Source: Parasynechococcus marenigrum WH 8102 (GTDB taxonomy: Bacteria > Cyanobacteriota > Cyanobacteriia > PCC-6307 > Cyanobiaceae). From it: DNA of 32,000 nt. The stretch covers positions 1,320,001 through 1,352,000 of the forward strand of contig NC_005070.1 in assembly GCF_000195975.1 (NCBI RefSeq), read 5' to 3'. Shown here piece after piece: positions 1 to 32,000 of this stretch (the stretch's first letter is position 1; each line of letters opens with the position of its first letter). The notes below the pieces were generated by a model that did no database searches, was not told where the DNA came from, and saw only the letters and a program-made list of their open reading frames with translations. The position numbers and the translations under genes were made by a program.

Positions 1-9
1 CACATCGCC

Positions 10-1110
10 ATGCTCCGTGAGGAGATCGTGCAGAGCCGTGGCTGGGTTGATGCCGAACGCTTCGATGAAGGCCTGGGTCTCTGTGAAGCGCTGCCCGGTC
101 CCGCCTCCAGTCAGATGGCGATCTACCTGGGATGGCTTCAACGTGGATTCTTGGGGGGACTGATCAGCGGTATCTGTTTTCTGCTGCCCGGCCTTTTGAT
201 CGTGCTCGGCCTCAGTGAGCTCTGGCGCAACGGCCAATCCATCCCCAGCTTCAGCACGGCACTGCAGACGCTGCAACCGGTGATCGCGGCCATCATCTGG
301 GCCTTTGCCTGGAAGCTCTTGCACAACCGCAAGGCTGGATGGCAACGCATCACAGCCGGTCTGGTGATGCTGGGCGGATTGCTCAACAACTTCAGCCCCC
401 TGACACTTCCGGCTGGTGGCCTGCTGTTGCTGGCCGGTTTGAGCCGATGGCTGATCGCACCAACACCATCAGCACCAACGCCACCTTCGGCAGGCAACGC
501 CGGACTCTTGGCACCGATCCCCCTGGCCACAGCTCCCCTTCTGGTTGGCTCATGGGGAGTGCTGGGCCAGTTGTTCGCTGTGTTTTTCAAAACTGGTCTG
601 CTGGTGTTCGGCGGGGGATTGGTGATCATCCCCCTACTTGAGCAGCAGGTGGTGTCGCTGGGTTGGCTCAACTCCGCTCAATTCCTCGATGGTGTCGCGA
701 TCGGTCAGATTTCACCCGGCCCCGTGGTGCTCACCAGTGCTTTCGTCGGTTACCAGGCCGCCTGGCAGGAAGGGGGAGCCTCGTTTGCTGTTTTGGCTGC
801 TTGCACGGCAACAGCCGCCATCTTTCTGCCCAGCTTTGCGTTCATCCTGGTGGGGGCACCTTTTCTGCAACGCCTGCGCCATCAACCATCGGTGAAAACG
901 ATGCTGAGTGGTCTGCTGGCAGGGGTTCCCGGAGCCGTCGCGGCGGCGGCAGTCCCGTTGACATGGACAGCTGTGGAAAGTGGTGTGATCTGGGTGCAGC
1001 TTCTGCTGTTCAGCCTCGCGCTACGGCTGTGCGTGACTGGACGAATGAAACCTCTGCCGCTGATCAGCGCATCCCTGATGATCGGATTGTTGCTGGAGTG
1101 GCTGCGTTGA
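10..1110 (+). CDS. chrA: Chromate transporter, CHR/ChrA family (two CHR repeats); true start may lie upstream of the window
   Basis: 366-aa strongly hydrophobic ORF. Two CHR-type repeats (ALPGPASSQMAIYLGW.. and IGQISPGPVVLTSAFVGY..) are joined by a PTPSAPTPPS linker. The frame is open back to nt 1. Confidence 0.8.
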   Translation: MLREEIVQSRGWVDAERFDEGLGLCEALPGPASSQMAIYLGWLQRGFLGGLISGICFLLPGLLIVLGLSELWRNGQSIPSFSTALQTLQPVIAAIIWAFAWKLLHNRKAGWQRITAGLVMLGGLLNNFSPLTLPAGGLLLLAGLSRWLIAPTPSAPTPPSAGNAGLLAPIPLATAPLLVGSWGVLGQLFAVFFKTGLLVFGGGLVIIPLLEQQVVSLGWLNSAQFLDGVAIGQISPGPVVLTSAFVGYQAAWQEGGASFAVLAACTATAAIFLPSFAFILVGAPFLQRLRHQPSVKTMLSGLLAGVPGAVAAAAVPLTWTAVESGVIWVQLLLFSLALRLCVTGRMKPLPLISASLMIGLLLEWLR

Positions 1111-1111
1111 G

Positions 1112-1654
1112 ATGAAGCTGTTCCTGGTGGTGCTGGGAGGTCGTTGTCGGGGGTGCCATACCGAGCAACACGACGTGCGATGGGTGGTGGGAGAGGAGAT
1201 TGAAGACACCTACCCCCAGTTGATTCAGCAATGGATCGGACTTCGGCGCGGACTGCATCTCGACAGTTATCGCGCTGTCGAACGCGTCGACAATTACCGG
1301 GTTGAGGTGATCCCTGGCCCTCCTGCGTCGAGGCAAAAGAAGACCGTTGCCACGGCGAAGCTTTGGTTTGTCAATCTCGGGGCCTATGACCCCAGCTCAA
1401 TGGCGGAACGTCATCACTTCGGACTGGTGGTGGCTCAATCCACAGCGAGCGCCAAAGCGGCGGCTAAGCGTCGCTGGCTCAAGGGACTCGAACAGATCCA
1501 CAAGGATGATCTGCACAGCGTGATGCAGGAGCCTGAGCTCGACGACCTCTTGCCGATCGAAGGCAACGGCCAGTGGAGTCTCCGACTGACACCGGTGAAC
1601 GAGGGTGATGATCCATCGGACCGGCCGGACTGGTATGGCTACCTGTTGATCTGA
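1112..1654 (+). CDS. DUF1543 domain protein
   Basis: The N-terminus KLFLVVLGGR..HTEQHDVRWVVG resembles the DUF1543 signature. The ATG lies 1 nt after the chrA stop. Codon usage is host-like. Confidence 0.6.
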   Translation: MKLFLVVLGGRCRGCHTEQHDVRWVVGEEIEDTYPQLIQQWIGLRRGLHLDSYRAVERVDNYRVEVIPGPPASRQKKTVATAKLWFVNLGAYDPSSMAERHHFGLVVAQSTASAKAAAKRRWLKGLEQIHKDDLHSVMQEPELDDLLPIEGNGQWSLRLTPVNEGDDPSDRPDWYGYLLI

Positions 1655-1674
1655 GACCTCCACCAGGGCCGACT

Positions 1675-1869
1675 TCAACGGTTCCCCGTGAAGCTGACGT
1701 TCAGATCCTCACCACAACTCATCAGAAAAGCCACCTCGGCCCGGTCAGAGAGAAACATGCAGGTGGTGGCACCACTCCTCTCCTGGTAGCAATACACATC
1801 CATCCCTTCCGATGGTTGGGATGACGTCACAACCTGTCCATCACGAAGAATGTATCGGTTCAAATCCAT
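1675..1869 (-). CDS. Hypothetical small protein (64 aa)
   Basis: ORF in the track with no competing ORF on the other strand. No family recognised. Confidence 0.4.
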   Translation of the reverse strand: MDLNRYILRDGQVVTSSQPSEGMDVYCYQERSGATTCMFLSDRAEVAFLMSCGEDLNVSFTGNR

Positions 1870-2048
1870 GCCTCAAGTTCCCTCCTGATAAAGGGGCGGC
1901 AGCGACTGGGCAACAAATATGTCGATCACAAGAAATGAGAGGACCAGGCATGTCCATAACGACCATCAGACCATCCAAGACGCGACAAGGGCTCTGGAGA
2001 CGACAAGCCGCTGAAACCGGCTAGAACGTCCACAGTTTTGAGGGCCGC

Positions 2049-2231
2049 ATGTTTCAGAAATTCCCGGCGCTGCGTCGTGTGTCGATCTACATGGTGCTGA
2101 GCTACGTCGCCTTGACGTTGGTCAACAACAGCCCCCTCGATCTGGACAACATGTGGGTTGTTTACCTACCCATGTTCATCACGGTGTATGTGTTTTCACG
2201 ATGGCTGGACAGCCGCTTCAACCAGGGATGA
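2049..2231 (+). CDS. Hypothetical small membrane protein (60 aa, two hydrophobic segments)
   Basis: ORF in the track with hydrophobic stretches VSIYMVLSYVALTLV and VVYLPMFITVYVF. Its stop overlaps the next ATG (ATGA at 2228-2231). Confidence 0.4.
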   Translation: MFQKFPALRRVSIYMVLSYVALTLVNNSPLDLDNMWVVYLPMFITVYVFSRWLDSRFNQG

Positions 2232-2494
2232 CTCCAGAGCAGGTTCAACCATTGAAGGAAAAGGAGAAAGAGGAATGGCGACAATTCCTGCTTGAGCAGC
2301 TGATCAATTTTCTGGTGCAGAACCGAGACAGCATCCTCTCGGATTACGAAAGCATCAACACGGGACAACTCAGCCGTGAGGCTATCGAAGCCCACGGACT
2401 GCTTGATTTCGACCTATCCATCACCCTCCACCAGGACAAAAAGCAAAGTTTTGGCTTGGGCTCAGGTTTCTTCAAGGCCAAATTGATCCGCTGA
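2228..2494 (+). CDS. Hypothetical protein (88 aa)
   Basis: Internal ATG (M26) of track ORF 2153-2494, forming an ATGA overlap with the upstream ORF. Acidic, helical-looking sequence with no family recognised. Confidence 0.45.
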   Translation: MTPEQVQPLKEKEKEEWRQFLLEQLINFLVQNRDSILSDYESINTGQLSREAIEAHGLLDFDLSITLHQDKKQSFGLGSGFFKAKLIR

Positions 2495-2577
2495 AATCAG
2501 CCGCTTGTTATCAAGTTGTAAAAGCTAATTGACGTATCATGACCTCTTCCTAGCGTTTGATTAATCGCAGATTGAGC

Positions 2578-2721
2578 ATGCGGGAACAGATTCTGGATGA
2601 GCTGATTCAGATGGACACCTGGGACTGGTGGAAATCTCTCATTTATGAGCTAAGAGAGCGCAAGGATTACGCCGAGGCGGAGGCTGTCTTCAACGAATTC
2701 AAATTGAATGACAGGCGTTAA
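2578..2721 (+). CDS. Possible 47-aa micro-ORF (MREQILDELIQMDTWDWWKSLIYELRERKDYAEAEAVFNEFKLNDRR)
   Basis: Hand-translated, below the 60-aa track cutoff. It overlaps the start of the next ORF by 14 nt. Confidence 0.25.
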   Translation: MREQILDELIQMDTWDWWKSLIYELRERKDYAEAEAVFNEFKLNDRR

Positions 2722-2986
2722 GGGCTGCTGCTGGTTTGTTGCGTTAGCAACAGGCATCATGGCAACGCCGAGCTATGGATTAACGGAATGCGAATTTATA
2801 CAGCAAACAATCAATAAATTAGGGTCGCGGATGTCAATCCTTCGCATGACAATCGCAACATCTGGCAATCAAGTTGTTCAGGAGGAAGCCAGCAAACAAT
2901 TGCGAAGCGACACAAACGATTACAGACTGGCAAAAAAGCAATATGAACGATCAGATTGCGGGCCTGATCGCTGGAGCCGCGATTAA
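2708..2986 (+). CDS. Hypothetical secreted small protein (92 aa)
   Basis: Signal-peptide-like N-terminus (GCCWFVALATGIMATPSYG). Lies in a low-GC region. No family recognised. Confidence 0.4.
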   Translation: MTGVKGCCWFVALATGIMATPSYGLTECEFIQQTINKLGSRMSILRMTIATSGNQVVQEEASKQLRSDTNDYRLAKKQYERSDCGPDRWSRD

Positions 2987-3027
2987 CTACCCGCCAAGGG
3001 GATCAAGTAATGGTCATGACCAAGCTG

Positions 3028-3285
3028 TTAACCAGCTTCAATGTCTTGAATGATCATCCTTCCATATGCATTTTCAGGTTGAACAGCCTCAACCAGTTCG
3101 TATTCTTTTGACGGGATCTCCAACTGAGGCATGCTCTCCTGAGGGACCTCCAACGAGTTCACAAACGACTCAAGCATGGCGGCAACAATTTTGAACATGG
3201 GGAACAGAACACGTTCCCCAAACACAACAGCTGTTGCCAACACAACAATACTGGTATCCAACACAGGGTTGTTCAGTTTCGCCAT
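3028..3285 (-). CDS. Hypothetical protein (85 aa)
   Basis: ORF in the track within the low-GC islet. One hydrophobic segment (IVVLATAVVFG). Confidence 0.4.
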   Translation of the reverse strand: MAKLNNPVLDTSIVVLATAVVFGERVLFPMFKIVAAMLESFVNSLEVPQESMPQLEIPSKEYELVEAVQPENAYGRMIIQDIEAG

Positions 3286-3605
3286 GGCTCAAACCCCAAG
3301 AGTTGAATAAGTATACGTGAATTTAATCAAGACGTCTGGCACCAGAAACATTCTGATTCCACATTGCTGATGTCGTGGTCGTGATCAGATGAAACGACTG
3401 CGCTGAATCTTGACGATCACCCGATACAAACAAGACCCAGGGAAACTGTTTCATAAAAGCAACCGCCCCCTGGAGCCACAAGGTTTCGAACCAGCCAAGG
3501 GGACGGGTTCGTTGATCAAACCAGAATCACAAAACTTCAGTGCGTATCTCCTGTTTGACAGCCATGGACCAGGGCCATGAGGATCACAGGCTCGCGCTGT
3601 TTTGA

Positions 3606-3698
3606 ATGGACACCCAGTCCCTGGTCACCATCGCCACACCGTTTCTGGTGTTTGGAGGTGTCTTTGCAGTGCTGTTGCTGGTCTGGGATCGCTCCTGA
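3606..3698 (+). CDS. Possible 30-aa single-TM micro-protein (MDTQSLVTIATPFLVFGGVFAVLLLVWDRS)
   Basis: Hand-translated. Clean TM helix with GC-rich third codon positions. It shares a frame with neighbouring mini-ORFs that are separated only by TGA codons. Confidence 0.3.
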   Translation: MDTQSLVTIATPFLVFGGVFAVLLLVWDRS

Positions 3699-3701
3699 TC
3701 C

Positions 3702-3797
3702 ATGTGGACCCCATACGCGGACTGGATTTACACCGTGGTCAGCCTGAGTGGCCTGCTGCTGATCTGCTGGTTGGTGTTGGTGCGATCTGCCCGCTGA
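3702..3797 (+). CDS. Possible 31-aa single-TM micro-protein (MWTPYADWIYTVVSLSGLLLICWLVLVRSAR)
   Basis: Hand-translated and in the same frame as 3606-3698. The competing minus-strand ORF 3537-3803 is Q/H-rich and does not look protein-like. Confidence 0.3.
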   Translation: MWTPYADWIYTVVSLSGLLLICWLVLVRSAR

Positions 3798-3799
3798 AA

Positions 3800-4162
3800 T
3801 CAACCGACGATGGCTTCCATCTCAGGCTCCAGCAGCACATCACGAGCGTTGTTGTAGCGCGTCATCAGCTCTGGATCGCCACCCTTGTCGGGGTGATGCT
3901 TCACCGCGAGCAGTTTGTGAGCACGTTTCACTTGCTGCTCCGTGAGTCGTCCGGTCAGAGGCAAGCCAAGGCTCTGGCGGGCCTTGATGGCGTCGATATC
4001 AGGGTCTCGCCCCATTGGGCACTGTTCGCGGCGATGGTTCGCTTTGCCCGGCTTGCGTTTGGCACTCTTCTTGCCGGATGAACCAGCGCCTCCGCCGAAA
4101 CCGCCGCTATCGGCTTCACCACCCCCGAACCCAGTCGTTTTCGCCACCGGAAGACTCACCAC
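3800..4162 (-). CDS. Small J-domain (DnaJ-like) protein with N-terminal Gly/Phe-rich, basic region
   Basis: C-terminal J domain with an HPD motif (..VKRAHKLLAVKHHPDKGGDPELMTRYNNARDVL..). The N-terminus contains GFGGGEADSGGFGGGAGSSGKK. Confidence 0.75.
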   Translation of the reverse strand: MVSLPVAKTTGFGGGEADSGGFGGGAGSSGKKSAKRKPGKANHRREQCPMGRDPDIDAIKARQSLGLPLTGRLTEQQVKRAHKLLAVKHHPDKGGDPELMTRYNNARDVLLEPEMEAIVG

Positions 4163-4243
4163 AAGGGCGTCACAATGACTGATCGCGGGTCCCGGCTTCG
4201 GTGATCTGCGTGACTCCCAGCCCTGAAACCCAGCAGCCAGACT

Positions 4244-4711
4244 ATGGAGCGAGTCCGCGACTACCCCCGTCCCCCCCGGTTGGACGCCTGCCAGGACCAG
4301 ATCCGGGTGGAGGTTCTAGGCGAAGTCCTCGTGGAGACACAACGCAGTTTGCGGGTGCTGGAAACCTTCCATCCCCCCACCTATTACCTGCCGCCTGAGG
4401 CCATGAACCAGGGGCTGCTGGTTCCCGCCCCGGGGAGGCCTTCGTTCTGTGAATGGAAGGGTGTGGCCAGCTATTACGACGTGGTGGCTGGTGAACAGCG
4501 GATCAATCGGGCGGTCTGGACCTACAACCACCCCAGTGAAAGGTTCCGCGAATTGGCCGGGTGGTTTGCCCTCTATCCCGGACAAATGGATGGCTGTTGG
4601 GTTAACGGCGAACGGGTGATTCCCCAGCAGGGGGAGTTCTACGGCGGTTGGATCACGTCCCAGGTTGAAGGCCCCTTCAAGGGGGATCCCAATCATCCGG
4701 AACTGATCTAA
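4244..4711 (+). CDS. DUF427 domain protein
   Basis: Pattern ..RVLETFHPPTYYLPPE..CEWKGVASYYDV..AWTYNHP.. is typical of DUF427. Confidence 0.75.
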   Translation: MERVRDYPRPPRLDACQDQIRVEVLGEVLVETQRSLRVLETFHPPTYYLPPEAMNQGLLVPAPGRPSFCEWKGVASYYDVVAGEQRINRAVWTYNHPSERFRELAGWFALYPGQMDGCWVNGERVIPQQGEFYGGWITSQVEGPFKGDPNHPELI

Positions 4712-5368
4712 TCAACCGAGAGGCTTGGTGGCCACCACAGCGAAGAACGGATCACCCATGCCACCGAGGAGTCCCATCACCCCTTCGCCGCGGGTCTGTT
4801 CCGCCACGATCTCCGGCTTGGGCCAGCCCTGTGCAATGAGGACCGAAGCCACATAGCTGAGGTGATCACGGTCATCACCATCGGTCCAGACCTGAGGGGC
4901 CTTGGTGAAGAACATGCGGTTGCTGAAGGCCACAATCACTTGGCCTCGGGGGCGCGTGATCCGCAGCAGTTCGGCGGCAATGGCTTCCGGTTGCTGCAGG
5001 TACTGCCAGCCGGCCACGATCAAGGTGCAATCAACACTGTCGTTCTCAAGAGGCAGCACCTGATCGCGATTGAGGTTCTGCACCCAATGGCGATCCAGGC
5101 GCGGATTGGCCGCCAGCTCCTCATCGTTAAGCCCGTGACCAACAACGGTGTCGTAAGTGATGTCATCCGGCAGATGACTGACCCAGCTGCTCATCAGATC
5201 CAACACTTCAGCGCAGGGGGGGATCCGTTCTCGGTAGAGCTGCGTCAGGCGTGCCCGGAAGCCCGCGTCGAGATGATGAACAAAGCGAGGCTCGCTGTAA
5301 AACAGCGCGTCATCACTGCCATCCAGCTTGTAGCGCTGGGATTCCTCAAGTACGCGAACAGCAGGCAT
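4712..5368 (-). CDS. Class I SAM-dependent methyltransferase-like protein
   Basis: 218 aa with VLDLMSSWVSHLP.. and ..DCTLIVAGWQYLQQPE.. resembling methyltransferase-11-type proteins. Last gene of a tight minus-strand cluster. Confidence 0.65.
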   Translation of the reverse strand: MPAVRVLEESQRYKLDGSDDALFYSEPRFVHHLDAGFRARLTQLYRERIPPCAEVLDLMSSWVSHLPDDITYDTVVGHGLNDEELAANPRLDRHWVQNLNRDQVLPLENDSVDCTLIVAGWQYLQQPEAIAAELLRITRPRGQVIVAFSNRMFFTKAPQVWTDGDDRDHLSYVASVLIAQGWPKPEIVAEQTRGEGVMGLLGGMGDPFFAVVATKPLG

Positions 5369-5371
5369 GGC

Positions 5372-5593
5372 TCAACCCAGTTCGAGATACCAACGCACCA
5401 CGCCCGTCAGTTGACCGACGATGCCCTGGCCTGTGAACAGTTCCCCGAGGACCGCGGCCGAAAAACCCACCATCGCGGCACGACCATTGAGGCGCTCGAC
5501 GAAGGTCAGCGCCGACTTGTTCCAAGGGCGTGCTGTGGTGAGGGACTCACCGAAACGCTCCGGTTGCTCGTACTGGAAAGCCGGTCGTGTCAT
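5372..5593 (-). CDS. hli: High-light-inducible protein (HLIP, CAB/ELIP/HLIP superfamily)
   Basis: Chlorophyll-binding helix motif ERLNGRAAMVGFSAAVLGELFTGQG. The ATG at 5593 forms an ATGA overlap with the stop of the upstream ORF. Alternative start at 5605. Confidence 0.8.
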   Translation of the reverse strand: MTRPAFQYEQPERFGESLTTARPWNKSALTFVERLNGRAAMVGFSAAVLGELFTGQGIVGQLTGVVRWYLELG

Positions 5594-6003
5594 CGCAGCG
5601 AACACATCCAGCGGACCTTAACGGCCGTATCCGGTCGACTGGGGTATGAAGACCAAGTTCCATCCGACGAGCGTCGTTCCAGACGACCGTCTGAACACAG
5701 CGCACGCATCGGAACAACCTTGCTCGTCCATCCGTCTCGACCGGTTGTCTTCAGCAGCAGACCGGCCTCGAGCTCCATGGTGTCCCCCACAGCGCGAGGC
5801 GTTCGGATGTACTCAGCAGCTTCAACACGGGCATTGCGGATGGAATCCATGAACTGCCACTCCGGCTCGGGCAGATACTGCACCCGCAGCTGTTGCCACG
5901 TCTGAGGCTCAGGCTTCGGGCGCCAGTCCGCCTGGGCGAGCGCTCCAGGCGCAACAGCCAGAACACCCAGGACGGCGACGGACAAGCGATGAAACAACGG
6001 CAC
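5590..6003 (-). CDS. Hypothetical secreted protein (137 aa)
   Basis: Signal peptide MPLFHRLSVAVLGVLAVAPGALAQA. Translationally coupled to the HLIP gene. Confidence 0.55.
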   Translation of the reverse strand: MPLFHRLSVAVLGVLAVAPGALAQADWRPKPEPQTWQQLRVQYLPEPEWQFMDSIRNARVEAAEYIRTPRAVGDTMELEAGLLLKTTGRDGWTSKVVPMRALCSDGRLERRSSDGTWSSYPSRPDTAVKVRWMCSLR

Positions 6004-6280
6004 GCAATCAACGACGAAGCCATTGATTCAATCAACAAAAAACCCCTGCAGGGAGCAGGAAATGACATTGGAACAGATTGATTCAGAACACCCGCAGGGT
6101 TACCTATTCGGGGGGCGATCTGCCCATGTTCTAAAGGGTAGAAACCACAGGTTGGATTATTCACTCCGAATGAATTAATACCAGGAACTTTACGAAGCGT
6201 TGAAACGAAAACATGAACAAATGGTTATGGCATCAGGCAGATTGGACGTGTCATGTTGAGAAAGTCACACCTCAGAAATC

Positions 6281-6466
6281 ATGTCAACAACCACTGAGAG
6301 ACGGACTCCCTACACCGTTCGCCACAAGAACTCAAACGGAGAGAAGCTCGAGTCGTGCTTTTACGCCAGCGATGCCTATGAAGCCCGGCTGCTGGCCATG
6401 GAATTCAACGCATACATCAAACAGCACCCCAATTGCATCGACTCCATCCTTCAGACCAAAGCCTGA
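6281..6466 (+). CDS. Hypothetical small protein (61 aa)
   Basis: ORF in the track with plausible composition. No family recognised. Confidence 0.45.
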   Translation: MSTTTERRTPYTVRHKNSNGEKLESCFYASDAYEARLLAMEFNAYIKQHPNCIDSILQTKA

Positions 6467-6470
6467 TGCC

Positions 6471-6632
6471 TCAGGGCTCAGGCTGTTGAGATGCAGCCCG
6501 ACGGCGTTCCACCTGAACAAACACCAACCAAGCCAGGCTGGCCAGTCCTCCCCCCACCCAATCGTTGCGCAAGAGTTCAACGATCGCCACTGTGCTGGCG
6601 CCGATCCTCAGACCCCGCAGCAGAAGACCCAT
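6471..6632 (-). CDS. Possible small membrane protein (53 aa; MGLLLRGLRIGASTVAIVELLRNDWVGGGLASLAWLVFVQ..)
   Basis: C-terminal part of track ORF 6471-6914. It fills an otherwise empty 217-nt gap, and the plus-strand alternative is Pro-rich and implausible. Alternative start at 6665. Confidence 0.3.
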   Translation of the reverse strand: MGLLLRGLRIGASTVAIVELLRNDWVGGGLASLAWLVFVQVERRRAASQQPEP

Positions 6633-6682
6633 CAACGCAGGTTTCCGAGGCTGATCGCGCTGCATCGGCTGGACCCGAAAGG

Positions 6683-7198
6683 ATGGCGTCAAGAAAGCTT
6701 CCCATGACCTCTGATCTCCCACAGGACGCCGCAGTTGTCCTGGAGCTGGAACGCCAAGCCCGGCTGCGGGGTACGGGGCTGACACCGCAAACCCTGGCTG
6801 GGCGCTGGTGGCTGAACACCACTTGGTCGCGTCGAGCCCAGGAAGCACCGATAGCGTCGACGCTGCTGCTGCGCACTCTGAAGGCCTGCTTGGAGCTGGA
6901 GCCGAACGAAACAAACCTGCGGATCGCCAACCAGGTGAACCTGGGTCCCCTGCTGCTTCGCTTCGAGGGGAGCGCCTGTCTGCTGGGTCGCCGGCCCCTG
7001 TTGCAGTTCAGCTTCTCGACCGTTCGCGTGATGCTCGGTTCCTACCGTTTGCTCGAGCGCACCCTGGCTGAGCCCAAACCCCAACGGATGCCCTTCTTTG
7101 CCCTTATCGCCGTCGGCGATGACGCCAACTGGCTCTGTGCCCGCGGACGGGGCGGTGGCCTGGCGCTATGGGTGAAGGCCCCTGCCATCCAGCGATGA
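6683..7198 (+). CDS. Conserved-looking hypothetical protein (171 aa)
   Basis: Internal ATG (M65) of track ORF 6491-7198, preceded by GAAAGG. Its stop overlaps the NUDIX start (ATGA at 7195-7198). Confidence 0.5.
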   Translation: MASRKLPMTSDLPQDAAVVLELERQARLRGTGLTPQTLAGRWWLNTTWSRRAQEAPIASTLLLRTLKACLELEPNETNLRIANQVNLGPLLLRFEGSACLLGRRPLLQFSFSTVRVMLGSYRLLERTLAEPKPQRMPFFALIAVGDDANWLCARGRGGGLALWVKAPAIQR

Positions 7199-7626
7199 CG
7201 ATCAGCGTCGCCCTGGCCATGCTCCATCGGGATGGACGCTGGCTGTTGCAGCTGCGCGATGACATCGACTCAATCATTTATCCGGGCCACTGGGGTCTGT
7301 TCGGTGGCCATGTCGAGCCAGGAGAGTCTCCGGCTGACGCTGTTCAGCGCGAACTGGAGGAGGAAATCAGCTGGGTCCCCTCAGCTCCACTGCAGCTCTG
7401 GTTCAGCGATGCCAGTGGCACCCGCATCGCCCATGTGTTCCGCGGTCCGCTGACGGTGCCCCTGGAACAGCTGAAGCTCAGGGAAGGGCAGGACCTCAAA
7501 CTCGCCAGCCTGGAGGAGCTCTGCAGCGAGACGATCTGGAGTGATCACTGCCAGGAGCAACGTCCGATCGCCCCAGGCTTATCCATTGTCATGCGCCGTC
7601 TGCTGGCGGAGATGGATGACGCCTGA
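7195..7626 (+). CDS. NUDIX hydrolase
   Basis: Nudix box GGHVEPGESPADAVQRELEEEISW (Gx5Ex7REUxEExGU-like). Confidence 0.8.
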   Translation: MTISVALAMLHRDGRWLLQLRDDIDSIIYPGHWGLFGGHVEPGESPADAVQRELEEEISWVPSAPLQLWFSDASGTRIAHVFRGPLTVPLEQLKLREGQDLKLASLEELCSETIWSDHCQEQRPIAPGLSIVMRRLLAEMDDA

Positions 7627-8404
7627 AGCCTGGTTCGACATTGACGACGGCGAAGCCTGGCTGGGGGGGACACCGGTCCTGCAGTCCCTGTCACTGCAGC
7701 TGCGACTGGGGGAATCCACCACGGTGCTGGGACCCAACGGGGCCGGTAAGAGCAGCCTGGTGAAGCTGATTGATCGCAGCCTGCATCCGATCGTCAAGCC
7801 GACGGCCCACCTGAAACTGTTCGGGTCATCAACGGCGAATCTCTGGGGGTTGAGGCGACGGTTGGGGGTGGTGACCAGTGAGCTGGAACAACGCATTCCC
7901 GCTGGCTGTCCTGCCCGGGAGGTGGTGCAGAGCGGCCTGTTCGGCTCCATGAGCCTCGGACGAGACCAGGTGCCAAGTACCGCTCAACGGGACCTCAGCG
8001 ACAGCCTCATCAAACAACTGGATCTGCAGTCGATCGCCGAACAACGGTTCGGGATGTTGTCGGATGGTCAGAAACGACGGCTGTTGATCGCACGGGCTCT
8101 GGTGCACGATCCGGAGGTTCTGGTGCTCGATGAGCCGAGTCGCGCCCTGGATCTGAAGGCCTGCCACCAGCTGCTCAGCACCCTGCGGCAGCTCTGCCGC
8201 CAGGGCACCACTGTGGTGCAGGTGACCCATCGCATCGACACGATTATTCCTGAGATGCAGCGGGTGCTGTTTCTATCTGGGGGCCAGATCGTGGGAGACG
8301 GCGCGCCCGACGAGATGCTTCAGGACACACCCCTGAGCACGCTGTTCGACACACCGCTGCGGGTGGTGCACGCCAATGGCTTCCGTCAGGTGCTGCCGGC
8401 CTGA
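7616..8404 (+). CDS. ABC transporter ATP-binding protein (orphan, no adjacent permease)
   Basis: Walker A GPNGAGKSS, signature LSDGQKRRLLIARAL, Walker B VLVLDEP. Start taken at M26, overlapping the NUDIX 3' end. Confidence 0.8.
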   Translation: MTPEAWFDIDDGEAWLGGTPVLQSLSLQLRLGESTTVLGPNGAGKSSLVKLIDRSLHPIVKPTAHLKLFGSSTANLWGLRRRLGVVTSELEQRIPAGCPAREVVQSGLFGSMSLGRDQVPSTAQRDLSDSLIKQLDLQSIAEQRFGMLSDGQKRRLLIARALVHDPEVLVLDEPSRALDLKACHQLLSTLRQLCRQGTTVVQVTHRIDTIIPEMQRVLFLSGGQIVGDGAPDEMLQDTPLSTLFDTPLRVVHANGFRQVLPA

Positions 8405-9111
8405 ACAGGAGAGGCCTCGAGCCACTGCTGCAGGCTGCGCAACGGCTGATCGGGCGAACTGGTGATTTCAATGATGCGCCCACTGGCGGCCGGACTCTCC
8501 AGAGCATCGAGGCAGACCCGGGCCACCAGCCGCCGGGGAATGCTGCTGTTCTGCTGCTGATCCGCTCCCGTGAACACAACCCCTTCCGCCTCAGCGCGAC
8601 CATCGTCCTCACTGAGGCCACCAGGACGGATAACGGTCCAATCCAGGCCACTTCGCTCCAGCCAGCGCTCACCCAGTCGTTTCCACACCAGGATCAAACC
8701 GAACAAATTCAGCGGGTGCAGCCAGCGACCCGCGCAGAGGGAACTCACCAGCACCACCCGTTGGAGGCCGACGGCCCGGCAGGCCTGCACCTGAGACTGC
8801 ACGCCAGCAGCGTCCACTTGCAGTGGACCAGCGAGATTGATCGAGGGCCTGGCTCCCGTGGCAATCACCAGTGCCGTGCATCCCTTCAGGGCATGCAGCA
8901 GCGCCTCACCAGAGTTGAGATCGAGTCGTTGCACGTCGAGACGTTGATCACGCTCAGCCGCTGCCAGTGCCGGAGGCAACGTGGACTCCGGCCGCATGAT
9001 GGCCCGGACGGACATGCCCCGCTGCAGGGCTTCCTCCACCACCCGCCATCCGGTTTTGCCGGAGGCACCGGACACCGCCACTCGCTGCATCAGCCTTTTG
9101 TCAGAGGTCAC
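8386..9111 (-). CDS. NAD(P)H-binding atypical SDR (NmrA/ycf39-like)
   Basis: N-terminal Rossmann motif VAVSGASGKTGWRVV. 241 aa. Overlaps the 3' end of the upstream permease gene by 11 nt. Confidence 0.7.
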   Translation of the reverse strand: MTSDKRLMQRVAVSGASGKTGWRVVEEALQRGMSVRAIMRPESTLPPALAAAERDQRLDVQRLDLNSGEALLHALKGCTALVIATGARPSINLAGPLQVDAAGVQSQVQACRAVGLQRVVLVSSLCAGRWLHPLNLFGLILVWKRLGERWLERSGLDWTVIRPGGLSEDDGRAEAEGVVFTGADQQQNSSIPRRLVARVCLDALESPAASGRIIEITSSPDQPLRSLQQWLEASPVQAGST

Positions 9112-9949
9112 CAGTCAACTGCCCCTGGGACCGCCTCAACACGCCATGGCGCGGTGCAAACAGGAAGGCCAGCAGAAACTGCGCTGTTTGAACCAAGACG
9201 ATGCAACCGGCGGTGGAGCTGTCGGTCCAGTAGCTGACGAACACACCGAAGACACTCGACAGAACGCTGCTGATCACCGCCAGAACCGTCATGCGATCAA
9301 AGCGATCGGTGAGCAGATAGGCCGTGGCGCCAGGTGTCACCAGCATCGCCACCACCAGAATGATGCCCACCGTCTGCAGGCCAACCACCGCCGCCAGGGA
9401 GAGCAGGCCAAGCAACATGTAATGCAGAACACCCGTGTTGATCCCGATCGAGCGGGCGTGGGTGGGGTCGAAGCAGAACAGCATCAGATCCCGCCGGAAC
9501 AGCAACAGCAGCAGCAGCACAAGCGCTGAAATCAGCAGCGTCTGCTGAATGTCTCCGGCTGTGATGCCGAGGACGTTGCCGAACAGAATGTGGGTGAGGT
9601 CAATGTTGCTGCGGGTCTTGGACACCAGCACCAGACCGAGAGCAAAAAACCCCGTGAACACCAGACCGATCACGGTGTCTTCCTTGACCCGGGACTTCTG
9701 CTTCACAAAGCCGATCGCCGCCACCGAACCCACCCCGAACACAAACGCCCCAAGCGAAAAGGGCAGACCCAGGGCGTAGGCCACCACCACTCCGGGCAAC
9801 ACCGCATGGGACACAGCATCCCCCATCAGCGCCCAACCCTTCAGGGTCATGTAGCAGGACAGCAATCCGCAGACGCCCCCCACCAGAGCACTGACCAACA
9901 GCGCTCTCACCATGAAGGCATGACTGAGGGGCTCCAACAGCCAATCCAT
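9101..9949 (-). CDS. mntB: Metal (Mn/Zn-type) ABC transporter permease, ABC-3 family
   Basis: Polytopic membrane protein. The MDWLLEPLSHAFMVRALL N-terminus is typical of MntB/ZnuB-type permeases, so the start is taken at M13 of the track ORF. Confidence 0.8.
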   Translation of the reverse strand: MDWLLEPLSHAFMVRALLVSALVGGVCGLLSCYMTLKGWALMGDAVSHAVLPGVVVAYALGLPFSLGAFVFGVGSVAAIGFVKQKSRVKEDTVIGLVFTGFFALGLVLVSKTRSNIDLTHILFGNVLGITAGDIQQTLLISALVLLLLLLFRRDLMLFCFDPTHARSIGINTGVLHYMLLGLLSLAAVVGLQTVGIILVVAMLVTPGATAYLLTDRFDRMTVLAVISSVLSSVFGVFVSYWTDSSTAGCIVLVQTAQFLLAFLFAPRHGVLRRSQGQLTGDL

Positions 9950-10045
9950 GCAGGGCAAGACAGGGTGGTGTTCATCCTCAACCATGAAAGCGACGGTTGA
10001 GCCTTCGCGGAGAGCGATCAGGATGGGGGCCCAGGCTTCGGCCCG

Positions 10046-11377
10046 ATGCCCCGCGCCTCCACCCTGATCGCCAGGCCGGCCTTGCGCCGGTTGCCGACAC
10101 GGCCGAGCCGGCTTGTGCAGGGGCTAATTCGACGGGTGCTTCCCCGGCTGTTCCGGCTGCAGGGCCTTGAATTGCGCAGCGGCAACGCCGCCCAGGGTCT
10201 GGCGGAGGCGTTCGCTGCTCAACAGGCGGGAGAGAGCACGCTTCTGATCGCGTTCCGCCATCCCAGCACCCGGGATCCGTTGGTGCTGGCGGATCTGTTC
10301 TGGAATCGCATTCCCGCTGAGGCGCCCGCCTTGCTCCAGCCCCTGCCACGGCCGGTGGAGCTGCGCTTCCTCTACGACCGCGGCATACCGATCTGGGCCG
10401 GCCCAGTGATCGGATGGCTGTTGCAGCGCTGCGGCGGCATCGCCATTCACCGCGGCCGACTCGACCGTCCAGCCCTTGCCCAGGCCCGTGCCGCGTTGGT
10501 GCAGGGCCGCCATGCCCTGGTGGTCGCACCGGAAGGCGCCACCAACAATCTCTCCGGAGAAATGGCGCCGTTGGAGCCGGGTGTGGCGCAGCTGGCCTTC
10601 TGGGCCGCCGATGATCTCGCCAAAACCAACGACAGTCGGGAGCTGCAGTTGCTGCCGCTTGGCATCCGCTACAGCTGGCGCCAGCAGCGCTGGGACGCTC
10701 TCGATCAACGACTCAATGATCTGGAGACCCATCTCGGCATTGAGCCTTTGGAGGAGCCAGCTGAGGATCCGATCAGCCCGCGCCGAGACCGATTGCTGCG
10801 CATCGGTGCCCACCTGATGACGGCCCTTGAGCAACTGGAGCGCCTTAATCCCCCGGAGGGTCAAAGCCTGACGGAACGAATCGAGGCGTACCGGCTGCAT
10901 GGTCTGGCCACAGCGGAGGCGCACTTTCAGCTGAAGGCCGGCGGCACCCTGCAGGAGCGCTGCCGACGCATCGAACAGGCGGCGTGGGATCGCATTTACC
11001 GGGAAGGACTGGACCAGCTGCCGCCCCTCGAACGGGGCCTGGCGGACTGGGAAGCCCAGGAAGCCGATCTGCAGCTCAGCCGCATGCGGCTGGTGGAGCA
11101 CTTCACCAGCGTCAGTGGTCATTACGTCAGTGATGCACCGGACTTCGACCGTTTGGCGGAGATGCTGCTGCTGGTGGAGGAGGCAATCGGTTGGATCGAA
11201 TCCAAACCCTGGCCAGCACGGCCTTCTCTGGGACCGCAACGGGTGGAGCTGAGCCTCGGTGATCCCCTGCCAGTGCACACCCGTCTCCAGGATTACCGGC
11301 ACAACAGACGTCGTGCCGTCCAGCACCTCACCCAGGCATTGGAAGACGAGCTCAGCTCACTGATCTCTCCAGCCTGA
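10046..11377 (+). CDS. PlsC-type (lyso)phospholipid acyltransferase with long C-terminal helical extension
   Basis: HX4D motif in AFRHPSTRDP and a PEG block in VVAPEGATNN. 443 aa. Confidence 0.7.
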   Translation: MPRASTLIARPALRRLPTRPSRLVQGLIRRVLPRLFRLQGLELRSGNAAQGLAEAFAAQQAGESTLLIAFRHPSTRDPLVLADLFWNRIPAEAPALLQPLPRPVELRFLYDRGIPIWAGPVIGWLLQRCGGIAIHRGRLDRPALAQARAALVQGRHALVVAPEGATNNLSGEMAPLEPGVAQLAFWAADDLAKTNDSRELQLLPLGIRYSWRQQRWDALDQRLNDLETHLGIEPLEEPAEDPISPRRDRLLRIGAHLMTALEQLERLNPPEGQSLTERIEAYRLHGLATAEAHFQLKAGGTLQERCRRIEQAAWDRIYREGLDQLPPLERGLADWEAQEADLQLSRMRLVEHFTSVSGHYVSDAPDFDRLAEMLLLVEEAIGWIESKPWPARPSLGPQRVELSLGDPLPVHTRLQDYRHNRRRAVQHLTQALEDELSSLISPA

Positions 11378-11498
11378 ATCCATTGGCCAGGGCAGGGCTT
11401 TCGTGATCAGGTTTCTGGTCTGCCTGTCAGCAGGAGCGAATGAAACGGTTCATTTGGCCACACTTTCGCGAGGATCAAATGTCAATTTGATCGTTCCC

Positions 11499-11744
11499 AT
11501 GTCGCGTGCCACCCGTCTGATCAACCGTCTGGACAAGGTGCTGGCCCGGCATGACAGCTTCGGCGACGATCCGGCGGCCTTCGTGGACAGCGTGTTCGCC
11601 GAAATCGAAGAGCAGCTGGAACTGGTGAAGGCCAAGTCGAAGCCCGAACACTGGGCTGAGATCTATGTGGAGCGGGATCGCGCCCGGATCAAGGAGCAGG
11701 TGCTCAACCGCGTGATGGCGCGCGGCGCCGAGTCGATCGATTAA
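11499..11744 (+). CDS. Hypothetical protein (81 aa)
   Basis: Internal ATG (M33) of track ORF 11403-11744. Helical, charged sequence. Converges on and overlaps the mntA 3' end by 4 nt. Confidence 0.5.
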   Translation: MSRATRLINRLDKVLARHDSFGDDPAAFVDSVFAEIEEQLELVKAKSKPEHWAEIYVERDRARIKEQVLNRVMARGAESID

Positions 11745-12496
11745 TGGGAATCGTCGCTGGAGCTGTTGCCGGTCAACAGATCCGGCGGCAACCCGCCGAA
11801 CGTCATGGCGAGATTCTCTGGGGTGAACACCTCGGAGGTTTCGCCGTAGGCCAGAACGGTTTTGTTGATCAACACCACGAGATCGCAGAACTCGCGCACA
11901 TGACTCAGGTCATGGGTAGAGATCAGGATCGTGCGGCCGTCCTCACGGAACTGAATGAACAGCTCCGCCATCAACTTTTCAGTGCGCACGTCAACGCCGT
12001 TGAAGGGTTCATCCAGCAGGAGCACATCGGCACGCTGCGCGATCGCCCGAGCCAGAAAAGTGCGTTTGCGCTGTCCACCGGAGAGGGCTCCGATCGGCCT
12101 TGAGCGAAGGTCAAACAGATCCACCCGCTTCAGGGCATCGCGCACAGCCACCCGATCGGAACTGCGGGGAATGCGCAGCAGATTCATGGCGCCGTAGCGC
12201 CCCATCATCACCACATCCCAGACGGAGACAGGGAACTGACTGTCGATCCCCTCGCTCTGGGGCACATAGGCCACCGACTGCTGCCGCTGGGCCTCAGCGA
12301 CTGGGGCACCATTGATACGGATGCGCCCACGGGATGGACGGACAAAGCCGGTGAGAGCTTTGAACAAGGTGGACTTGCCGGCACCGTTCATCCCCACCAG
12401 GCCGCAGATGCAACCAGCGGGCAGGTGCAGGCTGGCGTCATACAGCGCCACGGTGCCGTTGTAGTCAACGCAGAGCTGATCTGCCTCGATCCGCAT
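11741..12496 (-). CDS. mntA: Metal ABC transporter ATP-binding protein
   Basis: Walker A GMNGAGKSTL, signature LSGGQRKRTFLARAI, Walker B VLLLDEP. Its start overlaps the stop of the upstream binding-protein gene by 1 nt. Confidence 0.85.
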   Translation of the reverse strand: MRIEADQLCVDYNGTVALYDASLHLPAGCICGLVGMNGAGKSTLFKALTGFVRPSRGRIRINGAPVAEAQRQQSVAYVPQSEGIDSQFPVSVWDVVMMGRYGAMNLLRIPRSSDRVAVRDALKRVDLFDLRSRPIGALSGGQRKRTFLARAIAQRADVLLLDEPFNGVDVRTEKLMAELFIQFREDGRTILISTHDLSHVREFCDLVVLINKTVLAYGETSEVFTPENLAMTFGGLPPDLLTGNSSSDDSH

Positions 12497-13431
12497 CAGC
12501 GCTGCACCTCCAGAAGTCCTGTCCCGATCAGGTCCACATTGTGACGCTGGAGCTCCAGCAAGGAGGCGGCCGGTCCATCCGCCTCCGAGAGGGAATCAAC
12601 GTAAAAGCTGCCCCCGAAGCGGGCCCCAGCGGCAGCGGCCACCTCGCGCTGCGCCTTGTCGGAGACCGTGCTTTCGCAATAAATCGTGGGAATGTCACGC
12701 TCCCGAACGGTCGCGATCAGGCGGGCCATCCGTTTCGGCGTGACCTGACTCTCCGCATTCACCGGCCAGAGGTAGGCCTCCTCGAAGCCATAGTCCTGCG
12801 CCAGGTAGGAGAAGGCCCCTTCACAGGTCACCAACAGCCGACGCTCTGGCGGAATGGTTTGAAGGGCGTCGCGCAGATCACGGTCCAACTGCTGAAGCTC
12901 AGCCTTGTAGACGGCGGCATTGGCCGCGAACTGTTCAGCGCCAGCTGGATCGAGGTCTGAAAAAGCATCCACCAACCGATCCACGTAGTGCATCGTCCGC
13001 TGCGGCGACATCCAGGCGTGGGGATTGGGCTTACCGGCGTAGGCATCCTCTGTGATCAACAGAGGTTGCATCCCTTCCGCAAGGGTGAGGGTCGGCACGT
13101 CACCAGCGGCGGCCGTGAATCGACGGAACCAGAGCTCCAGGCCGAGGCCGTTTTCAACAATCAGATCAGCGGAGCTGGCCCGTTCAATGTCACTGGGGGT
13201 GGGCTGATAGCCGTGGATTTCAGCTCCAGGCTTGACGATGGATCGCACCTGCAGGCGATCCCCGGCCACATTGCGTGCCAGATCGGCCAGCACGGTGAAG
13301 CTGGTGAGAACCGTTGGTCTGGCATCAAAGGTTTGCTGCTCTGGATCGCGACTGCTGCAGCCGGCCAATGCGACCAAGGCCAGCAGCAACAGGCTGAACC
13401 AATGCCGAACCGCCCCTTTCAACGACGCCAT
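12496..13431 (-). CDS. mntC: Metal ABC transporter substrate-binding lipoprotein (TroA/PsaA/MntC cluster 9)
   Basis: Lipobox LVALAGCSS and metal-ligand regions IHGYQPTPSD and PHAWMSP. The His-rich loop of ZnuA is absent, which favours Mn by inference. Confidence 0.85.
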   Translation of the reverse strand: MASLKGAVRHWFSLLLLALVALAGCSSRDPEQQTFDARPTVLTSFTVLADLARNVAGDRLQVRSIVKPGAEIHGYQPTPSDIERASSADLIVENGLGLELWFRRFTAAAGDVPTLTLAEGMQPLLITEDAYAGKPNPHAWMSPQRTMHYVDRLVDAFSDLDPAGAEQFAANAAVYKAELQQLDRDLRDALQTIPPERRLLVTCEGAFSYLAQDYGFEEAYLWPVNAESQVTPKRMARLIATVRERDIPTIYCESTVSDKAQREVAAAAGARFGGSFYVDSLSEADGPAASLLELQRHNVDLIGTGLLEVQR

Positions 13432-13496
13432 AGCTGCAGGGACGTCAACGCCTGTGCACTGCAGGCATCATTGCCTGTGGAGAGCCGGTGACGTCG

Positions 13497-14150
13497 ATGC
13501 GCAAGAAGGAACGGGCGCAGGTAGTGCTGGAACGGCTGAACGATCAGTATCCAGAGACGCCGGTCCCTCTGGATCACAGCGATTCATTCACGCTGCTGAT
13601 CGCAGTGCTGCTCAGCGCCCAGTGCACGGATAAAAAAGTGAACGAGGTGACCCCGGCTCTGTTTGCGGCTGGGCCTGAGCCTGCGGCCATGGCACAATTG
13701 GAGGAACAGGAGATCCTGGAGCACATCCGTCAGCTGGGGCTGGCGAAGACCAAAGCCAAAAATGTCCGACGGCTCGCGCAGTTGCTGCTGGAGCGTCACG
13801 ACGGCGAGGTCCCCCAGAGTTTCGAGGCGCTGGAGGCACTGCCGGGCGTCGGCCACAAAACCGCCAGTGTGGTGATGTCCCAGGCCTTTGGCGTACCGGC
13901 CTTTCCGGTGGACACCCATATTCATCGCCTGGCCCAGCGCTGGGGACTGAGCAACGGCGACAACGTGCAGCGAACGGAGCGAGACCTCAAGGATCTGTTC
14001 CCGCGGGAGGCCTGGAATCGACTGCACCTGCAGATCATTTTCTACGGGCGGGAGTTCTGCACCGCCCGTGGTTGCGACGGTCGGATATGCCCGATGTGCC
14101 GGGAGTTGTATCCAAACCGCCGCAAACCGGTGATCACACGCAAAGCGTGA
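13497..14150 (+). CDS. nth: Endonuclease III (DNA glycosylase/AP lyase)
   Basis: HhH-GPD features LPGVGHKTASVVM and VDTHIHRLAQRWGL, plus a C-terminal Cys cluster. Alternative GTG start at 13488. Confidence 0.85.
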   Translation: MRKKERAQVVLERLNDQYPETPVPLDHSDSFTLLIAVLLSAQCTDKKVNEVTPALFAAGPEPAAMAQLEEQEILEHIRQLGLAKTKAKNVRRLAQLLLERHDGEVPQSFEALEALPGVGHKTASVVMSQAFGVPAFPVDTHIHRLAQRWGLSNGDNVQRTERDLKDLFPREAWNRLHLQIIFYGREFCTARGCDGRICPMCRELYPNRRKPVITRKA

Positions 14151-14153
14151 TCG

Positions 14154-14435
14154 TCAGAGGTCGTCCTCGGCGTTGGCCTTAATGCTGCAGTCGCTGGTGG
14201 GATAGCTGACGCAGAGCAGGGCAAATCCCTGGCCGATCTGATCGTCGTCCAGGAAGCTCTGGTCGGTCTGGTCAACAGAACCACTCAGGACCTTGCCGGC
14301 ACAGGTGGAGCAGGCTCCAGCTCGGCAGGAGTAGGGCAGATCCACACCGGCTTCTTCAGCGGCGTCGAGGATGTACACGTCATCGGCGCACTCAAAGGTG
14401 GAACCACCTTCGATGCTGATCTTGTAGGAGGCCAT
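14154..14435 (-). CDS. petF: Plant-type [2Fe-2S] ferredoxin
   Basis: [32 protein letters not shown]. Start taken at M20 of the track ORF (93 aa). Confidence 0.9.
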
Positions 14436-14516
14436 TCGGAGAAAACGGACTGCCCTTTTGTTAGCCGCAGCGGTCACAACGTGCCGTGCCAATCAAGACA
14501 ACGTCTGGGTCCCAAC

Positions 14517-15128
14517 TCAGACGTCGTCTGAAGCAACAGATCCCAACAGAGCCAGAACCTGGTCAAGCCCCTTGGACTGATCGCGGATCACAACACTGGC
14601 GTTCTGTTTGAGGGGTTCGATGAAATGCCGTTCCCCAGGCAGCATCTCTCGAAACATCTGACGGATCACATAGCGGGGGGAACGATGGCGATCGCGGACG
14701 TCCCGCCGCAAACGACGCCACAGTCGCCGGGGCACGGACTCCTCCAGGTAAATCACCAAAAAGAAAGGGAAATCGCTCACCAGGTGCTGAGGTCCGTAGG
14801 CACCTTCCAGAAGGATCACGTCGTAGGGAGTTGTGATCGACCGACGCTGAACGCGGCGGGTGCGCATGTCGTACGTGCGCAAGGTCTGGGCCTGCCCCTG
14901 ACGTGCCGCTGAAAGATCAACGCGCAGGGCCTGATCATCGATGGCATCGGCGGTGTCGAAGCCGAACAGCGGATGGGGACTCCAATCCTGGCGGTAGTAG
15001 TCGTCGCAGGCGATCTGCAGAGGCTGACGACCGCGGGCCTGCAGGGCTTGCGAAAGGGACGCCGCAAAGGTGGTTTTGCCGGCCGCGGAAGGCCCACAGA
15101 TGCAAAGAACAGGCCATAGCGGGGTCAT
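14517..15128 (-). CDS. Uridine kinase / PRK-family P-loop kinase-like protein
   Basis: P-loop ICGPSAAGKTTFA, then CDDYY, FDTADAID and VILLEGAY blocks as in Udk-family kinases. Alternative start at 15170. Confidence 0.65.
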   Translation of the reverse strand: MTPLWPVLCICGPSAAGKTTFAASLSQALQARGRQPLQIACDDYYRQDWSPHPLFGFDTADAIDDQALRVDLSAARQGQAQTLRTYDMRTRRVQRRSITTPYDVILLEGAYGPQHLVSDFPFFLVIYLEESVPRRLWRRLRRDVRDRHRSPRYVIRQMFREMLPGERHFIEPLKQNASVVIRDQSKGLDQVLALLGSVASDDV

Positions 15129-15186
15129 GCTCTCGTACCAATACTTGCAAATACAGTAGGTAGGCCCCAAACCGCTTGCGTTGCAA

Positions 15187-15196
15187 TGGGTCTGAC
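15187..15196. repeat. Left copy of the 10-bp inverted repeat TGGGTCTGAC at the island edge
   Basis: Exact reverse complement of 24776-24785. Confidence 0.4.
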
Positions 15197-15296
15197 GGGG
15201 TGACAGGGTTGGCGTGTTCTACAAAACGAACGCGTAAAATTGGATAAAGCTGAGTTCAACAGACGCGACATAGAAGGTGCACGGCACACCGATGCA

Positions 15297-15437
15297 ATGC
15301 ACATTCGTATGCCTCGACGACTGGTGGTGTTCATCAAGACGCTGGCGTTGGTTGAAGGGTCTGATGCTTCCAAGATCGCCCGTCGCTTTCTGACCATCTC
15401 AGCCGTTCAGGAGGGTTATGACCCTGATGGCGTCTGA
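15297..15437 (+). CDS. Small ribbon-helix-helix (CopG/Arc-like) DNA-binding protein
   Basis: MHIRMPRRLVVFIKTLALVEGSDASKIARRFL fits a beta-strand/helix/helix RHH pattern. The track ORF begins at TTG 15240, but a TAAAAT -10-like hexamer at 15235-15240 favours the ATG at 15297. The 3' end overlaps the next gene by 20 nt. Confidence 0.5.
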   Translation: MHIRMPRRLVVFIKTLALVEGSDASKIARRFLTISAVQEGYDPDGV

Positions 15438-17838
15438 AACAAAAACTGTTCGGCGGCCACCTACTCCTGAACCGATGATCATTGTCGGTTGTCAGCGTGA
15501 GAAGACTCCGGAGGGTCGGCGCAAGCTGAACATTTCCCGCTCCAGCAGCATGGGAAATCCCTTTGTGCTGAAGGAGCACGGGGGTGATTGTGAGACTGCT
15601 GAAGAGGCCACCAACAAATACATCCAGTGGCTCTGGCCACGGCTGCGTGACACTAACTCCAAGGAATATGCCTGGTTTGAAAGCGCATCAGACCTGATGC
15701 ACTCGGGCCAGAAACTAATCCTGGGTTGTTGTGGTCATGATCATTGTCATGGTCTCTGGATCGCCCACCTCCTCAACACTGGTGATTGGCGTCGTTGGGA
15801 CACCCTGAATGTTCATGAGTGGTGCGACAACGTAACCAGACTGCTGGCCAAAAACTATGGAAAGTTCAAGGCTTTTGAGGAGGATGGATCGGCGTACACC
15901 GAATGGGAAGTTCTCCTAGGCCAGGTGGAGTTTCTTGATTGGGACGACAGGGCCCCAGGCAAGAAGCGACTGTATGCACTGTTATTTATCTTGCTACGTG
16001 CTCACGGTCCAGGTGGAGCACGTGAACTCATAACTGGCAACGCAGAAGCTCTCCTCAAAACCGTTGCGGTCATTAAAGAGATGGGTGAATTCCCCAAGAC
16101 TGAGCAACAGAAACAGCAGTCCGCGATGGACGAGCTGATTCAGGAGGGTTCCAGCAAAGCCGAAATCATGAGAACGGCGGCGCTCAATGGTGTCAGCAAC
16201 ACCTATTCCCTGGAGCGTTATGCCGAAGCGGCACAGGCTGAGAAGGAAACAGAGGAGGACATTCTTGAAGCCATCGACAAGCTCATGGATGCCGGCGAGG
16301 TGCCGGACATCAGGCTTGAGGATTACGTTCCAGCCAAATGGATTCCTGGCTTCAGGGTCCTGAGGGATGGCCTGAAGTTTCAGGATGACGTCTTGGTGGC
16401 GGTGATCGTCTGTTGCGTTGGAGCAATGCTCCCGCCGACGGCCCGCATCCAGGCCAAATCCATGGAGGAGAAGATCATCCTATGGATGTTCCTGATCGGC
16501 ACCAGTGGCGTCGCTAAATCAGTCTTGATCAAGCTGCTGTGTCTGACGCCGTTGAACTTCGGCGTCGTGCCGGCCGTGAAAGTAGTTAACGGCAAGGAGA
16601 ACGACGACTTCCGCAAGCAGAAGGCTGAGTACCACAAGGAAAAATCCAAGTGGGACAAGCTGAAACCAGAGGAGAAGGATGGAAAGGTTCCACCATCGCC
16701 GCCAGAGCCAACTCGGAAGAAGAACGTTATTTACACCTCGCCAACTACCCAGGGCATCAGAGCTGATCTTGCTGAGTTCGGTCCAATCATTCCAAGCCTG
16801 CTCGCCAAGGATGAGTTGTCGAGCTGGTTTAAGGAGATGGGCAGCACGGCACGACAGACGGACATGGAGTTCTATCTGTCGGCCTATGACGGCAGCTATT
16901 CCAATGAGGTTTTTGCTGACGCCCGTCTAAGCCGGGAGGTCACAGAAGCAGCACTATCAGTGTTGGGCGGAACCCAACCGAAGGTGTTCCTTCAGTATCT
17001 GGAAGCCGGTAATGCCAACGGGTTTAATGCCCGGCCATTGTTCTTCCAAGTCCCCCGGCTTGCCCGGACGCTGCTGGACAAACTAAACGCTGATCATGAT
17101 CTGACGCTCTACCTCGGTGATCTGTACGAGGCGGCGTTCAGATTGGGACCGATTGATCCCTTGCTGGCTTACTCAGAGGGGTTTTCCCATGGTGAGTGCC
17201 CGCCCGTTCCAGACATGGATCGGAAGCCGAAATTCTGGTTATCAGAATCGGCCACCGAGAAATTCGTAGAGGTGTTCAACCACCTGGAGGAGAAGTCGAT
17301 CTCTGCTGGTAGCGATGAGATCGAAGCATTGTGGGCTAAAGCGCCAGGACAGGTGCTGCGGGTTGCAGCGGCTATCCAGTTCATGCGGACCTACACCGGA
17401 ATGGAGCCGCAATCAGATGATTGGCAGCCCCCCGATGAATTGGTGCCACACGGCTTTTGGCGCAATCTTCGCCAACGGTTCAACTATGACGAGACCCAGG
17501 TAGAGGATCATGTCAGGAAGTTCTTCCCCCGCGTAAGCACCGAGACGATCATCTTGGCGACGAGATTAGTCATCGCCGGTAAAACCCAGGGCGTTGATCT
17601 GGTTGAACGTGGCAAGAACCCAATCCAGGAGATGTTGAGGGTGTTCCTGGCTTACACCAAAAAGCACACCCCAAAATCCTCCAGCAAGGGGGTCAAGCTC
17701 AGCACTATCAGAAAAAACGCCTGGAACGGTAAGGCCAGACCATCCGCTCCAGACATCAAACAGATGGCACAGCTGGCCAAGAGTCAGGGTCTGGTTGTTC
17801 TGGTTGAGGGCGGAACAGCGGTGAGGTCAGTCAGATGA
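15418..17838 (+). CDS. DUF4326-DUF3987 fusion protein (island replication helicase-like, YfjI/P4-type C-terminal region)
   Basis: Residues about 20-120 carry ..NISRSSSMGNPF..NKYIQWLW..LILGCCGHDHCHGLWIAHLL, the DUF4326 pattern. Residues about 330-720 carry the P-loop-like GTSGVAKS (nt 16498-16521) and a block YDGSYSNEVFADARLSREVTEAALSVLGGTQPKVF resembling DUF3987. Confidence 0.75.
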   Translation: MTLMASETKTVRRPPTPEPMIIVGCQREKTPEGRRKLNISRSSSMGNPFVLKEHGGDCETAEEATNKYIQWLWPRLRDTNSKEYAWFESASDLMHSGQKLILGCCGHDHCHGLWIAHLLNTGDWRRWDTLNVHEWCDNVTRLLAKNYGKFKAFEEDGSAYTEWEVLLGQVEFLDWDDRAPGKKRLYALLFILLRAHGPGGARELITGNAEALLKTVAVIKEMGEFPKTEQQKQQSAMDELIQEGSSKAEIMRTAALNGVSNTYSLERYAEAAQAEKETEEDILEAIDKLMDAGEVPDIRLEDYVPAKWIPGFRVLRDGLKFQDDVLVAVIVCCVGAMLPPTARIQAKSMEEKIILWMFLIGTSGVAKSVLIKLLCLTPLNFGVVPAVKVVNGKENDDFRKQKAEYHKEKSKWDKLKPEEKDGKVPPSPPEPTRKKNVIYTSPTTQGIRADLAEFGPIIPSLLAKDELSSWFKEMGSTARQTDMEFYLSAYDGSYSNEVFADARLSREVTEAALSVLGGTQPKVFLQYLEAGNANGFNARPLFFQVPRLARTLLDKLNADHDLTLYLGDLYEAAFRLGPIDPLLAYSEGFSHGECPPVPDMDRKPKFWLSESATEKFVEVFNHLEEKSISAGSDEIEALWAKAPGQVLRVAAAIQFMRTYTGMEPQSDDWQPPDELVPHGFWRNLRQRFNYDETQVEDHVRKFFPRVSTETIILATRLVIAGKTQGVDLVERGKNPIQEMLRVFLAYTKKHTPKSSSKGVKLSTIRKNAWNGKARPSAPDIKQMAQLAKSQGLVVLVEGGTAVRSVR

Positions 17839-17852
17839 CGTACCAACACGCA

Positions 17853-18120
17853 GTCCACTCCAGGTCCACTCCTTGTCCCCCTTCTTTTCCACCCCTACTT
17901 CTTAGTAGTAGTAGGGGTTTTGAAGACTGGGGGTGGATTGGAGCGGTGTCTGTTGGATCAGCAGGGATTGCCCCCTGGAACGTGAACAGCAGAACAACGG
18001 TGAGCCGGCCGCAGAATCTTTTACCCCTACGGGATGTCCACCTCTGCAACCCAAACCCGTTGCCCCAACTTGGATCCCTTGGTGGGAAACGACGGGGACA
18101 AGCGGTGGATTGGCGGTGGA
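17853..18120. repeat. Iteron-like field: seven copies of the core TCCAC/GTGGA, including two tandem pairs phased at 11 bp
   Basis: GTCCACTCC at 17853 and 17864. TCCACC at 17888 and 18037. GGTGGATTGG at 17932 and 18104. GCGGTGGA at 18102 and 18113. Confidence 0.45.
17892..17921 (+). terminator. Rho-independent terminator candidate after the helicase-like gene
   Basis: CCCCTACT (17892-17899) pairs with AGTAGGGG (17910-17917) and is followed by TTTT. Confidence 0.5.
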
Positions 18121-18172
18121 ACGTAAAAAATTCGTGTTCTGATCGCTGCGATTCACCGGAGGAAAAACTCTG

Positions 18173-18406
18173 ATGGGCCTTTCAAGGGAGCTTGAGGCAC
18201 TCAGACGCAGAGCAAACCGGGCAGCGTTAGCCACTCGGATGCCTGATATTGAGATTTTGGTCTATCACGAAGGTGATGAGATTCCCGAAGCAGCCTCTGA
18301 TTGGGCAATCAGGGTGATGATTGAAAAGAAGCGCGATTATTATGAACAAGGAGACCCTTCTCTCCATCCTGATGATGTCGCGGCCATTCAGGGAGAAGAC
18401 CCCTAG
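18173..18406 (+). CDS. Hypothetical protein (77 aa)
   Basis: ORF in the track, charged and helical, followed directly by a terminator hairpin. Confidence 0.5.
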   Translation: MGLSRELEALRRRANRAALATRMPDIEILVYHEGDEIPEAASDWAIRVMIEKKRDYYEQGDPSLHPDDVAAIQGEDP

Positions 18407-18430
18407 AAACCCCACTAGGGGTTTTCTTTT
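18407..18430 (+). terminator. Rho-independent terminator candidate
   Basis: AAACCCC (18407-18413), loop ACTA, GGGGTTT (18418-18424), then TCTTTT. Confidence 0.6.
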
Positions 18431-18473
18431 GGGCCTTTAATGTAGGTCTTGGCCAAATGGCCAGAACCGCCAT

Positions 18474-19034
18474 TCACGCGCCAGCCATCACACAGTCATT
18501 CTTCGCTGATTCAGACACGTCCAAATAATTGGACAGCATCGTCAGACTCGAATGGCCGCTGATTGATTGGATGTTGCGTAATGGGATCCCGTTCTGACTG
18601 GCAGCGGTCAAGAATGACCGTCGAAATGTATGGGTTGAGATTCCCTGCATCCCGATTTCACCAGCAGCCTTCCTCAACGCGTGATCGAAACCACGACGCG
18701 TCAGATGCTCGCCAGGATTCCTCCCTGGGAAGACCCAGTTATCTGGGCCGTTTAATGGAGCCACAACCTGCCGCCAGCTCGAAAGCTGATCGGCAAGATC
18801 TGGATGGATTGGAACGGTTCTTGTTCTCTTCTTCCCTTTGGTCGTTGGAGCGGCAAAGATAATTTCGGTCTTGCCGACGTACTGCCACTTGAGCTGTAGA
18901 CCTTCGGACACCCGAGCAGCGGTGCGTCTCAGCAAGGTGGCTAAGACACGATGATTTTCGGGCAGAACCGACAGCAACAGATCAAGCTCGGCAGTGGACA
19001 AGACCTCAGCTTTGCCGAAGCGATTGATCTTCAT
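18474..19034 (-). CDS. Tyrosine recombinase/integrase, catalytic domain only (186 aa)
   Basis: Catalytic residues are readable: R in TAARVSEGLQLKW, K in TTKGKKRTRTV, HxxR in STHTFRRS, and H..Y in SGHSSLTMLSNY. There is no N-terminal core-binding domain. Confidence 0.85.
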   Translation of the reverse strand: MKINRFGKAEVLSTAELDLLLSVLPENHRVLATLLRRTAARVSEGLQLKWQYVGKTEIIFAAPTTKGKKRTRTVPIHPDLADQLSSWRQVVAPLNGPDNWVFPGRNPGEHLTRRGFDHALRKAAGEIGMQGISTHTFRRSFLTAASQNGIPLRNIQSISGHSSLTMLSNYLDVSESAKNDCVMAGA

Positions 19035-19420
19035 AGATCTATTCAGTTACCGAGGTTCAGAGGCCAGGCAGAGACTGCCATGTCCTCAAATGAAAGGTAG
19101 AGGACTAGATGGCTACTTGAACAGCCATTACGTCAGATTCACGCACAGCATTATTTATCTAATTCGCAATCAAGATGATTCTTTTTGTCTTCAGCAATGC
19201 TGCTGTTTCGTGATGCTTGGTATCAGGATTACTGTTATCAGTAAGTCGAATAGCAGGGGGTGTGGTTGCAGTTTTTGCTTATACAATCGTAGAGCGGGGG
19301 ACTTACTTAATGACGATAGTAGAATGAGTAGCTAACCGTGTCAAGCAATTCTTTTGTAGAACAAATCCATGTGCATTTGATGTTGGAACGTATTACTATT
19401 GATGAAACACCACAATCCTT

Positions 19421-19651
19421 ATGGATAGTGATTGGGATCTAAGCATCGACGAATGGCGGTTGATGTCGCGGTGCACCAAGTGTGCACGCCAGCTTTATCC
19501 CTACAATCAACGCCAACAAGATTCCTGGGCAGAATCTGCATACAGGAAGTGCATCAACGGTCAATCCTCACCGGAGAACCTTAGAGACCGGCAGTCTCCA
19601 AGACTGTTGGAAATGCTTGCTAAGCGTCCACCCAAACTTCTTTACTACTGA
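19421..19651 (+). CDS. Hypothetical protein (76 aa)
   Basis: ORF in the track. Its stop shares one base with the next start (TGATG). Confidence 0.45.
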   Translation: MDSDWDLSIDEWRLMSRCTKCARQLYPYNQRQQDSWAESAYRKCINGQSSPENLRDRQSPRLLEMLAKRPPKLLYY

Positions 19652-20142
19652 TGCCTACTTTCGATCACACGGCTGATTTCGCCACCTGGTGGAGCCAGAC
19701 ATTCCCTGGAACGCAATGTCCACCACTGCCAAAGAAAAAGGGTGACTTGGGTCTGACTGCAGAGATTGCTTTGCAGTCTGACAATCCTGCACTTTTTCAG
19801 AACCTCTTCTCCAATGGGGGGCTGGGGTCAGGTTCTATGCCTGCCGATACTGTTGCCCGTAGGAATAGCGGACAACTCCTACCGCAGGACATCCCTCATC
19901 TCCGTGCTGCCGGTCTGGAGTGGGAAGCTCAGCAGGTGCAGCAACTGGACCAACGTCAGCAGGATCAGCGGGCTGCTGATGACCTCCTTGCGCTCCAGAA
20001 GCGGAATCGTCAGAACGATCTGGCTGTGCAGGCTCGTGCCTCTGAAACGAGTCACGATCGGTGGGCGCGGATGCTGAGCAAACCACCATCACCACAAGCG
20101 ATTGCAGCAGCCAGGTCCGCCTGGGGCATCACAGGTGAATGA
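19651..20142 (+). CDS. Hypothetical protein (163 aa) with Gln-rich coiled-coil-like C-terminal half
   Basis: ORF in the track. Overlapping stop/start codons at both ends (ATGA with the next gene). Confidence 0.5.
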   Translation: MPTFDHTADFATWWSQTFPGTQCPPLPKKKGDLGLTAEIALQSDNPALFQNLFSNGGLGSGSMPADTVARRNSGQLLPQDIPHLRAAGLEWEAQQVQQLDQRQQDQRAADDLLALQKRNRQNDLAVQARASETSHDRWARMLSKPPSPQAIAAARSAWGITGE

Positions 20143-20570
20143 CGTTTGCGATGGGCAAGAGACGTCGTGAAGACCAGGAACTGCCCCCCGTAGTCAAAAA
20201 GGCGTTAGTCCTTCGAGCATCGGGGGCTAGTTGGGTTGATTGTGCTGCTGCTGTTGGAACGTCAGCCACCAACCTCCGTGAATGGAGAAAGCATCCAGAT
20301 GCAGATGGATTCCTTCAGGAGGCCATCAAATCCAATCTGGAACAAGCTCATACTCTGCTGGCGGATGCTGCACCACGATTGGCGATGCGGCTCGTTGAAC
20401 TGGGTTTAGATCCCAAGGTGAAGGCTTACGCCCAGATCAGTGCCATCAGCGAAGCGTTCAAGGTGCTGCAACAGGGTGTGATCGACAAAGAGAACCAAGA
20501 TCAGATCCGTACCATCAAAGAAACACTCGAGCAGTTGGAGGGTGGAACGCCCAACGTGATCGATGTGTGA
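20139..20570 (+). CDS. Putative HTH DNA-binding protein (regulator, or terminase-small-subunit-like N-terminus)
   Basis: ..ALVLRASGASWVDCAAAVGTSATNLREWRKH.. reads as a helix-turn-helix, followed by a helical tail. A diverged copy of its 3' end occurs 383 nt downstream. Confidence 0.5.
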   Translation: MTFAMGKRRREDQELPPVVKKALVLRASGASWVDCAAAVGTSATNLREWRKHPDADGFLQEAIKSNLEQAHTLLADAAPRLAMRLVELGLDPKVKAYAQISAISEAFKVLQQGVIDKENQDQIRTIKETLEQLEGGTPNVIDV

Positions 20571-20657
20571 CAAAGCACACAGTTTGTGTTGTTGAGTTCC
20601 GCACATTGATCGGGTCTGACGCACTAATCACCGGAGAACTCGTCAAAATCTCAAAAC

Positions 20658-20840
20658 TTGGTCCTATGTATTTTGAACCGGCATCTTGAAGAACAGATCG
20701 AGATCTATCGATCGATGCTCTATCGAGAGGAATTTCTACCTCCAGATCCTCATGCTTGTGAGCATTGTGGGCCTATTTTACGTAAAATAGAAATACTGCA
20801 GAAGGAACTTGCAAATTACGAAAACCAAGCCGCTGCCTGA
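20658..20840 (+). CDS. Doubtful small ORF (60 aa from TTG; 41 aa from the first ATG)
   Basis: ORF in the track in a low-GC spacer. It contains the 10-bp palindrome ATCGATCGAT at 20707-20716. No family recognised. Confidence 0.2.
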   Translation: MVLCILNRHLEEQIEIYRSMLYREEFLPPDPHACEHCGPILRKIEILQKELANYENQAAA

Positions 20841-20856
20841 TTTTTCGTGTAAAGGT

Positions 20857-20953
20857 TGGGCGTGGTCGACAAGTAACACCAGGATCAGATCCATGCCATC
20901 AGATCAACCCTGGAACAAATCGAGGGTGGAACGCCCAACGTGATTGATGTCTG
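20857..20953 (+). pseudogene. Fossil 3' end of a homolog of gene 20139-20570
   Basis: Ungapped hand alignment to 20474-20570 gives 77/97 identities, with 31/33 in the last 33 nt. It translates GVVDK*HQDQIHAIRSTLEQIEGGTPNVIDV* against GVIDKENQDQIRTIKETLEQLEGGTPNVIDV*. There is an in-frame TAA and no upstream gene body. Confidence 0.7.
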
Positions 20954-21003
20954 AACGTCGCCCTATTTCACTTGATGAGGCTAAATATCGCGATCTTTGT
21001 ATT

Positions 21004-21585
21004 TTAGGAGAAATCGGTAGTTTTTCCTCTTTCACTAACTCCCGGGCCATAGGCTTTTTCAAGAATTTCGCCTACTTTCTGCTTGGCCGAATCAGGATCA
21101 AGTCCAAATAGTTCACGTTTAGGCGAAAGGCGATACCTTTTGAGTTTATGGTGTACAAGGTCTTCTGCTCCCTTCATATCTAACATTGGCCAGACATCGA
21201 TAATTTCAATAGAGTCCGGTGGACCAATATTGCCAGCTATTTCATCAATTCTTCTGTCAGGGTCGTCAGAATAACCAATTTTGACGCAGTCATTAAAGCC
21301 TTTTCTCTCGAGAGTCTCTTCCCAGATACTTTTTAGGTATGGAGCCCAGGCTATGTACACAAATCCCCTTTTAGAGTCTATTGCTTTTCTCCTAGCCTCC
21401 TCTGGTGAATTTGCCGAATCCCCATAGTAGGACTGTGCAGTTGCCGCAAAATTTATGAACTTAAATAACTTTACTATGGAGGCATATGTTTCGAGATAGT
21501 ATAGATAGTAGGGACCCTTTTTTGGACCCTCACCAGTCCAATCAATGTAATTAGCCATTCCATTAATCAATAATTTTTTTTCCAA
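21004..21585 (-). CDS. T5orf172 / GIY-YIG-superfamily-like domain protein
   Basis: C-terminal half GFVYIAWAP..VKIGYSDDPDRRIDEI..AEDLVHHKLKRYRLSPKRELFGLD matches the T5orf172 (MUG113-like) pattern. The track start is TTG, and the first ATG is at 21558. Very low GC. Confidence 0.65.
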   Translation of the reverse strand: MEKKLLINGMANYIDWTGEGPKKGPYYLYYLETYASIVKLFKFINFAATAQSYYGDSANSPEEARRKAIDSKRGFVYIAWAPYLKSIWEETLERKGFNDCVKIGYSDDPDRRIDEIAGNIGPPDSIEIIDVWPMLDMKGAEDLVHHKLKRYRLSPKRELFGLDPDSAKQKVGEILEKAYGPGVSERGKTTDFS

Positions 21586-21610
21586 GCCTAGTAATTGATT
21601 TGAGTATTTT

Positions 21611-22597
21611 TTATTGAATCGTATCTCGGAGAAATCTAGCCACGACCTGAGCAGTTTTCACCGTCGTAAAATGCTCTGCTGGAGATTGTTTGACGTCATT
21701 CAGGTAATCAACAAAGAAATCCAAACCCATTCCATATTTTTTTTCTTCGAACACACCAAGTCCCTGATCTCTCCAAACCTGTGACAACTTAGTGCTTAGA
21801 TTTAATTCCATTGCGGCAGCCATCGCTGCGCCGACAAGAGGTTCGGCTCCTTTTTGTAGTAGATGGGTCATAGCTTCAGCTGCAAATATTTCGTCGCCGT
21901 CTCTAAAAGTAAATTTGAGGGAGGATATTTCTTCAACATAATCTGTTTTGAGTCCGTTGTCACTAAAATTAGTCCCTTCATACTTAATGTTTTTACTGAT
22001 ATCTTTTTTGTATTTCTCAGGTCCAAATTTACTGAAAGTACTTTTATTTAAATCAAGCCAATACTGAGCAGCTTCCCCAAGATCTCTAGCGCCTTTATTT
22101 TTCTTATTCTTTTTAAGGAGAAATGAGGTGATCGCGCTACCAATATCCCTGAGATGCTTGATCTTTTCGGGATACATGGAATCGTCGACTTTCTGCAATC
22201 CGATAATCGGAGTAGAAGGGTCCTTTGAATCAGCATCCCAATTCACATAGAATAAATTGCTTTTTTTAATCGTATCAAGCAGTGAAATGAATAAATAATC
22301 CTCGAATCTCTGTTGAAAATAGCCAACTCTATATTTTGACTGTTTTGCCCTCAGCTTTCGAACTCTATCTGGATTGTAGTCCCTCACTCTTTTTGAGCAC
22401 CCATCGTTGTTTTCTCGAAATTTCGCGTGTGCAAAATGTGGGGTTCTTATTTCTCCTCTTTTTAGAAATACGTTCGCCCTGCACTCGGAGCAGACAATTA
22501 GGTTCTTGCCGATTAACCACCCATCATCACCATCCATCTTGAGGAATTCCTCAACGCTCATTGTTTCGAGCTTTACTAGGGAAAACGCGTAATCCAT
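21611..22597 (-). CDS. Protein with CoiA-N-terminal-like zinc-ribbon/HFAH motif; remainder unrecognised (328 aa)
   Basis: ..LIVCSECRANVFLKRGEIRTPHFAHAKFRENNDGC.. resembles the CxxC..G....HFAH..C head of CoiA-family proteins. Its ATG shares one base with the recombinase stop (TGATG). Lowest GC in the window. Confidence 0.55.
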   Translation of the reverse strand: MDYAFSLVKLETMSVEEFLKMDGDDGWLIGKNLIVCSECRANVFLKRGEIRTPHFAHAKFRENNDGCSKRVRDYNPDRVRKLRAKQSKYRVGYFQQRFEDYLFISLLDTIKKSNLFYVNWDADSKDPSTPIIGLQKVDDSMYPEKIKHLRDIGSAITSFLLKKNKKNKGARDLGEAAQYWLDLNKSTFSKFGPEKYKKDISKNIKYEGTNFSDNGLKTDYVEEISSLKFTFRDGDEIFAAEAMTHLLQKGAEPLVGAAMAAAMELNLSTKLSQVWRDQGLGVFEEKKYGMGLDFFVDYLNDVKQSPAEHFTTVKTAQVVARFLRDTIQ

Positions 22598-24600
22598 CAG
22601 TTCATTCTCCTACGACGAGCGGGGCGACCGCGCTTGCGTTGTTCACGTGATGTCCAGGGACCAACCAAGTCAGTGCCATATGTCTCTGGTTGGTTGAGCA
22701 GACCGATATGCCCCTCAAATGTTGACGAAGGGTCATCGCCGCCTGCCGCTACTACTTTTTGCCAATAGTCATGCTCTTCTGGCGTCCTGATTCCAATCAA
22801 ATCAACTATGGGCCAACCCTTATCAATTTTCTCTTCCCACCCCTTTTGAAGTCTTTCTGGATCAATAGTATTGTCTTGAAACTGGTAGATGCTATGGACC
22901 TTTGCTTTAAGAGCATCTGACATCTTGTCAAACGATGAATGATTTTTCATCGTCTCCAGCAAGCAGTTGACCATAACCAGCCTTCCTTGATCGAAGACTG
23001 GTTCACCGATGTTGACAAAAGCCTTCATTTCATCGGCTGGAAATACCTCATCATCCAATTCAGCAATCGCATGCCCATCCTCAAGACAGAGCACAAGCTT
23101 TTGTTCTCTTAGCCAAGTGTTGAACGAAACCCTTTGTTCAAGGCTGTTGTCCTCACCGCTGATAAACCCATCGATCTGACGCTTTAGAGCTCTTTCCGCT
23201 TCACGTCCTGTTTGCTGGTGCGTCAACTTATTAACTTCAGCTCTTACGTCATCGACTGCAGCTTGAGCCACGTTCTGATCAGCAAGCAGTTTGTCCAACT
23301 GACGACTGAACTGAGGCAGTACACGCAATAGCTCTGGACTATCGCTGGTAGTGAGCTTCGTAATGTTGCTATTGACTTTGGCTACGTCCTCCTGGATAGA
23401 CCTGAGCGTTTTTTCTGCTTCGAGCAGTGATGACCTTGCGGATGTCAAAGCAGCTTCTTGGACCCCTGCATTGAAAAATTCTTCCCAGCGATATTGAGCA
23501 AGGTGATTCAGTAAGAAAGCTTCTAGGTACTTGTGGCCACGCTGGGTGCAGATGCTGAAGTCATTTCGGCAACGTAGAAATTTTTGACCATTACCGGCGT
23601 TCTTCACCACCATTGGTGAGCCGCAATGACGACAATAAATCGACCCAGCGAAAAGGTTCTGCTGCGTTGGACTGTTGTTGCTGGGACGGGACTGACTACG
23701 TGATGACAGCCCCATCTGAGCTGCATCCCATTCCTCTTGTGTGACGACTGGTGGATAGCAAACAACCTTCTCATCAGATGGTTTGTTGTCTTTCCAGAAG
23801 ACCTTGTAGCCGAGTGCTGCTTCATTACGCAGAACACCCGAAACAGAATTTGGTGTCCACCTCCTGCGGCCATCGCTAACGGCCTTGATTCCTTGGCTGT
23901 CGAGATGGTTTGCAATACGTGTGATGCCCAGCTTTGGCGCAAGACTAAAAATGGTTTTGACATGAGTAGCCCAGTCGTTCAGGACGTACTCGCCATCTTT
24001 CACATCTAGCCAAAACGGATAGTCAGCTCGACCCCTCTTAGTTCGAGCTTTTGGCTTGTGAGTGCCCTGCTTATGTAAGTCACGTTCCTTGCGTCGAGCA
24101 GCAAGCGAACGGTCCTGGCGTTCCAACCATTCGCCTCTAGCACGTTGGATCGCACCAAGAACTACGTAGGCGTCACCGCTGTCTTGCTCAAAACAAGACA
24201 GCACCTTGCCGCCTAGTTCACAGAACGCGATAGCACCACCTGCATCCCATAGACGCAGAAGAGTCTTCAGAACGGCTTCTATGGGCTCTCGACTGAACCT
24301 AGATACCTTCTCCACCACCAGACACGTTCCACGCGGCAGAACGCCTTTCTCAAGCTCTGAGATGAACCATTCGAACCGGCCGGCTTTGGCGCCGCTAACC
24401 GTGACTCTGATTTCTCGATCCAGCGAGTAGTCCGGATGCTCAGACAGCCATGACTCAATGGCACGTTGCTGGCGCTCCTCACCACTGCGATCTTCACCGG
24501 ATTGCTTGCCGGTACTGACACGCGAATATGAGATGGCCACTTTGTGACCAGCCACATCAGCCTTGGTGCTGGCTTTGGTTTTGCTCTTTTGAGCAACCAT
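22597..24600 (-). CDS. Large serine recombinase (resolvase catalytic domain + recombinase domain + zinc ribbon + coiled coil + C-terminal extension)
   Basis: Catalytic motif VAISYSRVSTGKQ and VVEKVSRFSRE. Recombinase domain ..ITRIANHLDSQGIKAV..WTPNSVSGVLRNEAALG. Zinc ribbon CRHCGSPM..LRCRNDFSIC. 667 aa. Confidence 0.9.
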   Translation of the reverse strand: MVAQKSKTKASTKADVAGHKVAISYSRVSTGKQSGEDRSGEERQQRAIESWLSEHPDYSLDREIRVTVSGAKAGRFEWFISELEKGVLPRGTCLVVEKVSRFSREPIEAVLKTLLRLWDAGGAIAFCELGGKVLSCFEQDSGDAYVVLGAIQRARGEWLERQDRSLAARRKERDLHKQGTHKPKARTKRGRADYPFWLDVKDGEYVLNDWATHVKTIFSLAPKLGITRIANHLDSQGIKAVSDGRRRWTPNSVSGVLRNEAALGYKVFWKDNKPSDEKVVCYPPVVTQEEWDAAQMGLSSRSQSRPSNNSPTQQNLFAGSIYCRHCGSPMVVKNAGNGQKFLRCRNDFSICTQRGHKYLEAFLLNHLAQYRWEEFFNAGVQEAALTSARSSLLEAEKTLRSIQEDVAKVNSNITKLTTSDSPELLRVLPQFSRQLDKLLADQNVAQAAVDDVRAEVNKLTHQQTGREAERALKRQIDGFISGEDNSLEQRVSFNTWLREQKLVLCLEDGHAIAELDDEVFPADEMKAFVNIGEPVFDQGRLVMVNCLLETMKNHSSFDKMSDALKAKVHSIYQFQDNTIDPERLQKGWEEKIDKGWPIVDLIGIRTPEEHDYWQKVVAAGGDDPSSTFEGHIGLLNQPETYGTDLVGPWTSREQRKRGRPARRRRMN

Positions 24601-24608
24601 TGGAAACG

Positions 24609-24657
24609 CTTAGACCTGCTGCGCTGCAATGACTCTAGCTACCTATGCAAGTCTAAG
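24609..24657. promoter_or_regulatory. 49-bp imperfect palindrome 9 nt upstream of the recombinase ATG (att-like site or operator)
   Basis: Arms CTTAGACCTGC (24609-24619) and GCAAGTCTAAG (24647-24657) match at 10 of 11 positions as an inverted repeat, with a 27-bp spacer. Confidence 0.45.
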
Positions 24658-24775
24658 TACGTGACCATGCCCCCATGCTGGCAAGGCCAGACAAGAGCAC
24701 ATTCAGCGATTGGTAGCTGCTGATACAGAAATGCCCTATGATCAACTTACGTTGAGCTTCTTCAATGAAGCTGCA

Positions 24776-24785
24776 GTCAGACCCA
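24776..24785. repeat. Right copy of the 10-bp inverted repeat (GTCAGACCCA) at the island edge
   Basis: Exact reverse complement of 15187-15196. Coincides with the return to host-like GC. Confidence 0.4.
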
Positions 24786-24825
24786 CGCCAGGCAACGGGG
24801 GCATGGGCGCTGAAGAGGTGATGTC

Positions 24826-25071
24826 ATGAACACACTTCAACTGATCAAAGCCCGCACCACCCGCACCCGGGCCATGCAACGGGCGCGCCTGCAGATGGCC
24901 AAGGCCTTCGGCAGTGCTGACCACATCGATGCCACCCACACACCGGTGGGAGTTGGCCAGAAGCCACAACTGCGTTATCGCGGCGTGGCGTATGACCCGA
25001 TCCACCAGGATCAGGAGGCCACCGGCGGTCGCGAACTTCGCTATCGCGGCGTGAGCTATGGGGTGTATTGA
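24826..25071 (+). CDS. DUF4278 domain protein
   Basis: Repeated LRYRGVAY / LRYRGVSY motifs typical of the cyanobacterial DUF4278 family. Confidence 0.7.
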   Translation: MNTLQLIKARTTRTRAMQRARLQMAKAFGSADHIDATHTPVGVGQKPQLRYRGVAYDPIHQDQEATGGRELRYRGVSYGVY

Positions 25072-25092
25072 ATCTCCAGTCAACAGCAACGA

Positions 25093-25118
25093 GCGGGGGA
25101 CACTCCTCCGCTTTTTTT
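25093..25118. terminator. Rho-independent terminator, probably shared by convergent genes
   Basis: GCGGGGGA (25093-25100) pairs with TCCTCCGC (25104-25111) including one G-U pair, with a 3-nt loop and then T7 (25112-25118). Confidence 0.65.
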
Positions 25119-25122
25119 GTGC

Positions 25123-25236
25123 TCAGCCCTTGGGAACGAACGCCTGGGATGCCGCGATCAGAAGCCCGGTGATCAGCAGGGCAGGAAGGATGACAGTTGG
25201 GCCGCCGGGGGCCGTCTGGGAAGCGAACAGCAGCAT
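25123..25236 (-). CDS. Possible 37-aa single-TM micro-protein (MLLFASQTAPGGPTVILPALLITGLLIAASQAFVPKG)
   Basis: Hand-translated, below the track cutoff. It ends 5 nt from the terminator hairpin. Confidence 0.35.
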   Translation of the reverse strand: MLLFASQTAPGGPTVILPALLITGLLIAASQAFVPKG

Positions 25237-25555
25237 GTAAGGCAAAGAAAGCCGAAGTGTTCAGATTGCCAGATCCGGACTAGGGATGCATCTGAGCAGT
25301 CACGCATCGCCATGAACTGTCTGCCATCGAGGCTCAGCAGGACACGATGACGGGAAAAAGAAACAATTCACCCTGAACAGCCGCAGCGGACCGCAAAGAC
25401 CTGGAGTTACAACTCGCCGAACGAAGCGGCTCGGACGGTGGCAAGTCACTCAGCACTTTGCGGGGGCGAATCAGGGACTGCTGCATCCAGGCATCGGCAC
25501 GGAAGGTGGCGTAGGGAGAGCTGCAAGCCATGAAGACCTCACTGATACACCTGTT

Positions 25556-25579
25556 CTAGTGCGTCTGTACTAGTGCGTC
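25556..25579. repeat. Tandem direct repeat CTAGTGCGTC x2 (14-bp period)
   Basis: Exact 10-mers at 25556-25565 and 25570-25579, lying between two minus-strand small ORFs. Confidence 0.6.
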
Positions 25580-25589
25580 AATGGGCTGA

Positions 25590-25769
25590 TCAGATTCCGC
25601 AGCCGCCGTCGACATTGCCGCTGTCGTCATGGAGCTGCTGAAGGCGCTTGAGGAGCTCCCCATCGCCAACGATCACCCGACGTCGACCATCCACTCCCAT
25701 GTAGGTGAGCCTGCCTTCCGCATCCACCACCAGGGCCGTGAGCGGCGTCACCGAGGAGGGCTCGTCCAT
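25590..25769 (-). CDS. Hypothetical small protein (59 aa; MDEPSSVTPLTALVVDAEGRLTYMGVDGRRRVIVGDGELLKRLQQLHDDSGNVDGGCGI)
   Basis: Hand-translated, one residue below the track cutoff. Codon usage is host-like. The plus-strand ORF 25629-25898 that overlaps it looks like antisense noise. Confidence 0.45.
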   Translation of the reverse strand: MDEPSSVTPLTALVVDAEGRLTYMGVDGRRRVIVGDGELLKRLQQLHDDSGNVDGGCGI

Positions 25770-25842
25770 GGATCAACGACGCAGTGGGATCACCATGCCA
25801 GCCCTATTACCACGAACGAGAACCCAATAAGTCAAACAACCC

Positions 25843-26001
25843 ATGCCAACAACCACTGTTCACGCTGCACTGACACCAGACCCCGCTGTTCGTTATGACC
25901 TCATGCCCATGGCCGCGCAGACGTGCGCCAATCGCTCGTCTGCGGGACTGGTGGACCCCACCCATGCGCCAATCGCCGTCGACCACCGCTGCAGTGGATG
26001 A
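25843..26001 (+). CDS. Possible 52-aa ORF (MPTTTVHAALTPDPAVRYDLMPMAAQTCANRSSAGLVDPTHAPIAVDHRCSG)
   Basis: Hand-translated, with no family recognised. A 10-bp-stem hairpin lies about 80 nt downstream. Confidence 0.25.
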   Translation: MPTTTVHAALTPDPAVRYDLMPMAAQTCANRSSAGLVDPTHAPIAVDHRCSG

Positions 26002-26083
26002 CCAACAGCAGCTCTGGAGCACGTTGATGCAGGGGGGCTTCTGGCTTTCCTGAGACGGAAACACGATCTCCAATCAGGTCGCC

Positions 26084-26118
26084 ATTGATTGATTAGAAGC
26101 GGTGAACCATCAATCAAT
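26084..26118. repeat. Perfect 10-bp inverted repeat ATTGATTGAT / ATCAATCAAT with a 15-nt spacer
   Basis: Arms at 26084-26093 and 26109-26118, in an apparently non-coding gap. Confidence 0.6.
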
Positions 26119-26413
26119 CCACGGCTTCGCCAACGTTCTTAACAGCTTTTCCACAACCAGACATCCTCAGGATGTCCATGCCAAGGCGGGGCTTGCCGCA
26201 CGCAGGGGAAAACCGATTTTCCTCTTGACGAGGCCGGAGAGAAGCCTGTAGTACAGAGCACATCGCGGTCAAGATCGCCTGCAAACACTGATCTCACCCC
26301 CAACAGGGTCAACTTGATCGGTCCATCGGAACGGTTTTGACGAACCGACTCGTGACGTGCGGAGATGGATTGAAGGAAGCGCAGAGAGCAATTTGCTGAC
26401 CACTCCGGATTCC

Positions 26414-26641
26414 ATGCCGCCACACGTCAGTGTGGAAAACCAGTTGCCGCAGGATCTTTATGAGGCCATGGGTCGATTTATCGAGAGCCATCCGCAATGG
26501 GACCAGTACCGCCTGGTCCAGGTGGCCATCGCTGGCTTCCTGTTTCAGCAGTGCAGCCAGGAGCGGGTGGTGGCGCAGCACTATCTAAAAGGACTGTTCC
26601 ACCCCAGGCCAGATCCATGCCAGATGGCGATCGATCGCTGA
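26414..26641 (+). CDS. DUF2811 domain protein
   Basis: ..LPQDLYEAMGRFIESHPQWDQYRLVQVAIAGFLFQQ.. matches the cyanobacterial DUF2811 pattern. Start taken at M20 of the track ORF. Confidence 0.7.
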   Translation: MPPHVSVENQLPQDLYEAMGRFIESHPQWDQYRLVQVAIAGFLFQQCSQERVVAQHYLKGLFHPRPDPCQMAIDR

Positions 26642-26808
26642 GCTGTGATTGCTGTGCATCCCCTGGAGGGCTGCACTACAGGGTCCGAACCGATGCGCTG
26701 ACGGAGTGGGTCTTCGTTTGTCCCTCCTGTTGGCCCAAGTTGAAGGCGCAACCCGGGTACCGCTATGGAGGGACCCGAAAGGCGGATCGCCGTCGCCGTC
26801 GGCGCTGA
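26617..26808 (+). CDS. Small Cys-rich (zinc-ribbon-like) protein with Arg-rich tail (63 aa)
   Basis: MPDGDRSLSCDCC..VFVCPSCWPKLK..RKADRRRRRR. Internal ATG of track ORF 26497-26808, overlapping the DUF2811 3' end by 25 nt. Confidence 0.5.
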   Translation: MPDGDRSLSCDCCASPGGLHYRVRTDALTEWVFVCPSCWPKLKAQPGYRYGGTRKADRRRRRR

Positions 26809-26810
26809 AC

Positions 26811-27164
26811 TCAGGGCAGCGGTTGGCAGTCGTAGGCGACGATCGAGCCGCGGCGCTGCAGAAATTCCGGCTGCAGGGGATCCTCGACCCGCCACCACCA
26901 ACGACCGTCGGTGTAGCTGGGTGCACCGGCATTGTTCGTTCGCGGTAGCTGCAAGGTCATCTCACGCCAGTGGATCAGAACTCCATCACCGGGGAGCGTC
27001 CCGGCCGAGGTGTTCGGAACCCCTCCTGGCAGACCGGTCGGATCCACCGCACCAGCCACGGTCTCCACCCTCAGCTGATCACCGTCACAGCTCCAGTCTG
27101 CAGCGGCCGGAGCCGGCAACAAGCAGAGCAGCATCGACAGGATCAACGACAGGAGGGCACCCAC
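26811..27164 (-). CDS. Hypothetical secreted protein (117 aa)
   Basis: Signal peptide MGALLSLILSMLLCLLPAPAAA and a Cys pair near the two ends of the mature protein. Confidence 0.6.
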   Translation of the reverse strand: MGALLSLILSMLLCLLPAPAAADWSCDGDQLRVETVAGAVDPTGLPGGVPNTSAGTLPGDGVLIHWREMTLQLPRTNNAGAPSYTDGRWWWRVEDPLQPEFLQRRGSIVAYDCQPLP

Positions 27165-27178
27165 GACAGACTTGTCCG

Positions 27179-27562
27179 ATGACTCTCACACTCGTCTACG
27201 ACGGCGGCTGCCCCTTCTGCCGTTCCTTTGCCCTGCGCAGTGAGCTGGTGAGCGGGATCAAGGAGCTGGAGATCCGTGATGGTCGAGCCGACAACGAGCT
27301 GCGCTACCGCCTTCAGCAACAGGGTTACCGCCTTGCTGACGGGGCGATGCTGTTGGAAGGCGACACGATTTGGCACGGAAGCACAGCCATTGCAGAACTG
27401 TGCCGCCGCATGCAACCGAGTGATCCAATGCTGAAGATGATGCGCCAACTGTTTCGCGATGAAGGGCGTGCCGCGGGGCTTTACCCCTCCCTGTTGCTGG
27501 CGCGACGACTCGCCCTGACCATTCAAGGAAAGCCTGTGGACCCGGACGCTCATCAGACCTGA
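27179..27562 (+). CDS. DCC-family thiol-disulfide oxidoreductase (DUF393)
   Basis: N-terminal LVYDGGCPFCRSF (DGxCxxC) motif. Start taken at the internal ATG at 27179 of the track ORF. Confidence 0.75.
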   Translation: MTLTLVYDGGCPFCRSFALRSELVSGIKELEIRDGRADNELRYRLQQQGYRLADGAMLLEGDTIWHGSTAIAELCRRMQPSDPMLKMMRQLFRDEGRAAGLYPSLLLARRLALTIQGKPVDPDAHQT

Positions 27563-27607
27563 GCGAGGACTGGTGTGGCATCACGACCCCATAAGGGTCT
27601 ACGGTGA

Positions 27608-27925
27608 ATGCATCTCCTTCAGGTTTCCTTAAGCATCGACCCCGATCCCTCTGTCCCCGATGCCCTGAGCCGCCACCAGCTCAGCGCTCTGCTCAAAGCA
27701 GCGATGGAGGGAACGCAGGCGCGGATGGCAAGTATTGACGAGGACGAACTGCTGCGGGCAGCATTGAGCGCCTGGGCTGATCAAACCAAGGAACTGCTCC
27801 AGTGGATCGAAAGCCAGGGTGATGAAGTCAGCGATACCAGAACACCAAAACAAGTCATGGCCCTGGGCAGCTTCCGCACCCACTTGGTGATGGGGCTGAA
27901 GGCACTGCGATATGCAGAGAGCTGA
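27608..27925 (+). CDS. Hypothetical protein (105 aa)
   Basis: ORF in the track. Helical, with host-like composition. Confidence 0.5.
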   Translation: MHLLQVSLSIDPDPSVPDALSRHQLSALLKAAMEGTQARMASIDEDELLRAALSAWADQTKELLQWIESQGDEVSDTRTPKQVMALGSFRTHLVMGLKALRYAES

Positions 27926-28155
27926 TCGCGTTCAGAGTCAGCGTGTCGGTTCAAGTTCCAAAGCGATGCTCATATCAACCTGTTCCGCGAAATCCTCGAG
28001 CTCGGCATTCAACTCAATCAACAACACGGCTAAAGCCGAAGCAAACTCGATGCAGAAGTCGTCTGCCACAGCGTCTCAGAACGGGACCCACTAGTTCTAG
28101 AGACAGGATTGGCGCTGCCGTGGCTGTCCTCAACTGATGTTCACAAACGCTGAAT

Positions 28156-28320
28156 TCAGGCCACCAAGCGTGCGCTGAACTGATCGAAATCAAGATTCAA
28201 CTGACGCATCCGATCACGAATTCCCAGGCAATCTCGGCATGAACATGGCTTTTGGCCGGAATCAACACGATGCAGGAGAAGTGGAAGGATTTGATCTTCG
28301 TCTTCGTAGAGAAGAGACAT
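28156..28320 (-). CDS. Hypothetical small protein (54 aa from M21 of the track ORF)
   Basis: MSLLYEDEDQILPLLLHRVDSGQKPCSCRDCLGIRDRMRQLNLDF... No family recognised. Confidence 0.35.
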   Translation of the reverse strand: MSLLYEDEDQILPLLLHRVDSGQKPCSCRDCLGIRDRMRQLNLDFDQFSARLVA

Positions 28321-28422
28321 GTTTTCTCCGACAGAGAATAAAGTTGCAAAGATTTTTACCAGAACCAGCTTCAACGACAACTACAAATCGTTTTCAATGG
28401 TGTTATCAACACACTGGAATCG

Positions 28423-28662
28423 TCAGGATTCAACAACAACACGTGCATTCACCAGCAATCCTGCGGAGCGTGCATCCTCAAGCAGCGTGCTCAGGCAATC
28501 CATCCCGAAACAGGCTTCACCAGACAGGAGCGTGGTCCACTCCTCCTCCGGGAAGTGGGTTTGCAGCCATAACGCGCCATGGACACTGGCAACGATCAGA
28601 CGGACAAATCCTGGGCGATCAACGTGCTGAACAAGGAGATCCAAGGCCGTCTGCTGACTCAA
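28423..28662 (-). CDS. Hypothetical protein (79 aa)
   Basis: ORF in the track with plausible composition. Confidence 0.45.
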   Translation of the reverse strand: MSQQTALDLLVQHVDRPGFVRLIVASVHGALWLQTHFPEEEWTTLLSGEACFGMDCLSTLLEDARSAGLLVNARVVVES

Positions 28663-28785
28663 CTGTCTCCATTACGCCGGACAACGGAAAAACCAATTGT
28701 TCGTCCTGATACGAAATCAGCAAGAAGTCTCCTCGTGGCCGGAATTTTTATTGGTTAGGTTAATTCTGTTACGGGTTTGAACACC

Positions 28786-28938
28786 GTGCAGGACGACCTG
28801 ACAGCCATTCTGATTTCCTCCGTGTTTGTGGGAGCCGGGGTTGTGGTGGCGCGGTTCTTCCGTGAGGTGTCTCTGCTGGCAGCCTTTTTTCTCGTGGGCT
28901 TCATCGGCTTGGAGCTGACGCTTGTGCTGATCAGCTGA
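28786..28938 (+). CDS. Possible 50-aa two-TM micro-protein (GTG start; ..QDDLTAILISSVFVGAGVVVARFFREVSLLAAFFLVGFIGLELTLVLIS)
   Basis: Hand-translated. The competing minus-strand ORFs (28717-29055, 28755-28958) look like antisense noise. Confidence 0.3.
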   Translation: MQDDLTAILISSVFVGAGVVVARFFREVSLLAAFFLVGFIGLELTLVLIS

Positions 28939-29278
28939 GCTCCTGATCCCGTTGCCAACGCATGCCCAGCCTGAACCGTTGATAACGGACCATCGCTTGC
29001 TCCTGGCTGAGGTGGGGATAAAGCGCTGATGCTTCCTCGAGGGTTGTGGGCTCACGCAACCAATCCTGATCCGGTGGTGTGGCCGCCGCTGCTGAATCGC
29101 GCCGCCAGCGTTGAAAACCTGGCAGATGCCGGCGCCATCGATCGAGAAGCTCGAGGGGATGAATCACGAAGTTTTCACAGAAAAACTCGTTTTGAAGGAC
29201 TGTCGCCGCGCTCAAGGGCGAGCTAGCACGAGTCAGCACGAGAGGAATGATGGCCCGCTTCGGACTGAAGATGATCAC
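28931..29278 (-). CDS. Hypothetical protein (115 aa, GTG start)
   Basis: ORF in the track. Its start overlaps the stop of the upstream SDR gene (GTGA). Confidence 0.4.
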   Translation of the reverse strand: MIIFSPKRAIIPLVLTRASSPLSAATVLQNEFFCENFVIHPLELLDRWRRHLPGFQRWRRDSAAAATPPDQDWLREPTTLEEASALYPHLSQEQAMVRYQRFRLGMRWQRDQELS

Positions 29279-30300
29279 GGATCACCTGCCACGCATCGGT
29301 CGGCGGCGCGCCGTGGTTCCAGCTGTTCCAACGCAAGAATCGCAGAACACTCCGAAAACGGATTACTGGGCGATGGATTGTGCCGCCAATCCCTGGCGAA
29401 AGGGTTGCCGCACTTACGACAGCTGAGCGGTCGCATCAACAAGCGGCGACCGGTTCCAGCATCGACCGGGTTCTCAGCGTGAAACCCATCTGGAGCAGCC
29501 GTGCATTGGAGACACGAGCGTTGAACGCCCCTGGCCCCCGGACGATCGTGGTTGTCCCAGATCACAGGGGGGAGCCCTTCGTCATCGCAGAGGGCATTGG
29601 AGAGCTCGCGACGACTGAGTTGAAGGTCATCCACGAGGTTGTAGATGCCCTGAAGTCTGCGCTGAAGTGCAAACTCAACCCCGCGAACGATGTCGTCCAG
29701 GTGCACCCAGGCATTGATGTGGTTGCCGTTCTTGGCCACCTGCTGCCCCGAGGCACTGCGAATGAACGATGGGATGTCTTTTCCTGGCCCGTAGATCCCC
29801 CCCAACCTCAGCACACAGGTCTGAATCGAGGGAGTGTTGAGCGCAAGGACGGCATTCTCTGCCTGCACCAGCAGCTCGTTGGTGGTGTTGCTGAGATCCG
29901 GGGATGACAACTCCGTGGTGACGGCACCGGACTGATCGCCATAGACCCCAGCACTGCTCAAGTAACTGACGTGGAGCGGACGTTGACGAGGGCGCTCTCG
30001 CAGAGCCTTGACAAGGGCAGGCACCGCTTCGGCGTAAACCGCTCGGTACTGATCTTCCTCGTAGCTGGCCGTGGTCGGAGCCATGGCAATCAACACACCA
30101 TCAAGGTCGTCGATAACACTGAAGTCAGCAGCGGAATCACCAGCACGGAGAATGCGGGGATGGTCGACTAGATCGCACAGCTCAGCCAGACGAGCCGGGC
30201 CCGTTGTAGTACCCATCAGCTCGTAGCCCTGTGCGCGCAAGTGGAGGGCAACAGCTGAACCGACGTAACCACAGCCCACCACTCCGAACCGACCTGACAT
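29275..30300 (-). CDS. NAD-dependent epimerase/dehydratase-family SDR with unusual C-terminal tail
   Basis: Rossmann motif FGVVGCGYVGSAVALHL. Start taken at M8 (alternative at 30321). The last 60 aa or so are Arg/Cys/Pro-rich and do not look SDR-like. Confidence 0.65.
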   Translation of the reverse strand: MSGRFGVVGCGYVGSAVALHLRAQGYELMGTTTGPARLAELCDLVDHPRILRAGDSAADFSVIDDLDGVLIAMAPTTASYEEDQYRAVYAEAVPALVKALRERPRQRPLHVSYLSSAGVYGDQSGAVTTELSSPDLSNTTNELLVQAENAVLALNTPSIQTCVLRLGGIYGPGKDIPSFIRSASGQQVAKNGNHINAWVHLDDIVRGVEFALQRRLQGIYNLVDDLQLSRRELSNALCDDEGLPPVIWDNHDRPGARGVQRSCLQCTAAPDGFHAENPVDAGTGRRLLMRPLSCRKCGNPFARDWRHNPSPSNPFSECSAILALEQLEPRRAADRCVAGDP

Positions 30301-30381
30301 AAATTTGCCGCCTGTGTTCACACAACGTAACGATTCATGGGTCGATGTGTTGTGAGATCCGCTGCAGTCTCTGTTTTTGGC

Positions 30382-30735
30382 TCAAAACAGCAGTTGCAGT
30401 AGCCCCAGCGTGACCAGGGCCAGTGCAACGGCAACAGCCAGCCCCCCCAGCAGCAGAACAACACCCGCCACCAGACCGATCCGCGCTGCCGTTCGGGGAA
30501 ACAGGAGATAAAAGCTGAGGCCGAATGCCACGGGCCACAGCGGTGGTAGAAGAACGCAAACGGCCGTGAGCAGGGTTAATCGACGGCGACGGCTGCGATC
30601 CTGTTCCTGGGACAGCTGAATCCGCTGGTTCTTTCGATCGAGTTCCGCCTGTTCCTCGTCGCTTAGCCAGCGACCCCGTTGGCGGGCGGCCTCAAGATCC
30701 TGTGCCGGATTGTTCGGGATGGATCCCTCAGTCAT
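30382..30735 (-). CDS. Hypothetical membrane protein (117 aa)
   Basis: Charged N-terminal half followed by hydrophobic helices (LTLLTAVCVLLPPLWPVAFGLSFYLLF.. and ..GLVAGVVLLLGGLAVAVALALV). Confidence 0.55.
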   Translation of the reverse strand: MTEGSIPNNPAQDLEAARQRGRWLSDEEQAELDRKNQRIQLSQEQDRSRRRRLTLLTAVCVLLPPLWPVAFGLSFYLLFPRTAARIGLVAGVVLLLGGLAVAVALALVTLGLLQLLF

Positions 30736-30764
30736 GGCGTCAGCCTAGGAAGCCCTGACAACGC

Positions 30765-31157
30765 CTACAGCCCATTGAGTTGTTGGAACAGGGAACGACG
30801 GTCCTGCTCCAACTCAATCTGAATAATGCGCGCCACCGCCTGAGGATCACTGAGAACCGCGTCATGGGTGAAACGCAGCGTGCGCAGATGGCGACTGAGC
30901 AGACGATCACGGTTGTAATCCTTGTCGCGACGTTTGGTTTTGTTGTGGCGAGCCCCGTCAATTTCCACATTCAGCAGCCCATGGGGGGAGATCACCAGCA
31001 GATCCAGGGTGCGACGGGTGCCAGTTGCACCCTCGGGGATGCAGATATGCATTTCAAAACTGAACAGAAGTCCGGCAGCTTCGAGGGCTTCACACAGCCG
31101 CATATGACCCTCTGACTGAAGATCAACCCCCTTGAACCTCTGCCCCCACTCAGCCAT
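30765..31157 (-). CDS. DUF559 / Vsr-like PD-(D/E)xK endonuclease-domain protein
   Basis: ..TLDLLVISPHGLLNVEIDGARHNKTKRRDKDYNRDRLLSRHLRTLRFTHDAVL.. fits the D..E.DG..H..D..R..L...G..v.RF pattern. Confidence 0.65.
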   Translation of the reverse strand: MAEWGQRFKGVDLQSEGHMRLCEALEAAGLLFSFEMHICIPEGATGTRRTLDLLVISPHGLLNVEIDGARHNKTKRRDKDYNRDRLLSRHLRTLRFTHDAVLSDPQAVARIIQIELEQDRRSLFQQLNGL

Positions 31158-31166
31158 GCCCGAGGT

Positions 31167-31463
31167 TCAGCGGTTCACCAGGCGTGCATGCAGCGCACAC
31201 ACCTTGGCCGCCTTGGCAGGTGGCGCCTGACAGAGAGCACCCAGCTCCTGGATCAGCTGCTGAAACAAGCCAACGTCCGCTCCGGGCAGAGACGAAAGCG
31301 CAGACAAGAAGCCAACCATCGCCACCATCACCCTCCGATCCGATCTTGAGACAAGATTAAGACCCTGAAGCTGGAGGGTTGCCCTGAGGCTGATCCCCCT
31401 CATCCAGCTGAACCACTTGCCATCACCGCTTCGACGCGCTCGGTGTTGAGCACGCCTTGGCAA
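31167..31463 (-). CDS. Hypothetical protein (98 aa or shorter)
   Basis: ORF in the track. The N-terminus is Arg-rich, so the real start may be the internal MVAMVGF... Confidence 0.3.
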   Translation of the reverse strand: MPRRAQHRARRSGDGKWFSWMRGISLRATLQLQGLNLVSRSDRRVMVAMVGFLSALSSLPGADVGLFQQLIQELGALCQAPPAKAAKVCALHARLVNR

Positions 31464-31579
31464 TCAAGAATCAGATCAAACAGAGGTGCTAAGCCGGGGA
31501 GATGCATTGTCCCCATTCAGGCGACATCAGGCCAACAACACATCCCCCAACTGAGGGATTTTGAACTCAACCGGTGGTC

Positions 31580-31693
31580 TCAGGCCTGGGATGCGAGCAC
31601 GGAGAGCGCTGCTAACACCGCAACAGAGACGACGATGAACGACAGACCCATTGCTATTTCATTGCTGCGCTTGATGTTCTGATAACTGCGCAT
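31580..31693 (-). CDS. Possible 37-aa single-TM micro-protein (MRSYQNIKRSNEIAMGLSFIVVSVAVLAALSVLASQA)
   Basis: Hand-translated, below the track cutoff. Confidence 0.25.
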   Translation of the reverse strand: MRSYQNIKRSNEIAMGLSFIVVSVAVLAALSVLASQA

Positions 31694-31729
31694 GGCCCGA
31701 TCGCGTGGATCGCCAAGCTAAGGGCGTAG

Positions 31730-32000
31730 TCACAAACCCAACGAATGGGTCAATAGATCTTGATGTCGACGAGACGTTTCTTCATGTCCAAGAGAACAGG
31801 GACCTGACTCCAGCTCAATCCACTCCAGGATCAACCCATGCAGGCGAGCCAGTGCACTCCGCTGTTCCAACGAGCCAGCGGGTGTGTACTTGAAATCCAT
31901 GAACGCCCGGTCAGCCAGCGGACGTTGTTGCAGGCAACGATCCTGAATCGACATCAACTTTGCGGCTGCCCCGAACCGGACAGGCGCGAGATCCAAAGCA
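31730..32000 (-). CDS. Hypothetical protein, 5'-truncated by the window edge
   Basis: The frame is open to nt 32000. The track start at 31996 is a TTG artefact of the window end. Confidence 0.4.
   Translation of the reverse strand, partial: ALDLAPVRFGAAAKLMSIQDRCLQQRPLADRAFMDFKYTPAGSLEQRSALARLHGLILEWIELESGPCSLGHEETSRRHQDLLTHSLGL

What the first reader, a model, noticed from the sequence alone, without database searches (positions are those of the whole stretch)
15187..24785. Composite mobile island of about 9.6 kb, without a tRNA target, carrying two recombinase families and three compositional tiers
The island sits in the divergent intergenic region between the udk-like kinase gene and the DUF4278 gene.
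- GC by hand counts of 60-nt lines: about 52% at 16501, 35% at 19141, 38% at 21601, 27% at 22261 and about 50% at 23401, against 73% at 10441 for the host.
- Content: an RHH regulator, a DUF4326-DUF3987 helicase-like protein, a short tyrosine recombinase, an HTH protein, a gene-fragment fossil, and a large serine recombinase with two cargo genes.
- I found no tRNA or tmRNA at either end.
- The mix of integrase, replication protein, small regulator and a possible TerS-like HTH is the gene logic of phage satellites/PICIs and of the tycheposon-type elements described in marine picocyanobacteria. Here it is combined with a second, serine-recombinase module.
Basis: partly seen in the sequence, partly recalled or inferred. 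Interest (0 to 1): 0.7.

Follow-up and report, generated by a model that had tools for sequence, protein, structure and literature searches.

The report
Serine-integrase island that inserts both ways
The low-GC block is a real 9.5-kb mobile element in the marine cyanobacterium Synechococcus WH8102, and because its serine integrase cuts at a self-complementary "AT", the same strain carries it in both orientations at the same site.

Summary
The window is the Synechococcus WH8102 reference genome (SYNW1344-SYNW1351).

- **Boundaries.** Comparison with an empty site in strain WH8103 and in one ocean metagenome contig gives exact junctions. The insert lies between AT cores at 15127-28 and 24667-68, which is 9,538 bp. 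It sits on the start codon of the nucleoside-kinase gene. No tRNA is involved.
- **Attachment sites.** The element ends are two 21-nt arms that mirror each other about the AT. This is the layout of a large-serine-recombinase (LSR) attP. The LSR gene starts 67 bp from the core and faces inward.
- **Inversion.** All 23 other long assemblies read that encode this exact LSR carry the element inverted exactly at the AT. Their flanks, where compared, differ from the reference by 1 SNP and 1 indel. The element differs by one homopolymer base.
- **Intact attP.** Two environmental contigs with a 90%-identical LSR show the unrecombined attP.
- **Short tyrosine recombinase.** It is not a second integrase module. 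It belongs to a conserved four-gene core, with a TerS-like HTH protein. A 9.45-kb relative shares this core but uses a 409-aa tyrosine integrase at tRNA-Ala.

The element is therefore tycheposon-like with a swapped-in LSR integrase and no insertion polarity. Satellite behaviour is unproven.

The parts
14517..15128 (-). Host nucleoside/uridine-kinase-like gene (SYNW1344). The first two bases of its ATG are the crossover dinucleotide.
   Evidence: PRK family E 2.7e-16. NCBIfam uridine kinase E 4e-24, below cut-off. Exact protein = CAE07859. Start codon is CAT on the + strand at 15126-15128.
15106..15149 (.). attL: host B arm (to 15126), core AT (15127-15128), element P' arm GCTCTCGTACCAATACTTGCA (15129-15149).
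   Evidence: Junction defined against the empty sites L004 and L005, and against the inverted copies L001 and L003.
15240..15437 (+). Small RHH-like regulator, 65 aa (called as 46 aa from 15297 in other assemblies). It is the first gene inside the P' end.
   Evidence: Arc-like repressor PHROG E 0.006. 36% identical to a 66-aa protein in the same position in L026.
15418..17838 (+). DUF4326-DUF3987 protein (SYNW1345), a P-loop helicase-like putative replication protein.
   Evidence: DUF3987 E 4.5e-31 and DUF4326 E 3.6e-7. PHROG DNA helicase E 1.6e-10. About 24%-identical homologues on cyanobacterial plasmids. Relatives have a 290-335-aa protein of unknown family plus a VapE-like helicase at this position.
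18173..18406 (+). Small ORF of 77 aa (55 aa as called elsewhere), unknown function. Relatives have a 56-70-aa ORF at this position.
   Evidence: ORF list. Synteny in L015 and L019. No family hit.
18474..19034 (-). Short tyrosine recombinase YR186 (SYNW1346). It has the catalytic domain only. It is a conserved core gene, probably not the integrase.
   Evidence: Phage_integrase E 5e-26. Aligns only to the C-terminal catalytic domain of XerD/XerA. Family members are natively 185-193 aa. R41, H135-x-x-R138, the GHS His and the Tyr in NYL are present, by inspection of the translation.
19082..19105 (.). Conserved inverted repeat GTCCTC-N12-GAGGAC, 48 nt upstream of the YR186 start. Candidate operator or recombinase site.
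   Evidence: Arms invariant in 5 related loci while the spacer varies. Single match in the window, 0.02 expected.
19421..20142 (+). Core genes p76 (19421-19651) and p163 (19651-20142), function unknown.
   Evidence: Conserved with YR186 and HTH143 in L015, L019 and L023: 44-48% and 31-38% identity. No family hits.
20139..20570 (+). HTH143 (SYNW1348): phBC6A51-type HTH protein with a terminase-small-subunit-like fold.
   Evidence: PHROG TerS E 0.003. UniRef name 'Homeodomain phBC6A51-type'. AlphaFold model pLDDT 70. Best Foldseek hits are 2ao9 (E 0.045), Sf6 TerS and E217 TerS, none at E<=0.001.
20858..20954 (+). Fossil 3' end of another HTH143 allele: GVVDK*HQDQIHAIRSTLEQIEGGTPNVIDV*.
   Evidence: 79% identical to 20474-20570. 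My translation matches the AIRSTLEQIEGG lineage of the family, such as P0263.
21004..22597 (-). Cargo gene: CoiA_N zinc-finger plus T5orf172/MUG113 (GIY-YIG-like) protein. It is 530 aa when intact and is frameshifted here (SYNW1349 and SYNW1350).
   Evidence: Pfam. Called as one 530-aa protein in L001, L003 and L006. A single extra T at 21655-21658. Weak PADLOC PDC-S57 hit E 7.6e-9.
22597..24600 (-). Large serine recombinase (SYNW1351), inward-facing. Its start codon is 67 bp from the att core.
   Evidence: Recombinase, Resolvase and Zn_ribbon_recom domains. PHROG integrase E 6.5e-45. The YSRVST serine and 80 invariant columns hold among 14 homologues.
24646..24689 (.). attR: element P arm TGCAAGTCTAAGTACGTGACC (24646-24666), core AT (24667-24668), host B' arm.
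   Evidence: The reconstructed attP has 17/24 mirrored positions about the AT. Shuffles of other regions of comparable length gave a mean of about 12 and a maximum of 16.
24747..25071 (+). Host flank: Glutamine-II riboswitch (24747-24807) and its DUF4278 'downstream peptide' ORF (24826-25071).
   Evidence: RF01704 at 53 bits against a gathering score of 33. Also present in the empty site of WH8103. DUF4278 hit is weak, E 4.7e-4.

Best explanation
This is one integrative element of 9,538 bp. Its integrase is the large serine recombinase SYNW1351.

**Integration.** The circular form carries an attP made of two 21-nt arms mirrored about an AT dinucleotide: TGCAAGTCTAAGTACGTGACC|AT|GCTCTCGTACCAATACTTGCA. 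The LSR recombines attP with a chromosomal attB (GCGGGGTC|AT|GCCCCCATGC). The AT of attB is the first two bases of the nucleoside-kinase start codon. The coding sequence survives, but the kinase's upstream region is replaced.

**Loss of polarity.** The 2-nt overhang AT is self-complementary, so the sites have no polarity. Parallel and antiparallel synapses both ligate. The element can therefore integrate either way. Once integrated, attL x attR recombination can invert it as well as excise it.

**Rest of the element.** It is a tycheposon-like backbone. It has a small regulator and a DUF3987 helicase-type replication protein at the end opposite the integrase. It has a conserved core of short tyrosine recombinase, p76, p163 and TerS-like HTH143. 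Next to the LSR it carries a nuclease-like cargo gene.

**Shown.** The junctions, the empty site, both orientations in one strain background, intact attP in relatives, and the shared core in a relative that uses a tyrosine integrase at tRNA-Ala.

**Inferred.**
- The LSR is the catalyst and AT is the cut site.
- Replication follows excision.
- The short tyrosine recombinase has an accessory role. Resolution of replicon multimers is my best guess, at low confidence.
- HTH143 has a packaging or regulatory role.
- The cargo has a defence role.
For: 1. **Empty site.** WH8103 (LN847356) and an Ocean Sampling Day contig join window 15130 directly to 24666. The shared sequence is CATGC.
2. **Exact inversion.** In L001, L003 and L006 the interior 15129-24666 is inverted.
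   - The junctions are B|AT|rc(P) and rc(P')|AT|B'. This is a reciprocal exchange inside the 4-bp palindrome CATG.
   - Only the central AT fits a 2-nt stagger that works in both orientations.
3. **Same strain.**
   - The flanks differ by 1 SNP in 10.6 kb and 1 indel in 7.3 kb.
   - The element differs by one T in a homopolymer.
   - Accession order CAE07859 to CAE07866 confirms that the reference has the kinase next to the DUF3987 gene.
4. **All other assemblies read are inverted.**
   - 23 of 23 other long contigs read that encode this exact LSR have it next to the kinase.
   - Part of these come from microcosms amended with WH8102 material.
5. **attP symmetry.** 17/24 positions mirror about the AT. 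The LSR start lies 67 bp from the core, both here and in L026.
6. **Intact attP in relatives.** In L024 and L026 (LSR about 90% identical) the P arm meets a second P-type arm at the same AT. RHH genes and a VapE-like helicase gene follow.
7. **Experimental precedent.** A118 integrase sites mutated to a symmetric core give both deletions and inversions, with hybrid attL*/attR* sites (PMC3556126).
8. **Core and swapped integrase.**
   - YR186, p76, p163 and HTH143 are syntenic in L015, L019 and L023.
   - L023 is bounded by tRNA-Ala and an 87-nt partial copy, and has a 409-aa integrase at one end.
   - L025 links a 66%-identical LSR to an HTH143 gene that is 89% identical at the nucleotide level.
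Against: - No recombination assay exists. The LSR's role and the AT cut site are inferred from sequence geometry.
- Orientation 1 is seen only in the reference genome. Two look-ups for orientation-1-specific ORFs found nothing on record.
- I could not inspect raw reads for mixed orientations, attP or attB in WH8102 cultures.
- No recombination directionality factor is identified.
- The intact attP in L024 and L026 shows only that the site is unrecombined. Those short contigs could be episomes, tandem copies, or elements integrated by another route.
- attB symmetry is not above chance: 11/24 about the true core.
- No copy of the element or its attP was found in IMG/VR.
Confidence: 0.8

Rival explanations
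1. Composite of two independent mobile elements. A tyrosine-recombinase element (replication protein, short recombinase, HTH) would be nested in or abutting a separate LSR-plus-cargo element, each moving by its own recombinase.
For: - There are three GC tiers.
- A fossil of another HTH143 allele lies at the seam.
- The 90% clusters of YR186 and HTH143 have 150 and 157 members. Those of the LSR and the DUF3987 protein have 4 each.
- The YR186 core occurs without any LSR in L015, L019 and L023.
Against: - The whole 9,538 bp is bounded by one pair of LSR-type sites. It is absent as a unit from the empty site and inverted as a unit.
- No direct repeats or tRNA fragment flank the left part.
- In L023 the short recombinase is internal, and a separate 409-aa integrase sits at the tRNA end.
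- L025 shows the LSR-cargo-HTH143 linkage in a second lineage.
- The data fit past module exchange rather than two elements that are mobile today.
Confidence: 0.12
2. Phage satellite (PICI-like tycheposon). After induction by a helper cyanophage, the element excises and replicates. It then uses the TerS-like HTH143 to have its DNA packaged into helper capsids.
For: - The gene logic fits: integrase, small regulators, replication protein, TerS-like protein, about 9.5 kb, and no structural or lysis genes.
- The HTH143 model best matches phBC6A51 protein 2ao9 and the Sf6 and E217 small terminases.
- A 41%-identical LSR sits on a circular 9.1-kb IMG/VR contig with an HK97-type capsid gene.
- Hackl et al. 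describe PICI-like tycheposons with terS or a capsid gene in viral fractions.
Against: - The TerS evidence is weak: PHROG E 0.003, Foldseek E 0.045, model pLDDT 70.
- IMG/VR holds no close relatives of YR186, the DUF3987 protein or HTH143, no P arm and no attP junction.
- The element has no DNA match in 50,697 phage records.
- This reading is compatible with the main explanation. It concerns only how the element spreads.
Confidence: 0.3
3. The orientation difference is not site-specific recombination. It would be a reference misassembly, or an inversion by homologous recombination between the imperfect inverted repeats at the ends.
For: - Only the 2003 reference shows orientation 1.
- The end arms are 23/29 identical as inverted repeats.
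Against: - The reference junctions are the exact reciprocal recombinants, B|P' and P|B'. These sequences do not exist in orientation-2 DNA, so an assembler could not create them without reads.
- The exchange point is at the B/P boundary, where only CATG is shared. It is not inside the similar arms, which keep all their arm-specific bases.
- RecA-type recombination would not act on 4 bp.
Confidence: 0.03
4. Programmed invertible switch. Flipping is selected because it changes which element end, and so which outward transcription or 5' leader, abuts the kinase start codon. This would toggle kinase expression.
For: - The core lies exactly on the kinase ATG, and the whole upstream region is swapped between states.
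- In orientation 2 an upstream in-frame ORF of 41 codons fuses to the kinase (P0110).
Against: - The consensus scan found no promoter-like site near either end. Overall, hits were not above the number expected from shuffled sequence.
- One state dominates in all later assemblies.
- A symmetric core is sufficient to explain flipping without any selected function.
Confidence: 0.08

Closest known systems
Tycheposons (Hackl et al., bioRxiv 10.1101/2020.12.28.424599; described in Prochlorococcus, with tycheposon-like insertions reported in Synechococcus, PMC8995045)
   Same: - Small integrative element of marine picocyanobacteria.
- An inward-facing site-specific integrase sits at one end and a small replication module at the opposite end.
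- Regulators and cargo or packaging-type genes are present.
- A minority of the 937 elements in that study carry a large serine recombinase instead of a tyrosine recombinase.
- The relative L023 has the canonical tRNA plus partial-tRNA boundaries.
   Different: - There is no tRNA target. The site is the start codon of a protein-coding gene.
- The integrase is an LSR with a symmetric core.
- An extra, internal, catalytic-domain-only tyrosine recombinase belongs to the conserved core.
- I could not test the hallmark gene profiles or the integrase phylogeny of that paper.
Serine-integrase systems (phiC31, Bxb1, Listeria phage A118), and in particular A118 att sites mutated to a symmetric core (PMC3556126)
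   Same: - Resolvase, Recombinase and zinc-ribbon domain order.
- Short attP with imperfect dyad symmetry, and a 2-bp crossover shared by attP and attB.
- The symmetric-core mutants give both orientations, with hybrid attL*/attR* sites. These are the junction types seen here.
   Different: - Here the symmetric core is the natural site rather than a mutant.
- The carrier is a 9.5-kb non-phage element.
- Characterised natural systems use asymmetric cores (TT, GT, GG).
- I found no report of a natural symmetric core in the papers searched. That search is not exhaustive.
Phage-inducible chromosomal islands and other phage satellites
   Same: The combination of integrase, small regulators, replication protein and a TerS-like protein, a size near 10 kb, and no capsid or lysis genes.
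   Different: - No helper phage is known.
- No copy was found in viral-fraction contigs.
- The TerS assignment is weak.
Anabaena fdxN element excised by the large serine recombinase XisF
   Same: A cyanobacterial chromosomal element bounded by LSR sites and touching a gene. XisF is the only NCBIfam model hit for the LSR.
   Different: - The hit is 40 bits against a cut-off of 375, so this LSR is not an XisF equivalent.
- From my own knowledge, XisF excision is developmental and needs XisH and XisI.
- There is no replication module in that element.
Hin/Gin-type invertible DNA segments
   Same: A serine recombinase inverts a DNA segment between inverted sites.
   Different: From my own knowledge, those use small (about 190 aa) invertases with a C-terminal HTH, an enhancer and Fis, and asymmetric cores in inverted repeats. 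Here a 667-aa integrase-type enzyme acts on attL/attR hybrid sites, and inversion is a by-product of core symmetry.

Membership tests
Large serine recombinase (serine integrase) system | N-terminal resolvase catalytic domain with the nucleophilic serine, followed by recombinase and zinc-ribbon domains | tested here: met
   Resolvase E 4e-8, Recombinase E 1.6e-11 and Zn_ribbon_recom E 1e-6. S29 in YSRVST is invariant among 14 homologues.
Large serine recombinase (serine integrase) system | Short attP (about 50 bp) with imperfect dyad symmetry, and attB sharing only a few central bases with it | tested here: met
   Reconstructed attP has 17/24 mirrored positions about the AT. attB and attP share only CATGC.
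Large serine recombinase (serine integrase) system | Asymmetric central dinucleotide that sets site polarity | tested here: not met
   The core is AT inside CATG. Both orientations are observed with exchange exactly there. This is the point of difference, not a reason to exclude the enzyme family.
Large serine recombinase (serine integrase) system | Recombination directionality factor for attL x attR | not testable with these tools
   No candidate can be recognised by sequence. Several small ORFs are unassigned.
Tycheposon (definition) | Site-specific integrase, in most cases of the tycheposon-specific tyrosine recombinase lineage | tested here: inconclusive
   An LSR integrase is present. LSRs occur in 27 of the 937 elements of that study. 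Phylogenetic placement of YR186 or of the L023 integrase in that lineage was not possible.
Tycheposon (definition) | Shared hallmark genes for mobility and replication | not testable with these tools
   The paper's gene profiles are not available here. Analogous functions are present: helicase-type DUF3987 protein, regulators, and a TerS-like protein.
Tycheposon (definition) | [quoted passage not shown] | tested here: met
   The LSR starts 67 bp from attR and reads inward. The RHH and DUF3987 genes lie at the attL end.
Tycheposon (definition) | Cargo for local adaptation or phage interference | tested here: inconclusive
   A CoiA_N/T5orf172 nuclease-like gene with a weak PADLOC PDC-S57 hit. 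Its function is untested and it is frameshifted in the reference.
Tycheposon (as used for Synechococcus) | tRNA gene at one end and a partial tRNA copy at the other | tested here: not met
   The window has no tRNA. The target is the kinase start codon. The relative L023 does meet this feature.
Phage satellite / PICI | Packaging-hijack gene such as terS | tested here: inconclusive
   PHROG TerS E 0.003. Foldseek best hits are 2ao9, Sf6 TerS and E217 TerS, with E >= 0.045 on a model of pLDDT 70.
Phage satellite / PICI | Found in virus particles or induced by a helper phage | tested here: not met
   IMG/VR holds no attP, no P arm, and no close relatives of three element proteins. Sensitivity is limited to close relatives, and induction is not testable here.
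Xer/integrase-type tyrosine recombinase (for YR186) | Catalytic residues R-K-H-R-H/W-Y in the C-terminal domain | tested here: met
   Phage_integrase E 5e-26. By inspection of the translation, R41, the TTKGKK lysines, H135-T-F-R138, GHS and NYL are present.
Xer/integrase-type tyrosine recombinase (for YR186) | N-terminal core-binding (SAM-like) domain | tested here: not met
   At 186 aa it aligns only to XerD residues 128-281. All Xer models score far below cut-off. The family is natively 185-193 aa.

The most novel reading that the evidence does not exclude
A natural serine-integrase system has evolved, or at least tolerates, a self-complementary crossover dinucleotide. Its element therefore has no insertion polarity and flips in situ. 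The flip re-wires the 5' region of the host kinase gene whose start codon is the crossover point, giving a heritable two-state switch. In addition, the genetically tractable model strain WH8102 carries a currently active tycheposon-like element whose excision, replication and transfer can be studied directly.
Probability: 0.15. Interest if true: 0.75.

Novelty: new variant of a known kind. Interest (0 to 1): 0.6.

Why it matters
- **Mobility of tycheposon-type elements.** These elements are thought to drive island plasticity in marine picocyanobacteria, but their mobility has been inferred mostly from comparative genomics. Here a member-like element in a long-used model strain shows a rearrangement between lineages of the same strain, with exact att sites in hand. 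Excision, flipping, replication and transfer become directly testable by PCR and genetics.
- **Serine-integrase biology.** As far as I could find, this is a natural example of the symmetric-core behaviour known from engineered A118 sites. It raises the question of why such cores are otherwise avoided.
- **Modular evolution.** The same four-gene core is driven either by an LSR at a gene start or by a tyrosine integrase at tRNA-Ala.
- **Practical point.** The WH8102 reference differs from the other assemblies read here by a 9.5-kb inversion. A frameshift in the reference also hides a 530-aa gene.

Tried and rejected
**Searches that found nothing.**
- tRNA/tmRNA as the target: none in the window.
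- Circular-junction search with the WH8102 attP 30-mer in IMG/VR: 0 hits.
- P' arm and P arm searches in the JGI metagenome collection: 0 hits. These are uninformative, because that collection also misses L024 and L026, which are JGI contigs containing the P arm.
- P arm in IMG/VR: 0 hits.
- Close relatives of YR186, the DUF3987 protein and HTH143 in IMG/VR: none.
- Megablast of the whole element against phage records: none.
- Look-ups of two ORFs that exist only in orientation 1: not on record.
- Literature on SYNW1344-1351, and on WH8102 with inversion and serine recombinase: nothing. A separate search for the sample identifiers did find the source of the SAMN04917373 contigs.
- Literature on natural symmetric LSR cores: nothing found.
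- DUF3987 plus cyanobacterial replication papers: none. I therefore make no claim from memory about plasmid Rep proteins.

**Searches with little yield.**
- LSR alignment against GTDB species representatives: only two distant relatives, at other sites.
- Promoter/terminator scan: the number of hits is not above the shuffled expectation.

**Ideas I dropped.**
- My guess by eye that the circular contig L027 also has an AT-centred attP. An ungapped symmetry scan did not support it.
- Homologous recombination and misassembly as causes of the inversion (see rivals).

Full report
**Observation.**

The window has a clear compositional island.
- In 500-nt windows the host runs at about 59-65% GC. The block from about 15.2 to 24.7 kb falls to 38-56%.
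- Exact figures are 59.9% for the left flank, 49.9% for the element and 58.0% for the right flank.
- Inside the element there are tiers of 53-54% (15129-20570), 40% (cargo, 21004-22597) and 50% (LSR gene). A 41% intergenic stretch lies at 19035-19420.
The 73% line at 10441 is a local peak, not the host level.
- Tetranucleotide distance to the host rises from 0.17-0.29 to 0.30-0.67 across the block.
- ARAGORN finds no tRNA or tmRNA in the window.

The gene calls hold.
- A DUF4326-DUF3987 protein.
- A 186-aa tyrosine recombinase.
- A 667-aa large serine recombinase (LSR).
- T5orf172/MUG113 and CoiA_N cargo.
- An HTH protein with only a weak terminase-small-subunit hit.
- A weakly RHH-like small protein.
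- A 97-nt fossil of the HTH gene's 3' end.

**Source and exact boundaries.**

Exact protein look-ups identify the window as the Synechococcus (Parasynechococcus marenigrum) WH8102 reference genome.
- The genes are SYNW1344 (kinase) to SYNW1351 (LSR), accessions CAE07859 to CAE07866.
- The accession order confirms that in the reference the kinase lies next to the DUF3987 gene.

Contigs carrying the flanking genes gave both an empty site and occupied sites.
- In LN847356.1 (which I recognise as strain WH8103) and in an Ocean Sampling Day contig, window 15130 is joined directly to 24666.
- The empty site reads CCATAGCGGGGTC-AT-GCCCCCATGCTGG.
- The window junctions are GCGGGGTC-AT-GCTCTCGTACCAATACTTGCA on the left. 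The AT is at 15127-15128.
- On the right they are TGCAAGTCTAAGTACGTGACC-AT-GCCCCCATGC. The AT is at 24667-24668.

The element is therefore 9,538 bp between the two cores.
- They ran 119 bp too far out on the right, and those last 118 bp are host DNA.
- That host DNA includes the start of a Glutamine-II riboswitch (24747-24807, 53 bits). The riboswitch is also present in the empty site of WH8103.
- On the minus strand, the AT is the first two bases of the kinase start codon.

**The key result: the same element in both orientations.**
- In L001, L003 and L006 the flanks are collinear with the window, but the interior 15129-24666 is inverted.
- The junctions there are B-arm|AT|reverse-complement of the P arm, and reverse-complement of the P' arm|AT|B'-arm.
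- This is an exact reciprocal exchange within the 4-bp palindrome CATG.
- Outside the element these contigs differ from the window by 1 SNP in 10.6 kb and 1 indel in 7.3 kb.
- Inside, they differ by a single T in a homopolymer (T4 versus T3 at 21655-21658). It is the same strain.
- All 23 long contigs read that encode this exact LSR have it next to the kinase.
- Part of them come from BioSample SAMN04917373. The paper that cites this BioSample amended seawater microcosms with lysate or exudate of laboratory-grown WH8102.
- The reference orientation cannot be an assembly artefact. Its two junction sequences do not exist in the other arrangement.
- Homologous recombination is also excluded. The exchange point lies at the boundary between host and element arms, where only CATG is shared. 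Both element arms keep all their arm-specific bases.

**Why the LSR, and why AT.**
- The element ends are two 21-nt arms with the same outer motif (TGCAAGT) and similar inner parts. They are placed symmetrically about the AT.
- The reconstructed attP has 17/24 mirrored positions. Shuffles of other regions of comparable length averaged about 12, with a maximum of 16.
- The LSR gene faces inward with its start codon 67 bp from the core. The spacing is the same in the relative L026.
- The LSR has the Resolvase, Recombinase and zinc-ribbon domains. Its YSRVST serine is invariant among homologues.
- Serine integrases cut with a 2-nt stagger at the centre of the site. The central dinucleotide alone sets polarity.
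- When the A118 core was mutated to a symmetric dinucleotide, parallel and antiparallel synapses both gave products. The results were deletions and also inversions with hybrid attL*/attR* sites (PMC3556126).
- Those are the junction types seen here. Of the three dinucleotides within CATG, only AT lets the same cut positions work in both orientations while preserving CATG at all four junctions.

**Intact attP in nature.**
- Two JGI metagenome contigs from different samples (L024 and L026) encode an LSR about 90% identical.
- Upstream of it, the same P arm meets a second P-type arm at the same AT: TTGCAAGTGATCTTGTGTGACC-AT-GGTCACGTACTTAGACTTGCA.
- This is followed by an RHH gene reading away. 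In L026 a second small regulator follows, 36% identical to the window's. A protein of unknown family and a VapE-like helicase come next.
- This is the unrecombined attP. It confirms the arm/core model and fits an excised circle.
- Tandem copies, or integration by another route, cannot be excluded on such short contigs.

**What the rest of the element is.**

The 186-aa tyrosine recombinase is not truncated.
- Its family is natively 185-193 aa and is abundant in marine metagenomes.
- It aligns only to the catalytic domain of Xer proteins.
- It keeps the catalytic residues, by inspection of the translation.

In relatives (L015, L019, L023) it sits in a conserved block.
- It lies divergently from homologues of p76, p163 and HTH143. 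Identities are 65-74%, 44-48%, 31-38% and 37-38% respectively.
- It also lies next to a small ORF and a replication module containing a VapE-like helicase.
- L023 is a complete 9.45-kb relative. It is bounded by tRNA-Ala(GGC) and an 87-nt partial copy, with a separate 409-aa tyrosine integrase at one end.
- So the short recombinase is a core accessory gene, and the terminal integrase is exchangeable.
- A Tara contig (L025) links a 66%-identical LSR and a different cargo to an HTH143 gene that is 89% identical at the nucleotide level.

The fossil at 20858-20954 marks a past exchange.
- It translates to GVVDK*HQDQIHAIRSTLEQIEGGTPNVIDV*.
- This matches another lineage of HTH143.
- It is therefore a scar of module exchange at the HTH143 3' end. 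That also explains the GC tiers.

Other assignments are weaker.
- The HTH143 model (pLDDT 70) best matches the phBC6A51 protein 2ao9 and the Sf6 and E217 small terminases. No match reaches E 0.001.
- The DUF3987 protein has about 24%-identical homologues on cyanobacterial plasmids and matches a PHROG helicase family.
- The cargo is one 530-aa CoiA_N/T5orf172 protein in all other assemblies. It has a weak hit to a candidate defence family.

**Mechanism, with confidence.**

Well supported (about 0.8):
- This is a single LSR-mobilised integrative element.
- It inserts at an attB overlapping the kinase start codon.
- It lacks polarity because the crossover dinucleotide is AT.
- The flip between WH8102 lineages arose in one of two ways. 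One is attL x attR recombination in an antiparallel synapse. The other is excision followed by re-integration the other way. The two routes give identical products and cannot be told apart here.

Inferred with lower confidence:
- Replication of the excised circle by the DUF3987 protein.
- Multimer resolution or another accessory role for the short tyrosine recombinase. It possibly acts at the conserved GTCCTC-N12-GAGGAC repeat at 19082-19105.
- A packaging or regulatory role for HTH143.
- A defence role for the cargo.

The satellite hypothesis remains open, at about 0.3.
- IMG/VR holds no close relatives and no attP.
- The phage database has no DNA match to the element.
- However, a 41%-identical LSR sits on a circular 9.1-kb IMG/VR contig with an HK97-type capsid gene.

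**Comparison with known systems.**

The element works like a tycheposon and like a serine-integrase element.
- Against the tycheposon definition, the gene organisation criterion is met.
- The integrase criterion is met only in the minority LSR form.
- The hallmark profiles could not be tested.
- The tRNA hallmark used for Synechococcus is not met here, although it is met by the relative L023.
- Against serine-integrase systems, every feature is met except the asymmetric core. That exception is the interesting difference.
- It is not an XisF equivalent: 40 bits against a cut-off of 375.
- It is not a Hin-type invertase system.

**Novelty and verdict.**
- The island's genes are already annotated in a 2003 genome, so the island itself is not new.
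- The new points are the exact att sites, the symmetric AT core, the orientation polymorphism within one strain, the intact attP in relatives, and the shared core with a tRNA-Ala relative showing integrase swapping.
- I found nothing on these genes or on natural symmetric LSR cores in the searchable literature. That search is not exhaustive.
- I rate it a new variant of a known kind, with interest 0.6.

Noticed in passing
window 24747-24807 (+), with ORF 24826-25071: A Glutamine-II riboswitch (RF01704, 53 bits) lies directly upstream of the DUF4278 ORF. It is also present in the empty site of WH8103 (L004 9922-9982). The att core is 79 nt upstream of the aptamer.
   Followed up: yes
window 21655-21658: The reference has TTTT where the other assemblies compared (L001, L003, L006) have TTT. 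This splits a 530-aa CoiA_N/T5orf172 gene into SYNW1350 and SYNW1349. It is either a reference error or a lineage-specific frameshift.
   Followed up: yes
window 13451 and 29528: These are the only other differences between the reference and the later WH8102-type assemblies in 18 kb of flank: C/T at 13451, and one extra C at 29528.
   Followed up: partly
window 19082-19105: An inverted repeat, GTCCTC-N12-GAGGAC, lies 48 nt upstream of the short tyrosine recombinase gene. The arms are invariant in five related loci while the spacer varies. The same intergenic region holds two more conserved blocks (GGGGG..GGTTGC, GGGGACTTAC).
   Followed up: partly
L027 (IMGVR_UViG_3300005662_008283), 1-9229: A circular contig (110-bp terminal overlap, 64.5% GC) encodes an LSR 41% identical to SYNW1351 and an HK97-type major capsid protein (E 7e-14). 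It looks like a satellite-like circle in the wider LSR clade.
   Followed up: partly
L023 44-130 and 9497-9583; tRNA at 9536-9608: An 87-nt direct repeat (86% identical) formed by tRNA-Ala(GGC) and a partial copy bounds a 9.45-kb element. The element has a 409-aa integrase and the same YR186/p76/p163/HTH143 core.
   Followed up: yes
L002, L012, L013, L014 contig ends (window about 21606-22220): Several independent assemblies break inside the AT-rich cargo gene, where a 60-nt line drops to 27% GC. This is probably a coverage drop rather than a structural variant.
   Followed up: no
P0110 (orientation-2 contigs); window 24544-24666 joined to 15128 downward: In the inverted state an ORF of 41 codons from the LSR-side end is in frame with the kinase. 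Some gene callers report a 244-aa fusion.
   Followed up: partly
L025 about 240-330: In a Tara contig with a 66%-identical LSR, which is split across two ORFs, the P-type arm GGTCCCGTGTTCAGGCTTGCG is preceded by CATT. The core there may be TT rather than AT. The alignment is by eye only.
   Followed up: no
window 2250-3500, 6000-6500, 28000-28750: Further GC dips to 47-49% occur in the host flanks. The 28.0-28.8 kb stretch also carries a cluster of SNPs relative to WH8103.
   Followed up: no
window 20658-20840 (+): A 60-aa ORF with a CxxC-like HACEHCGP motif lies between the HTH143 gene and its fossil. It has no family hit.
   Followed up: no

Follow-up and report, generated by a model that had tools for sequence, protein, structure and literature searches.

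A predicted MCM-like DUF3987 helicase with an N-terminal DUF4326 domain in a mobile element of a marine picocyanobacterium

Proteins that carry a DUF3987 ATPase usually begin with a primase-type domain. At the locus analysed here this position is occupied by DUF4326, which raises the question of whether DUF4326 does the work of the missing primase, as the preliminary description of this DNA had proposed, or serves the helicase in some other way. We argue that the 806-aa protein concerned is probably the replicative helicase of its element, furnished with an optional accessory DUF4326 enzyme domain that is not a primase, and that priming would be supplied by the host or a helper. All coordinates refer to the window, i.e. 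the whole stretch of 32,000 nucleotides that was analysed.

The mobile element and its helicase operon

The protein is encoded within a mobile element of 9.55 kb (window 15121-24674) in a marine Synechococcus-type genome, with the following features:

15121..15149, no strand: left recombination site, defined by recombinant junctions in contigs L035/L038
15240..15437, + strand: small regulator-like ORF of 65 aa with a TTG start, from the ORF list; putative ribbon-helix-helix protein
15418..17838, + strand: helicase ORF of 806 aa, ATG preceded by AGGAGG; DUF4326, helical linker, DUF3987, winged helix
17835..18173, + strand: ORF112, start overlapping the helicase stop (ATGA); syntenic in the related locus L001
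18173..18406, + strand: ORF77, small conserved ORF, last of the putative operon; 91% aa identity to L001
18474..19034, - strand: tyrosine recombinase of 186 aa, catalytic domain only (Pfam Phage_integrase, E 5e-26)
19651-20142 and 20139-20570, + strand: ORF163 and ORF143, conserved genes of the element
22597..24600, - strand: large serine recombinase of 667 aa (Pfam Resolvase, Recombinase and Zn_ribbon_recom), adjoining the right recombination site
24646..24674, no strand: right recombination site, core CATG at 24666-24669

The element is inserted where the reading frame of a PRK-family kinase begins, at its start codon, and both of its ends are large-serine-recombinase sites. The crossover core of the left site is a palindromic CATG at 15126-15129, which overlaps the ATG of the flanking minus-strand kinase gene, and the right site matches the left one as an imperfect inverted repeat (23/29). 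Contigs L035 and L038 carry the identical element in the opposite orientation with junctions that are recombinant precisely at CATG; the copies compared are 100% identical over 9.5 kb except for one indel and two exchanged half-site bases. The element has thus recombined at its own ends, which argues that its recombinase is active now or was so recently, and the large serine recombinase is likely to be the integrase or invertase responsible. No tRNA was found in the window, two metagenome scans revealed no empty attachment site, the reconstructed attB was without a match, and the 20-mer attachment core found only two chance matches in these scans, without homology to the window. Around the operon, a search for iterons, an origin, promoters and terminators yielded nothing beyond chance level. 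As a small (~10 kb) integrative element of a picocyanobacterium, with a site-specific recombinase and a compact replication module, it may be compared with the tycheposons and PICI-like satellites described from these marine bacteria (Hackl et al., bioRxiv 10.1101/2020.12.28.424599). Tycheposons integrate beside a tRNA, have a lineage-specific tyrosine recombinase or a large serine recombinase, and carry a small replication module. In the present element a large serine recombinase and a replication module are present, no tRNA flanks it, and integration by the serine recombinase is at the start codon of a protein gene.

The helicase module is syntenic in L001, a relative with a 59%-identical helicase, and the 20-nt overlap of the small ORF with the start of the 806-aa frame, pointed out in the preliminary description, is found in exactly the same form there. 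The small ORF is 86% identical to its L001 counterpart at the amino acid level with a dN/dS of 0.10, indicating purifying selection. Its description as a ribbon-helix-helix gene is less secure: its only family match is a weak one to PHROG 2639, an Arc-like repressor (E 6e-3), and it has no match in Pfam or the PDB. Its pattern HIRMP / RRLVVFIKTLALVEG / SDASKIARRFLTISAVQEG is compatible with a strand-helix-helix arrangement, and we retain the name as weakly founded and putative. Gene callers applied to the identical sequence (P0001) start the helicase at M20, giving 787 aa, which would abolish the overlap. The MTLMAS N-terminus is, however, kept in P0002-P0007, even where a ~75-aa insertion follows directly behind it, which favours the upstream ATG. 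With this start, the helicase appears to be co-translated with the small regulator-like protein through the 20-nt overlap.

Among the remaining genes, ORF112 has a dN/dS of 0.75 and is missing from the gene calls of contigs L035-L038, which are identical in sequence, so its status as a coding sequence is doubtful. ORF77 has no family match in Pfam or PHROG. We considered its region as a non-coding origin; the block 18114-19113, which also spans the tyrosine recombinase gene, resembles a recent recombinational exchange instead. The short length of this tyrosine recombinase is kept in relatives (identity 97% in L001, 38-46% in L005-L007; dN/dS 0.08). ORF143 bears a faint resemblance to small terminases (E 3e-3), a terminase-like gene is present in the relative L007, and a 97-nt remnant in the window duplicates the 3' end of ORF143. 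A CoiA_N/T5orf172 cargo gene is frameshifted in the window copy, and for this reason the element may be defective.

An MCM-like ATPase and the primase position

The 806-aa protein can be divided as follows, all on the + strand:

15475..15792: DUF4326 domain, residues 20-125 (Pfam envelope 29-116, model, BFVD matches)
15793..16377: all-helical linker, residues 126-320 (model helices 132-292), no recognisable family
16381..17385: DUF3987 AAA+ ATPase core, residues 322-656 (Pfam, model, Foldseek)
16498..16521: Walker A GTSGVAKS, residues 361-368 (translation, family alignment)
16810..16815: Walker B D465-E466, within (K/R)DEL(S/N)(S/G)W, a motif that is conserved throughout DUF3987
17032..17034: R539 of GNANGFNxRPLF, a candidate arginine finger; distant DUF3987 proteins keep this Arg
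17680..17835: C-terminal winged-helix-like domain, residues 755-806 (two helices, then a beta hairpin, pLDDT 83-89)

Pfam assigns the core to DUF3987 (PF13148) with E 4.5e-31; the score of 108.8 bits exceeds the gathering threshold of 27, and the match covers profile positions 3-330 of 364. A model of residues 301-806 (pLDDT 85.8, pTM 0.82) matched only MCM subunits in the PDB by Foldseek (MCM2-7 and archaeal MCM, best E 3.5e-5). This is consistent with the placement of DUF3987 in SF6, an MCM-related class with a C-terminal wHTH (Kazlauskas 2016, PMC4889955). The preliminary description was therefore right to recognise DUF3987, but its label 'P4-type' does not hold, since the helicase of P4 alpha is of the SF3/D5 type; no D5_N or SF3 helicase domain was matched in Pfam, and no SF3 helicase occurred among the structural neighbours. 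MCM, the only family that the ATPase half matches significantly in structure, also shares with it an alanine before the Walker lysine and a C-terminal winged helix, the latter predicted here from the secondary structure of the model. Unlike MCM, the protein is bacterial and element-encoded, has no match to Pfam MCM (PF00493, E <= 1) and no MCM N-terminal OB/zinc domain, and shows no sequence-level similarity in the PDB, where searches with the whole 806-aa protein and with a 35-sequence profile returned nothing relevant. NCBIfam and PADLOC gave no match for the helicase, and hence no sign of a known defence system. A tblastn search of 50,697 phage genomes with the helicase half found one weak match in an unannotated record, and a scan of genome contigs found distant DUF3987 loci only, none in a Synechococcus genome; these served for the comparison of motifs and architectures.

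The Walker A sequence is indeed GTSGVAKS, as the preliminary description had read it, but it is not 'altered'. G361, S363, G364, A366, K367 and S368 do not vary within the family, and the alanine before the lysine, which had been taken as a departure from the consensus, occurs in all 35 family clusters and is standard in MCM too (GDPG[TV]AKS). Across DUF3987, moreover, this residue varies freely (G/L/M/F/K/R/A), so that by sequence comparison the alanine is no lesion. K367/S368, D465/E466 and R539 are all family-invariant and are kept in a set of 26 distant DUF3987 proteins; that R539 acts as an arginine finger we infer from its analogy with the MCM SRFD motif.

A close parallel is AgaPH, a PriCT-DUF3987 protein of a Seonamhaeicola integrative element, which unwinds DNA 5'-3' in an ATP-dependent manner and requires both Walker A and Walker B for this (Nucleic Acids Res 2025, PMC11724360). 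The ATPase cores of both proteins belong to one Pfam family and contain Walker A K[ST] and Walker B DE, both proteins have a small C-terminal domain, and both are encoded as replication helicases inside an integrase-bearing mobile element. AgaPH is nonetheless distant in sequence (for DUF3987 proteins at a similar remove, identity is 23-30%), and has an N-terminal PriCT and an adjacent AEP primase-polymerase gene, in place of which we find DUF4326, unrelated helices and no primase nearby. By analogy with AgaPH and MCM, the DUF3987 SF6 ATPase would form an ATP-driven ring that unwinds the element's DNA, and the protein is probably an origin-binding helicase; the polarity of unwinding cannot be predicted, since AgaPH moves 5'-3' and MCM 3'-5'. 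The earlier view that this gene encodes a helicase of replication type and belongs to a mobile element is supported.

What, then, normally stands in front of such an ATPase? When 10 distant DUF3987 proteins were scanned, five carried Prim-Pol with PriCT_1, one Prim-Pol alone, and one (L015) a DnaG CHC2 zinc ribbon in the slot corresponding to DUF4326; the others had a weak Toprim, which like the zinc ribbon is a DnaG-type piece, a DnaB N-terminal domain and a C-terminal PolA, respectively. Primase-type N-termini on DUF3987 proteins were likewise reported by Kazlauskas 2016 (PMC4889955), and DUF4326 thus occupies the primase slot, as had been recognised before. Fusions of Prim-Pol, PriCT_1 and DUF3987 in mobile elements and phages (PMC4889955; L014, L017, L021, L026) share the three-part layout and length (~770-810 aa) of our protein, with an N-terminal module of ~100-200 aa, a linker of ~100-200 aa, a core that starts at ~320 and a C-terminal wHTH. 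They differ in having an AEP primase and a PriCT linker instead of DUF4326 and a non-PriCT linker, and M/L/F instead of A before the Walker lysine.

No primase was detected in residues 1-330 by Pfam, PHROG or NCBIfam profiles or among Foldseek matches, and residues 130-292 are all-helical in the model; residues 130-330 thus contain no primase fold. The linker, whose N-terminal part is variable within the family, has no Pfam match and no PDB fold match. A cryptic PriCT in it was considered and rejected, as hhalign of residues 126-318 against the PriCT_1 of 15 Prim-Pol-DUF3987 proteins returned a probability of 0.5%. A primase domain is likewise missing from the 35 family clusters, from the genes of the window and from five related loci (among L001-L008). 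Since neither the family nor the element nor its relatives offer a primase, we infer that priming is probably borrowed from host DnaG or a helper phage.

DUF4326: an optional domain under strong constraint

The N-terminus is assigned to DUF4326 (PF14216) over residues 29-116, with E 3.6e-7 and a score of 31.2 bits, above the gathering threshold of 25, and covers profile positions 5-81 of 82. Its hallmarks are G46-N47-P48-F49, Y68-IQ-W71-L72 and C104-C105-GHDH-C110-H111; GNPF and Y..WL are present as first described, while the cysteine motif is CC....CH and not C.C....CH, one residue being deleted relative to the typical form. The AlphaFold model of the N-terminus (three strands and three helices, pLDDT 87-93) superposes on viral DUF4326 models in BFVD (Foldseek probability 1.0). 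About 100 columns align with an rmsd of 2.1-2.7 A, and TM reaches 0.84 for I1TQR6 and is 0.73 for the DUF4326 protein of Vibrio phage JSF7. Alignments of 40 and 33 sequences contain seven invariant residues, R41, N47, P48, C104, C105, C110 and H111, all kept here and none of them acidic. DUF4326 is also under stronger constraint than any other part of the protein, with a dN/dS of 0.115 against L001 compared with 0.20-0.34 elsewhere.

Despite this constraint the domain is dispensable to the family, being found in 9 of the 35 clusters, on two separate branches, and missing from the other 26, which retain the rest of the protein. DUF4326 is, therefore, an optional accessory of the helicase, but probably a functional one. 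Among the best 150 of 250 DUF4326 matches, most are stand-alone proteins of ~100-150 aa, and the partners in multidomain proteins are SLOG (YAcAr, cpYpsA, DprA-like) or NADAR, not polymerases. The survey of architectures suggested earlier turned up no helicase fusion outside the picocyanobacterial family in this set, which was obtained with a family-biased profile, so that further DUF4326-helicase fusions may exist. A diverse DUF4326 profile gave 3213 matches, of which the best 120 all stand alone (95-172 aa). Compared with phage and giant-virus proteins in which DUF4326 stands alone or is fused to SLOG, NADAR or Macro domains (Iyer et al. 2021, 2022; PMC7824862, PMC9503650), our domain has the same invariant residues and predicted fold, and differs in its fusion to a replicative helicase, in the shortening of C.C to CC and in the replacement of a near-invariant loop Pro by His or Asp.

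The earlier statement that DUF4326 has no established function is fair, although a prediction exists: Iyer et al. (PMC9503650, PMC7824862) placed it in the rhodanese-phosphatase superfamily, tied it to ADP-ribose processing and already noted fusions to DNA-replication components. For our domain, this assignment is best read as resting on that literature and on a strand-Cys-loop-helix layout in the model (strand 99-104, helix 111-121). Foldseek found no PDB match below E = 1 for DUF4326 or the helical linker; PtpB, Cdc14, ShufPTP and macrodomain chains occur among the matches, all weak at E > 1. Following Iyer, Burroughs and Aravind, DUF4326 would thus be a cysteine-based enzyme of rhodanese/phosphatase type acting on phosphate or ADP-ribose-linked groups, and its tether to the helicase would let it act, where the element replicates, on DNA or on molecules derived from nucleotides, possibly countering host interference based on NAD+ or ADP-ribose.

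The three cysteines and the histidine could equally form a metal site, in which case DUF4326 would be a non-catalytic nucleic-acid-binding module with a Cys3-His metal site that, like the zinc domain of DnaG/T7-type primase-helicases, aids origin recognition or the grip on ssDNA. C104, C105, C110 and H111 lie in one loop, in this family together with extra His residues (CCGHDHCH), the zinc ribbon of L015 sits at the equivalent position, and no enzyme fold was matched significantly in the PDB. We nevertheless regard such a module as unlikely, because four ligands within 8 residues, in the adjacent pairs C110-H111 and C104-C105, would presumably make for poor tetrahedral geometry, because R41, N47-P48 and the NADAR/SLOG enzyme fusions better suit an active site that binds a small molecule or phosphate, and because the family can do without the domain, which the Aravind group has placed with the rhodanese-phosphatases. 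A narrower version of the enzyme reading, in which DUF4326 works at the fork itself and either strips ADP-ribose or phosphate adducts from ssDNA against DarT-like or NAD+-dependent defences, or makes or unblocks a usable 3' end from which the element could begin replication with no primase of its own, we consider quite unlikely.

It is very unlikely that the fusion is an accident without current function on a decaying element that no longer replicates. The frameshifted cargo gene, the 97-nt duplicate, the dN/dS of ORF112 and the failure to find an empty attachment site or an origin would all fit such decay, but the 806-aa ORF is intact, with every segment at a dN/dS of 0.12-0.34 against the 59%-identical relative, all ATPase motifs are preserved, and the near-identical copies have recombined at their ends. 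Most improbable of all is the proposal that DUF4326 replaces the missing primase and primes or initiates the element's DNA synthesis, and that the fusion reveals initiation of replication as a role of DUF4326 proteins in general. Although the domain sits exactly in the slot of Prim-Pol and DnaG-type domains, no primase gene accompanies it in the element or related loci, purifying selection on it is strong and Iyer et al. 2021 mention fusions to replication components, 26 of 35 clusters do without DUF4326 or any substitute while the architecture of helicase and element is unchanged, the domain comprises just ~100 aa with three strands, it offers no invariant acidic residue for catalytic metals and no AEP or Toprim fold match, and its partners among the matches listed are SLOG or NADAR.

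Implications

Taken together, we regard an accessory DUF4326 enzyme on a replicative helicase as the probable reading of this locus. DUF3987 helicases form a widespread, little-studied MCM-like replicative class of bacterial mobile elements, and the family described here shows that they can exist without a fused or adjacent primase. The practical pay-off is modest, as the fusion refines a published prediction and overturns nothing. DUF4326 is, however, common in phages and giant viruses, and natural helicase relatives with and without the domain provide an experimental system in which one could ask whether its target is DNA, ADP-ribose derivatives or neither of these. Should DUF4326 prove to act at the fork, the fusion would offer a first clue to the substrate of this domain, which is present in thousands of phage and giant-virus genomes.

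The helicase half of the 806-aa protein

The preliminary description of this locus started from two overlapping reading frames, both of which are present in our ORF list:

15240-15437, plus strand: small ORF of 65 aa, putative RHH protein
15418-17838, plus strand: ORF of the 806-aa helicase, with Pfam matches to DUF4326 and DUF3987

The 20-nt overlap is as claimed and, like the MTLMAS N-terminus, it is kept in relatives. AGGAGG precedes the ATG at 15418; gene callers working on identical sequence choose the M20 start, giving 787 aa (P0001, the gene-caller version of the protein). The RHH label of the small ORF, which comes from an Arc-like PHROG match (E 6e-3) and the sequence pattern, stays putative. 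Since Pfam places DUF4326 at residues 29-116 (31.2 bits against a cutoff of 25) and DUF3987 at residues 322-656 (E 4.5e-31), both as claimed, and since nt 16498-16521 indeed translate to a Walker A motif reading GTSGVAKS, the earlier observation is real. PHROGs classifies the DUF3987 region as 'DNA helicase' and the DUF4326 region as a family of unknown function.

DUF3987 proteins are SF6 helicases distantly akin to MCM that have a C-terminal winged helix and, as a rule, an AEP or DnaG primase in the same protein or next to it (Kazlauskas et al. 2016, PMC4889955), and the PriCT-DUF3987 protein AgaPH, described in 2025, is an ATP-dependent 5'-3' helicase for which Walker A and B are both needed (PMC11724360). 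Our AlphaFold model of residues 301-806 (pLDDT 85.8, pTM 0.82) ends in a helix, a second helix and a beta-hairpin; every PDB chain that it matched was from MCM2-7 or archaeal MCM (best E 3.5e-5, probability 1.0). Given these exclusively MCM matches and the published SF6 class, 'MCM-like SF6' must replace the original designation 'P4-type', which is incorrect. The P-loop, in turn, had been read correctly but is not altered: G361, S363, G364, A366, K367 and S368 are invariant across the 35 clusters of the family, and Ala is usual in MCM, where the solved chains carry GDPGTAKS or GDPGVAKS. In 26 distant DUF3987 proteins from genomes, the position ahead of the lysine is taken by G, L, M, F, K, R or A, and every one of them has K[ST], the Walker B motif RDELSGW and an Arg further downstream. 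The pre-lysine Ala is a normal trait of this family, and there is no alteration that calls for explanation.

DUF4326 and the primase slot

In our N-terminal model, DUF4326 (residues 20-125) forms three strands and three helices, with a pLDDT of 85-93 over residues 20-220. This part superposes on models of viral DUF4326 proteins with TM up to 0.84; a PDB search with the N-terminal model gave no match below E = 1. The Cys motif is present, spaced CC....CH here and not C.C....CH as proposed. The residues that never vary among 40 diverse DUF4326 domains are R, N, P, C, C, C and H, with no acidic residue for holding catalytic metals among them. Iyer et al. (PMC9503650, PMC7824862) predicted that the domain processes terminal phosphates on ADP-ribose derivatives, and already noted its fusions to DNA-replication and R-M components. 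Set beside this prediction, the possibility that a domain with such conserved Cys and His residues is a non-catalytic metal-binding, DNA-binding module seems to us unlikely. In comparison with the 59%-identical helicase of L001, a related metagenomic locus, dN/dS is lowest in DUF4326 (0.115), followed by the linker (0.20), DUF3987 (0.25) and the C-terminus (0.34). Judged by these ratios, DUF4326 is functional in the 806-aa protein, and we find it quite improbable that the locus is a decaying remnant.

Five of ten distant DUF3987 architectures consist of Prim-Pol (~25-220), PriCT_1 (~220-300) and DUF3987 (~320-715); the other five have, one each, Prim-Pol alone, a DnaG zinc ribbon, a weak Toprim, a DnaB N-terminal domain and a C-terminal PolA. 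The 806-aa protein is laid out as DUF4326 (20-125), a helical region (126-320) and DUF3987 (from 322), so that DUF4326 does sit, as first suggested, in the primase slot of these distant proteins. Past DUF4326 the N-terminal model is all helices to residue 292, and no primase fold was found in residues 130-330. PriCT was considered as an identity for this linker and dropped (hhalign against PriCT regions, probability 0.5%).

The family, 35 clusters at 90% identity drawn from marine metagenomes and assemblies (the only member with a named source, P0019, comes from Parasynechococcus marenigrum WH 8102), has DUF3987 in every cluster, DUF4326 in nine and a primase domain in none. A helicase-core tree shows DUF4326 throughout the clade of the window protein and also in one nested branch of the other clade (P0014 and P0015), with sister proteins that do not have it. 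Family proteins without DUF4326 have an N-terminal leader joined directly to the shared helical region. Searched exhaustively with HMMER, 1.84 billion representatives gave 250 matches to DUF4326 at E <= 1e-3. Most of the best 150 were stand-alone, ~100-150 aa long; those among them with several domains had SLOG (YAcAr, cpYpsA, DprA-like), NADAR or DUF7831 partners, and fusions to DUF3987 came solely from this family and its fragments. A second search with a diverse profile gave 3213 matches, the best 120 of which were all stand-alone. Family distribution, invariant residues, architectures and published predictions all say no to DUF4326 as a primase surrogate. The fusion had been taken to suggest a replication or initiation role for the domain; its optionality, the lack of invariant acidic residues and the SLOG and NADAR partners speak against this, and such a role is, its position notwithstanding, the least probable reading of all.

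The element, its ends and its relatives

The helicase gene sits in a GC-poor island, and the same protein is recorded on many contigs, which revealed the exact ends of the element. Window 15121-24674 is also found inverted between the same flanks, 100% identical bar one indel and two exchanged half-site bases: the window and contigs L036 and L037 have one orientation, L035, L038 and 19 similar contigs the other. The junctions are recombinant exactly within palindromic CATG (15126-15129 and 24666-24669). The principal features are:

15121-15149 and 24646-24674, no strand: left and right recombination sites, imperfect 29-bp inverted repeats around CATG, 23/29 identical
right end of the element, adjoining the crossover site: large serine recombinase, 667 aa
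17835-18173, directly 3' of the helicase stop: ORF112, syntenic in L001
18474-19034, minus strand: tyrosine recombinase, 186 aa, catalytic domain only; 186-192 aa in all related elements, dN/dS 0.08
21004-21585 and 21611-22597, minus strand: split CoiA_N plus T5orf172/MUG113 nuclease-like gene, 1-nt insertion at ~21655

Directionality would be lost with a self-complementary dinucleotide at the centre, and the element would therefore either flip in place or integrate both ways. Since the flanking PRK/uridine-kinase-family gene (14517-15128, minus strand) has an ATG that overlaps the left core, the region upstream of that gene is element DNA and changes wholly with orientation, which could constitute an expression switch. 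Just beyond the right end lies a Glutamine-II riboswitch aptamer (24747-24807, plus strand; Rfam RF01704, 53 bits, E 2e-10).

The plus-strand order within the element is the putative RHH ORF, the helicase, ORF112 and ORF77; start and stop codons of the first three overlap, and ORF77 begins with the final base of the stop codon of ORF112. ORF112 has a dN/dS of 0.75, an odd amino-acid composition and ends conserved at the nucleotide level; this region could be without coding function, perhaps a replication origin or other cis element. The minus-strand tyrosine recombinase and its L001 copy are 97% identical, versus 59% for the neighbouring helicase, and elements appear to have exchanged block 18114-19113 in the recent past. 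ORF163, ORF143, the nuclease-like gene and the serine recombinase complete the set. The 97-nt 3' end of ORF143, stop codon included (20474-20570), is repeated 384 nt downstream (20858-20954, 79% identity) in what looks like a remnant of a related gene or earlier element. Relative to the otherwise identical L035 element, the insertion at ~21655 breaks a 530-aa nuclease-like gene into two ORFs; the window copy has either a frameshift or a sequencing error here.

L001 has block 15214-20566 in the same gene order. More distant relatives retain the helicase, the short recombinase and an ORF143-like gene, and add XisAC-type recombinases, which replace the serine recombinase beside DUF4326-less helicases (L005 2-1105, L006 225-1355, L007 146-1228), or a terminase-large-subunit-like gene (L007 8472-10031, likewise with a DUF4326-less helicase). 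These additions suggest a satellite-like family with interchangeable integration modules. No recognisable primase is encoded in the related loci examined. The element, small, integrative and probably replicative, may be of the same kind as picocyanobacterial tycheposons and PICI-like elements, although no tRNA flanks it. Farther afield, a 772-aa family member (39% identity, Walker A GTSGTAKS; L009 9209-11524) lies on a contig that bears the label of a Chitinophaga pinensis MAG and is probably mis-binned or else reflects a wider host range of an otherwise picocyanobacterial family, and a Planctomycetaceae MAG encodes a 1240-aa protein (L011 9470-13189) in which DUF3987 (168-507) is fused to a family-A DNA polymerase with 3'-5' exonuclease.

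Proposed mechanism and its meaning

We consider it likely that a ring helicase here works with borrowed priming and an optional DUF4326 accessory enzyme. The 806-aa protein would serve the element both as ring helicase and as origin binder; the MCM-like AAA+ core would drive it and the winged helix would direct it to its target, with priming presumably supplied by host DnaG or a helper phage. DUF4326 would then be an optional Cys-dependent enzyme on the helicase tether, plausibly handling phosphate- or ADP-ribose-linked groups while the element replicates. Our analysis establishes which domains are present, how their motifs are conserved, that DUF4326 is optional and under constraint, and where the element ends; enzymatic activities and the priming source are deduced from these.

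DUF3987 helicases, their MCM kinship, the variable Walker A and the link of DUF4326 to replication proteins are in the literature already. What is new is DUF4326 in place of Prim-Pol in a primase-less picocyanobacterial DUF3987 family, together with its optionality and strong constraint there. Such a fusion would hardly surprise a specialist; the family offers a reasonable experimental way into DUF4326, and the orientation-flipping, serine-recombinase-bounded element may be no less interesting than the fusion itself.
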